The translations under genes and the position numbers were made by a program. Under the pieces are notes generated by a model that saw only the letters and a list, made by a program, of their open reading frames with translations, did no database searches and was not told the origin of the DNA. This document shows, piece after piece, positions 1 to 64,000 of a stretch of 64,000 nt of DNA. The number at the start of each line of letters is the position of its first letter. Positions within the stretch are counted from its first letter, which is position 1. This DNA is from Eledone cirrhosa (Eukaryota), in the NCBI GenBank assembly GCA_964016885.1, contig OZ024742.1, positions 75,330,001 through 75,394,000 on the forward strand, written 5' to 3'.

Positions 1-3000
1 ATGTCACACAAGACACTAGTATTTACACCACGTCACACAAGCCACCAGTATTAACACCACGTCACACAAGACACTAGCATTTACACCACGTGACAGAAGA
101 CACCCATATTTACCCCACGTCACAGAAGACACCAGTATTTCACCACGTCACACAAGACACCAATATTTACACCATGTCACACAAGACACTAGTATTTACA
201 CCACGTCGCACAAGACACCAATATTAACACCATGTCACACAAGACACTGGTATTTACACCACGTCACACAAGACACTAGTATTTACACCACGTCACACAA
301 GACACTAGTATTTACTCCACTTCACACAAGACACTAGTATTTACACCACGTCACATAAGACACTAGTATTAACATCACATCACACAAGACACCAATATTT
401 ACACCACGTCACACAAGACACTAGTATTTACACCACATCACACAAGACACCAGTATTAACACCACGTCACACTAGACACCAGTATTAACACCACGTGACA
501 CAAGACACTAGTATTTACACCACGACACACAATACACCAGCATTAACCCCACGTCACACAAGACACCGGTATTAACCCCACGTCACACAAGACACCAGTA
601 TTACACCACGTCAAACAAGACACCAGTATTAACACCACGTCACACAAGACACCAGTATTACACCACGTCACACAAGACACCAGTATTACACCACTTCACA
701 CAAGACACTATATTACACCACGTCAGAAAAGACACCAGTATTAACACCACGTCACACAAGACATTAGTATTTACACCACGTCACACAAGACAAGTATTAA
801 CACACGTCACACAATACACTAGTATTAACACCACGTCACACAGGACACTAGTATTTACACCGCGTCACACAGGACACTAGTATTTACACCACATCACACA
901 GGACACTGCTATTTACACCACCTCACACAAGCCACTGGTATTTAAACCACGTCACACAAGGCACTAGTATTTACACCACGTCACACAAGATACCAATATT
1001 TACACTACGTCACACAAGACACTAGTATTTACACCACATCACACAAGAGATCAGTATTAACACCACGTCACACAAGACACCACTATTACACTACGTCACA
1101 CAATACACTAGTTCTTACACTACGTCACACAAGACACTAGTATTTACACCACGTCACACAATACACCAATATTTACACCACGTCACACAAGACGCTAGTA
1201 TTTACACCACGTCACACAAGACACTAGTATTTACACCACGTCACACAAGACACCAATATTTACACCAGGTCACACAGGACACTAATATATACACCACGTC
1301 ACACAAGACACTGGTATTTACACCACGTCACACAAGACACCAGTATTTACACCAGGTCAGAGAATACACCAGTATTAACACCACGTCACACAAGACAGTA
1401 GCATTTACACCACGTCACACAAGACAACCATATTTACACCACGTCACACATGACACTAGCATAAACACCACGTCACACAAGACACCAATATTTAAACCAT
1501 GTCACACAAGACACTAGTATTTACACCACGTCACACAAGCCACCAGTATTAACACCACGTCACACAAGACACTAGCATTTACACCACGTGACAGAAGACA
1601 CCCATATTTACCCCACGTCACAGAAGACACCAGTATTTCACCACGTCACACAAGACACCAATATTTACACCATGTCACACAAGACACTAGTATTTACACC
1701 ACGTCGCACAAGACACCAATATTAACACCATGTCACACAAGACACTGGTATTTACACCACGTCACACAAGACACTAGTATTTACACCACGTCACACAAGA
1801 CACTAGTATTTACTCCACTTCACACAAGACACTAGTATTTACTCCACTTCACACAAGACACCAGTATTAACACCACGTCACACAAGACACTGGTATTTAC
1901 ACCACGTCACACAAGACACTAGTATTTACACCACTTCACACAAGACACCAGTATTAACACCACGTCACACAAGACACTGGTATTTACACCACGTCACACA
2001 AGACACTAGTATTTACACCACTTCACACAAGACACCAATATTTACACCACGTCACACAAGACACTGGCATTTACATCACATCACACAAGACACTAGTATA
2101 TACACCACTTCACACAAGACACCAGTATTAACACCACGTCACACAAGACACTGGTATTTACACCACGTCACACAAGACACTAGTATATACACCACATCAC
2201 ACAAGACACCAGTATTAACCCCACGTCACACAAGACACTAGTATTTACACCACGTCACACAAGACACTAGTATATACACCAAACACACAAGACACCAGTA
2301 TTAACCCCACGTCACACAATACACTAGAATTTACACCACGTCACAGAAGACACCAGTATTAACAGCACGTCACACAGGACACCGGCATTTACACTACGTC
2401 ACGCAAGACACTAGTATTTACACAAAATCACACAAGACACCAACATTTAGACCACGTCACACAAGCCACTAGTATTTACATCACGTCACAAAAGACACCA
2501 ATATTTACACAACGTCACACAAAACACTAGTATTTACACCACATCACACAAGACACCAGTATTAACCCCACGTCACACAAGACACCAGTATTACACCACG
2601 TCACACAAGACACTAGTATTTACACCACGTCACACAGGATACCAATATTTACACCACGTCACACATGACACTAGTATTTACACCACGTCACACAAGACAC
2701 CAATATTTACACCACGTCCCACAGGACACTAGTATTTACACCACGTCACACAAGACACCAACATTTAGACACGTCACACAAGACACCAGTATTTACACCA
2801 CGTCACACAAAACACCAGTATTAACACCACGTCACACAAAACACCAGTATTACACCACGTCACACAAGACACTAATATTTAGACCACGTCACACAAGACA
2901 CTAGTATTTACACCACGTCACACAAGACACCAATATTTACACCACGTCACACACGACACTGGTATTTACACAACGTCATACAATACACCAGTATTTACAC

Positions 3001-6000
3001 CACGTCACACAAGACACCAGTATTAACCCCACGTCACACAAGACACTAGTATTTACACCACGTCACAGAAGACACCAGTATTAACACCACATCACACAAG
3101 ACACAAGTATTTACACCACGTCACACAAGATACCAGTATTACACCACGTCACACAAGAGATTAGTATTTACACCACGTCACACAAGAGATTAGTACTTAC
3201 ACCACGTCACACAAGACACTAATATTTACACCACGTCACACACGACACTAGTATTACACCACCTCACACAAGCCACTAGTATTAACACAACGTCACAGAA
3301 GACACTAGTATTTACCCACGTCTCACAAGACATTTATATTTACACCACGTCACACAAGACAAGTATTAACCACACGTCACACACTACACTAGTATTGACA
3401 CCACGTCACACAATACACTAGTATTAACACCACGTCACACAATACACTAGTATTTACACCACATTACACAGGACACTGGTATTTACACCACCTCACACAA
3501 GCCACTGGTATTTACACCACGTCACACAGGACACTAGTATTTACACCACGTCACACAAGACACCAATATTTACACCACGTCACACAAGACACTAGTATTT
3601 GCACCACGTCACACAAGACACCAATATTTACACCACGTCACACAGGACACTAGTATGTAGACCACGTCAAACAAGACACCAGTATTAACACCACGTCACA
3701 CAAGACACCAATATTTACACCACGTCACACAAGACACCAATATTTACACCACGTCACACAATACACCAATATTACACCACGTCACACAAATCACCAGTAT
3801 TTACACCACGTCACACAAGACACCAATATTTACACCACGTCACACAGGACACTAGTATTTACACCACATCACACAAGACACTAGTATTAACACCACGTCA
3901 CACAAGACACTAGTATTTACTCCACATCACACAAGACACTAGTAATAACACCACGTCACACACGACACTAGTATTACACCACGCCACACAAGACACTAGT
4001 ATTTACACCACGTCACCCAAGACACCAGTATTACACCACGTCACACGAGACACCAATATTTACACCACTCAAACAAGACGCCAGTATTAACATCACGTCA
4101 CACAAGACACCAGTAATTACACCACGTCACATAAGACACCAGTAATTACACCACTTAACACAAGACACCAGTAATTACACCACGTCACATAAGACACTAG
4201 TATTTACACCACGTCACACAAGACACCAGTAATTACATCACGTCACATAAGACACCAGTAATTACACCACGTAACACAAGACACCAGTAATTACACCACG
4301 TCACACAAGACACTAGTATTTACACCACGTCACACAAGAGATTAGTATTTACACCACGTCACACAAGACACTAATATTTACACCACGTCACACACGACAC
4401 TAGTATTACACCACCTCACACAAGACACTAGTATTAACACAACGTCACACAAGACACTAGTATTTACCCACGTCACACAAGACATTTATATTTACACCGC
4501 GTCACACAAGACAAGTATTAACCAGACGTCACACACTACACTAGTATTGACACCACGTGACGCAATACACTAGTATTAACACCGCGTCACACAATACACT
4601 AGTATTTACACCGCGTCACACAATACACCAATATTACACCACATCACACAAATCACCAGTATTTACACCACGTCACACAAGACACCAATATTTACACCAC
4701 GTCACACAGGACACTACTATTTACACCACGTCACACAAGACACCAATATTTACACCACGTCACACAAGACACCAATATTTACACCACGTCATACAAGACA
4801 CTAGTATTTACACCACATCACACAAGACACCAGTATTAACACCACGTCACACTAGACACCAGTATTAACACCACGTGACACAAGACACTAGTATTTACAC
4901 CACGACACACAATACACCAGCATTAACCCACGTCACACAAGACACCGGTATTAACCCCACGTCACACAAGACACCAGTATTACACCACGTCAAACAAGAC
5001 ACCAGTATTAACACCACGTCACACAAGACACCAGTATTACACCACGTCACACAAGACACTGGTATTTACACCACGTCACACAATACACTAGTATTTACAC
5101 CACTTCACACAAGACACCAGTATTAACACCACGTCACACAAGACACTGGTATTTACACCACGTCACACAAGACACTAGTATTTACACCACTTCACACAAG
5201 ACACCAATATTTACACCACGTCACACAAGACACTGGCATTTACATCACATCACACAAGACACTAGTATATACACCACTTCACACAAGACACCAGTATTAA
5301 CACCACGTCACACAAGACACTGGTATTTACACCACGTCACACAAGACACTAGTATATACACCACATCACACAAGACACCAGTATTAACCCCACGTCACAC
5401 AAGACACTAGTATTTACACCACGTCACACAAGACACTAGTATATACACCACGTCACACAAGACACCAGTATTAACCCCACGTCACACAAGACACTAGAAT
5501 TTACACCACGTCACAGAAGACACCAGTATTAACAGCACGTCACACAAGACACCGGCATTTACACTACGTCACGCAAGACACTAGTATTTACACAAAATCA
5601 CACAAGACACCAACATTTAGACCACGTCACACAAGCCACTAGTATTTACATCACGTCACAAAAGACACCAATATTTACACAACGTCACACAAAACACTAG
5701 TATTTACACCACATCACACAAGACACCAGTATTAACCCCACGTCACACAAGACACCAGTATTACACCACGTCACACAAGACACTAGTATTTACACCACGT
5801 CACACAGGATACCAATATTTACACCACGTCACACATGACACTAGTATTTACACCACGTCACACAAGACACCAATATTTACACCACGTCCCACAGGACACT
5901 AGTATTTACACCACGTCACACAAGACACCAACATTTAGACACGTCATACAAGACACCAGTATTTACACCACGTCACACAAAACACCAGTATTAACACCAC

Positions 6001-9000
6001 GTCACACAAAACACCAGTATTACACCACGTCACACAAGAGACTAATATTTAGACCACGTCACACAAGACACTAGTATTTACACCACGTCACACAAGACAC
6101 CAATATTTACACCACGTCACACACGACACTGGTATTTACACAACGTCATACAATACACCAGTATTTACACCACGTCACAGAAGACACCAGTATTAACACC
6201 ACATCACACAAGACACAAGTATTTACACCACGTCACACAAGACACCAGTATTACACCACGTCACACAAGAGATTAGTATTTACACCACGTCACACAAGAG
6301 ATTAGTATTTACACCACGTCACACAAGACACTAATATTTACACCACGTCACACACGACACTAGTATTACACCACCTCACACAAGCCACTAGTATTAACAC
6401 AACGTCACACAAGACACTAGTATTTACCCACGTCTCACAAGACATTTATATTTACACCACGTCACACAAGACAAGTATTAACCACACGTCACACACTACA
6501 CTAGTATTGACACCACGTCACACAATACACTAGTATTAACACCACGTCACACAATACACTAGTATTTACACCACATTACACAGGACACTGGTATTTACAC
6601 CACCTCACACAAGCCACTGGTATTTACACCACGTCACACAGGACACTAGTATTTGCACCACGTCACACAATACACTAGTATTTACACCACATTACACAGG
6701 ACACTGGTATTTACACCACCTCACACAAGCCACTGGTATTTACACCACGTCACACAAGACACCAATATTTACACCACGTCACACAAGACACTAGTATTTG
6801 CACCACGTCACACAAGACACCAATATTACACCACGTCACACAAATCACCAGTATTTACACCACGTCACACAAGACACCAATATTTACACCACGTCACACA
6901 GGACACTAGTATCTACACCACATCACACAAGACACTAGTATTAACACCACGTCACACAAGACACTAGTATTTACTCCACATCACACAAGACACTAGTATT
7001 AACACCACGTCACACACGACACTAGTATTACACCACGCCACACAAGACACTAGTATTTACACCACTTCACCCAAGACACCAGTATTACACCACGTCACAC
7101 GAGACACCAATATTTACACCACTCAAACAAGACGCCAGTATTAACATCACGTCACACAAGACACCAGTATTAACACTACGTCACACAAGACACCAATATT
7201 TACACCACGTCACACAAGACACTGGCATTTACATCACATCACACAAGACACTAGTATATACACCACTTCACACAAGACACCAGTATTAACACCACGTCAC
7301 ACAAGACACTGGTATTTACACCACGTCACACAAGACACTAGTATATACACCACATCACACAAGACACCAGTATTAACCCCACGTCACACAAGACACTAGT
7401 ATTTACACCACGTCACACAAGACACTAGTATATACACCAAACACACAAGACACCAGTATTAACCCCACGTCACACAATACACTAGAATTTACACCACGTC
7501 ACAGAAGACACCAGTATTAACAGCACGTCACACAGGACACCGGCATTTACACTACGTCACGCAAGACACTAGTATTTACACAAAATCACACAAGACACCA
7601 ACATTTAGACCACGTCACACAAGCCACTAGTATTTACATCACGTCACAAAAGACACCAATATTTACACAACGTCACACAAAACACTAGTATTTACACCAC
7701 ATCACACAAGACACCAGTATTAACCCCACGTCACACAAGACACCAGTATTACACCACGTCACACAAGACACTAGTATTTACACCACGTCACACAGGATAC
7801 CAATATTTACACCACGTCACACATGACACTAGTATTTACACCACGTCACACAAGACACCAATATTTACACCACGTCCCACAGGACACTAGTATTTACACC
7901 ACGTCACACAAGACACCAACATTTAGACACGTCACACAAGACACCAGTATTTACACCACGTCACACAAAACACCAGTATTAACACCACGTCACACAAAAC
8001 ACCAGTATTACACCACGTCACACAAGACACTAATATTTAGACCACGTCACACAAGACACTAGTATTTACACCACGTCACACAAGACACCAATATTTACAC
8101 CACGTCACACACGACACTGGTATTTACACAACGTCATACAATACACCAGTATTTACACCACGTCACACAAGACACCAGTATTAACCCCACGTCACACAAG
8201 ACACTAGTATTTACACCACGTCACAGAAGACACCAGTATTAACACCACATCACACAAGACACAAGTATTTACACCACGTCACACAAGATACCAGTATTAC
8301 ACCACGTCACACAAGAGATTAGTATTTACACCACGTCACACAAGAGATTAGTACTTACACCACGTCACACAAGACACTAATATTTACACCACGTCACACA
8401 CGACACTAGTATTACACCACCTCACACAAGCCACTAGTATTAACACAACGTCACAGAAGACACTAGTATTTACCCACGTCTCACAAGACATTTATATTTA
8501 CACCACGTCACACAAGACAAGTATTAACCACACGTCACACACTACACTAGTATTGACACCACGTCACACAATACACTAGTATTAACACCACGTCACACAA
8601 TACACTAGTATTTACACCACATTACACAGGACACTGGTATTTACACCACCTCACACAAGCCACTGGTATTTACACCACGTCACACAGGACACTAGTATTT
8701 ACACCACGTCACACAAGACACCAATATTTACACCACGTCACACAAGACACTAGTATTTGCACCACGTCACACAAGACACCAATATTTACACCACGTCACA
8801 CAGGACACTAGTATGTAGACCACGTCAAACAAGACACCAGTATTAACACCACGTCACACAAGACACCAATATTTACACCACGTCACACAAGACACCAATA
8901 TTTACACCACGTCACACAATACACCAATATTACACCACGTCACACAAATCACCAGTATTTACACCACGTCACACAAGACACCAATATTTACACCACGTCA

Positions 9001-12000
9001 CACAGGACACTAGTATTTACACCACATCACACAAGACACTAGTATTAACACCACGTCACACAAGACACTAGTATTTACTCCACATCACACAAGACACTAG
9101 TAATAACACCACGTCACACACGACACTAGTATTACACCACGCCACACAAGACACTAGTATTTACACCACGTCACCCAAGACACCAGTATTACACCACGTC
9201 ACACGAGACACCAATATTTACACCACTCAAACAAGACGCCAGTATTAACATCACGTCACACAAGACACCAGTAATTACACCACGTCACATAAGACACCAG
9301 TAATTACACCACTTAACACAAGACACCAGTAATTACACCACGTCACATAAGACACTAGTATTTACACCACGTCACACAAGACACCAGTAATTACATCACG
9401 TCACATAAGACACCAGTAATTACACCACGTAACACAAGACACCAGTAATTACACCACGTCACACAAGACACTAGTATTTACACCACGTCACACAAGAGAT
9501 TAGTATTTACACCACGTCACACAAGACACTAATATTTACACCACGTCACACACGACACTAGTATTACACCACCTCACACAAGACACTAGTATTAACACAA
9601 CGTCACACAAGACACTAGTATTTACCCACGTCACACAAGACATTTATATTTACACCGCGTCACACAAGACAAGTATTAACCAGACGTCACACACTACACT
9701 AGTATTGACACCACGTGACGCAATACACTAGTATTAACACCGCGTCACACAATACACTAGTATTTACACCGCGTCACACAATACACCAATATTACACCAC
9801 ATCACACAAATCACCAGTATTTACACCACGTCACACAAGACACCAATATTTACACCACGTCACACAGGACACTACTATTTACACCACGTCACACAAGACA
9901 CCAATATTTACACCACGTCACACAAGACACCAATATTTACACCACGTCATACAAGACACTAGTATTTACACCACATCACACAAGACACCAGTATTAACAC
10001 CACGTCACACTAGACACCAGTATTAACACCACGTGACACAAGACACTAGTATTTACACCACGACACACAATACACCAGCATTAACCCACGTCACACAAGA
10101 CACCGGTATTAACCCCACGTCACACAAGACACCAGTATTACACCACGTCAAACAAGACACCAGTATTAACACCACGTCACACAAGACACCAGTATTACAC
10201 CACGTCACACAAGACACTGGTATTTACACCACGTCACACAATACACTAGTATTTACACCACTTCACACAAGACACCAGTATTAACACCACGTCACACAAG
10301 ACACTGGTATTTACACCACGTCACACAAGACACTAGTATTTACACCACTTCACACAAGACACCAATATTTACACCACGTCACACAAGACACTGGCATTTA
10401 CATCACATCACACAAGACACTAGTATATACACCACTTCACACAAGACACCAGTATTAACACCACGTCACACAAGACACTGGTATTTACACCACGTCACAC
10501 AAGACACTAGTATATACACCACATCACACAAGACACCAGTATTAACCCCACGTCACACAAGACACTAGTATTTACACCACGTCACACAAGACACTAGTAT
10601 ATACACCACGTCACACAAGACACCAGTATTAACCCCACGTCACACAAGACACTAGAATTTACACCACGTCACAGAAGACACCAGTATTAACAGCACGTCA
10701 CACAAGACACCGGCATTTACACTACGTCACGCAAGACACTAGTATTTACACAAAATCACACAAGACACCAACATTTAGACCACGTCACACAAGCCACTAG
10801 TATTTACATCACGTCACAAAAGACACCAATATTTACACAACGTCACACAAAACACTAGTATTTACACCACATCACACAAGACACCAGTATTAACCCCACG
10901 TCACACAAGACACCAGTATTACACCACGTCACACAAGACACTAGTATTTACACCACGTCACACAGGATACCAATATTTACACCACGTCACACATGACACT
11001 AGTATTTACACCACGTCACACAAGACACCAATATTTACACCACGTCCCACAGGACACTAGTATTTACACCACGTCACACAAGACACCAACATTTAGACAC
11101 GTCATACAAGACACCAGTATTTACACCACGTCACACAAAACACCAGTATTAACACCACGTCACACAAAACACCAGTATTACACCACGTCACACAAGAGAC
11201 TAATATTTAGACCACGTCACACAAGACACTAGTATTTACACCACGTCACACAAGACACCAATATTTACACCACGTCACACACGACACTGGTATTTACACA
11301 ACGTCATACAATACACCAGTATTTACACCACGTCACAGAAGACACCAGTATTAACACCACATCACACAAGACACAAGTATTTACACCACGTCACACAAGA
11401 CACCAGTATTACACCACGTCACACAAGAGATTAGTATTTACACCACGTCACACAAGAGATTAGTATTTACACCACGTCACACAAGACACTAATATTTACA
11501 CCACGTCACACACGACACTAGTATTACACCACCTCACACAAGCCACTAGTATTAACACAACGTCACACAAGACACTAGTATTTACCCACGTCTCACAAGA
11601 CATTTATATTTACACCACGTCACACAAGACAAGTATTAACCACACGTCACACACTACACTAGTATTGACACCACGTCACAAAATACACTAGTATTAACAC
11701 CACGTCACACAATACACTAGTATTTACACCACATTACACAGGACACTGGTATTTACACCACCTCACACAAGCCACTGGTATTTACACCACGTCACACAGG
11801 ACACTAGTATTTGCACCACGTCACACAATACACTAGTATTTACACCACATTACACAGGACACTGGTATTTACACCACCTCACACAAGCCACTGGTATTTA
11901 CACCACGTCACACAAGACACCAATATTTACACCACGTCACACAAGACACTAGTATTTGCACCACGTCACACAAGACACCAATATTACACCACGTCACACA

Positions 12001-15000
12001 AATCACCAGTATTTACACCACGTCACACAAGACACCAATATTTACACCACGTCACACAGGACACTAGTATCTACACCACATCACACAAGACACTAGTATT
12101 AACACCACGTCACACAAGACACTAGTATTTACTCCACATCACACAAGACACTAGTATTAACACCACGTCACACACGACACTAGTATTACACCACGCCACA
12201 CAAGACACTAGTATTTACACCACTTCACCCAAGACACCAGTATTACACCACGTCACACGAGACACCAATATTTACACCACTCAAACAAGACGCCAGTATT
12301 AACATCACGTCACACAAGACACCAGTATTAACACTACGTCACACAAGACACCAGTAATTACACCACGTCACATAAGACACCAGTAATTACACCACTTAAC
12401 ACAAGACACCAGTAATTACACCACGTCACATAAGACACCAGAAAATACACCACGTAACACAAGACACCAGTAATTACATCACGTCACATAAGACACCAGT
12501 AATTACACCACGTAACACAAGACACCAGTAATTACACCACGTCACACAAGACACTAGTATTTACACCACGTCACACAAGAGATTAGTATTTACACCACGT
12601 CACACAAGACACTAATATTTACACCACGTCACACACGACACTAGTATTACACCACCTCACACAAGCCACTAGTATTAACACAACGTCACACAAGACACTA
12701 GTATTTACCCACGTCACACAAGACATTTATATTTACACCACGTCACACAAGACAAGTATTAACCACACGTCACACACTACACTAGTATTGACACCACGTC
12801 ACGCAATACACTAGTATTAACACCACATCACACAAATCACCAGTATTTACACCACGTCACACAAGACACCAATATTTACACCACGTCACACAGGACACTA
12901 CTATTTACACCACGTCACACAAGACACCAATATTTACACCACGTCACACAAGACACCAATATTTACACGACGTCATACAAAACACTAATATTTACACCAC
13001 GTCAGAAAAGACACCAGTATTAACACCACGTCACACAAGTCCCCAATATATACACCACGTCACACAATACACTAGTATTTACACCACGTCACACAAGACA
13101 CTAGTATTTACACCACGTCACACAAGACACCAATATTTACACCACATCACACAAGACACCAATATTACACTACGTCACACAAATCACCAGTATTAACACC
13201 ACGTCACACAAGACACCAATATTTACACCACGTCACACAAGACACTAGTATTTACACCACATCACACAAGACACTAGTATTAACACCACGTCACACAAGA
13301 CACTAGTATTTACTCCACATCACACAAGACACTAGTATTAACACCAAGTCACACACGACACTAGTATTACACCACGCCACACAAGACACTAGTATTTACA
13401 CCACGTCACCCAAGACACCAGTATTACACCACGTCACACGAGACACCAATATTTACACCACTCACACAAGACGCCAGTATTAACATCACGTCACACAAGA
13501 CACCAGTATTAACACCACGTCACACAAGACACCAGTAATTAGACCACGTCACATAAGACACCAGTAATTACACCACTTAACACAAGACACCAGTAATTAC
13601 ACCACGTCACATAAGACACCAGTAAATACACCACGTAACACAAGACACCAGTAATTACATCACGTCACATAAGACACCAGTAATTACACCATGTAACACA
13701 AGACACCAGTAATTACACCACGTCACATAAGACACCAGTAATTACACCACGTAACACAAGACAGCAATATTTACACAACGTCACACAATACACTAGTATT
13801 TACACCACGTCACACAAGACACTAGTATTTACACCACGTCAAACAAGACACCAGCATTAACACCACGCCACACAAGACACCAGTATTACACCACGTCAAA
13901 CAAGACACCTGTATTACACCATTTCACACAAGACACCATATTACACCACGTCACACAAGACACCAGTATTTACACTGCGTCACGCAAGACACTAGTATTT
14001 ACACAAAATCACACAAGACACCAACATTTAGACCACGTCACACAAGACACTAGTATTTACACCACGTCACAGAAGACAGCAATATTTACACAACGTCACA
14101 CAATACACTAGTATTTACACCACGTCACACAAGACACTAGTATTTACACCACGTCACACAAGACACCAGTATTAACCCCACGTCACACAAGACACCAGTA
14201 TTACACCACGTCACACAAGACACTAGTATTTACACCACGTCACACAGGATACCAATATTTACACCACGTCACACATGACACTAGTATTTACACCACGTCA
14301 CACAAGACACGAATATTTACACCACGTCCCACAGGACACTAATATTTACACCACGTCACACAAGACACCAATATTTAGACCACGTCACACAAGTCACCAG
14401 TATTTACACCACGTCACAAAATACACCAGTATTAACACCACATCATACAAGACACCAGTATTACACCACGTCACACAAGACACTAATATTTACACCACGT
14501 CACACAAGACACTAATATTTACACCACGTCACACAAGACACTAGTATTTACACCACGTCACACAAGACACCAATATTTACACCACGTCACACACGACACT
14601 GGTATTTACACACGTCACACAAGACACCAGTATTTACACCACGTCACACAAGACACCAGTATTAACACCACATCACACAAGACACCAATATTACACCACG
14701 TCACACACGACACTAGTATTTACACCACGTCACACAAGACACCAGTATTTACACCACGTCACACAATACACCAATATTTACACCACGTCACACAAGACAC
14801 CAGTATTACACCACGTCACACAAGACATTAGTATTTACACCACGTCACACAAGACACTAGTATTAACACAACGTCACACAAGACACTAGTATTTACACCA
14901 CGTCACACAAGACATTAGTATTTACACCACGTCATACAAGACATTAGTATTTACACAACGTCACACAAGACATTAGTATTAACACAACGTCACACAAGAC

Positions 15001-18000
15001 ACTAGTATTTACACCACGTCACCCAAGACATTAGTATTTACACCACGTCACACAAGACAAGTATTAACACACGTCTCACAATACACTAGTATTAACACCA
15101 CTTCACACAGGACACTACTATTTACACCGCGTCACACAGGACACTAGTATTTACACCACATCACACAGGACACTGATATTTACACCACCTCACACAAGGC
15201 ACTAGTATTTACACCACGTCACACAAGATACCAATATTTACACTACGTCACACCAGACACTAGTATTTACACCACATCACACAAGAGATCAGTATTAACA
15301 CCACGTCACACAAGACACCAGTATTACACTACGTCATACAATACACTAGTTCTTACACCACGTCACAAAAGACACTAGTATTTACACCACGTCACACAAT
15401 ACACCAATATTTACACCACGTCACACAAGACGCTAGTATTTACACCACGTCACACAAGACACTAGTATTTACACCACGTCACACAAGACACCAATATTTA
15501 CACCACGTCACACAGGACACTAATATATACACCACGTCACACAAGACACTGGTATTTACACCACGTCACACAAGACACTAGTATCAACACCACATCACAC
15601 ATGACACCAGTATTAACACCAGGTCACAGAATACACCAGTATTAACACCACGTCACACAATACACTAGTATTTACACCACGTCACACAAGACACTAGTAT
15701 TTACACCACGTCAAACAAGACACCAGCATTAACACCACGCCACACAAGACACCAGTATTACACCACGTCAAACAAGACACCTGTATTACACCATTTCACA
15801 CAAGACACCATATTACACCACGTCACACAAGACACCAGTATTTACACTGCGTCACGCAAGACACTAGTATTTACACAAAATCACACAAGACACCAACATT
15901 TAGACCACGTCACACAAGACACTAGTATTTACACCACGTCACAGAAGACAGCAATATTTACACAACGTCACACAATACACTAGTATTTACACCACGTCAC
16001 ACAAGACACTAGTATTTACACCACGTCACACAAGACACCAGTATTAACCCCACGTCACACAAGACACCAGTATTACACCACGTCACACAAGACACTAGTA
16101 TTTACACCACGTCACACAGGATACCAATATTTACACCACGTCACACATGACACTAGTATTTACACCACGTCACACAAGACACGAATATTTACACCACGTC
16201 CCACAGGACACTAATATTTACACCACGTCACACAAGACACCAATATTTAGACCACGTCACACAAGTCACCAGTATTTACACCACGTCACAAAATACACCA
16301 GTATTAACACCACATCATACAAGACACCAGTATTACACCACGTCACACAAGACACTAATATTTACACCACGTCACACAAGACACTAATATTTACACCACG
16401 TCACACAAGACACTAGTATTTACACCACGTCACACAAGACACCAATATTTACACCACGTCACACACGACACTGGTATTTACACACGTCACACAAGACACC
16501 AGTATTTACACCACGTCACACAAGACACCAGTATTAACACCACATCACACAAGACACCAATATTACACCACGTCACACACGACACTAGTATTTACACCAC
16601 GTCACACAAGACACCAGTATTTACACCACGTCACACAATACACCAATATTTACACCACGTCACACAAGACACCAGTATTACACCACGTCACACAAGACAT
16701 TAGTATTTACACCACGTCACACAAGACACTAGTATTAACACAACGTCACACAAGACACTAGTATTTACACCACGTCACACAAGACATTAGTATTTACACC
16801 ACGTCATACAAGACATTAGTATTTACACAACGTCACACAAGACATTAGTATTAACACAACGTCACACAAGACACTAGTATTTACACCACGTCACCCAAGA
16901 CATTAGTATTTACACCACGTCACACAAGACAAGTATTAACACACGTCTCACAATACACTAGTATTAACACCACTTCACACAGGACACTACTATTTACACC
17001 GCGTCACACAGGACACTAGTATTTACACCACATCACACAGGACACTGATATTTACACCACCTCACACAAGGCACTAGTATTTACACCACGTCACACAAGA
17101 TACCAATATTTACACTACGTCACACCAGACACTAGTATTTACACCACATCACACAAGAGATCAGTATTAACACCACGTCACACAAGACACCAGTATTACA
17201 CTACGTCATACAATACACTAGTTCTTACACCACGTCACACAAGACACTAGTATTTACACCACGTCACACAATACACCAATATTTACACCACGTCACACAA
17301 GACGCTAGTATTTACACCACGTCACACAAGACACTAGTATTTACACCACGTCACACAAGACACCAATATTTACACCACGTCACACAGGACACTAATATAT
17401 ACACCACGTCACACAAGACACTGGTATTTACACCACGTCACACAAGACACTAGTATCAACACCACATCACACATGACACCAGTATTAACACCAGGTCACA
17501 GAATACACCAGTATTAACACCACGTCACACAATACACTAGTATTTACACCAGGTCACACAAGACCCCAATATTTACACTACGTCACACAAGACACTAGCA
17601 TTTACACCACGTCACACATGACACTAGCATAAACACCACGTCACACAACACACCAATATTAAACCATGACACACAAGACACTAGTATTTACACCACGTCA
17701 CACAAGACACCAGTATTAACACCACGTCACACAAGACACTAGCATTTACACCACGTGACAGAAGACACCCATATTTACACCACGTCACAGAAGACACCAG
17801 TATTTCACCACGTCACACAAGACACCAATATTTACACCATGTCACACAAGACACTAGTATTTACACCACGTCGCACAAGACACCAATATTAACACCATGT
17901 CACACAAGACACTGGTATTTACACCACGTCACACAATACACTAGTATTTACACCACGTCACACAAGACACTAGTATTTACTCCACTTCACACAAGACACC

Positions 18001-21000
18001 AGTATTAACACCACGTCACACAAGACACTAGTATTTACACCACGTCACATAAGACACTAGTATTTACACAACTTCACACAAGACACCAATATTTACACCA
18101 CGTCAGACAAGACACTGGTATTTACACCACGTCACACAAGACACTAGTATTTACACGACTTCACACAAGACACCAGTATTAACCCCACGTCACACAAGAC
18201 ACTAGTATTTACACCACGTCACAGAAGACACCAGTATTAACCCCACGTCACACAAGACACCAGTATTACATCACGTCACACAAGACGCCAGTATTAACAC
18301 CACGTCACACAAGACACCAGTATTACACCACGTCACACAAGACACCAGTATTTCACCACTTCACACAAGACACCATATTACAGCACGTCAGAAAAGACAC
18401 CAGTATTAACACCACGTCACACAAGACACCAGTATTTACACTACGTCACGCAGGACACTAGTATTTACACAAAATCACACAAGACACCAACATTTAGACC
18501 ACGTCACACAAGCCACTAGTATTTACACCACGTCACACAAGACACCAATATTTACACAACGTCACACAATACACTAGTATTTACACCACGTCACACAAGA
18601 CACCAGTATTAACCCCACGTCACACAAGACACCAGTATTACACCACGTCACACAAGACACTAGTATTTACACCACGTCACACAGTATACCAATATTTACA
18701 CCACGTCACACAAAACACCAGTATTACACCACGTCACACAAGACACTAATATGTAGACCACGTCACACAATACACTAGTATTTACACCACGTCACACAAG
18801 ACACCAATATTTACACCACGTCCCACAGGACACTAGTATTTACACCACGTCACACAAGACACCAACATTTAGACCACGTCACACAAGACACCAGTATTTA
18901 CACCACGTCACACAAAACACCAGTATTAACACCACGTCACACAAAACACCAGTATTACACCACGTCACACAAGACACTAATATGTAGACCACGTCACACA
19001 ATACACTAGTATTTACACCACGTCACACAAGACACCAATATTTACACCACGTCACACACGACACTGGTATTTACACCACGTCACACAAGACACCAGTATT
19101 TACACCACGTCACACAAGACACCAGTATAAACCCCACGTCACGCAAGACATTTATATTTACACCACGTCACACAAGACAAGTATTAACCACACGTCACAC
19201 AATACACTAGTATTGACACCACGTCACGCAATACACTAGTATTAACACCACGTCACACAAGACACTAGTATTTACACCGCGTCACACAATACACTAGCAA
19301 TTACACCGCGTCACACAGGACACTAGTATTTACACCACATTACACAGGACACTGGTATTTACACCACCTCACACAAGCCACTGGTATTTACACCACGTCA
19401 CACAGGACACTAGTATTTACACCACGTCACACAAGACACCAATATTTACACCACGTCACACAAGACACTAGTATTTGCACCACGTCACACAAGGCACCAA
19501 TATTTACACCACGTCACACAGGACACTAGTATGTACACCACGTCACACAAGACACCAGTATTAACACCACGTCACACAAGACACCAATATTTACACCACG
19601 TCACACAAGACACCGATATTTACACCACGTCACACAATACACCAATATTACACCACGTCACACAAATCACCAGTATTTACACCACGTCACACAAGACACC
19701 AATATTTACACCACGTCACACAGGACACTAGTATTTACACCACGTCACACAAGACACCAATATTTACACCACGTCACACAAGACACCCATATTTACACCA
19801 CGTCATACAAGACACTAGTATTTACACCACGTCAGACAAGGCACCAGTATTAACACCACGTCACACAAATCACCAGTATTAACACCACGTCACACAAGTC
19901 CCCAATATATACACCACGTCACACAATACACTAGTATTTACACCACGTCACACAAGACACTAGTATTTACACCACTTCACACAAGACAGCAATATTTACA
20001 CCACGTCACACAAGACACCAGTATTAACACCACGTCACACAAGACACCAGTATTAACACCACGTCACACAAGGCACCAATATTTACACCACGTCACACAA
20101 GACACTAGTATTTACACCACGTCACACAAGACACCAGTATTAACACCACGTCACACAAGACACTAGCATTTACACCACGTGACAGAAGACACCCATATTT
20201 ACACCACGTCACAGAAGACACCAGTATATCACCACGTCACACAAGACACCAATATTTACACCATGTCACACAAGACACTAGTATTTAGACCACGTCGCAC
20301 AAGACACCAATATTAACACCATGTCACACAAGACACTGGTATTTACACCACGTCACACAATACACTAGTATTTACACCACGTCACACAAGACACTAGTAT
20401 TTACTCCACCTCACACAAGACACCAGTATTAACACCACGTCACACAAGACACTAGTATTTACACCACGTCACATAAGACACTAGTATTTACACAACTTCA
20501 CACAAGACACCAATATTTACACCACGTCACACAAGACACTGGTATTTACACCACGTCACACAAGACACTAGTATTTACACGACTTCACACAAGACACCAG
20601 TATTAACCCCACGTCACACAAGACACTAGTATTTACACCACGTCACAGAAGACACCAGTATTAACCCCACGTCACACAAGACACCAGTATTACATCACGT
20701 CACACAAGACGCCAGTATTAACACCACGTCACACAAGACACCAGTATTACACCACGTCACACAAGACACCAGTATTTCACCACTTCACACAAGACACCAT
20801 ATTACACCACGTCAGAAAAGACACCAGTATTAACACCACGTCACACAAGACACCAGTATTTACACTACGTCACGCAGGACACTAGTATTTACACAAAATC
20901 ACACAAGACACCAACATTTAGACCACGTCACACAAGCCACTAGTATTTACACCACGTCACACAAGACACCAATATTTACACAACGTCACACAATACACTA

Positions 21001-24000
21001 GTATTTACACCACGTCACACAAGACACCAGTATTAACCCCACGTCACACAAGACACCAGTATTACACCACGTCACACAAGACACTAATATGTAGACCACG
21101 TCACACAATACACTAGTATTTACACCACGTCACACAAGACACCAATATTTACACCACGTCCCACAGGACACTAGTATTTACACCACGTCACACAAGACAC
21201 CAACATTTAGACCACGTCACACAAGACACCAGTATTTACACCACGTCACACAAAACACCAGTATTAACACCACGTCACACAAAACACCAGTATTACACCA
21301 CGTCACACAAGACACTAATATGTAGACCACGTCACACAATACACTAGTATTTACACCACGTCACACAAGACACCAATATTTACACCACGTCACACACGAC
21401 ACTGGTATTTACACCACGTCACACAAGACACCAGTATTTACACCACGTCACACAAGACACCAGTATAAACCCCACGTCACGCAAGACATTTATATTTACA
21501 CCACGTCACACAAGACAAGTATTAACCACACGTCACACAATACACTAGTATTGACACCACGTCACGCAATACACTAGTATTAACACCACGTCACACAAGA
21601 CACTAGTATTTACACCGCGTCACACAATACACTAGCAATTACACCGCGTCACACAGGACACTAGTATTTACACCACATTACACAGGACACTGGTATTTAC
21701 ACCACCTCACACAAGCCACTGGTATTTACACCACGTCACACAGGACACTAGTATTTACACCACGTCACACAAGACACCAATATTTACACCACGTCACACA
21801 AGACACTAGTATTTGCACCACGTCACACAAGGCACCAATATTTACACCACGTCACACAGGACACTAGTATGTACACCACGTCACACAAGACACCAGTATT
21901 AACACCACGTCACACAAGACACCAATATTTACACCACGTCACACAAGACACCGATATTTACACCACGTCACACAATACACCAATATTACACCACGTCACA
22001 CAAATCACCAGTATTTACACCACGTCACACAAGACACCAATATTTACACCACGTCACACAGGACACTAGTATTTACACCACGTCACACAAGACACCAATA
22101 TTTACACCACGTCACACAAGACACCCATATTTACACCACGTCATACAAGACACTAGTATTTACACCACGTCAGACAAGGCACCAGTATTAACACCACGTC
22201 ACACAAATCACCAGTATTAACACCACGTCACACAAGTCCCCAATATATACACCACGTCACACAATACACTAGTATTTACACCACGTCACACAAGACACTA
22301 GTATTTACACCACTTCACACAAGACAGCAATATTTACACCACGTCACACAAGACACCAGTATTAACACCACGTCACACAAGACACCAGTATTAACACCAC
22401 GTCACACAAGGCACCAATATTTACACCACGTCACACAAGACACTAGTATTTACACCACGTCACACAAGACACCAGTATTAACACCACGTCACACAAGACA
22501 CTAGCATTTACACCACGTGACAGAAGACACCCATATTTACACCACGTCACAGAAGACACCAGTATATCACCACGTCACACAAGACACCAATATTTACACC
22601 ATGTCACACAAGACACTAGTATTTAGACCACGTCGCACAAGACACCAATATTAACACCATGTCACACAAGACACTGGTATTTACACCACGTCACACAATA
22701 CACTAGTATTTACACCACGTCACACAAGACACTAGTATTTACTCCACTTCACACAAGACACCAGTATTAACACCACGTCACACAAGACACTAGTATTTAC
22801 ACCACGTCACATAAGACACTAGTATTTACACAACTTCACACAAGACACCAATATTTACACCACGTCACACAAGACACTGGTATTTACACCACGTCACACA
22901 AGACACTAGTATTTACACGACTTCACACAAGACACCAGTATTAACCCCACGTCACACAAGACACTAGTATTTACACCACGTCACAGAAGACACCAGTATT
23001 AACCCCACGTCACACAAGACACCAGTATTACATCACGTCACACAAGACGCCAGTATTAACACCACGTCACACAAGACACCAGTATTACACCACGTCACAC
23101 AAGACACCAGTATTTCACCACTTCACACAAGACACCATATTACACCACGTCAGAAAAGACACCAGTATTAACACCACGTCACACAAGACACCAGTATTTA
23201 CACTACGTCACGCAGGACACTAGTATTTACACAAAATCACACAAGACACCAACATTTAGACCACGTCACACAAGCCACTAGTATTTACACCACGTCACAC
23301 AAGACACCAATATTTACACAACGTCACACAATACACTAGTATTTACACCACGTCACACAAGACACCAGTATTAACCCCACGTCACACAAGACACCAGTAT
23401 TACACCACGTCACACAAGACACTAGTAATTACACCACGTCACACAGTATACCAATATTTACACCACGTCACACAAAACACCAGTATTACACCACGTCACA
23501 CAAGACACTAATATGTAGACCACGTCACACAATACACTAGTATTTACACCACGTCACACAAGACACCAATATTTACACCACGTCCCACAGGACACTAGTA
23601 TTTACACCACGTCACACAAGACACCAACATTTAGACCACGTCACACAAGACACCAGTATTTACACCACGTCACACAAAACACCAGTATTAACACCACGTC
23701 ACACAAAACACAAGTATTACACCACGTCACACAAGACACTAATATGTAGACCACGTCACACAATACACTAGTATTTACACCACGTCACACAAGACACCAA
23801 TATTTACACCACGTCACACACGACACTGGTATTTACACCACGTCACACAAGACACCAGTATTTACACCACGTCACACAAGACACCAGTATTAACCCCACG
23901 TCACACAAGACATTTATATTTACACCACGTCACACAAGACAAGTATTAACCACACGTCACACAATACACTAGTATTGACACCACGTCACGCAATACACTA

Positions 24001-27000
24001 GTATTAACACCACGTCACACAAGACACTAGTATTTACACCGCGTCACACAATACACTAGTATTTACACCGCGTCACACAGGACACTAGTATTTACACCAC
24101 ATTACACAGGACACTGGTATTTACACCAGCTCACACAAGCCACTGGTATTTACACCACGTCACACAGGACACTAGTATTTACACCACGTCACACAAGACA
24201 CCAATATTTACACCACGTCACACAAGACACTAGTATTTGCACCACGTCACACAAGGCACCAATATTTACACCACGTCACACAGGACACTAGTATGTACAC
24301 CACGTCACACAAGACACCAGTATTAACACCACGTCACACAAGACACCAATATTTACACCACGTCACACAAGACACCGATATTTACACCACGTCACACAAT
24401 ACACCAATATTACACCACGTCACACAAATCACCAGTATTTACACCACGTCACACAAGACACCAATATTTACACCACGTCACACAGGACACTAGTATTTAC
24501 ACCACGTCACACAAGACACCAATATTTACACCACGTCACACAAGACACCCATATTTACACCACGTCATACAAGACACTAGTATTTACACCACGTCAGACA
24601 AGGCACCAGTATTAACACCACGTCACACAAATCACCAGTATTAACACCACGTCACACAAGTCCCCAATATATACACCACGTCACACAATACACTAGTATT
24701 TACACCACGTCACACAAGACACTAGTATTCACACCACTTCACACAAGACAGCAATATTTACACCACGTCACACAAGACACCAGTATTAACACCACGTCAC
24801 ACAAGACACCAGTATTAACACCACGTCACACAAGGCACTAATATTTACACCACGTCACACAAGACACTAGTATTTACACCACGTCACACAACGCACCAGT
24901 ATTAACACCACGTCACACAAGACACTAGCATTTACACCACGTGACAGAAGACACCCATATTTACACCACGTCACAGAAGACACCAGTATTTCACCACGTC
25001 ACACAAGACACCAATATTTACACCATGTAACACAAGACACTAGTATTTACACCACGTCGCACAAGACACCAATATTAACACCATGTCACACAAGACACTG
25101 GTATTTACACCACGTCACACAATACACTAGTATTTACACCACGTCACACAAGACACTAGTATTTACTCCACTTCACACAAGACACCAGTATTAACACCAC
25201 GTCACACAAGACACTAGTATTTACACCACGTCACATAAGACACTAGTATTTACACAACTTCACACAAGACACCAATATTTACACCACGTCACACAAGACA
25301 CTGGTATTTACACCACGTCACACAACACACTAGTATTTACACGACTTCACACAAGACACCAGTATTAACCCCACGTCACACAAGACACTAGTATTTACAC
25401 CACGTCACAGAAGACACCAGTATTAACCCCACGTCACACAAGACACCAGTATTACATCACGTCACACAAGACGCCAGTATTAACACCACGTCACACAAGA
25501 CACCAGTATTACACCACGTCACACAAGACACCAGTATTTCACCACTTCACACAAGACACCATATTACACCACGTCAGAAAAGACACCAGTAGTAACACCA
25601 CGTCACACAAGACACCAGTATTTACACTACGTCACGCAGGACACTAGTATTTACACAAAATCACACAATACACCAACATTTAGACCACGTCACACATGCC
25701 ACTAGTATTTACACCACGTCACACAAGACACCAATATTTACACAACGTCACACAATACACTAGTATTTACACCACGTCACACAAGACACCAGTATTAACC
25801 CCACGTCACACAAGACACCAGTATTACACCACGTCACACAAGACACTAATATTTACACCACGTCACACAGTATACCAATATTTACACCACGTCACACAAA
25901 ACACCAGTATTACACCACGTCACACAATACACTAATATGTAGACCACGTCACACAATACACTAGTATTTACACCACGTCACACAAGACACCAATATTTAC
26001 ACCACGTCCCACAGGACACTAGTATTTACACCAAGTCACACAAGACACCAACATTTAGACCACGTCACACAAGACACCAGTATTTATACCACGTCACACA
26101 AAACACCAGTATTAACACCACGTCACACAAAACACCAGTATTACACCACGTCACACAAGACACTAATATGTAGACCACGTCACACAATACACTAGTATTT
26201 ACACCACGTCACACAAGACACCAATATTTACACCACGTCACACACGACACTGGTATTTACACCACGTCACACAAGACACCAGTATTTACACCACGTCACA
26301 CAAGACACCAGTATTAACCCCACGTCACACAAGACATTTATATTTACACCACGTCACACAAGACAAGTATTAACCACACGTCACACAATACACTAGTATT
26401 GACACCACGTCACGCAATACACTAGTATTAACACCACGTCACACAAGACACTAGTATTTACACCGCGTCACACAATACACTAGTATTTACACCGCGTCAC
26501 ACAGGTCACTAGTATTTACACCACATTACACAGGACACTGGTATTTACACCACCTCACACAAGCCACTGGTATTTACACCACGTCACACAGGACACTAGT
26601 ATTTACACCACGTCACACAAGACACCAATATTTACACCACGTCACACAAGACACTAGTATTTGCACCACGTCACACAAGGCACCAATATTTACACCACGT
26701 CACACAGGACACTAGTATGTACACCACGTCACACAAGACACCAGTATTAACACCACGTCACACAATTCACCAATATTTACACCACGTCACACAAGACACC
26801 GATATTTACACCACGTCACACAATACACCAATATTACACCACGTCACACAAATCACCAGTATTTACACCACGTCACACAAGACACTAGTATTTACTCCAC
26901 ATCACACAAGACACTAGTATTAACACCACGTCACACACGACACCAGTATTACACCACGCCACACAAGACACTAGTATTTACACCACGTCACACAAGACAC

Positions 27001-27412
27001 CAGTATTACACCACGTCACACGAGACACCAATATTTACACCACTCACACAAGACGCCAGTATTAACAACACGTCACACAAGACACCAGTATTAACACCAC
27101 GTCACACAAGACACCAGTAATTACACCACGTCACATGAGATACCAGTAATTACACCACGTAACACAAGACACCAGTAATTACACCACGTCACATAAGACA
27201 CCAGTAATTACACCACGTAACACAAGAGACCAGTAATTACACCACGTCACATAAGACACCAGTAATTACACCACGTAACACAAGACACCAGTAATTACAT
27301 CACGTCACATAAGACACCAGTAATTACACCACGTAACACAAGACACCAGTAATTACACCACGTCACATAAGACACCAGTAATTACACCACGTCACACAAG
27401 ACACCAGTAATT
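1..27412. repeat. 29-bp satellite array, consensus ACACCACGTCACACAAGACACTAGTATTT (~945 monomers, some 28-bp variants); continues off the left edge
   Basis: The monomer can be read continuously from base 1 to ...GACACCAGTAATT at 27412. The + strand is strongly A/C-rich. All ORF-track hits here are translations of the repeat. Confidence 0.98.
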
Positions 27413-27975
27413 GCGAAGCGTAGCGTTTGCTACGTTTTTGAGGGATTCATTTCATGTTGTCCATGATTAGGGATCGTAGAGAGAAATATTGTTTCAATGA
27501 TACATGTATATATTATGTCTCGGTGCTGTTGCAAGAGATTAAATGAACGTGTTTCCATTTGTAATATACAGATAACACAGAGAATACAGTGTGGATGAGA
27601 AAAAGCGATCTGTATATTGCGTTCATGTTATGAGACAGCTTCCTAGTTAAAATGCTATAAATAGATAGCATTTAGAAAAATAATAATTGAGGTAGTGAAT
27701 TTGCATGTTAAACATGGTCGGCCAAAGTCAGAAGAGTGATGGGTGATTGGTGGTGTCAATAACTACTAAAATACCTAGTGAGTAAGTCCCTAGTAAGTCT
27801 CTCTTAAAGAAAACTATATTAGTGGTCAGCGAAGAGATATATTAAATCAAGTTGTTGGAAAATCCGATTTTCTCTGCCACCTTTGAAATACTATGTTATG
27901 GATAGTTGGTAAAGTCGTAGCGATTACTTTCCTTGGCAATGGAAGAACCAGTAGCACGTTACTAAAGATACATAC

Positions 27976-27978
<3 letters not shown>

Positions 27979-28064
<86 letters not shown>

Positions 28065-28088
28065 GAGAGAGAGTGAGAGAGAGAGAGA
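27979..28088. repeat. (GA)n microsatellite
   Basis: Read directly. Confidence 0.95.
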
Positions 28089-28817
28089 AAGGGTGGGAAA
28101 GTTAGGGAGAGAGTATGAGAAAGTTCGATATGTAAACGTCTGGGGCGTATTGTTAGAGAATAATGACAGGGAGTCAAAATCAGTGACTTGGTTTGAAATA
28201 CATGAATGTATTTTTACAAGACAGAATGATTGTCAGCTATTCATAGCTTGTTGAACGATAAATAATAGCTCCTACGTGAGTTCGGAAAATATTCCTGTAC
28301 AGTTGTCTATAACCGTCAAATCCATTCCAACTATGTTTTAAGTCTATTTCTCTAACAATATGTCCTTTGAAAGTTATAGATACGTTATAGATTCGAGGTG
28401 GCTGCAGTGGTTCAGTTGCTATCCACAAATGTAGCTAGATCAATACAAATATTGGACCAGAAACCAATATAATTAATTTTGACTTGATTTCGTTGATCCA
28501 TCCATTTTGACAGTGTCATCATTCTGAATCAATGTCCCACAACAATAAACACTTTGAGAGATATGCAATAACAAAAGCAACCCCCCCCCCCCCAAGAAAA
28601 AAGACCGAACTTCTTGTACATGAAGTAGTGTGATACAGCAAACAAAAAAGGCTCAACACTTTGAGAGGCATAAGAACAATAATATACATTACTTGGAGCG
28701 TTATGAAACAATATGACATTACAACGTCTGTTGTGCTGCAAATTACAGGAAAGCCCAAGTCATCCAAATTGTATCACGCTATGGAGATGAAACGTAAACC
28801 TCAAGTCATCCACATTA

Positions 28818-28975
28818 TATCATGCTATTTAGCTGAATTCCAAACCTCATGCCATTTCCCCTGTATCATACTATGTAGCTGAATTCCAAACTTCATACCA
28901 TTTCCCCTGTATCATGCTATTTAACTGAATTCCAAACCTCATGCCATTCCCCCTGTATCATGCTATGTACCTGAA
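28818..28975. repeat. 46-bp tandem repeat, ~3.4 copies (TATCATGCTATTTAGCTGAATTCCAAACCTCATGCCATTTCCCCTG)
   Basis: Units start at 28818, 28864, 28910 and 28956. Confidence 0.9.
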
Positions 28976-29689
28976 ACCTAAGGATTAAAATTAAGTGCTT
29001 CATTAAGACATATTTGCTAATTAGAAATACACCGACTGAAATGGAATATTGACAATAGCTTAGAAATCATAATCGCACTTTCAGATGAGATGTTTCATTC
29101 CCACCTCCACCCCACCGCCATCACTAACAATAACAACAACTACAACAACAAAAATTACAACAGCTACAAAAACAATGAATCTACAGCAACAACAGTTACG
29201 ACAGCTGCCGTAACAACAAGAATAAAAATAACATGAACAACTTGCCTTCCTTTGTCTCTCCATTTCCTGGTGTTTCACTTCTATCAGATCTACATTGACA
29301 AGTTTAACCAGATGCCACAATTCTAAAGTGAATCCCCAAGGAAGAAAATTACTCTACATATTTTACTTGTCAATAGTAGATGGCAACAAAACAAATGTAA
29401 CATTGATCAGAAGTGGGACCTTAGATGTCATTATAAAGCTATAGAGTACTTCCATATGTTTCGAATTAAGAAGCATAACAGCGTATTTAAAGAAGATGCC
29501 ATATCTTTGAATTAGATATGTCCTATTATATCAATATTAAATCGAGTTCAATTAATGGAGCTATAAATGAAGCTGGGAATCCTTTTCTATTGTTTTTGTT
29601 TAGCTCTAAGTCAATGTGGCTCTCCTTTGCAAAACGGTAGATGTGATCTAAATGAGACTTGGTTGCTATTTCTAGAGGGTTGGAGCTTA

Positions 29690-30200
29690 TATATTTTTAG
29701 TTTGTTTACTATGAGTTTACAAAGGGGGAAAGGTCTGTATTGGCGAAATATACACTGCTGGTCAGATATATTCAGCTGATATACATGAGACATTGTAAGA
29801 TGATGATTGTAGGAAGGGAATTCCAGAGGCTTGACATTCTGGGAAAGACTAATTGTGAATATTGGTAAAAAAAATATAGAAAGCATGTTGAGTGGAAGGT
29901 TACGGATGTGGTTAAAATGAGTGGTATATAGATAGCTAGATACAAGGAGCATAAACAATTTTAATAGTGGTACAAGAAACAGAGTGAGGAAACTACCTCT
30001 GTCAGCTAGAGAATAGAATGTGTTGGGAAGTGATTTCTTGTCAATGAATCAGATGATTATAGGGTACTATATGGTGTAGCAACGCTGTCCCAGATAAAGG
30101 ATCATTATTCCACGTGAGCTGCTGCTTGCTTGATGTGATGTTTTCGATATCAGCTCAAATAGATTCATATAGAAACAGAGACTGTAATTCCAAAAACTTA
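29690..30200 (-). mobile_element. Highly decayed 3' fragment of a CR1/L2/Jockey-group LINE ORF2
   Basis: The minus strand translates to FPRMSSLWNSLP (~29810-29846), matching the F.PR...LWN.LP C-terminal motif. Upstream fragments SLADR, VSSLCFLYHY and IWDS lie in shifting frames. Boundaries are approximate. Confidence 0.55.
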
Positions 30201-31066
30201 TCGGACCACCCTAGTGAACACGTATGTGGAAGATGAATAACAGCATTAGAAAGCTCTGAGAACGCCTTCGACTGTAAATTCCAAGCAATTTGAACTCAGT
30301 GCTACAAGAATCGAAAATACCCACATGCGTAGCGTTACTTCTACCTGTAGAAATAAGTGTTCGTACAGCTACACTGTGTTGGCGATTTCAGAGTTAAATG
30401 AATTGGACATGCATGCAAAAACACGCTGTTGATGAGACACGAAAGGTTTAACCCTTCGGCTAGTAAAACGTCCTTTCAATCATTTTCATCACTGAAACAG
30501 ACACATAAACGGATACATAGGCAGACACAAAATCCCTCACACATACACACACTCGGACAGCGATAGATTGTTTCTTTAATAATGGCGATATTTTATATTG
30601 ATAACAGAAACAGTAATTGAGTAAAGCACTAGATTGTATCATAATAAAAAAGCGATATCAAGGTTGATGTTATACTAGCCTGTATTATACAAAAAGAAAA
30701 GTATTCTATATATTTATTCTCATTATAGTTAAAAGCAGCAGAAAAGCATTCAGGTTAGGAGAAAAAATATTATTATAGATCATGTTTGCAATCTTTTGTT
30801 AGATGATACTATCTTTCATGAAATTTCACACAAAGTACTTCTCGCATGAATAGCTATATTATTGGTACAGCCTATAACACTCTATACTTGCAATGTAATC
30901 AAATGATCCCGTATAGACAAAAATCATCTAAATACAACATCTCAAGAGTACCCTACATAAAACTATTCTTGTGTTGTTCACTTTATTCATATTGGTTATT
31001 TCGTTACTTTAAAAGCATTTACCAAACAGATAGATCAACGAATACATTGTTAGATACAAAAATTGA

Positions 31067-31165
31067 TACACACACATGCACACACACACACACGCACGCA
31101 CACACACACACACGCACACACACATACACACCTACACGCACACACGCACATACATACATATATAT
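31067..31165. repeat. Imperfect (CA)n microsatellite
   Basis: Read directly. Confidence 0.85.
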
Positions 31166-31331
31166 TATAAAAGTTGAATAAAAGATAATTTATTTCAATC
31201 ACATTATACCATAAATCATCTCAATGTACTATGCAGGCTAAAATCCTTATTTTGTAGAGCATTATTTATTCAAAATATTTTTTAGGAACACTACTCATAT
31301 ATATATAAATATCACGAACGCAGCGTCAAAT

Positions 31332-31386
<55 letters not shown>

Positions 31387-31485
31387 GTGGTGGAACACTC
31401 AGTCCAAGGGACGAGTTAGGTAGAAGTGGTTACACAACAGTTAGTTCACCATATCGGTATAGTGAACTAACTGTTGTGTAACCAC

Positions 31486-31490
<5 letters not shown>
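31387..31490 (-). repeat. 104-bp module A: 70-nt hairpin (33-bp stem, 4-nt loop) plus 34-nt tail, between (TA)n tracts; left inverted copy
   Basis: TAGAAGTGGTTACACAACAGTTAGTTCACCATA-TCGG-TATAGTGAACTAACTGTTGTGTAACCACTTCTA at 31421-31490 (1 mismatch). The module is the reverse complement of 37011-37114. Confidence 0.92.
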
Positions 31491-31556
<66 letters not shown>

Positions 31557-31750
31557 GATAAATCTACCAAAAGTTTACGGTAGTGTCCAATCCGTATGAA
31601 GAACTCAATGTAATCCGGATATCATGGAAAGAAGAGATGCATTCAAAAATCACTTTCGGTGAAAGATAAACGGAATACAGAGTCAAGATAAAATATTTAA
31701 AAAATAATGAATAAAACAAAGAAACAGTTCCTTATATTAAACAAAAAATT

Positions 31751-31893
31751 TTCATTATTTTACGATCGTTTCTAGGACATATATGTGTTAGAATTGGCAT
31801 GCATATTCAAAAGATCTATGTACAAAATTATACAAACTATCAAGGAGAATATACATACCATCACATATATATGCTGTCTTCAGAAATAATGAA
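31751..31893 (-). ncRNA. Type I hammerhead ribozyme motif (left arm of B)
   Basis: Reverse complement of 32551-32693. Confidence 0.75.
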
Positions 31894-32550
31894 GTATATT
31901 TATTGATAATAACAACAATTCAAAATTACAGGTCTGTTTGGGAACAGATTTTAAATAGACCAATGAAATACATAAAATTCATCAAGAAAATACAGTTAGG
32001 TGTGTGTATATATGTAAGTAAATTCGTTCACAGATATGCATAAAATTGTATGTTCATATGCATACGCATGTCGAAAAAGTGTATGTAAATATAAAATACA
32101 TGCATACACACACACTCACATATACATAAACACACACATACACATACGAACACACATATACACACACGCACACACACACATACGTATATATTATTATTAT
32201 AACTATATGGATATTGAGGCGCTCACATAAACACGCCCAACACACTTACATTCATATGCAGAATTAAAGGAGGTAAGCGAGTAAGTAATTAAAGGAGAGT
32301 GTCAAACTCGGCATATTTATAAAAATGTATCTATAAAGTTAGAAATAAAAATTTTTTACATACACTTTTTCGACATGCGTATGCATATGAACGTACAATT
32401 TTATGCATATCTGTGAACGAATTTACTTACATATATACACACACCTAACTGTATTTTCTTGATGAATTTTATGTATTTCATTGGTCTATTTAAAATCTGT
32501 TCCCAAACAGACCTGTAATTTTGAATTGTTGTTATTATCAATAAATATAC

Positions 32551-32693
32551 TTCATTATTTCTGAAGACAGCATATATATGTGATGGTATGTATATTCTCC
32601 TTGATAGTTTGTATAATTTTGTACATAGATCTTTTGAATATGCATGCCAATTCTAACACATATATGTCCTAGAAACGATCGTAAAATAATGAA
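32551..32693 (+). ncRNA. Type I hammerhead ribozyme motif (right arm of B)
   Basis: Stem I TTCATTATTT/AAATAATGAA (10 bp, perfect). Core CTGAAGA at 32561-32567. Stem II CAGCATATATATGTG/CACATATATGTCCTA with a long loop. GAAA at 32672-32675, palindromic stem/loop III ACGATCGT, and a GUA cleavage triplet ending at 32683. Confidence 0.78.
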
Positions 32694-32747
32694 CTTTTTT
32701 TGTTTAATATAAGGAACTGTTTCTTTGTTTTATTCATTATTTTTTAA

Positions 32748-32786
<39 letters not shown>

Positions 32787-32945
32787 AGGAGGTTATAGTT
32801 CACTTGAAGCATTGTGTAATGAGGTATAAACGTTTGTATATGTATAATAAAGCCAAAACAATGCAGGTATGGACATAGAATAAAGAATGCAAATGCAAAA
32901 GATATTGTTGACAATTAGTCTTTTACCTTAGATTTATTTAAATGT

Positions 32946-32980
32946 CCTTAATTTTCGAGATAATATCTCTTCTTCGGAGG
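32946..32980 (-). ncRNA. Minimal hammerhead-like motif in the PLE 3' UTR (inverted arm)
   Basis: Minus strand reads CCT-CCGAAGA-A-GAGAT/ATT/ATCTC-GAAA-ATTA-AGG: U4>C core variant, 3-bp stem I, AATT palindrome at stem III. Confidence 0.5.
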
Positions 32981-33370
32981 GAAGTAAAGCGGTTAAACCA
33001 GTGTTCTAAATAGCTTGCCAAGTCATGCTGACAGGAAATGGTATAGAGTATCTGTTCTATCTCTAATGTCAAAGAGTTAAGGTTAGGTGGATAAAGAGTA
33101 GTCTCCCTTTAAAAGTTTTTTTGTACATGCCTGTTTAAGTGTGTGGGAGAATGCATGAAGGTGTAAGTATGTGAGTGAGTGTGTGTAAGTGTGAGCAGAT
33201 ATGTCTATACGTAAATGTGGAGGATAGATGTTATCTCGTGTTAGAACTGGTCTTTGTGTGTGTATGTGTGTGTGTGGGAGAGAATAAGTGGAGGTGTAAG
33301 CGTGTGTGTGTGCGTGTGTGTGTGCGTGTGTGTGTGGGGTGTGTGTGTAAATATGGGGCTAGAAGCTCTA

Positions 33371-34407
33371 TCAAGTTATAAATTGGGTGTTGAGTTCTAG
33401 TCTATTATTGATTGGTGGTTGTCTTTTGTCTATAATTAGAGCTTCCTTAATTCTAAGATTGCCGAGGTTTCTTTCCTTAGTTTCTATCCTAACTGTTATG
33501 ATTTTGTCGGTGTTTTTGCATTTAACTAGGTGTTTCTTAAATGAAGAAGCGTTAGTATTGAGGTGTTCTTTTATTCTTATGTGGAGTGCTCTGGTGGTGC
33601 TACCTACGTAGAAGTTGCTGCATTTGTCACACTCTAGTCTGTATACGACGTAAGCCTGGTGGCATAGGTCTGTGTCGTTGATGGGGCAGTTGGCTAGCCT
33701 GCAGCAGTTGTCATGTCTGGTGGAGTGTCTTTTGGTTAGCTGTCCTCGTAGAGAAGGACCTGAGTGGGCCAGTTGGATATCTAGTCCCTCTCGTCTGATA
33801 GCTCTGCGGATCGCTGTTGTTGTTTCGTCACTGAAGTGTGGGAGCTTCATGAAGCAAGTGTTAGTGCCTCGGGTGTGGTGTCCTCTGTTCTTTCTGGCAC
33901 GGTTTGTGGTGGATGTCGTGTATCCGTTCAGTTTGAGTACTTCCAGGAAATGTGTGGTGTGTGTGTCTCGGTCTGTAGCGTCGGTGCATTTGTTCCGGAT
34001 ACGTGTTAGTTCGTTCCTTATGTATCCGAACTTAGCGCCGGCTGGGAGGGCCGATCTGAAATGTACGAACAGGTCCCTGCTGGCGGCTTTTTTATAGAAG
34101 CAGGTGTGGATGTTGCCTTCTTCTGTTACCCTGAGTTGGAAGTCCAGTAGGGATAGGGATCCGCGGTATTCGGGGTGTTCCATGCTGAACTTTATACTGG
34201 CGTCCATGCTGGAGAATGTTGTGTATATTTTATCTGCCTCCTCACGGGATGATGTAAGGATGAGTATGTCATCTACATATCGGGTGAAGAAGGTATGGGA
34301 ATGGCAGGTGTTGAGGGCTCGGCATTCTAGCTGGTTCATATAGGTGATGGCCAGCAGGCCCGATACGCTGGATCCCATGGGTAATCTTGTTGTCTGTCTG
34401 TATGTGT
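33371..34407 (-). pseudogene. PLE polyprotein, C-terminal half (RT catalytic motif through GIY-YIG endonuclease), inverted arm
   Basis: Open frame with intact YVDD and the full C-terminus ...NNRLELNTQFIT*. The N-terminal RT is missing, and the ATG at 34450 lies across the inversion junction. Confidence 0.88.
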
Positions 34408-36378
34408 TCATATTGAAACAGAGACTGGACGACAAATTATGGCTCGACATAGAAACGAATTTCTGTCGGGCTGCCTACCAACTAAAATGGATATCGATTC
34501 TCGGCAACAACACAACGGAATCTAACAAACCCAGATTCCCGATATACCAACTGGATCGCCCACTCTGTACACCGCCTGCCAACTGCGAGCTTGAAGAAAA
34601 ACTCTCGACGCTAAAACATTCCGTATTTAACATCTTACGGAAACAGAAGAAAATAGCCCCAAACCTCTCCAGGAAACAACAACTCGCCCTGAAGAACCAA
34701 CGGAATAGGGAACTTATATACTTACCATCCGACAAAGGTAAAGAGTTTTGCGTCATCTCTCAAGCCACATACAACAACCTAGCCTCTGAACACCTAAGCG
34801 ACAATGAATTATATACAGAGATCCCTGACATGACTGCAGCCCAGATCGAAAAACAGACCAACTCCATCTGGTTCGATATCTGTAGGAGAAGACAACTCCC
34901 AAATAAAGTTAAGCTCAACTACACCACTAGAAATAGCAGACTGCCCACTTTGTACCACCTCATCAAGACCCACAATAATAGTACTAAGACGCAAATAAGA
35001 CCCATCGTCTCTAGCATAGAAGGACCCCTATACAACATTTCCTGGCTCCTCTCCCAGGTCCTCAAGCCTCTACTCTCCACCTTTCCCGGGCATGTCAGTA
35101 GCTCCGACGAAGTCATACGTAGACTACAGCAACTCCAGCCAGAACAACTTAAACTAAATAGATACGCCTTTAGCCTCAACGTTGTCTCCCTCTACTCTAC
35201 CGTCCCCGCTCATCCAGCTGTCGATTTATTGACGGACTGCGTGGTCTCAGAGGTCATCCACTGCTACGGCCTCCATCCGACGGACATACACCAGCTTTTG
35301 TCCTTCACAGTAGACAACACGTACTTCACCTTCCACCACCACACATACAGAGAAACAACAGGATTACCCATGGGATCCAGCGTATCGGGCCTGCTGGACA
35401 TCACCTATATGAACCAGCTAGAATACCGAGCCCTCAACACCTACCATTCCCATACCTTCTTCACCCGATATGTATTTGACATACTCATCCTTACATCATC
35501 CCGTGAGGAGGCATATAAAATATACACGACATTCTCCAGTATGGACGCCAGTATAAAGTTCAGCATGAAACACCCCGATGACCGCGGATCCCTATCCCTA
35601 CTGGACTTCAAACTCAGGGTAACAGAGGAAGGCAACATCCACACCTGCTTCTATAAAAAAGCCGCCAGCAGGGACCTGTTCGTACATTTCAGATCGGCCC
35701 TCCCAGCCGGCGCTAAGTTCGGATACATAAGGAACGAACTAACACGTATCCGGAACAAATGCAACGACGCTAGAGACCGAGACACACACGCCACACATTT
35801 CCTGGAAGTACTCAAACTGAACGGATACACGACATCCACCACAAACCGTGCCAGGAAGAACAGAGGACACCACACCCGAGGCACTAACACTTGCTTCATG
35901 AAGCTCCCACACTTCAGTGACGAAACAACAACAGCCATCCGCAGAGCTATCAGACGAGAGGGACTAGATATCCAACTGGCCCACTCAGGTCCTTCTCTTC
36001 GAGGACAGCTAACCAAAAGACACTCCACCAGACATGACAACTGCTGCAGGCTAGCCAACTGCCCCATCAACGACACAGACCTATGCCACCAGGCTTACGT
36101 CGTATACAGACTAGAGTGTGACAAATGCAGCAACTTCTACGTAGGTAGCACCACCAGACCACTCCACACAAGAATAAAAGAACACCGCAATACTAACGCT
36201 TCCTCATTTAAGAAACAACCTAGTTAAATGCAAAAACACCGACAAAACCATAACAGTTAGGATAGAAACTAAGGAAAGAAATCTCGGCAATCTTAGAATT
36301 AAGGAAGCTCTAATTATAGACAAAACACAACCACCAATCAATAATAGACTAGAACTCAACACCCAATTTATAACTTGA
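34408..36378 (+). pseudogene. PLE polyprotein (RT + GIY-YIG), 5'-truncated and damaged
   Basis: Corresponds to ORF 34344-36227. The catalytic YVDD is mutated to YVFD. A +1 frameshift near 36218 (KKQPS* versus KKHLVKC in the other arm) precedes the original TGA at 36376-36378. Confidence 0.88.
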
Positions 36379-36779
36379 TAGAGCTTCTAGCACCATATTC
36401 ACACACACTCCACACACACACACGCACACACACACGCACACGCACACACACACACACGCTTACACCTCCACTTATTCACTCTCACACACACATACACATT
36501 CACAGACCAGTTCTAACACGCGATAATATCTATCCCCCACATTTACGTATAGACATATCTTCTCACACTCACACACACACACTCACATACTTACATCTTC
36601 ATGCATTCTCCCCCACACTTAAACAGGCATGTACAAAAAAACCCTTTTAAAGGGAGACTATTCTTTATCCACCTAACCTTAACTCTTTGACATTAGAGAT
36701 AGAACAGATACTCTATACCAATTTCCTGTCAGCACTACTTGGCAACCTATTTAGAACACTGGTTTAACCGCTTTACCTC

Positions 36780-36814
36780 CCTCCGTAGAAAAGATATTAT
36801 CTCGAAAATTAAGG
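36780..36814 (+). ncRNA. Minimal hammerhead-like motif in the PLE 3' UTR (forward arm, more decayed)
   Basis: CCT-CCGTAGA-A-AAGAT/ATT/ATCTC-GAAA-ATTA-AGG, with two changes relative to the other arm. Confidence 0.4.
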
Positions 36815-36973
36815 ACATTTAAATAAATCTAAGGTAAAAGACTAATTGCCAACAATATCTTTTGCATTTGCATTCTTTATTCTATGTCCATACCTGCATT
36901 GTTTTCGCTTTATTATACATATACAAACGTTTATAACTCATTACACAATGCTTCAAGTGAACTATAACCTCCT

Positions 36974-37010
<37 letters not shown>

Positions 37011-37015
<5 letters not shown>

Positions 37016-37111
37016 GTGGTTACACAACAGTTAGTTCACCATACCGATATGGTGAACTAACTGTTGTATAACCACTTCTACCTAACTCGTCCCTTGGACT
37101 GAGTGTTCCAC

Positions 37112-37114
<3 letters not shown>
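37011..37114 (+). repeat. 104-bp module A': hairpin plus 34-nt tail between (TA)n tracts; right copy
   Basis: Hairpin at 37011-37080 with loop CCGA, followed by the tail CCTAACTCGTCCCTTGGACTGAGTGTTCCACCAC. Confidence 0.92.
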
Positions 37115-37164
<50 letters not shown>

Positions 37165-38625
37165 CATAATAATAATGATAATAATAATAATAATAATTAC
37201 GTGGTGGATAAAAGGTCATGAAATCGGTCCCGTAAGTTTTTGATTTTTAACATATTTAAACCAATTGTGAAATAACAATTCCTAGTACAAATGATACATA
37301 AAGCACCAGACTCAATTCGCAGAAAAATTCTGATCCATAATATATTGTTATATCGTTCAAATATTCAATTTTGTATTATACATTTTATATTCAAAAAAGA
37401 ACATGGTCATAAATGGAAGAAAACCCCCTCTGTCTACACTATATAGAACAGCCAAATAACAGCAATTTCACAAACACCAGAAACTAGATACACCACCTAC
37501 CCCTCTGTGTACACTAAATACAACAGCCAGATAACGGCAATTTCACCACCACCACCACCACCAATCCCAGCATAATAATAATAATTACTATTATTATTGT
37601 CTCAAGTTTTAACAAAATGTTTAATTCCAATATTAAGGGAATATGTCAACACATATATTAAACATACGCGACAAACGCATAAATACACAGATCAAACACA
37701 ACTACAGTCTATTCAACAAAACTCAGTAACGACAAACGCCATCACTATAGTCACCGCCGCCACCACTCCATCCATCATTGCTACCACTATCCCATCCCAT
37801 CACCGCCGCCACCACTCCTTCATTGCTACCACCGCTATTCCCCCATTACCTTCTGTTAACTTACGAAAGGGGAAGGTGGCGGTATCACTAGACAATATTA
37901 ATAAACAATATTAATATTTAATTTTGGATTAGGAATGTTGAATTCGAAAAGGAGGAAAATGACAAAATGACTAAATAGCTAAATAGCTAAAGATAATTTC
38001 ACCACCAACACCACCACCACTACCACGCTAAAAACTCTGGTCAAGTTGCCTCAACCTCTATTTCTACTTCAACTTCAACACCATCACTACAGTACTACGA
38101 TCACATCACCACCACCACTGCCTCATTATCGCTGCCGCCGCTATTCGCTCCCACTACCTCCTGCTAGGTACTACTAGCACAGCACCACCACCACCACCAC
38201 CACTGCCTAATTATCACTACCGCCGCTATTCTCTCCCACTACCTCCTGCTACATCGTAGTGTCCCCACTAAAAGAGGAAGGCATCAAAATATATAAATAG
38301 ACTGAATTGATGACCCGGTCAAAATCAAAAAACCAAAATCAAAATCGAAGCAGCACAGCAACAACGAAAAACGTAAAGAAAAGTAAAATGAAGAGAAGAA
38401 CAAACAGACGGACATAGAAGGGAAGGGAAAAACTAAGTCAGACATTCAAACATTACATTACAATGACACATATGCTTATTCATTTTTTGATTTTTTTTTG
38501 CCTGTCTGTTTGTTTATTTATGTTCGTCTACAGCGTGATAATGCCACACAAAAATCACCGGAAGTGACGAAATCACCGGTGGTTATGTAACCATACATTC
38601 GTCAATCCTCGATAAGAGTGTTTAA

Positions 38626-41600
38626 ATGTCGAACCTAAACAGTTCGAATAACGGTGAAGTGGAGACTAGAATGTCATGTGACAGACTCTCACCCAACAGG
38701 TGCTCCCTGGCTCAGCAGCAGGGACTTGGCTGTCAACCAAATACTGCTGGTGTCGGAGGAAGAAGAAGAAGGAAAGGGACCAGAACCAACTGGACGAAAG
38801 AATTGAATAGAACTATTATGCAATGTTACCTGAACAGTAACCCCAAGGAGAAAGGCTATAGGAAACGGATGCATAACATCTGGAACGAGATTGGTCTATT
38901 TAAATTAGATGAACAAAAAGTGGCAAGGCAGGCTCGGGTAATAAGAACTAATGGGTGGATAAGCGAGCTGGAACTGGAGGAAATGAGCAGAGAGATTAGC
39001 TTGGAAATGGAGAGTGGAGTATGCCAGGCAGACGAGCCAGGGGGAAATGAAGGTGAAGAGGTCGAGACAACGGAGGAACGATCCGAAGCAGACAATGATC
39101 TGAATGCTGAAATAAATAATACCTGGAACAGAGATACGGCCACTGAGGAGATGAATGCTGACGGGCTAGGACAAGATTTGGTTGATATCCTAAACTTAGT
39201 GGTAGATGAATTGAACAATGATAGTGGGAAACCTATGAACCTAAGATTTGTAGACAGGAAAAAGTTAAAAGAAACAACAGCTAAGGTAAACAAAGTCATC
39301 CCATACCTTGAGGCGAGGAGCCTTCACCAGTGCAACAATATCCTCAAAGCAACAGCAAATACGGTGAGGAAATTACTTGGTATAAAAGCGAGAGGAAACA
39401 ACAAACAAGAAAGATCAGAGCCTTGGTGGAAGAAACGACTGAGTGGTCCAATCAGGGAAATGAGAAATGACATTGGAAAGCTTGAGTCCCTACTGAATGG
39501 GACACTAAAAAACATAGACACTAAAAATAGACTGGAAATAAAGTACAAAACTAGGAGGAAAAAGCTAAATGTTATCATAGAGCAACTAAAGCAACGCATT
39601 GTAGCAAAGAGTGCAAAAATCAGGCGATACGAGAACAGAGTCAGTCAGTATAGACAGAACCGCATGTTTGACAACAACCAGAAGATGCTGTTTGGACAGC
39701 TTGAAGGGAAAGAAAGAGGCAACGACTTGATCCCTGAGGCGGAACACACAAAAACATTCTGGAGAGGAATATGGGAGCAGGATGTTAAACATAATGACCA
39801 GGCAGTGTGGATTGAGACAATACAGAAGGAGATTAGTGAACAGGCACACCAACAAACTGATTTGAGTATCACAGTTGAAGCTCTTAAGGGGCAGGCCAAA
39901 AAACTAACCAACTGGAGATCACCAGGTCCAGATGGTGTGCAGGGGTATTGGATTAAAAATATAACATCCCTCCACCCGAAACTGACAACCATGTTCAATG
40001 ACTGCTTGATGTCAGATGAGGTACCAGAGTTGTTGACAAAAGGTACCACAGTTCTGGTAATGAAAGACCGAATCAAGGGTAATGATGTTACCAACTATAG
40101 ACCTATCACATGTCTGTCCGTAATGTGGAAACTGTTGACAAGCATTATGTCTGAGGAAATCTACCATCACCTCCACACAAACAACTTGTTACCGGACGAA
40201 CAGAAAGGATGCCGAAAGAAGTCCCGTAGTACAAAAGACCAGTTACTTATTGATAAGATGGTAATGAGGAATTGCAAGAGGAGACACACTGGTCTTGCCA
40301 TGAGATGGATAGACTACAAAAAGGCATTTGACATGGTGCCTCATTCTTGGATCACCAAAAGCCTGGAGATCTTCAGGGTGGCAGATAACATTAGACAGCT
40401 GTTGGGCAAAAGTATGAAGTCCTGGGAAACAGAGTTAACATCAGCTGGAGAATCCTTGGGAAGCGTGAAGATCAAGAGAGGTATCTTCCAGGGAGATAGT
40501 CTGTCCTCTCTGTTGTTTGTCCTTGCCCTGATGCGCCTGACCAGTATACTGCGAAAAGTGAGAGCAGGATACAGGTTGGGAAAGGGAGGGCTTACCATCA
40601 ATCACCTCCTCTTCATGGACGATCTTAAGCTCTTCGGGAAGAGTGAGAAGTAGTTGGATGTGCTTATTGACACTGTCCGTATTTTCAGCAATGATATATG
40701 TATACAATTTGGTATTAGTAAGTGTGGAGTCCTTGTGATGAAGAGGGGTAAATTGAGCAGAAGTAATGGAATCCAGGTACCAACAGGTGACATGATAAAG
40801 GAAATTGACACTGAAGAAGGATACAAGTATTTGGGTGTTCTAGGGGATGATGACATCAAGAACAAAAAAATGAAGGAATTGTTAAGAACTGAATATATTC
40901 GGAGAGTAAGGAGCGTATTAAAGTCACATCTGAACAGTAGGAATGCCATAAGTGCAGTAAATTCCCGAGCTGTGTCTATTATTAGGTACAGTGCGGGAAT
41001 TCTGAAATGGAATGTTTCTGAACAAAAAGAAATGGATAGGAAGACTAGGAAGTTATTGACTATCTACAACATGTTCCACAAGAGGAGTGATGTCGATAGA
41101 CTCTACTTAAGGAGATCTGAAGGTGGAAGAATTCTTATCATCATAGAAGACTGTGTTCAGATGGAGAAAAACAACCTACACAAATACGTGACTGATAATA
41201 GGGAGCCAATGCTCAGAATTATACTGAAGGAGAGGACAATAGACCAGGGGATGTTCAAGGAGGAAATAACAGCAAGGAGAAAGAGCAATCTTCATGAAAA
41301 ATCCCTTCATAGTACCTTCTTTGATAAAACTGAATTTAGAGATCCACAGACATGGAACTGGTTGAAAAGAGGAAACCTTATAAAGGCTACAGAAGGAAAG
41401 CTAATGGCTGCCAAAGAGCAGGCCCTCAAAACGAAGTGGCTGAAACACCATATTTACAAGGAGGAGGCTATCCCACTGTGTAGGATATGTGGAGAGAGAG
41501 AGGAGACAGTGGCTCACATTGTATCCGAGTATAAACACCTAGCCCAGACTCACTATAAGGGCTGGAGACATGATGTGATAGGCAGGGTCATCCACTGGCA

Positions 41601-42049
41601 CCTATGCAAAGTAAACAATTTACCACATTCTGAGAAGTGGTATGAGCATAAGCCAGAGTCGGTGATAGAAAACGATCAGGTGAAAGTGCTGTAGGATTTT
41701 AGGATACAGACTGACAAGAAACTGGAACACATTAGACCTGACCTGGTGATTGTGGACAAAGAAAAAAGATCGTGCCTGATTGTGGATGTGGCCTGCCCAT
41801 TCGACACGAGAGTGCAAGAGAAGGAGAGGGATAACATTAACCGATACCAGGACTTAAAGTGGGAGGTAAAAAGGATTTGGAACTGCCATGAAGTCAAAGT
41901 GGTCCCGATTGTCATAGGCGCACTTGGTACTATCTCAAAAAGTTTCCAGGGATGGTTAAAGAAAATTGGCCCCTTCACGCTTTTTGGAACGTTTCAAAAG
42001 GCATGCTTGCTGCGAACAGCAAGAACCCTCCGATACGCCTGAACATCTG
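38626..42049 (+). pseudogene. R4/Dong-like polyprotein with in-frame TAG stops at 40651 and 41692 and a terminal frameshift
   Basis: ORFs 38626-40653, 40654-41694 and 41746-42042 are collinear in one frame. Confidence 0.9.
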
Positions 42050-42126
42050 AGGCTGCATGTAGTGGCTTGATATTCATTTCAACAAACTTCCAGTTAACTA
42101 ACATGAATGACTGAGACTCAAAGAAC
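38626..42126 (+). mobile_element. R4/Dong-like non-LTR retrotransposon (single ORF: RT, zinc knuckle, restriction-like endonuclease), copy 1; true 5' end not resolved
   Basis: Motifs: SPGPDG, NYRPITCL, EQKGCRK, DYKKAFD, GIFQGDSLS, LFMDDLKL, CRICG..EETVAHIVSE, RHD, RPDLVIVD...IVDVACPFD. Short 3' UTR, then (AAT)n. Confidence 0.92.
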
Positions 42127-42148
42127 AATAATAATAATAATAATAATA

Positions 42149-42234
42149 ATTGTTTCTACTTTTGGCACAAAGCCAGCAATTAACCAGTGTATTACTGGTA
42201 CTTTATTGTATCGACTCTGTAAGGATGAAAGGCA
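42149..42234 (-). mobile_element. 5'-truncated SINE (3' part) inside (AAT)n
   Basis: Reverse complement matches TGCCTTTCATCCTTAC...GTACCAGTAAT...TGTGCCAAAAGTAGAAACAATT of the other copies. Confidence 0.88.
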
Positions 42235-42257
42235 ATAATAATAATAATAATAATAAT

Positions 42258-43835
42258 ACCAAATACAGCTGGTGTTGGAGGAACAAGAATCAACTGGACG
42301 AAAGAATTGAAGGGAACTGACATGGAATGTTACCTGAAGAGTAACCCCAAGGAAAAAGGCTATAGGAAACGGATGCATAACAACTGGAACGAGATAGGTC
42401 TATTTAAATTAGATGAACAAAAAGTGGCAAGGCAGGCTGGGGCAATAAGAACTAATGGATGGATAAGCGAGCTGGAACTGTGGGAACTGAGCAGAGAGAT
42501 TAGCTTAGAAATGGATAGTGGAGTATGCCAGACAACCGAGCCAGGGGGAAATGAAGGTGAAGAGGTTGAGAGAACGGAGGAAGCACCGAGGTAGACAATG
42601 ATCTGAATGCTGAAATAAATAACATCTGGACCAAAGATACGGCCATTGAGGAAATGAATGCTGACGGGTTAGGACAATATTTGGATGATATCCTAAACAT
42701 AGTGGTAGATGAAATGAACAATGATAGTGGGAAACCTATGAACCTAAGATTTGTAGACAGGAAAAAGTTAAAAGAAACAACAGCTAAGGTAAATAAAGTC
42801 ATCCCATACCTTGAGGCGAGGAACCTTCACCAATGCAACAATGTCCTCAAAGCAACAGCAAATGAGGTGAGGAAATTACTTGGCATAAAAACGAGAGGAA
42901 ACATCAAACAAGAAAGATCAGAACCTTGGTGGAAGAAACGACTGAATGGTCAAATCAAGGAAATGAGAAATGACATTGGAAAGCTGAGTCCCTACTGAAT
43001 GGGACACTACAAAACATAGACACTAAAAATAGACTGGAAATAAAGTACAAAACTAAGAGGAAAAAGCTAAATATCACCATAGAGGAACTGAAGCAACGCA
43101 TTGTAGCAAAGAGTGCAAAGATTAGGCGGTATGAGAACAGAGTCAGTCAGTATAGACAGAACCGCATGTTTGACAACAACCAGAAGATGTTGTTTGGACA
43201 GCTTGAAGGGAAAGAAAGAGGCAACGACTTGATCCCTGAGGCTCACATTGTATCCGAGTGTAAAAACCTAGCCCAGACTCACCATAAGGGCTGGAGAGAT
43301 GATGTGATGGGCAGGGTGATCCACTGGCACCTATGCAAAGTAAACGATTTACCACATTCTGAGAAGTGGTATGAGCATAAGCGAGAGTCGGTGATGGAAA
43401 ACGATCAGGTGAAGGTGCTGTAGGATTTTAGGATACAGACAGACAACAAACTGGAACACAATAGACCTGACCTGGTGGTTTTGGACAATGGAAAAAGATC
43501 GTGCCAGATTGTGGATGTAGCCTGCCCATTCGGCACGAGAGTGCAAGAGAGGGAGAAAATTAACCGATACCAGGACTTGAAGTGGGAGGTAAAAAGGATT
43601 TGGAATTGCCATGACTTTAAAGGGGTCCCGATTGTCATAGGCTCAAAGAGTTTCCAAGGATGGTTAAAGAAAATTGGTCCCACCCCGATTTTTGGAACAC
43701 TTCAAAAGGCATGCTTGCTGGGAACAGCAAGAACCCTCCGATACGTCCTGAATATCTGAGGCTGCAGGTCGTGGCTTGATATCATTTCAACAAACTTTCC
43801 TGTTAAATAACATCAATGACTGAGACTCAAAGAAC
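42258..43835 (+). mobile_element. R4/Dong-like copy 2, 5'-truncated, with an internal deletion of the RT
   Basis: Aligns to 38736-39740 and then 41514-42126 of copy 1, with the same 3' end GACTGAGACTCAAAGAAC. (AAT)n flanks both sides. Confidence 0.92.
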
Positions 43836-43856
43836 AATAGTAATAAAAATAATAAT

Positions 43857-46800
43857 GATTTCTTTATTGGCCACAAGGGCTGACATCAAGAAAAACATTA
43901 CAGATGGCCCAGGACGGTACAGGACGGTACGATGTGGGTTTTGTGCGTGTAAAGATTTTTATCATTTATATAAGAAAAGAAAAAAAAGATATAGAAACAT
44001 ATATATATATAAACAATAAAAATGAAAATTGAAACAATGAAAAATTCCCCAATAGGAGGGAAACCCCCGAGGGTTACTTGTGGTGAAAACCACACAAAAA
44101 ACCACGGCCACCCTGACCACCAGGGCAAGCGCCCTTTTCTCAATTTTTTTCTCATTCCTCAAACTACAAGCGTATATTCAGAGCGGTCCCGTTCACTCGG
44201 ACCATTCTCGCTACATTCATCCACCTTTCAACAAACCTGCTAGAAGACAGCACTTGCTTCTCTACACTGATTTTCCTCTTCAAGTGAAAGTCGATAACCG
44301 GATCGTCCTATACCTTCGACATAGATCCACAAGTCAGCAATGCTCGGGCACTGAACGAGTGCGTGCACGACGGTTTCGTCGCTTTGCGCGCATCTCGGAC
44401 AGGCTCGGCTGACGGCACTTCGTGCCTGTAGAGCTTATCTCGAACCGGCAAAGATCCTCGGTAGTAATGCCATGCCAGGGATTTTTGGGAGTTATCCATA
44501 GGCTCTGGGCTGAAAGTTATCCGGAAGACAGCAAACAGCTGATTTTATTCGATGCCCAGGATCTCTCCAATAACGTCGTAGCTCTTCTCCTCCACTTGTC
44601 CTCTATAGAACGCCGAGGTGGGTGTTCCACCGATACTGGTGCCCAGCTGGCAGAGGGCAGTGAGCTCCTGGAGACATTCCAGTTTCCAAGCGCTATCCCT
44701 CGGCCTTTTCTTGACCCAGGACTGCAGTTCTGTCAAGGAGACGAGCTGGGGAAAACCGCGTCTGGCAAACGGCGACCACACCTGTTCACCGTCAAGGAAG
44801 CACCAGAGATGTCGCAGCCTCAGCGCATGTTTGCGCATCATCAGCCACGAAAGGGGTGTTGACAGCAGATGCTTCGTCTGAACATGGGAGCGCGCCCCTT
44901 CCACAAAAAGCGCAAGAGGAGGCGCTCCATTTTTGTGAGAGATGGGCTGGGGAAAGCGACGACGGTGAGGCGGTAGCAGATGGCGGATGCGATGTACACA
45001 TTCGCCACCTCCGCCCTGCATTTCAGGGACAGTTTTCTCTCGGCCCATTTCTGGGTGAGGGAGGCCATCCTGCTCGTCACTTCGCTCCAGTCTTTCTCCA
45101 TCTGGAGGTCCGGACCGAACCAGACCCCGAGCAATTTAACCGGTCCGTCCGTCCAACGCACCCGACGCTGTCGGACGACACGGACTTGCCTCTCCAGGTG
45201 TCGAGCTGTAAGCCCACCGACTTTTCCTGGTTTATCTTTGCTCCTGTCACCGCTTCGTATTCCTTGAGAGCGGTGCCGAGCATCTGGACGTGCCTGGTGG
45301 TAGACACCACAACGTTGAAGTCGTCGGCGCAAGCCGACTCGGATTTCCCGTTTCCTAGTTCACGTGGGACGCCCCTCATCGCCCCCAGTTTGTGCAGTAA
45401 CTTGCTTGAGAGCCAATACGTACAAGAGGGAATAGAGGGGACAACCCTGGCGGACTGAACGCATGAATCTGAACGGCTGCGACAGATGACCGTTCACCCT
45501 CACAACTGAGCAGATGTCGCTGGACATCACAGCGATCCAACTCCTGAAAACGGGTCCGAAACCGGCTGCCTCGAGGACCGCCGCCAGGTACCGATGGTCG
45601 ACCCTATCGAATTCTTTGGATTGATCCAAGTTGATCAGGGCCCCACCCGTGCCAGGTTCCTTAACCACCCTCTCTACGATCTATCGCATGAGGTGGAGGT
45701 TGTCGTTTATGGATCTGTCCGGAATGGTGCATGTCGGCACGTCTCCCACCAGACCATCGACGACAAGCCTCTACCTCGTTGCTAACACCTTGGCCAACAT
45801 CTGGAACTCTGCGTTTAGCAGAGTTATGGGCCTTAAGTTATCGAGAACATCCCATTGTTCGGGTCTTTTCTCACAGGCGCCACCGCTCGACGGCTCACAA
45901 AACTGGGAATGCTCCCGTGCTGCTGCCAGTTGCAGTAGACGTCTGCCAAGAGGTCACCGAACAGGTCTGGCATAAATGCATAAAGCTCTTAGGGCTGATC
46001 CATCCAAACCTGGCGATTTACCGCTCGTGCAGTTAACCATCGCATCACGTATTTCACCGGCTGTTATAGCTTTTCGCAACACTGTGCTGCGGTCGTCGAG
46101 AGCCGAGGTAGTCCGTTGATGTATGCACCGAAGTTCATACCCCGATCCCTCCCGCCGCTGATCCCCAACGGTTCAGCAATGTGCTGTTGAAAAGCCTCCC
46201 ACATCTGCTCGGGTTCGATCAACACGCACCCGTTTTGGTCAGACAAAGACCGAATTGTGGCTTGTTGCCACGTCGCGCCTCTGCCACACGGGCGCATTGC
46301 ACGGCTTTCGTCCCCTCGTGTTTCAGAGCACACGCTCTAGCACTGACAACGTAGCCTTCATGCTTTGCGTTGAAGAATTGGTCGAGTGCCAATCTCGCCG
46401 CAAGCACGTCGGTTGCGATGCCTGTCCTAAACGCCTCTTCTAGCTTTCTAACTAACTCTCCCTCTACTCTATTTTCCTCTATCACTACTTTGCTAAACCT
46501 AATCGATTCTACTTTAATTGCCCTTTTCAGGGCAAACCACCACCTGTTGTTGACGACCGCTCCCGTCAACGCCCGCTTAATTAATACGCTGATCCGGTCT
46601 CTGTAGGCTTTGCGCGCCGGGAAAGACGCGTTCAGCTTCCAGTAACCGGGTCCTTGTCTATGGAGTCTGTCTATGTCGATCTCACAGATCACAAATTTGT
46701 GGTCTGTGTAGTCGACTATTTTAAATTGTAGACAACTTATACTAGCCTAATCTAGTTCTCTGCAGAATACACGATCGAGATACGATCTGGATGACACGAT

Positions 46801-47342
46801 GGGGTTTGTCCATGTCCACATTGGCACATTCGGGTGACCCAGTCGATACGTTCACCCTCCTCCCCTATCTACTATCCCCACACAATCCCAGCGTTCATCC
46901 AAGATACCGTTCCAGTCGCCCACTAACACTAAAGAGCGGGGGGTCCAAGAAAAGTCTCTAGACGTCTGAAGAAATCTGGCCCTCCTGTCCCAGTTGGGGC
47001 GTAGACGGCTACTAGCCTGAAAGCATTGCCTTCGTTGCCGGTCACGTCCAGCACCACCGACTTACCTTCTGGGTCTAGCAAGATGGCCCGTATGGCGTGA
47101 TCCAAGCCTCTCCGAAAAAGGACGGCAACGCTCTCCCCATTCATTGACGGCTGCGAGATGCGTATACATCGTAGCCGCTGAAGATCGGTGCTTCGGAGAT
47201 TCTGGTCTCGCTGATGGCCACCACATGTATGTTTAGTGACCTGAGGTCGTTGAGCAGGTGGCCCTGCTTCCAAGATGACCCCAGGCCATGTGCATTTATA
47301 CAGTCTATTCATAGTGCGGCCATGTTGGATGAGAAACGGGGC
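43857..47342 (-). mobile_element. Tx1/L1-clade LINE copy 1 (ORF2 only: APE + RT + Zn finger; 44164-47323, many frameshifts)
   Basis: Motifs: GPGYWKLNAS, DQSKEFDRVDH, SVRQGCP, SACADD, LSLKCRA. AATAAA then an (ATT)n tail. Candidate TSD AAAATAATAAT at 43846-43856 and 47343-47353. Confidence 0.9.
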
Positions 47343-47353
47343 AAAATAATAAT

Positions 47354-50300
47354 GCTTTCTTTATTAACCACAAGGTTTACACAGAGTAAAACATTAAGGG
47401 CAATACAGAACAATACAGGATGGTACAAATGGGCATTTCTGCGTATAAAAAAAGAAAACAAAATCAGAGGAATTAACAAAAAAAAAAAATGAAAAATTCC
47501 CCAATAGGAGGGAGACTTCGGAGGGCCATTCGTGGAGAAACCCCACTTAAAAAGCCACGGTGACCCTGACCACCGGGGCAAGTGCCCTCTCCCAGTTTTC
47601 CACCTTCAATTTACAGGCACATACACGGAGTAGGGCCATTCACTCGGAGCATTCTTGTCTTTCTCACCCATCTTTCAATAAAATGGTGGGAAGAGAGCAC
47701 TTCCCTTTCTAACCTGATTTTCCTTTTCAAATTAAATTTCAAAAAGTTAATCAGGGCATCACCGAAGGGGATCAGCCCTTTCAAACGCGTCCACCACACT
47801 ATCTCTTTCGCCATGGCCACCAGACAGATAAAAACTTTCTGTCCTTCCCGGCTAAAGGAGGAGGGCGGGAAATCCTCACGATGGACTCAGCTGATAGCCG
47901 GATCCGTCCTACACACGACAGCAGGTGTTCGACATAAACCCAAGTTCGACATAAACACAAGTCAGCAATGCTCGGAAACTGGACAAGTGCGTGCAGGACG
48001 GTTTCCTCGTTCTGCGTGCATCTCGGACATGACCGGCTGACGGCACGTCCATGCCTGTAGAGTTTATCCCGAACTGGGAAATCTCCTCGGTAGCACTGCC
48101 AGGCCAGGGATTTCTGGAAGTTGTCCATAGGCCCCGGCCCGAAAGTTCTTCCGTAAAGTTTGGCTAGTTGATTTTCGTCGACGCCTAGAGTTTCCCCAAG
48201 TACGTCGGCGCTCTTCCCCTCCACTAATCCTCTATAGAACGCCAAGGTGGAGTTTCTACCGATCACATTGATCTAGAGATTTAAGCGCCTGAAGACATTC
48301 CAGTCTCCAAGCGCCCCCTCTCGGTCTTCGCTTGACCCAGGACTGCAGCTCCGTCAAGGAGACGAGCTGGGGAAAGACGCGTCTAGCAAACGGCGTCCAC
48401 ACCTGATCACCGTCGAGGAAGATATGGAGATGTCGTAGCCTGAGCGCGTGTCGGCGCATCATCAGCCACGACATGCCCAGCTCTCTACGTAGCGGGTGTT
48501 GACAGCAGATGCACCACCTGACCATTGGAGCGTGTCCCTTCCACAAAATGCGAAAGAGCAAACGCTCCAGTGCAGTCAGGCGAGGCTTAGGACAAGGCAC
48601 GACGGTCAGGCGGTAGTAGATGACGGACGCGATGTACGCATTCACGACATCTGCTCGACCTTTCAGGGATAGCTTCCTCTCTGCCCATTTCTGGGTGAGA
48701 GAAGCCACCCTATTCGTCACCTTGTCCCAGTTTTTGTCCGTCTGGAGGTCCCGACCGAACCAGCCCCCTAGCAATTTAACCGGTCCGTCCGTCCAGCGCC
48801 GAACGACGCTGTTCGACGGCATGGACCTGTCTTTCCAGGTGCCGAGCCTCAGGCCCACGAACTTTTCCTGGTTGATCATTGCTCCTGTCACCGCTTCGTA
48901 TTCTCTTAGTGTAGTGCCGATTGGCTCGATGTGTTTGGCGTTCGAAACCACTACGGTGACATCGTCCGCATATGCTGACACGGATCTTCCGCATCCTAGT
49001 TCGCGCGGGACCCCTCTCAGCGTCTCCAGTCTGTACAGTAATGCCTCGCGAGTCAATACGTACAAGAGGGACGAGAGGGGACATCCTTGGCAGACCGAGC
49101 CCATGATGTTCAACGGTTCTGGAAGGTGACCGTTTACTCTCACCACAGAGCAGATGTCGCTGAGCATGGCAGCAATCCAGCTTCTGAAGACGGGCCCAAA
49201 GCCAGCCGCCCTCAGGACTGCCTCCATATAACGATGGTCGACCCTATCGAAAGCTTTCGACTGATCTAAATCGATCAACGACCCACCCGTTCCAGGTTCC
49301 CTAGCAACCCTCTCCACGATGTAACGCATGAGGTGGAGGTTGTCGTGGATGGATCTGTCTGGAATTGCGCATGTCTACGCCTCTCCCACCAGACCACCAA
49401 CGACAAGCACCAACCTCTTTGCTACCAGCTTGGCCAAGATCTTTTTCCATACTGTTTCCCATTCCTCCTCGTGATCACAGTCTGTCTCAAGTTGTGACAG
49501 GTCGGGGAGTGGAAAATCCTCCACAGGCGTTGGTTTTGGTTGTAGCGTGGTGGGTGGTGGAGGCGCTGGTGCTAATTCTGGCGTGGCGGGTAGTGGTGGT
49601 GTTGGTTTTTTACTGTTGCTGCTACAGTTGCTGTTGTTGGTGCTGCTAAGGTTGTTTCTGTTGTTGCTGATACAGTTGTTGGTGCTATTTCTGCTGCTGG
49701 TTTTGATGGTTGAGTCACTGGGTTGGACAGGAGTAGTGGCCTCAACCTTTTAGCCTGAGGGCAGAAAGCCCTTAGGTGGGTTCCTTCGCCACAAACGACA
49801 CACCTAGGCCTTCTACCCTCAACGATTACGGTGAGGTGGCTGCCTTCATTGAGGTCTATCACCTCTGGAATTTCCTGTATGTATTTTTGGTTCGCTTGGA
49901 TCAGGAGCTCCATCCTAGATCTGGACCAGTTCTTCTGCTTTACTTTTATCGCCTCAATTACCTTTGTGTCGGCAAGGACGGCAACCATTAGCCAGTGAAT
50001 TTCAATGGCCGGCGTAACCTGGATCACCCTTATCCTTACCAGCCTCTGATTTCAATAGCTTGGGACGAGTGTGAACTCGTCACTTTTTAACTGGACCATG
50101 GAGTGCTCTCTGGCTTCCTGTGGGGTTCCAAAGAACACTTCCACGGTTCCATATTTTTGCCCACGTCTGATGTGGGTTTTTTGAGCCCACACATGTCCCA
50201 ACGCTATTTGTACCTGGGACTCGGATACCCGTTCCACTCGGCTGTTTAAATATTTATTGTGCGATATGACACGGTGCATAGGCACCGATGCTCCATGGTG

Positions 50301-51327
50301 TTAGTTGGGGGTGGGGGGTGGGGGTCGAGTGCGGCTGCCCCTGTAACCATATTTTTTTACCATTCGCTTGCCTTCATTCAATTCTTCCTGGCTTACCTCA
50401 GCCGTTTCGTTTTTGTTTGACGCTTTAGCAAACGACATATTTGGTTTTGCGATGGTATTGATGTTGTTGTTGTTATTCCTATTCTTGCTGTTGTTGCTGT
50501 TGTTGTTATTGCTATTTTTGTTGTTATTATTATTAGTTTCAGTTGTGGTGGTGGTGGTGTCAGTGGCGTTCGGCGTGGAAGAGTCGATTTTGGGAGAATC
50601 CATTTCGATATCACGAGATAATAATTTACTTTTTGTTTCGGTTGTTGCTGTGGTGGTGGTGGTGGTGATATCAGTGGTGTTCGTTGTTCTTTTTGACATT
50701 GTGGTGGTGGGGATGGCGACTTTAACACTTGTAGACATTGGTAATGGCGGGAAATCGATGTCTGCATGTGACAAATCTAAATACTTGCCACTGCTATTAT
50801 TTATATTTTTAGGGCGGTGGATTGGCAGTATCGGTAGAGGGTCGGACGCCATGCTTTGACGCATAGAGTTACGGCCCTTGCCATTCTCAGTTCAAATCCC
50901 GCCGAGGTTAACTTTGCTTTTCATCCTTACGGGGTCGATAAAATAAAGTGCCAGTAATACACTGGGTAATTGCTGGCGTTGTGCCAAAAGTAGAAACAAT
51001 TATTTATATTTTCAGTGTTGGCAACTGTAGCAAGGTTTACAATGGTGGTCGTGGGAGATGTTAGTCTGTTAGGAAACGCTGTCAGCAGATTTGGGTGGCT
51101 GAATGCCGTCAATGTTTTATTTTTCAAAGAAATCTTTTTTGGATAAAATAAAGTTTGAATTTTGGGCTCAAGGCCCCAATATTATTGAGTGTCCTTTTCA
51201 GAAAGCAATATATATGAATTAGAAAACACTTAACAACAAACGTTTTCCATAATTTGCAATTTGAAACAACTGAAAACAACAAACCTTTGTGGAGCTCACG
51301 ATAATGCGATTTCCTACGTAGGTCGCC
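47354..51327 (-). mobile_element. Tx1/L1-clade LINE copy 2: ORF1 (CCHC knuckle) joined directly to the RT by an internal deletion; interrupted by a SINE
   Basis: ORF1 contains RCVVCGEGTHLRAFCP. RT contains DQSKAFDRVDH, QGCPLS and SAYADD; CPRC..ETVLHAL follows. The 3' UTR is homologous to copy 1. The 5' end is inferred from (AAT)n resuming at 51328. Confidence 0.85.
50812..51001 (+). mobile_element. Full-length tRNA-derived SINE with 14-bp TSD
   Basis: A-box-like TGGCAGTATCGG (50823) and B-box GTTCAAATCC (50890). TSD ATTATTTATATTTT at 50796-50809 and 50999-51012. Confidence 0.92.
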
Positions 51328-53580
51328 AATAATAATAATAGTAATAATAATAAATGTGAAGACTAAACTCCAAAGAGGGCTCTATAAGGATAAATATATA
51401 TCAAATATATAAGAACTCTAGAGCAAATATTTATTAAAATAACAGATTTTCAGAAGATCCCGTTAAGTGTGAAAGCAGCGATTCTTTGCTTAAACTTTAA
51501 TCTGTTATTTTAATAAATATATATATATATACCTGTCACTGTACATAGTTACATACATGAGGATAAATTGATAGATAGATAGATCAGCTTAGATGGTTAT
51601 GTATACAGGTAGAATTATGTGAATGAAATGGAATTTGATCTACATTTATTGGCTGGAAGATAATTTTAAGAGAAACTTAGTTTGTGATGTTATTACGACA
51701 AAACTAGTAGATAATTCTCCCTCTATATATGGATTCATATCTCCTCTGCCACGAACAATTCATTTAGATCAATTGAAATAATGTGTTTTGTCAAGGATAC
51801 AACGTGACACAGAAAATGAAGCGCATGATCAACGACACAAATCCCCAAGCCACGTGCATTCAGAATAGCAGTGTAATCTACAAATGTGTTATCCTCATCT
51901 CTATCATAAGCGATAAGCATTTTACGTTACGAAAAGTTCTCAACAGAATGCCCAATTTGTATAGGAAAGGTTTTGAAGAAAGCTACATAGTTTTCTTTCT
52001 TCTTTGGCATATTTGTAGTCCTTAATACTAGGACAATTCTAATGCTCATTGCGTTTCTTTGTAGTAGATATTTTTTTTATCACAAGGCAGAAACTATTTT
52101 CTTAACCTGAAACAATAGATAATTACAACATCATTAAAAACAGTTTTCTTCCTTTACTGTTCTTTTAGTAGAATTTTGGGATATCATGTAATAATGAAAA
52201 AAGGAAACCACCAATTTGCAGAGAAATTACCAATGACGCACTCACAAACAAATTACCAACTGACAACAAATGAGGGAAACGTATCTTTTCACTACTAATT
52301 TAGCGCAGTTAAGTATACTAAATACTGCATATAAAATGTCTATATTTGTACAAAAGTTTAAATTGTTAATTTGTATCTATGATTATTTTATGACAATTTA
52401 AAATGATTTATCATAAATATAATAATACATAATTAATAAAAGCCTATTTTTTAAACATAAATTTCGAATATTACTTTTGATAACCTTAAAAGCTACGCAC
52501 TTCATTTTTCCTCACTCTTACATTCGACGATGTTTCTCACATAAAAAAACTACTATAGTTTATATCTCATTGTTGCTGTTTAATCCCAGGTCAGGTCTGT
52601 CCAAGCAAAGTGAGATATTGTAAATATTTCGTAAGTTTTCTTCAGGTGTAGAATATCAAGGACTACATTAATCACTGTGTCTTTTATTTTGTGAGACGTA
52701 AACATGTAATCTCAGTGATGCTTGGTTGCTATTTTTAGCATTTCAAGACTCCATGTAGGGGTGTAGTCATGCTTATTTATAGGTGTAAAATACTGGGGAG
52801 AAAAATAATGAAAGAACAAGTGTTTCATTATTCTTCATTCTAAACCCGAATCCGAAGGGAGTGAGTTTGTCTTATCCCTTGGCTGATTAACAAAATGTTG
52901 GCATATACTGGGGATTTATTGAATATATTATTTCGTTTAACATAATACTGTATTTGAGCGAATGTATGAAACCAAGCGAGTTTATTTATCATACAAATCA
53001 CATGTAGACAGGTTAGAACATATTCTGTTCCAGCAAACTTATCTACTAATCTATTTAGATGATCATTGCATTGCTATATTAAAAAAAGTGCAGTGGAATT
53101 TAGAAAGACACTTATTACACAAATGTAGAAAGGAATAAGCGTCAAGTATGCACAATCTGTTTGTTTCGATTAAAACCTAAAAGTTGTCCAAATGTTTCTT
53201 ATTTAATTAATGATGTGCAATTAGTAATGTTTACATATTCACATACACACATACACATGTGTATCTGTGTGTGTGTAGGTGTGTGTACATCCGCGCACAG
53301 ATGGTAGCAACCGTTTTGTATCTCAGCTTAGAAGATTTTAATTAATTCTGAATACATATGGCTAGGGTACTATGGAAATCGTTGCGTCCTATTGTGTCGA
53401 CTGCAACCCAGGAAGATACAGTAATAGAGTAAAGCAGAATTGGTAAGATTGATAATAGGGAAAAGGTGCATTCACATATAGAGAGCAATAACATAAAGAG
53501 ATGGAGAAATATATAGAGAGAGAAAGCGAAACTAATCGGGAACGAAAGAAAGAACTTGAAAGATTGAAGGATATATATAA

Positions 53581-53694
<114 letters not shown>

Positions 53695-54573
53695 ATGCCA
53701 GAGAGGAAAATAAAGCGAGAGTGTGTTCAGGCATTTTATTGTAGAGAAACAACTTCAATATATAGATCTTTTCCTTTGTTAAAATCTGTTTTCACGAACT
53801 TTTAATTGCAACGGGGAATAACGACTTCAATGTTCTCCTCATTGGTCAAGTGAGGTATATGGTGGTGTGGGATCAAGGAAATCGTTTGTGCACGCTTTAA
53901 TGATTAACTTGTAAAGTCCATCATGTTTAGACTTGTAGTGGAAAGCAAGAAATAGCAAGAATGTTAGAGAGAGGGAGGGAAAGAGAGGGAAAGGAAAAGA
54001 AAGGGGAGGTTGAAAGATAATGAGGAAAGATATAATTGCTGTCTCATTTAATGCTTCTATATATATAGTATGATTCATTAACGTCCGTGTAATCCGGTGC
54101 TGTGTGTGTGTCAGTGTTTGCTAAATGATCCTGACAGCTATGCTCAAAGTAAAAATAATACATACATATGTATATATACCTCCATACGTAGATATCTGCA
54201 TGTATGCAAATATTTGTGTTCTTTCAATGACAAACGTATGCTTACACATACACACAAGCGTGCGCACGCACACAATCACCACACACGAACACACATGCAA
54301 ACAAACACATATACGCGCTCTTATATGCAGAAATCTACAAGAACAGTGATCAGTTATCAGATGTCTCCTTCGATCTTTCACGATCTTATCTAAAAGCAGT
54401 CTTTTTTATTCTTAGTAGGATAATTAAATAGCGAGTATATCACATAGTTGATATGTAGAGGGAACATAAAAACCTGTATCTCTGGCATTCGTTTTACCTT
54501 TATTAACAAACATAGGTATGTCCTTAAAAGATATGCTTCACAGCCATGTGCTTTTCGTTATATTACCAATACG

Positions 54574-54708
54574 CATAGTTACGTCCCTTTACAATCTGAG
54601 TTCAAATCCCGCCAAGGTTAACTTTGCTTTCATCCTTACGGGGTAGGTAAAATAAAGTACCAGTAATGCACTAGTTAATTGCTGGCCTTGTGCCAAAAGT
54701 AGAAACAG
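54574..54708 (+). mobile_element. 5'-truncated SINE with 16-bp TSD
   Basis: B box and 3' body present. TSD TTATAT(T/G)ACCAATACG at 54558-54573 and 54709-54724. Confidence 0.88.
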
Positions 54709-55022
54709 TTATATGACCAATACGTAGTGCACTGGGAAAGTGTATAACATACGCTTCCGTCAACCAAAACCTTGTGAGTGAACTTTGGTTGGCGGAAATT
54801 GTGTAGAAGCTCAATGGAAGGATCGTTTTAGTATTACCTTTTTAGGCTTAACCCATAACCTGGTTTAAGTTTACTAACTGGCGTATGGTTGTCTTAAGCA
54901 GAAATCGCTTTTCTGCAAGCATTCAGATCATGTCTTTGTTCTGAAGATACTTTAATATCTTTCTCTGTTCAATCTTACAAGTTCTGGAAAAGACAATGGG
55001 CGCTGCCTTTCTTATATTATTA

Positions 55023-55150
55023 GCCATTCTGAGTTCAAATCCCCCCAATGTTAACTTTGCCTTTCATCGATACGGAGTCGATGAGATAAAGTACCAGTAA
55101 TGTACTGGATAATTGCTGGCCTTGTGCCAAAAGTAGAAACAATTATTATT
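55023..55150 (+). mobile_element. 5'-truncated SINE
   Basis: GAGTTCAAATCCC...CCTTGTGCCAAAAGTAGAAACAATTATTATT. Confidence 0.88.
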
Positions 55151-55487
55151 ACTTCGTATTGCCACATACGTTGTTCCCTCATTTTTATTCTCTTATCTTT
55201 ATTGTCCCCTTGCTTTCGATCGCTTTATCATAATTTGTTATTGTCGATCGCCATGCTTAATTATCATTTCCTTATATTTCCATCAGTAATGATTTCTTAC
55301 ATTGGCACACGATCAGAAATCATGGAAGAAGGAACAATCAATTATATCGATCCGTACTCAGTACTTATTTCATACTTATGTTATCAACGACGAAATTATG
55401 CCCTGGCGAAAGCCCCCAAGAATTACAATGTTCTCCCCGCCTTTATGATTTCCGCTTACCTTTATTGCCCTTTATTTTTCTATTCAT

Positions 55488-56221
<734 letters not shown>

Positions 56222-57735
56222 AACTACGTTTTCTCTTTCACACTAACTTCCACTTAACTGCCTCTTTTTACTCCTTCAATTTCTTCGATTGTCTTTTATC
56301 TCACATTTTCTAACTATGCAACCAAATCTATCTTTTACACTTACAGTTTCCATTATATGTCGGTTTCAAAGCTTTTCTAACATCTTCAGTAACTCCAATT
56401 AGAAATAAATGCTGGTATTTGTAAATTGTTTTCGTGTACCTTTTAGTTTGTATTTGAATGAATAATTATAATACGATTTCCTCAATTCATATCTTTTATT
56501 CAAAATTGATACTTTTAAAATAATGATGCGCCCATCACTAATATGGCAGTAGAGAAATCCCGCACTTACAACACCTATTCCCAATAACCTCAAGTAAATA
56601 AATAAAATATGTTTAATAATAGTTTCAAATGAGTTACAACTATCTTCACTTACATATAATTTTGTTTGCTTTTAATATGCATGGATTAGCTATATGGCAT
56701 TTACACAACTCAATTCTGAAATATTCTTTTCATATTAAGCACGTATCTATAGCACTGTGGATTATACACTAGATTGCTATAAACGTTTTGCAAAACAATT
56801 TCGTTTATCACATGAAAGGTAACTTTTCAAGAGAAAGATTATATTGTTTTATCAAGCCGAATATACATTCATCAATAACAATTTTGGTTCATTTATAGCT
56901 ATTATTCACTTTGGGCAACGCCAAATATTCAGTTAGTATATTTAAAAAATGTATTTTAATCTGCTTTAGTTGACTGTTCAATCGTTAATTCTATATATAC
57001 CTTATATCTGCCTTCCTCTACATATTCTAAGAAGATGTTTTTGTAAAGATACGTTTAGGAATGACACTGGAAACAATTTGTTTTACCTTTCTATTCTGTC
57101 TATATTATAATTGAATCGCATGTTTTATACAAAACATTGTTTTTCAACTAATGGAGATGACGCGTTTTTGATTGTCCGAGGAAGTCATGTCAATAAATTT
57201 AATTACATTTACTTTTCATGCTTTGCACAATCACGTTTCATCTTTCATACGCATTTTGAAGCTTTCAAGATTTATAACGAAATTTACATGAAAACAGATG
57301 AAATTTTGAAATCTACATTTTATTAAATAATTAATCGTTTCCGGTTCTAGTTCTCTGTAATAAGCAATTATATTTGCTTTATGAACAAGAACGGCATAAT
57401 GGGGCATATGTGACGCATTCAAGAAATGCTGGTTATCATATTAACAGAATCCTTTCAACAATTACCAACGCCTAATCACAAGCATGCTGAAGAAAATGAT
57501 AAGATTGATGTGATTGAACTTCGTAACAATGTTGAAAATGAATTATCTCCTTTTTCATATTGCTATTAAACTCTGCTTCATCTGCCTGAAAGTAAATGTT
57601 GTTTCCTCTGGTAATTTCATTTCCCTCCCTGTCATATCGATTGACACTACTAGAGCCAAATGTTCTCTTCAAACATTTCTATGATACGAAACACTAAATA
57701 CGTTCTTATCAATGTATCTGAGAGTGTTAAATAAT

Positions 57736-57906
57736 TGTTTCTACGTTTGGCACAATGCCAGCAATTATCCCAGTGCATTACTGGTACTTTATTTTATCGA
57801 CTCCGTAAGGATGAAAGGCAAAGTTAACTTCGGCGGGATTTGAACCCAGAATGGCAAGGGCCGCAACTCTATGCGTCAAAGCATGGCATCCGACCCTCTA
57901 CCGCCC
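57736..57906 (-). mobile_element. SINE with a short internal deletion in the head
   Basis: Reverse complement of the 50812 family, flanked by AGTGTTAAATAAT at 57723 and 57908. Confidence 0.9.
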
Positions 57907-57920
57907 TAGTGTTAAATAAT

Positions 57921-58140
57921 GATTTCTTATATAGTCACAAGGCCAGCAATTTTTGGGGAGGGAAAAGTCGTTTAAATCGTCCCCAGTATGTTACTGGTGC
58001 TTTATTTTATCGACCCCGTAAGGATGAAAGGCAAAGTTAACCTCGGCGGGATGTGAACTCAGGTCATAAAGGGCCGTAACTCTCTGCTACAAAGGATGGT
58101 GTCTGACGCTCTACCGGTACTGACAATCCACTGCCCCACC
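57921..58140 (-). mobile_element. SINE, longer-tailed subfamily
   Basis: Same head and body with an extra ~25 nt in the 3' part, flanked by AGTGTTAAATAAT at 57908 and 58142. Confidence 0.9.
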
Positions 58141-58341
58141 GAGTGTTAAATAATGACTGCTATTTCAGTCATATTTAAATTCTTCAAACTATGTATTAGT
58201 TTCATATTTATTAGAATAGGTTTTCTTTTAGTTATATAAACTTAAATATAGACTTTCGTTTCATGGATGCTAGAAAAATACCTATTAATGGGAAATAATT
58301 GAATATGATTATTTTCAGTTTTATTACTACCATTATTTAAT

Positions 58342-58528
58342 GATGGATTGGCAGTATCGGTCGAGGGTCGGACGCCATGCTTTGCAGCAAAGAGTTACAG
58401 CCCTTTATGATCTGAGTTCAAATCCCGCCGAGGTTAACTTTGCCTTTCATCTTACGAGGTTGATAAAATAAAGTACCAGTAATACACTGGGATAATTGCT
58501 GGCCTTGTGCCAAAAGTAGAAACAATTA
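58342..58528 (+). mobile_element. Near full-length SINE
   Basis: A box, B box and tail as in the 50812 copy. Confidence 0.9.
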
Positions 58529-58954
58529 TTCAATTTATAAGTTCTTACCTGAAAGAATGATAACTATCATGGATGATAACAACCCGAATTCCTGTGTTGA
58601 AACACATATTGAGACATATTCACAATACGAACGTATAACTATATCATATATTCCTAACAATTGGATTGGGTATCATTGTTTACTTGCAGAGAACAAAATA
58701 AATCGAAATAACTCCTTTCATATCACTTCTCAGCTACATAATTATCATTGGCTGGAAAAAAATTTAAATAAATTGTATTTAGTTTCGTTTCTATACATTT
58801 TAAGATGAACTTTTATAAAAGTCATATCTATCTTCACACCACTTACCTTGATGAAAATAAGTATTAGTTATCTAATGATAATAACAATATAATATTGTCC
58901 TCCACTAGAATTTCATTGCCTTGTAAGAAATTATTATTGTATGTACTCTTCTAA

Positions 58955-59041
58955 CTTTGCATTTCATCATTACGGGGTCGATAAAATAAAGTACCAGTAA
59001 TGTACAGGGTAATTGCTGTCCTTGTGCCAAAAGTAGAAACA
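58955..59041 (+). mobile_element. 5'-truncated SINE with 22-bp TSD
   Basis: TSD ATTATTGTATGTA(C/T)TCTTCTAA at 58933-58954 and 59042-59063. Confidence 0.88.
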
Positions 59042-59599
59042 ATTATTGTATGTATTCTTCTAATAGTGAAGTGCATCGTACTTTAACAGAATGTTATGGT
59101 TGTAAAAGAGTGTCGATGTTAAGTTTCATTAATTCGACCACAGTTATACTGCCAATTAGCCTTGGACGAAAAAAGAAATTCCCTCGTAAAAACTATTCTA
59201 TTGCCAAAATAGCTAACCATTCTTTCAGGAATACTGTAATTATGAATCGGTTTATTGCTTTAGCAATATACTGTCTTACTTACGTGGCGTTACTGAATGC
59301 AGTTATTAATGCTTAATTTTTAACTAGGGGCATATGCAAGACTGCGGGATTAGGAAGTAAAATTTGCAAGCCCTAAGTAATTTTCGGTTCCAATTCCAAT
59401 GCGCAGCACCTCGGCAGGTAGATTCCACCATTACCAAAGGTCGACTAAACATTTTAGCTTTCTATACATGAGTAATGTTGGAGAATAGCAATCATATTCC
59501 CAGGAAAACTCTGGGTGTTGATAAGAATCAATTGACGAAAGCAATCTCTCAATGTCCGAGGATTACTGACAGCGTAGTTTAGGTTATACGGAGTCCTTT

Positions 59600-62500
59600 G
59601 CCTAGGTCGCTAAGTAGTACGGCACCTCACACAGTGGCTAACTTAGAGCAACGAAGTGAGCTCATCAAAAAGCATATTCACCCTGCACACGTTTGTTCTT
59701 CTTAAATCATTACTTCCCACTGTTAGACACCTATTACTTTCTTGTTTTTTTGTCTTTACATTTCCTATATATTGGGTCAATAAAAGAGGTCTTCTTCTTC
59801 TTATTATTATTATTATTATCGGTCTGTTCGGACGCTTTTTGCTCGCTCCCAGTAAGTCGCTTTATTTGCCTGTTAAAATTATTTGTTGTTAAATATTTTT
59901 TGTTGTGTAAGGGATATAAGCCCTTAGACTTTGCCCTGTGAAGGGGAAAGTATAATATTTGGGCTTTTTGGCCCAAATATTTGAACATTTTACTTAAAAA
60001 CAAACAAACAAAAAAAACATGGCTGAGCCACGCCCTCCAGCAATATGTTTGCTGTCGTCTGACAATGGCGTACAAGTTGAGAGGGGGGGTTACAAAAATT
60101 GTTACAAAAGACACCACCACAAACAACGTGAACAAAGACATCACTGAGAACACTAATTTTGAAAAAAATTATCACACCAACTACAACGATAACAGCGTCA
60201 AGCAAAATGCAGACATCAGAAAAAAATGACAACAAATGCAACAAACATATTAACACCACTAACATGAAAATAAACAATGACAACACCAACAACAACAATA
60301 CAAATTGCACCGAAAACAACAACAACGGTGGCACCAAAAACACAACCAACTACAGCAGTGATAACAGCAACAACACAAACAACACCGTTTGTAGCAGTAG
60401 CAACAGCAACAGCACCAACAACAAAACCAGTAGCGGCAGCATAATGGTGCAATTGAAAAAGGGGCCACTTTTTTCGCAGATGTGGCCCGAAATATAGAAA
60501 CAGTGCTAGTCATGGAGGAGGAGATGGCAGTTACAAGAGCCATCGTGTCGAGAAACGACAATAGAGTTTCCCTGAAACCTCCACCCGTTTTTTTCAAAGA
60601 CAAGCAGCTGCGCACGGTGACATACCGCACCGTAAGCAAAATGTCACATCGGGTGGAGAGAGCCACGGAGGCTCAAATCCAAAAGGCCTTGGGGTGAGTC
60701 TGGGCGCGAAAAACCCACATCACCCGAGGCAAAAAGTACGCCACTGTAGACGTACTTTTCGCCCCCCCCCCCAAGAGGCGAAGTCTCACTCTTTGGAAAC
60801 CCTAAAGAGTGAGGAGATAGTCTTGGTGCCCTCCTACTGCTGGCAGAAAATTGTGAGGGTCAAAGTGACCCAGGTCCTGCCCGACGTGCCTATACTTTGG
60901 CTGGCCGCGTCTGTACTGGCTGCAATCAAGGAGAAGACCACCTTACTGCAAATACAGAGAATGGGAAGAGAGAACTGTTCAGGAATAGGCATGCAAATGC
61001 TAATACAGAAGGACCAGGAGTGCATCAAGGCCATCCCAGACATTATAAACCTCGAAGAAGGGCTCTAACTCCCTATAAGCGTGGAAGGAAGGCACCCAAA
61101 GTGGTATTTCTGAGGCTCACCTCAGGGCCTTCTGCCTGCAGAAGACAGCCAAGAAGAGCCCCCCCCCCCTTCCGACGCCTGATCCGCTACTACAAGAGCA
61201 GGGCAGGCAACAGAGGCAGAAGACCCTTCCATGGTGAGTAGGATAGCAACGTCCGTGGCACCCATACCAAGGCCACGAACAACTAAAGCAGTGGCAGCAG
61301 TGGCGGCAACACTAACAGTCGCAGTAACTACACAGGCGGTAAAATCGCCGGAGCTTGCACCACTACCATCACCAACAGCAGTGGAGCTCATGCCCCTCCT
61401 GAATGCCGCGGGGTCCGACATGGAGTGTGAGGCGGGGGGGGGGGGGGGGGGAGTGGCAAACGGTCTTCCACAAAAAAAGAAAAAAGAAAAAACCCTTAGC
61501 TTCACCCTGTAAAAGCGAAGGCAGACAAAGAGGGGTAAAGGCTGCAAGGAGACTTGCAGCAACACCACCACAAGCATCACCACCAACAACAACTACACCA
61601 CTACCAGCATCACCAGAAACACCAACATCGCAAACACAAACAAAACACACACCCAACAGCAACAACAAGAAAACAGCAACAAAATCGCCCCGCCCCCCAA
61701 AAAGTACACAGCCATAAAAATGGCAAATAAAAAATTCTTACAACACATAATGGAGCACACAGACATCACAGAAAAAAACTACTACACCCCACCAACACCA
61801 AGAACTCTCCCGACAAACATAAGCATCATTGAAATCTCAATAGAACATTACAAACTTTTAAAGCAAAAATTCCCCAACGCAGTTGGAGACTTCAGAGGGT
61901 CGGTTACCAAGAGGATATACACCGACATCCTCTTGGAAACACCCATGACCAGCGAAAGGGTGGGTTCTACTGTCCCTTCACCACATGATCAAGGTAAGTG
62001 ATCCTTTCTCACTTACCCCGTTTCTCATCTAAAATGGCCGTACTTAGAATAATCAGTATACATGTACGTGGCCTGGGGTCATCTTGGAAGCAGGGTCACC
62101 TGCTCGACTGCAGGTCACTAAACATAGATGTGGTGGCCATCAGCGAAACCAGAATCTCCGAAGCACGAGCCTTCACATCGATCTTCGGCGGCTACGATGT
62201 ATACACATCCACTAGCCGTCCAGGATAGGGGGGAAGGGTTGCCGTGTTTTTCAGAGAGGCTTTGATCTCGCCATACGGGCCATCTTCCTGGAACCAGAAG
62301 GTAAGACGGTGGCGGCGGACGTGACCGGCAGCGATCAATGCTTTCAGGCTAGTAGCTGTCTACGCGCCAGCAGCGGTAGGACGGCCAGATTTTTTCAGAC
62401 GTCTAGAGACCTTTCTTGGAACGTCCCGCTCTTTAGTGCTAGTGGGCGACTGGAACGATATCTTAGATGCACGCTGGGATTATGTGGGGCTAGTAGACAG

Positions 62501-64000
62501 GGCAGGAGGATGTAAAAACCTCAACAACCTGCTGAGACGTTTTGAACTCTCTGACAGGTATAGACTGGATTATCCGAATGTGCCAATGTGTACATGGGCA
62601 AACCGCATCGGGTCATCCACATCGTATTTAGATAGGGTATTCTGTAGGGAATCAGATAAGGTTAGTTTAGGTTGTCCACAATTTAAAGTAGTCGACTACA
62701 CGGACCACAAATTTGTGATATGTGAAGTTGACTTAGATAGACTCCATAGACAAGGGCCCGGCTACTGGAAGCTGAACGCGTCATTCCCGGCGCACAAAGC
62801 TTACAGATATCGGATTAGCCAATTAGTTAAGCGTGCGTTGATGGGTGCGATCGTCAACAACAGGTTGTGTTTTACCCTGAAAAGGGCTATTAGAGTAGAA
62901 TCGATAAGGTTTAGCAAAGGAGTAGTGATAGAGGAAAATAGAGTAGAGGGAGAGTTAGTTAGAAAGCTTGAAGAGGCGTTTAGGACAGGCATCGCAACCG
63001 ACGTGCGCGGTGAGATTGGCACTCGACCAATTCTTCAAAGCAAAGTACAAATCCTGCGTTGTCAGAGCTAGAGTGCGTGCTCTAAGACATGAGGGGACGA
63101 AAGCCGTTCAATAGGCCCGGGTGCTTGAGGCGCGACGTGGCAACAAGTCCACAATTCGGTATTTGCCTGATCAAAATGGGCGTATGTTGCTCGAACCCGA
63201 GCAGATGTGTTGAATTTCAACAGCACTTTACTCAATTGTTCTGGAGCGGCGGCGGGCGGGATCAGAGTATGGACTTCGGTGCATACCTCGACGGACAGCC
63301 GGGGCTCTAGACGACTGCAGCGCAGTGCTGCGAAAAGCCGCTAACAGCAGGTGAAATACGGGGCGGGATGTCTGACTGCACGAGGCGTAAATCGCCAGGT
63401 TTGGATGGTCTGCTTTACCAGCTTTATGCGTATATGCCAGACTTGTTCGGCGACCTCTTGGCATATGTCTACTGCAACTGGCAGCAGAACGGGAGCATTC
63501 CGAGTTTTGTGAGCCTGGGAGCTGTGGCGCTGCTGAGAAAAGACCCGAACAAGGGGGACGTTATAGACAACCTCAGTCCCATAACTGTGCTAAACGCAGA
63601 GTTTAAGATTTTGTCCAAGGTGTTAGCAACGAGGTTGGCGCTAGTCGTCGGTTATCTGGTGGGAGAGGCGCAAACATGCACCATTCCGGACAGTTCCATC
63701 AACGACAACCTCCATCTCATGCGATGTGATACATCATAGAGAGGATGGTTAAGGAACCAGGCACGGGTGGGGCCATGATCAACTTGGATCAATCTAAAGC
63801 ATTTGATAGCGTCGGCCATTTGTACCTGGCTGTGGCCCTCGAGGCGGCCGGCTTCGGGCCCGTTTTTAGGGTATATATCACTGCGATGCACAGCGACATT
63901 TGCTCGATTGTGAGGGTGAATGGTCATCTGTTGCAGCCTTTCAGCATTATGCGCTCGGTCCGACAGGTTTGCCCCCTCTCGTTCCTCTTGTACGTACTGG
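59600..64000 (+). mobile_element. Tx1/L1-clade LINE copy 3 (5' UTR, ORF1 ~60019-62000, ORF2 from ATG 62034), frameshifted; runs off the window
   Basis: ORF1 is homologous to copy 2 (VLVPSY, EW.TV..KK). APE motifs VAISET, GDWN, LDRVF, DHK and GPGYWKLNAS; RT motifs SPGLDGL, PITVLNAEFKI and DQSKAFD. The 5' boundary is approximate. Confidence 0.88.

Follow-up and report, generated by a model that had tools for sequence, protein, structure and literature searches.

A stack of head-to-head insertions of Penelope-like elements (PLEs) in one TA repeat of Eledone cirrhosa, with neighbouring DNA probably duplicated as a mirror

How did three inverted-arm elements come to lie inside one another in a single TA repeat, within a palindrome that reaches beyond the largest of them? 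We analysed this locus in a window of 64,000 nucleotides from Eledone cirrhosa (assembly GCA_964016885.1, contig OZ024742.1, positions 75,330,001 to 75,394,000), in which the following features were found (window positions):

31330..31384, no strand: outer left (TA)n, end point of the mirrored arm, with no mirroring of the unique flanks outside
31387..31490, minus: A, mirror copy of A'; head-to-head 3' ends of family 3 (a Hydra-type PLE by motifs) with a 30-nt-deleted tail
31491..31552, no strand: (TA)n, piece of the left tract split by B
31553..31687, minus: 135-nt tail of B, start of the family-2 5' UTR, running into an ORF in L132, L133 and L134
31688..32354, minus: long arm of B, family-2 3' UTR/pLTR, 5'-truncated
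32355..32756, plus: short inverted arm of B, terminating at the family-2 pLTR end
32551..32693, plus: predicted type I hammerhead motif in B, with its mirror at 31751-31893
32757..32784, no strand: (TA)n
32785..34407, minus: short arm of the family-1 PLE with the C-terminal half of RT, GIY-YIG and 3' UTR, atypically carrying a 40-nt tail (32785-32824)
34406..36975, plus: long arm of the family-1 PLE, starting ~620 nt into the 3,127-bp unit; tail at 36936-36975
36976..37010, no strand: (TA)n, presumed original target tract
37011..37114, plus: A', family-3 hairpin with deleted tail, presumably an older resident of the target site
37115..37160, no strand: outer right (TA)n

Re-measurement reproduced the nested layout described in an initial annotation, including order, coordinates, arms of 33, 402 and ~1,630 bp and the adjacency of all layer ends to (TA)n, and recomputing the inverted-repeat pairs returned, once B is removed, a palindrome of PLE 3' half, TA and A. 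A has 33-bp arms with 1 mismatch and 34 nt extra, and B has 402-bp arms with 3 mismatches, 265 nt between the arms and 135 nt extra, its long arm lacking about 100 nt of microsatellite present in other family-2 copies. These one-arm extra tails had been noted correctly, but the 40-nt tail of the PLE itself, present on both large arms, had been overlooked. The PLE arms, which meet at a junction with a 2-nt overlap (34406-34407), show 59 differences across 1,624 aligned columns (3.6%) and 5 gap events, and the long arm has an altered RT catalytic motif and a nuclease frameshift. Over their 104 nt, A and A' show 98% identity, each with its own private change. The structure and the arm mismatches (3/402 for B vs 39/1395 for the PLE, p=0.014) both support the earlier view of B as the latest arrival. 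A stack of PLE insertions in one TA repeat is ordinary, its layout being already published, and in a sample of 100 tail ends, 5 lie opposite another PLE end with a TA tract between them.

The PLE origin assumed for all three layers is borne out by three families, each having a reading frame with RT and GIY-YIG. The window copy of family 1, the large element, contains RVT_1 in both arms and GIY-YIG above the cut-off in the left and below it in the right arm, and another family-1 locus (L111) has an 864-aa open frame. In L132 and L133, B and its tail are followed by an ORF and recur 5.2-5.5 kb further on, past the GIY-YIG end, which gives the family-2 unit length. In L145, A with its tail sits between the end of one ORF and the start of the next; 8 loci were translated, and in the 7 besides L145 it is followed by an RT frame. 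Judged from sequence, B and A are the 5'-truncated ends of two further coding PLE families. BLASTP of the proteins of families 2 and 3, 39% identical to each other, against the large element gave nothing significant, and no match was found between the 3' ends of the three families compared as DNA.

The motifs place families 2 and 3 in the Hydra clade and suggest that family 1 is Nematis-like. Like Hydra clade PLEs in Craig 2021 (PMC8557442), families 2 and 3 show RW-R, DKT in place of DKG, a CxCX5C linker without CCHH, CxxC and CxH around E and N (linker and cysteine motifs read in L132, L136, L137 and L234), insertion in (TA)n and predicted hammerheads, and their RT3-RT4 region is similar by eye to the Hydra rows of Fig. 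S1. They differ in having RWR where the Hydra motif is RWK, and the family-2 unit exceeds the 'generally <3 kb' of that clade, a tendency and not a criterion. Neptune had been considered for both families and was dropped, as the published motif list points to Hydra. Family 1 shares GxKF, DKG and CCHH with Nematis, has two cysteines between GIY and YIG (read in translations) and a short three-cysteine linker resembling that in the PNL2_SM row, listed under Nematis in Fig. S2; its clade is taken from motifs only, the full CX2-5CxxC being present in just 2 of 53 homologues scored. The homologue search had no named PLE among its matches.

For canonical EN+ PLEs, Craig 2021 and Arkhipova 2013 (PMC3846280) describe a 5'-truncated copy in inverted orientation and a tail on one side only. 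Families 1-3 are alike in forming partial tandems with head-to-head arms, in (TA)n targeting and in a predicted pLTR hammerhead, whereas the tails of families 3 and 2 are longer than the canonical 30-40 nt. Every family produces head-to-head insertions in a range of sizes with the tail on one arm only (40, 135 and 64 nt in families 1, 2 and 3), with variable 5' truncation and short junction overlaps. Small hairpins of family 1 are as short as those of the other families, so that the three separate scales of one design seen initially dissolve into a size continuum within each family. The 34-nt tail of A is correct for this locus, but the family norm is 64 nt (27 of the 30 best copies), the window copy having a 30-nt deletion. 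TA-flanked ends recur across genome copies, in agreement with the proposed TA targeting: exact tail+TA ends, TA being part of the search pattern, number 743 in family 2 and 2,473 in family 3, and 29 of 30 matches to A, obtained with a query lacking TA, have microsatellite at both ends. A target-site duplication is unreadable inside a TA repeat. Insertions go into TA tracts beside one another and not, as had been suggested, into each other's tails. Microsatellite-targeting MITEs are short non-coding repeats resembling A and B; these, however, have neither fixed terminal inverted repeats nor uniform length, their fold points and lengths changing copy by copy and their ends being asymmetric, and are contiguous with coding parents, so the initial annotation was right to set MITEs aside. 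Non-LTR retrozymes (10.64898/2026.07.22.740005) are likewise short non-coding repeats, comparable to B with its predicted hammerhead, but we found no head-to-tail hammerhead arrays and no fixed length, and the tandem units here contain ORFs, unlike the non-coding retrozyme units, and are contiguous with A and B.

The rarer twist of the locus is that neighbouring DNA was duplicated as a mirror, likely during insertion of the largest copy. Within 17 hand-picked loci, the young two-armed family-1 insertions whose ends are both visible number 14, and all have one tail; an outer inverted second tail occurs in 0 of 40 tail-anchored loci sampled in all TA phases. Mirrored tail pairs are also absent from the list of a one-TA-phase pattern, a weak result as this pattern misses the window's own ends. 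Small hairpins of family 3 divide into 189 with one tail and 7 with two. Two-tailed arms with a mirrored flank were not found for canonical EN+ PLEs in the available parts of PMC8557442 and PMC3846280. Each of the two large window arms carries the tail, TA and one and the same A variant with its private deletion, suggesting that A is flanking DNA mirrored about the time of insertion; the hybrid short A tail was seen only in the window among 85 family-3 loci checked. The arms share 4 variants present in 0-1 other copies vs 39 that are arm-specific, and they are uniformly diverged between junction and A with no drop outward, A and A' (~2%) being similar to the arms (2.8%). The family-2 locus L281-L282 is a second two-tailed locus, in which 2.27 kb of flank is mirrored almost perfectly (about 3 substitutions in 2,000 columns) while the inner arms are more diverged, indicating that mirrors can also form long after insertion. 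Independent insertions account for two other candidate mirrors, locus L245 and a pair of family 3 at C1:63.69 Mb.

We consider it reasonably probable that three separate coding PLE families contributed 5'-truncated head-to-head insertions to a stack in one TA repeat, the outer palindrome having arisen by DNA-templated fold-back synthesis that overran the end of the large element into A'. Family 3 would have left A' in the TA tract, the 30-nt tail deletion being gained there or brought along. Family 1 would then have nicked the adjacent TA and reverse-transcribed 2.57 kb starting from its tail; the cDNA end may have folded onto itself through a 2-nt match, from where 1.62 kb would have been copied back, taking in tail, TA and A', with the copied strand rejoining the other chromosome end in TA. 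Family 2 would later have placed B in the new left TA tract. No host function is implied. A simple version of such co-insertional copying does not predict the excess of private changes in the right arm (29 vs 10 in the left, p=0.003). Also against it, the L281-L282 mirror apparently formed long after insertion, unique DNA is mirrored at none of the 7 family-3 hairpins with two tails, and no junction-bridging read is among the matches listed. In addition, the anole PLE in vitro cuts and extends both strands, with RT starting at two sites (PMC11167929), and ordinary two-armed insertions therefore need no fold-back.

With the same three families, a break or replication template switch at the inverted repeat could instead have led host repair to re-copy right arm, tail, TA and A' leftward after insertion. 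Repair is well documented to yield fold-back inversions at inverted repeats, and L281-L282 has this look, but in the window the even divergence from junction to A and the 4 of 43 locus-specific variants that are shared would place the event soon after insertion and require it to span the whole arm, making this explanation rather unlikely. We regard as quite improbable a 3' transduction from a donor locus, with a read-through PLE-TA-A RNA as template for two arms that were primed independently, one on each target strand: the in vitro extension of both strands (PMC11167929) and the PLE capture of host DNA reported in PMC3846280 would fit, but RT begins inside the RNA at the tail, leaving downstream sequence normally uncopied (PMC11167929), and no donor was found, the only genomic match to the exact tail-TA-A pattern with a 10-40 nt gap being the window locus.

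The outer palindrome is scarcely credible as an assembly or fold-back read artefact: its arms are 3.6% diverged and contain indels, only one of them holds B, and A and A' each have a private change, in line with the earlier argument from arm divergence; yet the mutation asymmetry between the arms is unexplained, and public contigs and RAD reads, from samples that may lack the allele, gave no bridge over the locus among the matches listed, so the locus rests on the assembly and its internal divergence. The single TA-targeting PLE system initially proposed, in which a coding element propagates a ribozyme-only B and a minimal A, now appears highly improbable. Short copies are abundant with 5' ends clustering near the hammerhead, and some could be re-transcribed, but A and B derive from coding families of a different clade and share no sequence with family 1, which contradicts this reading at the window locus, and fold points differ between copies.

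Extending the fold-back reading to PLEs in general is more tentative. According to PMC8557442 it is still open how the inverted arm and the one-sided tail originate, and later steps of insertion are unvalidated (PMC11167929). It is possible that the second inverted arm is a DNA-templated fold-back product normally stopping at the TA-like pLTR end, that a few percent overrun to give two tails and sometimes mirrored host DNA, that short copies with an end immediately upstream of an uncleaved hammerhead are the most frequent product, and that the RT can re-copy the 30-nt tail unit telomerase-fashion and seed satellite. If this is true, overrun makes PLEs a direct source of inverted duplications. 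The Eledone cirrhosa genome offers junctions by the thousand from three abundant PLE families, one of which has full-length copies that are nearly identical; among these junctions, the rare two-tailed loci separate DNA-templated from RNA-templated second-arm synthesis.

Hammerhead motifs were read by eye because a regular-expression scan returned none; Rfam gave no ribozyme match, the B hammerhead lying below detection, and only low-score microRNA-like hairpin matches. The hammerhead claimed for B could be read as a motif with core at 32561-32567, helix II of about 100 nt, palindromic helix III and a predicted cut after 32683, and the predicted fold of B shows helix I and the long helix II. 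Families 2 and 3 have what appears by eye to be a canonical core, and most family-1 copies a putative U4C-type core, decayed in the right window copy. Opposite-strand hammerhead pairs 100-700 bp apart have been attributed to truncated PLEs (Cervera and de la Pena 2014, PMC4209133). This arrangement is predicted for B and for the modal short copies of families 1-3, B differing in its long helix II and A being so short that the hammerhead is gone. These pairs, like the one-sided-tail layout and TA targeting, are already published. In families 1-3, 5' ends of copies cluster just upstream of the hammerhead, family-2 clusters at -412 and -614 being left uncounted as probable alignment breaks between subfamilies. 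The tip of A had looked like a hotspot at the palindromic helix III, which was query bias, the tail-anchored sample peaking further upstream. Copies of a 30-nt tail unit number 2, 3 and about 235 at three loci.

The initial annotation had proposed a single nested TA-targeting PLE system, and the element order it gave, each element set in (TA)n, is borne out by the sequence of the window, which occupies G000:C3:75,330,001-75,394,000 of a 3.0-Gb assembly:

31387-31490, A, small hairpin of family 3
31553-32756, B, two-armed insertion of family 2
32785-34407, inverted left PLE arm of the large family-1 element
34406-36975, long right PLE arm of the same element
37011-37114, A', second small family-3 hairpin

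In the window sequence the 33-bp arms of A differ by 1 mismatch and the 402-bp arms of B by 3, and alignment of the PLE arms gives 59 mismatches in 1,624 columns. The outer mirror stops inside the outer TA tracts, beyond which the unique flanks have no match to each other. Of 100 tail ends sampled, 5 have another end from these families opposite them across the TA tract, within 400 nt, and in two of these cases it belongs to a different family, so that a three-family stack is unsurprising. The locus is a real, ordinary stack of three PLE families of known kinds with one informative rarity.

Both family-1 arms match Pfam RVT_1, whereas only the left one has a GIY-YIG match above cut-off. The best 150 of 13,384 protein-search candidates comprise the window's own match and 149 others at 90-93% identity. 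The unit, read off a natural tandem, is 3,127 bp long with an 864-aa open frame, and the next unit begins with the 40 nt past the pseudo-LTR (pLTR) end, which constitute the tail. The motifs GxKF, DKG, CCHH and a three-cysteine linker point to Nematis, an assignment made by motifs alone. Family-1 copies at L111-L112, L115-L116, L117 and L118 have open frames of about 900 codons, 99.4-100% identical to the L111 unit, which indicates very recent activity.

For B, 40 of 2,432 search candidates were scored. Its 135-nt tail continues into an RT frame at three loci (L049, L059, L060), and L132 has B, an ORF with GIY-YIG end, a long UTR and a second B as far as the pLTR end; B is therefore a truncated two-armed insertion from a second coding family (unit 5.2-5.5 kb in L132 and L133; 743 exact tail-plus-TA ends). 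A type I hammerhead motif can be read by eye in both arms of B, with helix II of about 100 nt in the predicted fold. A is the final 33 nt of a family-3 pLTR, folding just downstream of the hammerhead. Among the best 30 of its 1,933 candidates, judged by eye, the fold point differs between copies, the 64-nt tail is present in 27 and microsatellite flanks both ends in 29. A pattern search for tails with something other than pure TA behind them yielded 84 hits; eight family-3 loci were translated, and all have RT frames downstream of the tail, L145 also having a GIY-YIG end upstream. Exact tail-plus-TA ends number 2,473. Families 2 and 3 (39% protein identity) share DKT, CxCX5C and CxxC/CxH and lack CCHH, as listed for the Hydra clade in PMC8557442, but have RWR where Hydra has RWK; the paper also describes an inverted PLE copy, a 30-40 bp tail on one side and (TA)n targets. 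BLASTP of family 1 against families 2 and 3, and BLASTN among the three 3' ends, gave no significant match. Two further PLE-like frames, L137 (+) 5884-9435 (RT plus GIY-YIG with an asparagine-rich insert) and L139 (-) 238-880 (another CxCX5C-like nuclease end), probably represent additional PLE families.

A single tail is the rule. Among 17 family-1 loci hand-picked from the protein matches for paired matches or long frames, two arms and both outer ends are visible in 14, all with the tail on exactly one arm and with junction overlaps or gaps mostly below 10 nt. In a structure-blind sample of 40 tail ends, drawn from the top 41 in a list of 691, 33 are two-armed, the second arm ending at the pLTR end in 26, elsewhere in 6 and at a script-flagged tail in 1, which proved to be an internal tandem joint; outer inverted tails thus occur in 0 of 40, while the window has two. 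Of the first 30 family-2 ends, 13 have a second arm within 1.5 kb, which stops at the pLTR end in 9, at the tail in none and elsewhere in 4.

A and A' both carry a hybrid 30-nt tail deletion, unique among 85 family-3 loci checked (the search expression matched A', and alignment showed the deletion in A), and a common tip with no exact match, a few being one base off, among the others of the 100 small hairpins listed. Both derive from one insertion. Searched as an exact pattern with a 10-40 nt gap, tail-TA-A has a genomic hit at this locus alone. With the CA tract masked and 56 near copy segments as the reference, non-majority sites of the PLE arms comprise 29 private to the right arm (35341-36975), 10 private to the left (32785-34407) and 8 shared, of which 4 are common polymorphisms and 4 are present in 0-1 copies. 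From so few shared rare variants and the even distribution of mismatches, the mirror duplication is of about the same age as the insertion. The simplest account is fold-back copying that overran the element end into the flank. PMC11167929 describes a tail defined by two RT start sites with both strands extended, and PMC3846280 interprets head-to-head palindromes as self-priming and reports host DNA capture. This overrun during insertion leaves the 29:10 asymmetry (p=0.003) unexplained. Also against it stands L281-L282 (G000:C1:328,465,946-328,475,902), a two-tailed family-2 insertion, the one such pair among the first 100 listed ends. It sits at the centre of a mirror (98.9% identity) that takes in 2.27 kb of flanking DNA; the mirrored flank differs by about 3 substitutions over 2,000 columns and the inner arms are more diverged, suggesting that repair acted there at a later stage or that the event is very recent. 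Small family-3 hairpins are one-tailed in 189 cases versus two-tailed in 7, of which two have private variants and an adjoining CT/TA tract common to the arms, one has a partial second tail and none has mirrored unique DNA. Among titles and abstract openings, with subscription journals little covered, we found no report of PLE-centred mirror duplication of flanks.

B, proposed initially as the youngest element, is indeed the latest arrival, since it is confined to the left arm and its arms are closer (3/402 versus 39/1395 PLE mismatches, p=0.014), although homogenisation can keep arms close. An assembly artefact is unlikely on internal grounds; among the matches listed from the contigs of four sequencing runs and the RAD reads of a single run, none spans the locus or the 34406 junction.

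Short hairpins are produced by each of the three families. The 5' ends of tail arms cluster at -233 to -255 in 14/40 family-1 copies (hammerhead core -192) and at -335 to -342 in 9/30 family-2 copies (core -331); in family 3 (core -131) the cluster spans -128 to -165, with 16/30 copies, two being identical duplicates. In contigs of one public sample, many family-2 joints coincide with that family's cluster. The short class retains the whole ribozyme, in agreement with uncleaved RNA being the main in vitro template in PMC11167929, and would reflect run-off at the RNA 5' end. The window's A and B fall off the modal short classes. PMC4209133 derives hammerhead pairs on opposite strands from truncated PLEs.

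The 30-nt unit of the family-3 tail is the stretch between two short direct repeats. It is repeated 2 and 3 times at two loci (L175, L176), and in a two-armed insertion (L172:7806-10000 plus L173:1-4866; G000:C4:80.4988-80.5059 Mb) the tail carries about 235 repeats of it with 94% matches, an array of 7 kb. Repetition could start by RT re-alignment or DNA slippage, and repeated variant blocks suggest later DNA-level expansion; titles and abstract openings, with subscription journals little covered, held nothing on reiterated PLE tail units. A 29-bp satellite of about 950 copies (window 3-27409) faintly resembles this unit by eye. Nine same-strand family-3 tail ends spaced about 47-60 kb lie at G000:C1:143.34-143.79 Mb, suggesting a large tandem duplication. 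Unrelated to the PLE finding, 38626-40653 (+) encodes a 675-aa frame with a non-LTR-type RT domain.

Follow-up and report, generated by a model that had tools for sequence, protein, structure and literature searches.

The window, a 64,000-nt stretch of the Eledone cirrhosa genome (assembly GCA_964016885.1, contig OZ024742.1, positions 75,330,001 to 75,394,000 of the forward strand, here numbered from 1), carries one type I hammerhead motif on each strand, at 32551-32693 (+) and 31751-31893 (-). A pattern scan confirmed this pair, which had been recognised in a sequence-only reading: when stem I had to span 7 bp or more, exactly two type I motifs passed (cores at 32561 on the plus and 31883 on the minus strand). 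Both have the order CUGANGA ... GAAA ... UH and GAAACGAUCGUA, with a stem I of 10 bp and cores 104 nt apart. In the plus-strand copy, stem I is perfect (32551-32560 paired with 32684-32693) and encloses the core CUGAAGA with its C3-G8 pair (32561-32567), stem II (32568-32671) and a segment (32672-32683) made up of GAAA (32672-32675), the palindromic helix III ACGAUCGU (32675-32682) and A17. The cleavage site is GUA and the cut is predicted after 32683, so that the cleavage product would begin with the 3′ strand of stem I. In the minus-strand copy the core starts at 31883, the cut is predicted after 31761 and the putative RNA start lies at 31890. Cores, cleavage site, stem I, the stem III palindrome, the core-to-core spacing and the C·A mismatch at the base of stem II all stand as first read, as do the 402-nt inverted arms that contain the motifs (31688-32089 and 32355-32756). 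The arms differ at three positions, all outside the motif core and stems, and the two hammerheads are identical over the motif. A core-gap-core pattern returned 5,576 matches in the genome against 2 in a reversed control, and therefore the motif is not a chance match. Rfam models, suggested earlier as a check, gave no hammerhead at the gathering threshold or among 22 matches (E values up to 10), likely because of the 100-nt insert.

This insert, stem II, differs from what was first described. A loop of ~74 nt had been proposed; instead, the 104 nt fold as an irregular ~36-bp hairpin of four helices with a 4-nt closing loop. From the core outwards, stem II consists of the C·A mismatch, two pairs, a C·C mismatch, an 11-bp helix, a 14-bp helix and the apical helices, with an apical motif (GAU[ANUU]UGUA...UACA[UAG]AUC) at 32603-32631. 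The predicted folding energy is -34.2 kcal/mol (z -5.4), and none of 500 dinucleotide shuffles folded as low. Downstream of the motif, a competitor strand UUCAUUAUUU (32733-32742, plus strand) lies immediately ahead of the short 3′ end of the element and is predicted to pair with 32684-32693, replacing stem I.

Both hammerheads are almost certainly the mirrored 3′ ends of a single inverted, 5′-truncated, (TA)n-targeting insertion (a stub) of a Hydra-type Penelope-like element (PLE), as judged from the sequence. The insertion (31554-32756, ~1.2 kb, with no ORF in this copy) comprises two head-to-head 5′-truncated 3′ ends, or pseudo-LTRs, both of which match the 3′ end of ORF-bearing copies, and is flanked by (TA)n target sequence on the left (31489-31553) and right (32754-32784). 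The left arm (31688-32351, minus strand) contains the pseudo-LTR and a remnant of the 3′ UTR. It meets the right arm (32355-32756, plus strand), which has no tail, at an inversion junction (32352-32354) that lies ~200 nt upstream of the right core, away from the hot spot at -7 seen elsewhere in the family and described below. The one-sided 134-bp tail (31554-31687, minus strand) is the segment between a long and a short 3′ end, and in tandem copies it continues into the ORF leader; its two ends may both be reverse-transcription starts, or one start and one resolution site. Both family 3′ ends fall at TTTATCT next to microhomology with the TA-like target (window 32745-32760 and 31554-31566). 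As had been suggested, read-through RNA is predicted to fold back over both hammerheads, with a computed 400-bp duplex.

The insertion interrupts a different PLE, itself an inverted duplication (32785-37168; RVT_1 and GIY-YIG), whose left arm resumes at 31331-31525 and which weakly matches the ORF of the hammerhead family. This host PLE has an RT and GIY-YIG ORF at 34344-36227 and a 1.7-kb inverted duplication, and type I scans of 32754-37168 found no hammerhead. At both of its ends a near-perfect 29-bp hairpin lies between TA tracts (31421-31488 and 37011-37080). Elsewhere, a 29-bp satellite array of ~950 copies fills window positions 3-27409, and broken LINE-type RT copies, one of them partly duplicated, occur at 38626-43860, 44032-49443 and 62013-64000.

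The right arm has 987 candidate copies in the 3.0-Gb genome, and the 40 that were scored are 98-100% identical. An intact copy of the family encodes an 817-aa ORF, and the window arm is the 3′ end of such an element. The ORF contains DKT, RWR, YRDD, CxCX5C, a GIY-YIG-like stretch and C-terminal CxxC and CxH, and has neither CX2-5CxxC nor CCHH. Published diagnostics of Hydra PLEs are DKT, an RWK-like motif, CxCX5C, C-terminal CxxC and CxH, and the lack of CX2-5CxxC and CCHH (PMC8557442); the family ORF shares all of these, with RWR replacing RWK. A Pfam search of the ORF and its fragments gave no match. We found 62 homologues of the ORF; a profile of 39 of them matched a retron RT weakly (E 8e-4), and within these 39 one sequence matched RVT_1 and three matched GIY-YIG. 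The ORF motifs, (TA)n target and layout point to an EN+ PLE of the Hydra type. In full tandems, hammerheads flank the ORF, one ~345 nt ahead of the ATG and one 2.5-3.6 kb beyond the stop codon, so that the hammerhead-to-hammerhead unit is 5.4-6.5 kb. This exceeds the <3 kb typical of Hydra elements (PMC8557442) because of a long, repeat-rich 3′ UTR.

The divergent pair had been viewed as a special arrangement. Since the hammerheads are the arms of one insertion of an abundant PLE, it proved to be the ordinary layout of the family, and one already published for PLEs (PMC8557442). Counted by eye, the first 100 pattern matches contained 28 divergent pairs with partners within ~11 kb, and the spacers of divergent pairs range from 6 nt to 9 kb. 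Past the cut site, one arm extends for ~70 nt and the other for ~205 nt; exactly one tailed arm was present in 44 of 45 short inverted insertions (49 loci minus four without two hammerheads). Inverted 5′-truncated PLE copies with a one-sided tail are known (PMC8557442), as are opposite-strand hammerhead pairs 100-700 bp apart (PMC4209133), and the tail of PAc, a Poseidon element of Anolis, has been explained by two internal copy-start sites (PMC11167929). The arms of a pair always belonged to the same sub-lineage, with no chimera in 53 pairs; chimeric arms would have pointed to two independent RNAs. A non-LTR retrozyme was rejected in the absence of short non-coding head-to-tail tandem units, and a MITE or other DNA transposon because the tail is asymmetric, the junctions vary and there are no symmetric terminal inverted repeats of fixed length.

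The family comprises over 11,000 hammerheads in this genome. Matched patterns found 10,613 copies with C3-G8, 1,003 with U3-A8, 61 with C3·A8 and 95 with U3·G8, and the controls gave 0 each. The U3-A8 swap preserves the one Watson-Crick pair of the core (3-8), and the lineage that carries it also has two stem I pairs changed on both sides. Pairing was then assessed across 12 subfamilies; at their most divergent, the ORFs linked to them share about 60-75% identity. In stem IIa, the core-proximal helix, 107 of 108 cells were paired and seven of nine pairs were changed on both sides, compared with 66% paired in the best slid control and no equally good result in 5,000 strand swaps. These pairs were counted anchored on the core, because MAFFT misaligned stem IIa between lineages. 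For stem I, the 3-8 pair, the apex and helix III together, 97.8% of cells were paired and 5 of 21 pairs were double-changed, a number reached by 20 of 500 shuffles; the three double-sided changes in stem I all fall within its first 7 pairs. As the U3-A8 swap is a single evolutionary event and the subfamilies are related, the shuffle controls overstate covariation. In addition, the cores and the 2-bp helix III were fixed in the search patterns, and their invariance is therefore built in.

At 10.1-11.1, the typical but non-obligatory G10.1-C11.1 pair is absent: 11 of the 12 subfamilies have C·A and one has U-A. The C·C at the fourth position is likewise found in 11 of 12, and this retention suggests that both mismatches are a feature rather than decay. 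Position 17 is A, U or C depending on the lineage; G occurs in 30 copies compared with A in 5,576, about the level expected of single changes after insertion. The apical motif, an internal loop, is invariant in the 12 subfamilies while the helices beneath it vary, and its candidate roles are a protein site, a tertiary contact or a DNA promoter element (a K-turn was rejected by eye). Together, the conserved C·C and the apex are candidates for a tertiary contact between helix I and helix II.

Conservation of the core and covariation across copies had been named as a check in the earlier reading. In agreement with a hammerhead, stems I and II and the 3-8 pair covary, and no failure of conservation was found. 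Based on the covarying stems, the U3-A8 swap in the core and the C·A kept in 11 of 12 subfamilies, the motif is very likely under selection, presumably as a self-cleaving ribozyme.

Within the family, one lineage has a UUGANAA core that lies 10 nt upstream of a CUGAUGA, which lacks a stem I when read as the core. Other hammerheads were observed alongside this family. At least two further groups have 90-105-nt inserts and the same helix III; one forms a three-way junction with G-C or U·U at the base, and another is older and diverse. No linked ORF was found in the genomic stretches around copies of these groups. One core-to-core junction of the older type also has 7-nt arms. The TA tracts around the insertions contain many more type I hammerheads, which are short and have a palindromic helix III.

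The 5′ ends of family copies were mapped for the first 100 copies of 16,425 matches to the 3′ half of the motif alone, with both arms of one insertion counted separately and six assignments set by hand. In 32 of these 100 consecutive copies, the 5′ end lies 1-8 nt upstream of C3. The other ends fall within the 117 nt of core and stem II (18), at 9-217 nt (17) or further away (27), or are interrupted by a SINE (6), so that the 8-nt zone has ~25 times more ends per base. Six copies read as ending at -7 were SINE insertions beyond which the element continues, and these were removed from the count. Core-to-core junctions across 6-36 nt number 1,220 genome-wide compared with 1 in the control, and 84 of the 90 arms at 45 such junctions reach no more than 7 nt beyond the core; the longer junctions are re-copies of the same end. 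The A at the putative start lies in TCATT, which we take to be an initiator-like word. After the full 7-mer, the first free base (n = 28) was C in nine cases, A in seven, T in seven and a genomic G in five; the C excess comes from a small count, with p of 0.001 against a 12.5% background and 0.10 against 25%. A C on the cDNA would be expected from copying the cap G, and untemplated G at full-length L1 and SVA ends has been ascribed to cap copying (PMC3287187).

Taken together, the pile-up of 5′ ends, the core-to-core junctions, the arms that stop at 7 nt and the extra base suggest that a capped RNA probably starts at A 32554 (TC followed by ATTATTT), 7 nt before the core and inside each arm. 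Such a start would leave a 7-bp stem I, and these 7 pairs hold all the double-sided changes of that stem. Transcript starts in the spacer had earlier been suggested, and the 5′ ends of the copies instead point to starts 7 nt upstream of each core, within the arm. The same start signal may occur in several of the published Hydra hammerheads, in which TCATT or CCATT precedes the core by a few bases (PMC8557442, File S2).

Some observations weigh against a start at -7. In every case the extra C could also have arisen when copying briefly jumped back to the core; AAATAATTATTT is self-complementary; and the junction in the window lies ~200 nt further upstream. A tRNA-like SINE inserts at the same ATTATTT in 6 of 100 copies, and this, together with the self-complementarity of AAATAATTATTT, means that the -7 site may be special as DNA. 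In that case the hammerhead would work, but the pile-up at -7 would reflect a hot spot of DNA repair or self-priming at the palindromic AAATAATTATTT and a nuclease-prone ATT; RNA would start further upstream and the ribozyme would only trim or circularise tandem transcripts. Palindromic junctions such as AAATATTT are indeed common, paired arms share a sub-lineage (no chimera in 53), a SINE targets the same site, PAc cuts ATT (PMC11167929) and an earlier proposal explains such junctions by self-priming (PMC3846280). However, the fully self-complementary ATATATAT tracts in stem II collect few ends, the pile-up has a sharp upper edge at 7 nt with longer junctions re-copying the same 7 nt, solo copies end there too, and the extra base favours a cap. 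We therefore regard a hot spot as unlikely, though well worth keeping in mind, and an RNA start at -7 as the better account of these ends.

The SINE itself has an (ATT)n end and target duplications, and represents about seven separate events at the ATTATTT of the family. In the copies examined, the corresponding sequence on the opposite (3′) strand of stem I was free of such insertions. In the window, tRNA-like SINE sequence occurs at 42145-42235, 50812-51011, 54571-54712, 55023-55151 and 57728-59051.

Folding predictions agreed with the earlier suggestion that the hammerheads act as dimers through the palindromic helix III. The active dimer was computed at -80.4 kcal/mol compared with -72.4 kcal/mol for two monomers, and the palindrome itself at -10.0 kcal/mol as an intermolecular duplex compared with +2.4 kcal/mol as an intramolecular hairpin. 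The active monomer was 3.4 kcal/mol above its computed minimum. The competitor strand can form all 10 pairs with the 3′ half of stem I in 11 of the 12 subfamilies and 9 of 10 in the twelfth, and it is predicted to win over stem I in the fold of the window RNA. For RNA starting at -7, the predicted probability of stem I was near 0 in all nine C3-G8 subfamilies, even at a stage when the competitor has yet to be transcribed, and cleavage as a monomer is therefore not predicted.

A probable mechanism can be outlined. An internal promoter would start RNA at A 32554, and the enzyme of the element would start to copy the uncut RNA at 70 or ~205 nt beyond the cut site and run off its capped end. The cDNA would then be joined head to head, either as two cDNAs from one source or as one that snapped back, giving rise to divergent pairs. 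The ribozyme would normally be off, since stem I would have only 7 AU-rich bp and the downstream strand would take its 3′ half. The competitor and the monomer energetics predict that the copied RNA is uncut, which agrees with the presence of the whole motif in the copies and with the uncut template of PAc. Cutting as a dimer or with protein help would strip the ORF-bearing RNA of its capped 130-nt leader, and would also end tandem transcripts. In a bolder reading, the hammerhead would act as a decapping switch at the very front of an mRNA that starts at -7, held off by the competitor and triggered by dimerisation or protein to alter translation or stability, and the 1,200 core-to-core insertions would record RT run-off. 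We put this bolder reading forward tentatively, as a possibility to work with rather than as the expected outcome.

Alternatively, the motif may no longer cut, and its core and long stem may persist as a platform to which the protein of the element binds or as DNA of an internal promoter. The C·A and C·C near the core end of stem II, an apex that is invariant without covariation, an active monomer that is not favoured and the low in vitro activity of minimal PLE hammerheads (PMC4209133) would all suit a non-cutting motif, but the 3-8 core pair covaries and position 17 stays A, U or C, both of which are features of catalysis. Moreover, many published Hydra hammerheads also have a mismatch, U·U, at 10.1-11.1 (PMC8557442, File S2), and loss of cleavage is therefore improbable. 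That the divergent pair here is a selected device (a source of dsRNA or a ribozyme switch that works in both directions), or that it is a MITE bounded by terminal inverted repeats, is scarcely credible, because its 402-bp near-perfect foldback and the TA at both insertion ends are set against thousands of such pairs with spacers of 6 nt to 9 kb, a one-sided tail, arms that are the 3′ ends of an RT-coding element, and a window copy that is young (98-100% identical to others) and lies within another repeat beside a satellite array.

The window pair is thus an ordinary stub, and the hammerhead, the kind of element and the layout are known; what appears new is the long covarying stem II, the long tail, the competitor strand and the likely cap-adjacent position. 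In searches of the openly accessible literature, we found no 100-nt stem II and no cap-adjacent PLE hammerhead. More than 11,000 hammerheads in one genome are missed by Rfam models and short-stem descriptors. The role of the hammerhead in EN+ PLEs and the origin of head-to-head insertions have been called open (PMC8557442, PMC3846280, PMC11167929), and this family supplies exact positions for tests: the putative start at -7, the predicted cut at 17, the two 3′ ends, naturally occurring C3-G8 and U3-A8 versions, and copies with an intact ORF. If true, RT run-off at the cap would show that head-to-head Penelope insertions arise from sense RNA.

According to the available text of PMC8557442, Hydra PLEs resemble this family in their ORF motifs, (TA)n target and type I hammerhead near the 3′ end, and in their partial tandems, inverted 5′-truncated copy, one-sided tail and mismatched stem II base. 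In contrast, stem II has 3-7 bp and loops of 3-10 nt in all 26 Hydra rows of File S2, compared with ~100 nt here, its base is U·U or G-C rather than C·A, and the tail is 30-40 bp rather than 134 bp. With stems of 3-7 bp, often on a U·U base, in File S2, the long arm is a variant and the mismatch has precedent; U·U at 10.1-11.1 is tolerated in published hammerheads (PMC8557442, PMC7229834). The PLE hammerheads of PMC4209133 are also type I, with a palindromic helix III, a dimer model, a U3-A8 variant and similarly spaced opposite-strand pairs. Their helix II is 6-8 bp with a conserved G10.1-C11.1, unlike the family here, and the available text describes neither a competitor strand nor a link to a start site, both of which are proposed here.

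PAc resembles this family in that two internal copy-starts downstream of the hammerhead define the tail (PMC11167929). Both target strands are cut and extended, and uncut RNA is the template. PAc does not require its hammerhead to insert in vitro; the hammerhead itself depends on protein, and RNA-seq gave no reads that stop at the cut site (PMC11167929). However, PAc belongs to a different clade, its hammerhead overlaps the start codon, and the available text of that study analyses neither 5′ run-off nor inverted junctions. In Drosophila virilis, Penelope has a TATA-less internal promoter in the pseudo-LTR (PMC2377424), like the start proposed here. That element has a 75-nt intron between start and hammerhead (PMC2377424), whereas here no AG precedes -7 and the distance from the putative cap to the hammerhead would be 7 nt.

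Type I hammerheads in the 5′ UTRs of fungal and plant RNA viruses (PMC13725137) share the leader position ahead of an ORF. For these virus leaders, cleavage and cap-independent translation have been demonstrated (PMC13725137); for the family here, cleavage is a prediction and an effect on translation a possibility. Finally, metazoan non-LTR retrozymes (PMC7229834, 10.64898/2026.07.22.740005) carry type I hammerheads with a weak helix III, as here. They are short non-coding tandem repeats, whereas the hammerhead family described here forms the end of an autonomous element.

Follow-up and report, generated by a model that had tools for sequence, protein, structure and literature searches.

A 64,000-nt stretch of the Eledone cirrhosa genome (OZ024742.1, assembly GCA_964016885.1; hereafter the window) raises the question of why a SINE and Tx1-like LINEs are closed at their 3' ends by the same motif, CCTTGTG-N8-AGAAA-N2-ATTATT in element sense, and which LINE moves the SINE. 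Six exact matches occur in the window, versus none in 100 shuffles, and the six cited in the original prediction were all confirmed in position and strand (6/6). With up to three mismatches allowed, 11 matches were obtained against an expectation of 0.10; the match at 55285 appears to be fortuitous, having neither a SINE body nor a LINE body next to it. Genome-wide, the exact motif was found 171,924 times (reversed-pattern control: 0), together with 972 matches with a spacer of 7 and 7,172 with a spacer of 9. The reported identity of 23/28 between the long SINE and Tx1-1 is correct on sequence, though 6 of the 23 positions are target bases. A random sample of 58 stretches of 10 kb (up to two mismatches) contained 56 matches, made up of 48 SINEs, 2 Tx1 elements and 6 unassigned. 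By eye, these six look like SINE fragments. The elements of the window are collected in Table 1.

Table 1. Repetitive elements and 3'-end features in the window (positions within the 64,000 nt).
Feature	Position	Strand	Description
R2-like LINEs	38626..43850	+	Two copies, which we take to be of the Dong/R4-type clade
SINE	42151..42235	-	5'-truncated, in AAT tail of R2-like LINE; 25-bp ATT TSD
Tx1-1	43851..47347	-	Decayed Tx1-like LINE with GCCAATAA-type tail, 5'-truncated immediately ahead of ORF2; 3' end placed inside AAT tail of R2-like (presumed Dong/R4-type) LINE
Tx1-1 target sequence	43851..43856	-	ATTATT at 3' junction, assigned by analogy with SINE TSDs and the ATT on both flanks of full-length Tx1
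Tx1-1 3' hairpin	43870..43880	-	Predicted; 3-bp stem, 5-nt loop CUUGU, then AATAAAGAAA
Tx1-2	47348..51328	-	Tx1-like LINE with internal deletion, ATT run at 5' flank; 5' UTR and ORF1 region 51328-49443, RT to 3' UTR 49442-47348
Short SINE	50810..50998	+	Full-length, antisense insert in Tx1-2 5' region; 14-bp TSD starting ATTATT
Short SINE	54571..54707	+	5'-truncated
Short SINE	55023..55141	+	5'-truncated
Short SINE	57736..57907	-	In tandem with long SINE; identical TSD at all three flanks
Long SINE	57921..58141	-	Extra ~33-nt segment ahead of tail; TSD ATTATTTAACACT
Short SINE	58341..58524	+	Near full-length, A-box-like and B-box-like motifs
Short SINE	58952..59041	+	5'-truncated, 13-bp TSD
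Tx1-3	59820..64000, extends past window	+	Third Tx1-like LINE, ATT run at 5' flank

The two window LINEs described as Tx1-like in the original prediction are both members of the L1/Tx1 group. ORF2 (1,139 aa) contains Exo_endo_phos, RVT_1 and zf-RVT domains and matched human L1 ORF2 with E=5e-52, compared with 1e-21 for R2; among the 120 matches listed, the sole clade-naming one was 'transposon TX1 uncharacterized 149 kDa protein' (41% across the RT region). The motif also belongs to the family as a whole, being present in 30/30 LINE copies selected on ORF2 alone. All scored Tx1 matches (150/150) were 100% identical across 180 aa, many of them lying in open frames of 1,195-1,204 aa (intact ORF2), and the ATT-targeting Tx1 is, judging from these sequences, recently active. 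Nearest-neighbour distances of the SINE start at 0.6% (90 copies), and both elements appear to be young, with concurrent activity. The Tx1 5' flank is (ATT)n in 17/20 fetched copies, the other three being internally deleted with the flank not read, and at least four ATT repeats follow the tail in 28/30 young copies; the end of Tx1-3, outside the window, has the same tail and an ATT run (L138:1571-1650). A check of 23 truncated-looking Tx1 copies for unique TSDs yielded ATT-repeat matches only in four, and most were internal deletions. A sister clade with the same hairpin targets TATC sites, and is separate (SH-aLRT 99) in a quick tree of Tx1 families from E. cirrhosa and five database homologues, in which the ATT-targeting families do not resolve as one clade. 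The TATC clade accounts for about 11,000 tails (10,991 before the TATC-type site TAT(A/C)TA). Its young, 99%-identical copies have a CCUGU loop, and for copies with a CUUGU loop the best match in the sample lies at 88-98%, leaving out one overlapping locus.

The SINE occurs in forms of ~190 bp (short) and ~220 bp (long), and is non-coding and dispersed, with TSDs and 5'-truncated copies. More than 130,000 copies are present in the genome (133,410 tails before ATTATT). A-like and B-like motifs lie ~65 nt apart, and the element is putatively tRNA-derived; ARAGORN found no gene in it, and Rfam gave no tRNA match, returning simple-repeat noise only. Ohshima and Okada reportedly described the tRNA-derived octopus SINEs OK, OR1 and OR2 in 1994. 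These are, like the present element, abundant octopod SINEs, and the present SINE may be identical with one of them or with a Repbase/Dfam entry.

The original prediction treated ATT as an element tail replacing poly(A). The absence of poly(A) holds for both elements, whose junctions pass directly into ATTAT, so that an Alu-type relaxed, poly(A)-dependent L1 pairing does not apply. The ATT itself, however, is the opening part of the target-site duplication: 65/88 SINE TSDs have the first A of ATTATT as their exact starting point, with tandem SINEs accounting for another 10, and the variant targets ATTATA, ATTAAT, ATTATG, ATTACT and ATTATC stand unchanged on both sides of the element (12/46 unselected offset-0 TSDs). 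Because TSDs begin at ATTATT and variant targets match on both sides, an ATT element tail was rejected. In 131 copies not chosen on ATTATT, ATTAT occupied positions 1-5 in 92-96%, and the base preceding the cut was C in 54%, T in 45% and G in 2%, by a method that under-counts A. The SINE thus inserts at pyrimidine^ATTAT with ~14-bp duplications. The original prediction gave SINE TSDs of 13-22 bp, mostly starting at ATTATT; window copies have 13-15 bp in four cases and 25 bp at 42.1 kb, and lengths across loci are 9-27 bp plus one 50-bp ATT run (median 14 for the 65 at ATTATT). No exact TSD of at least 9 bp was found for the window copies ending at 55147 and 58530. Runs of at least four ATT repeats follow 14/174 SINEs, near the background of 166/1,850 sites. 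SINEs are also placed exactly at Tx1 tail junctions (loci L046, L218 and L066), and the (AAT)n tails of the two R2-like LINEs served as landing sites for one SINE and for Tx1-1.

With the target bases removed, the element-borne tail common to the SINE and Tx1 is ~23 nt, of which 14-18 are identical. Instead of a bipartite motif with a variable N8, this tail is predicted to form a hairpin with a 3-bp stem and a 5-nt loop, in which the first N8 bases pair upstream, followed by an A-rich stretch ending AGAAA-NN. Among 17 lineage representatives, pair 1 is C-G in 17/17 and pair 3 is G-C in 15 and A-U in 2, while pair 2 is C-G in the 12 LINE rows and G-C in 4/5 SINE rows; one stem C is lost in Tx1-2. 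The covariation score was 0.322, reached by 0/500 shuffles (a count that is not a probability, since the rows are related) and by none of the slid controls (at most 0.119), and the compensatory changes amount to only two independent double changes. The three stem pairs have pairing probabilities of 0.73-1.00 in 16/17 tails, and a fourth pair is unpaired in 11/17. SINE tails of 51 nt folded no better than shuffles (z +0.4), nor did tails of 100 nt show any significant long-range fold (z -0.7 to -1.4). The fixed spacing noted in the original prediction stands as a feature inherited from master copies, while N8 as a free spacer does not. Spacer-9 variants make up 4%, one ATT-targeting Tx1 family is one base longer, and no LINE with the SINE-type spacer was seen in 30 loci. 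A separate spacer-9 SINE subfamily is unsupported, the copies listed being scattered over subfamilies and mostly having a longer A-run.

Taken together, the SINE and the ATT-targeting Tx1 have the 3' end and the ATTAT site in common, and the SINE is probably copied by a Tx1 ORF2 predicted to recognise the 3' RNA hairpin; by sequence, the pair would be of the stringent type. A Tx1-type LINE is therefore retained from the original prediction as the best candidate partner, without the bipartite recognition motif and the ATT tail. In the proposed mechanism, Pol III transcription of the SINE would run on into the flanking ATTATT, ORF2 would bind the hairpin, its endonuclease would nick the ATAAT strand, the freed primer would anneal with the AUUAU end of the RNA, and reverse transcription would start at NN. 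Such annealing would account for the absence of SINEs at the sites of TATC Tx1s bearing the same hairpin, as well as the preference of the LINEs for long ATT arrays (through long AUU read-through), as opposed to any ATTAT for the SINEs. As counterpoints, the tail sequence in common is short, the SINE and the young Tx1 copies differ in the length of their ATT targets, and the younger TATC copies differ in the loop, so age could partly explain the failure of this clade to move the SINE.

Recognition by the same carrier may instead be relaxed; the hairpin would then be left over from the time when the SINE arose from a Tx1 3' end, and the endonuclease preference for ATTAT and pairing of AUU-rich RNA at the nick would be sufficient. 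The stem of just 3 bp (~-3 kcal/mol), the unremarkable structure of the SINE tail and a partner specificity that follows the target rather than the loop are all compatible with this. We nevertheless consider it unlikely, as stem pairing is kept across all Tx1 lineages, with ORF2 C-termini up to ~40% different, and the SINE keeps the stem via a double change, pairs 2 and 3 being retained in 107/111 short and 28-30/34 long copies.

Much less probable still as the carrier is the TATC-targeting clade or a common ancestor of this clade and the ATT-targeting one. The original prediction had counted a LINE family fitting the SINE tail better as evidence against it; the TATC sister Tx1s are equal or one base better (17-18/23, versus 16-17/23 for ATT families), and 4,077 of their tails have the CUUGU loop, but they have a different target. 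SINEs are nearly missing there, with 205 tails before TAT(A/C)TA (TATCTA in 2 of 100 listed) versus 133,410 before ATTATT, though random DNA contains TATCTA about half as often as ATTATT (612 versus 1,236). As the hairpin is common to both clades, the ATT-targeting lineage is favored because the SINEs share its landing site; the TATC clade could be the historical donor of the SINE tail. There is similarly little reason to look beyond Tx1 to other LINE clades (Dong/R4-type, RTE or CR1). Dong-type elements are abundant here and use the same microsatellite, and the census of other LINEs spans 580 kb only, but R2-like elements have a 3' end of unrelated sequence and terminate in (AAT)n, which is the opposite strand, and in RTE-like copies (GAT)n follows a tail that is likewise unrelated. 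Moreover, 0/56 random motif matches follow a non-Tx1 LINE (3' ends read: R2-like and RTE-like), and 30 matches chosen by a LINE-like upstream base comprised 18 SINEs, 9 Tx1 elements and 3 unassigned.

Beyond the preferred reading of Tx1-mediated copying, it is possible, and proposed here tentatively, that this is the first animal SINE-LINE pair of the Tx1/L1 group with a shared 3' hairpin, operating as a two-key lock where the common hairpin recruits ORF2 and pairing of the RNA end with the nicked microsatellite picks the clade. If so, a major share of the octopod SINE expansion would be due to a single active Tx1 lineage. SINEs constitute 11.6% of the O. vulgaris genome, where most of the recently active SINE families are given as unclassified (PMC13282606), and the literature searched, as far as it treats octopus SINEs, named no carrier for them. 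Since the L1 group has few tail-sharing pairs, an animal Tx1 example is relevant to the question of whether L1/Tx1 elements had stringent recognition ancestrally. The intact ORF2 copies and the two sister clades, with a hairpin in common and different targets, also provide a natural pair for dissecting SINE partner choice, in which hairpin binding, endonuclease specificity and RNA-target annealing are separable.

SINE-LINE pairs of the stringent type are already known, and a tail-sharing pairing of the sort suggested here by sequence appears not to have been described for Tx1: a literature search, with Repbase, Dfam and SINEBase lying outside it, found no tail-sharing Tx1-SINE pair and no carrier for the present SINE. 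The L1 group provided 3/58 tail-sharing pairs in 2012, all from green plants and none named Tx1 in that account (PMC3472496). ZmSINE2/3 with LINE1-1_ZM and SINEX-3_CR with L1-1_CR are L1-group cases with shared 3' ends, the monocot ZmSINE one having a hairpin with compensatory changes (Ohshima 2012, PMC3472496; 2013, PMC3747384); those pairs, from plants and a green alga, are poly(A)-ended and have 45-80 nt in common, whereas the present one has ~23 nt and no poly(A). For ZfL2-1, ZfL2-2 and UnaL2, assays showed that ORF2 recognises a 3' stem-loop in which the stem varies and the loop is specific (Hayashi 2014, PMC4176376). Loop identity separates partners in that L2 clade, while here two Tx1 clades have a common loop, in a predicted hairpin, and different targets. 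Tx1 elements with microsatellite targets include Kibi (TC)n, Koshi (TTC)n and crocodilian (TTCC)n/(TTTC)n elements, with Dong using (TAA)n (PMC4494074; PMC3812793); compared by target, all are microsatellite-targeting like the present LINEs, and ATT/TATC targets and an associated SINE are absent from those listed. A further likeness is SINEU of crocodilians, assigned to Tx1-Mar through a common target preference and overlapping age (Kojima 2015, PMC4494074), so that a Tx1 carrier was inferred from target and age, as here. SINEU has snRNA heads and poly(A), and no LINE with the SINEU-1 3' end was found in that account, whereas in E. cirrhosa the tail sequence, the predicted hairpin and the target are all held in common, without poly(A).

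The six matches to the motif CCTTGTG-N8-AGAAA-N2-ATTATT in the window all lie where the original prediction placed them, with none in 100 shuffles, and the 3.0-Gb genome contains 171,924 exact matches but no match to the reversed pattern. A LINE-type spacer with AATAAA accounts for 11,049 of these, and strict SINE-type tails precede ATTATT 133,410 times. In 58 stretches of 10 kb placed at round genome positions, the 56 matches with at most two mismatches comprised 48 SINEs, two Tx1 copies and six unassigned sequences. The spacing, thought to be fixed, is not strict: spacers of 7 and 9 bases give 972 and 7,172 matches, respectively, which look like recurrent slippage, and the tail of one ATT-targeting Tx1 family is longer by one base.

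The three Tx1 copies of the window are decayed, and two of them (Tx1-1 and Tx1-2) lie one behind the other, head to tail, within the AAT tail that ends an R2-like LINE. An intact Tx1 ORF2 of 1,139 aa contains endonuclease, RT and zf-RVT domains and resembles human L1 ORF2 much more closely than R2; its named matches include an Argonauta hians protein (74%), suggestive of an octopod host, and an alligator 'transposon TX1' protein (41%). The ATT-type family is young, since all 150 scored matches to the last 180 residues of ORF2 are 100% identical and many lie in open frames of 1,195-1,204 aa; these copies are often tandem, ~6.05 kb apart. The motif does belong to this family, being present in exact form 230-248 nt 3' of ORF2 in 30/30 young copies picked from the ORF2-end matches without regard to tail. 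When Tx1 3' ends were read without requiring the motif, 93 of 104 distinct ends contained it and 11 lacked it. Families of the ATT type (loci L060-L079) have ORF2 in common (95% alike in A and B), yet their 5' UTRs and ORF1 starts are unrelated, suggesting that they swap 5' ends. Tail variants with unassigned upstream sequence (loci L029, L045, L235 and L279) may represent additional Tx1 families or derivatives that are non-autonomous.

Coordinates of repeat features in the window and on C1
Feature	Position	Remarks
Satellite array, large	window 1 to ~30000	29-bp period
Penelope-like element (RT + GIY-YIG)	window 33371-36227	long inverted arms, 877 nt at 97%
Two R2-like LINE copies, presumably Dong/R4-type	window 38626-43850	AAT tails repeatedly serve as insertion sites for oppositely oriented Tx1 and SINE, likewise at ~10/30 young Tx1 loci
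AATAAA in Tx1 tail	window 43857-43870	kept in all other Tx1 tails, missing from SINE tail; possible polyadenylation signal
Tandem runs of intact Tx1 (examples)	C1:234592724-234617928; C1:441104837-441135696	~6.05-kb spacing

In both the SINE and Tx1, the element ends with AGAAA-NN and the insertion site is Y^ATTAT, as seen from the start of the target-site duplications (TSDs), unselected flanks and the ATT repeats 5' of Tx1. ATTATT, originally taken for an ATT tail, is the target instead. An exact TSD of at least 9 bp was found in 88/174 SINE-tailed copies and begins at the first A of ATTATT in 65 of the 88; a further 10 are tandem SINEs, compatible with the same cut. Among 131 SINE copies chosen without requiring ATTATT, ATTAT directly follows the element (92-96% per position), with T next in 79%; the base preceding the cut is a pyrimidine and the median TSD is 14 bp. 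Variant targets are copied unchanged in TSDs, with no ATT added. The 5' flank of Tx1 is also (ATT)n in 17/20 copies, the remaining three being unreadable. Tx1 tails end in C, so that the target is rebuilt, which fits the observed stacking; the 3' neighbour of 30 young Tx1 copies, assessed by eye, was a Tx1 head in 11, a reversed R2-like tail in 10 and a SINE in 2-3.

Rather than the proposed bipartite motif, the tail is predicted to form a hairpin in which the terminal C and G of CCTTGTG pair around a 5-nt loop and the first N8 bases pair upstream. The predicted stem reads AACC-loop-GGUU in the youngest LINEs; older LINEs have AGCC- or GGCC-loop-GGCY, and the SINE has UGGC-loop-GCCW. In a set of 17 lineage representatives picked by hand, pairing in the 4-pair stem is 82% and covariation is 0.322 (0/500 shuffles; slid controls at most 0.119); the outer pair fails in 11/17. 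The covariation comes from two double changes, independent of each other, and is modest though specific evidence. Each of the three inner pairs has a probability of 0.73-1.00 in 16/17 tails, the other being a copy with a private change, and these pairs are kept in most SINE copies; folding energy alone did not single out the SINE tail.

Sister Tx1 families carry the same stem and AATAAAGAAA, followed by TATC repeats instead. They fall into a single clade (SH-aLRT 99 in a quick tree built from 71 rows of this genome plus five homologues), with 10,991 tails genome-wide, 4,077 of them with the loop CUUGU; CCUGU, CUGGU and CUAGU also occur (loci L306-L335 and genome-wide). Tx1 ORF2 lies upstream in 24/30 fetched loci, and some copies are 99.3-99.7% identical. 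These families equal the ATT families in likeness to the SINE tail or exceed them by one base, but their target differs: only 205 SINE tails precede TAT(A/C)TA, nearly all TATATA, against the 133,410 before ATTATT, while in random DNA TATCTA occurs at half the frequency of ATTATT. Because the TATC clade has the hairpin but nearly no SINE tails at its site, the hairpin appears to be a mark of the Tx1 group as a whole, and the target to identify the carrier. Elements of other clades are poorer candidates by their ends: RTE-like copies have an unrelated tail and then (GAT)n, and the (AAT)n ends of R2-like elements are on the opposite strand. A possible second SINE-LINE pair consists of the RTE-like LINE and short elements that have an end related to its tail and lie near SINE loci (loci L122, L126, L145, L159, L163, L165; L015, L027).

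Simple sharing leaves a gap in target length unexplained. Young LINEs occupy ATT arrays of at least four repeats in 28/30 cases, older families less so, whereas SINEs do so in 14/174, near the background of 166/1,850. Our reading is that the RNA 3' end would anneal to the nicked strand, over a long stretch where LINE transcripts read through and over some six bases in the SINE. A less selective older family could also account for this difference, as could tail extension during LINE insertion. We consider it likely that the SINE is moved in trans by target-primed reverse transcription, in which the ORF2 of an ATT-type Tx1 would bind the 3' hairpin of the SINE RNA and nick the target at Y^ATTAT, with RNA-DNA pairing at the nick aiding priming. 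What is observed is the sharing of sequence, the target and the youth of the elements; the hairpin is a prediction, and its binding, the annealing and movement in trans are inferred. The predicted stringent-type partnership is probable for a Tx1 sharing the tail and the ATTAT target, without the bipartite motif or the ATT tail, and the two elements are probably a stringent-type pair with microsatellite targeting.

No tail-sharing SINE-Tx1 pair was found in the literature searched, repeat databases lying outside that search, and the available portions of PMC4824008, PMC4758252, PMC5786205 and PMC7245038 report no Tx1 tail partner. Octopus repeats are described in the accessible text as including L1-Tx1, Dong-R4 and abundant SINEs, with no partner named there (PMC13282606, PMC8967140), and bivalve SINE partners in the excerpted account are CR1, CR1-Zenon, L2 and Nimb (PMC11481361). 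SINEU was tied to Tx1-Mar via target and age; it has poly(A), and that study found no LINE with the SINEU-1 3' end (PMC4494074). Tail-sharing SINEs of the L1 group make up three of 58 known pairs, in maize and Chlamydomonas, in the sections available (PMC3472496, PMC3747384), and a stem-loop tail with a specific loop is given in the part consulted as a hallmark of stringent L2 elements (PMC4176376). Stringent SINE-LINE pairs are thus already known, and a tail-sharing SINE-Tx1 pair with microsatellite targeting would be a new addition to them.
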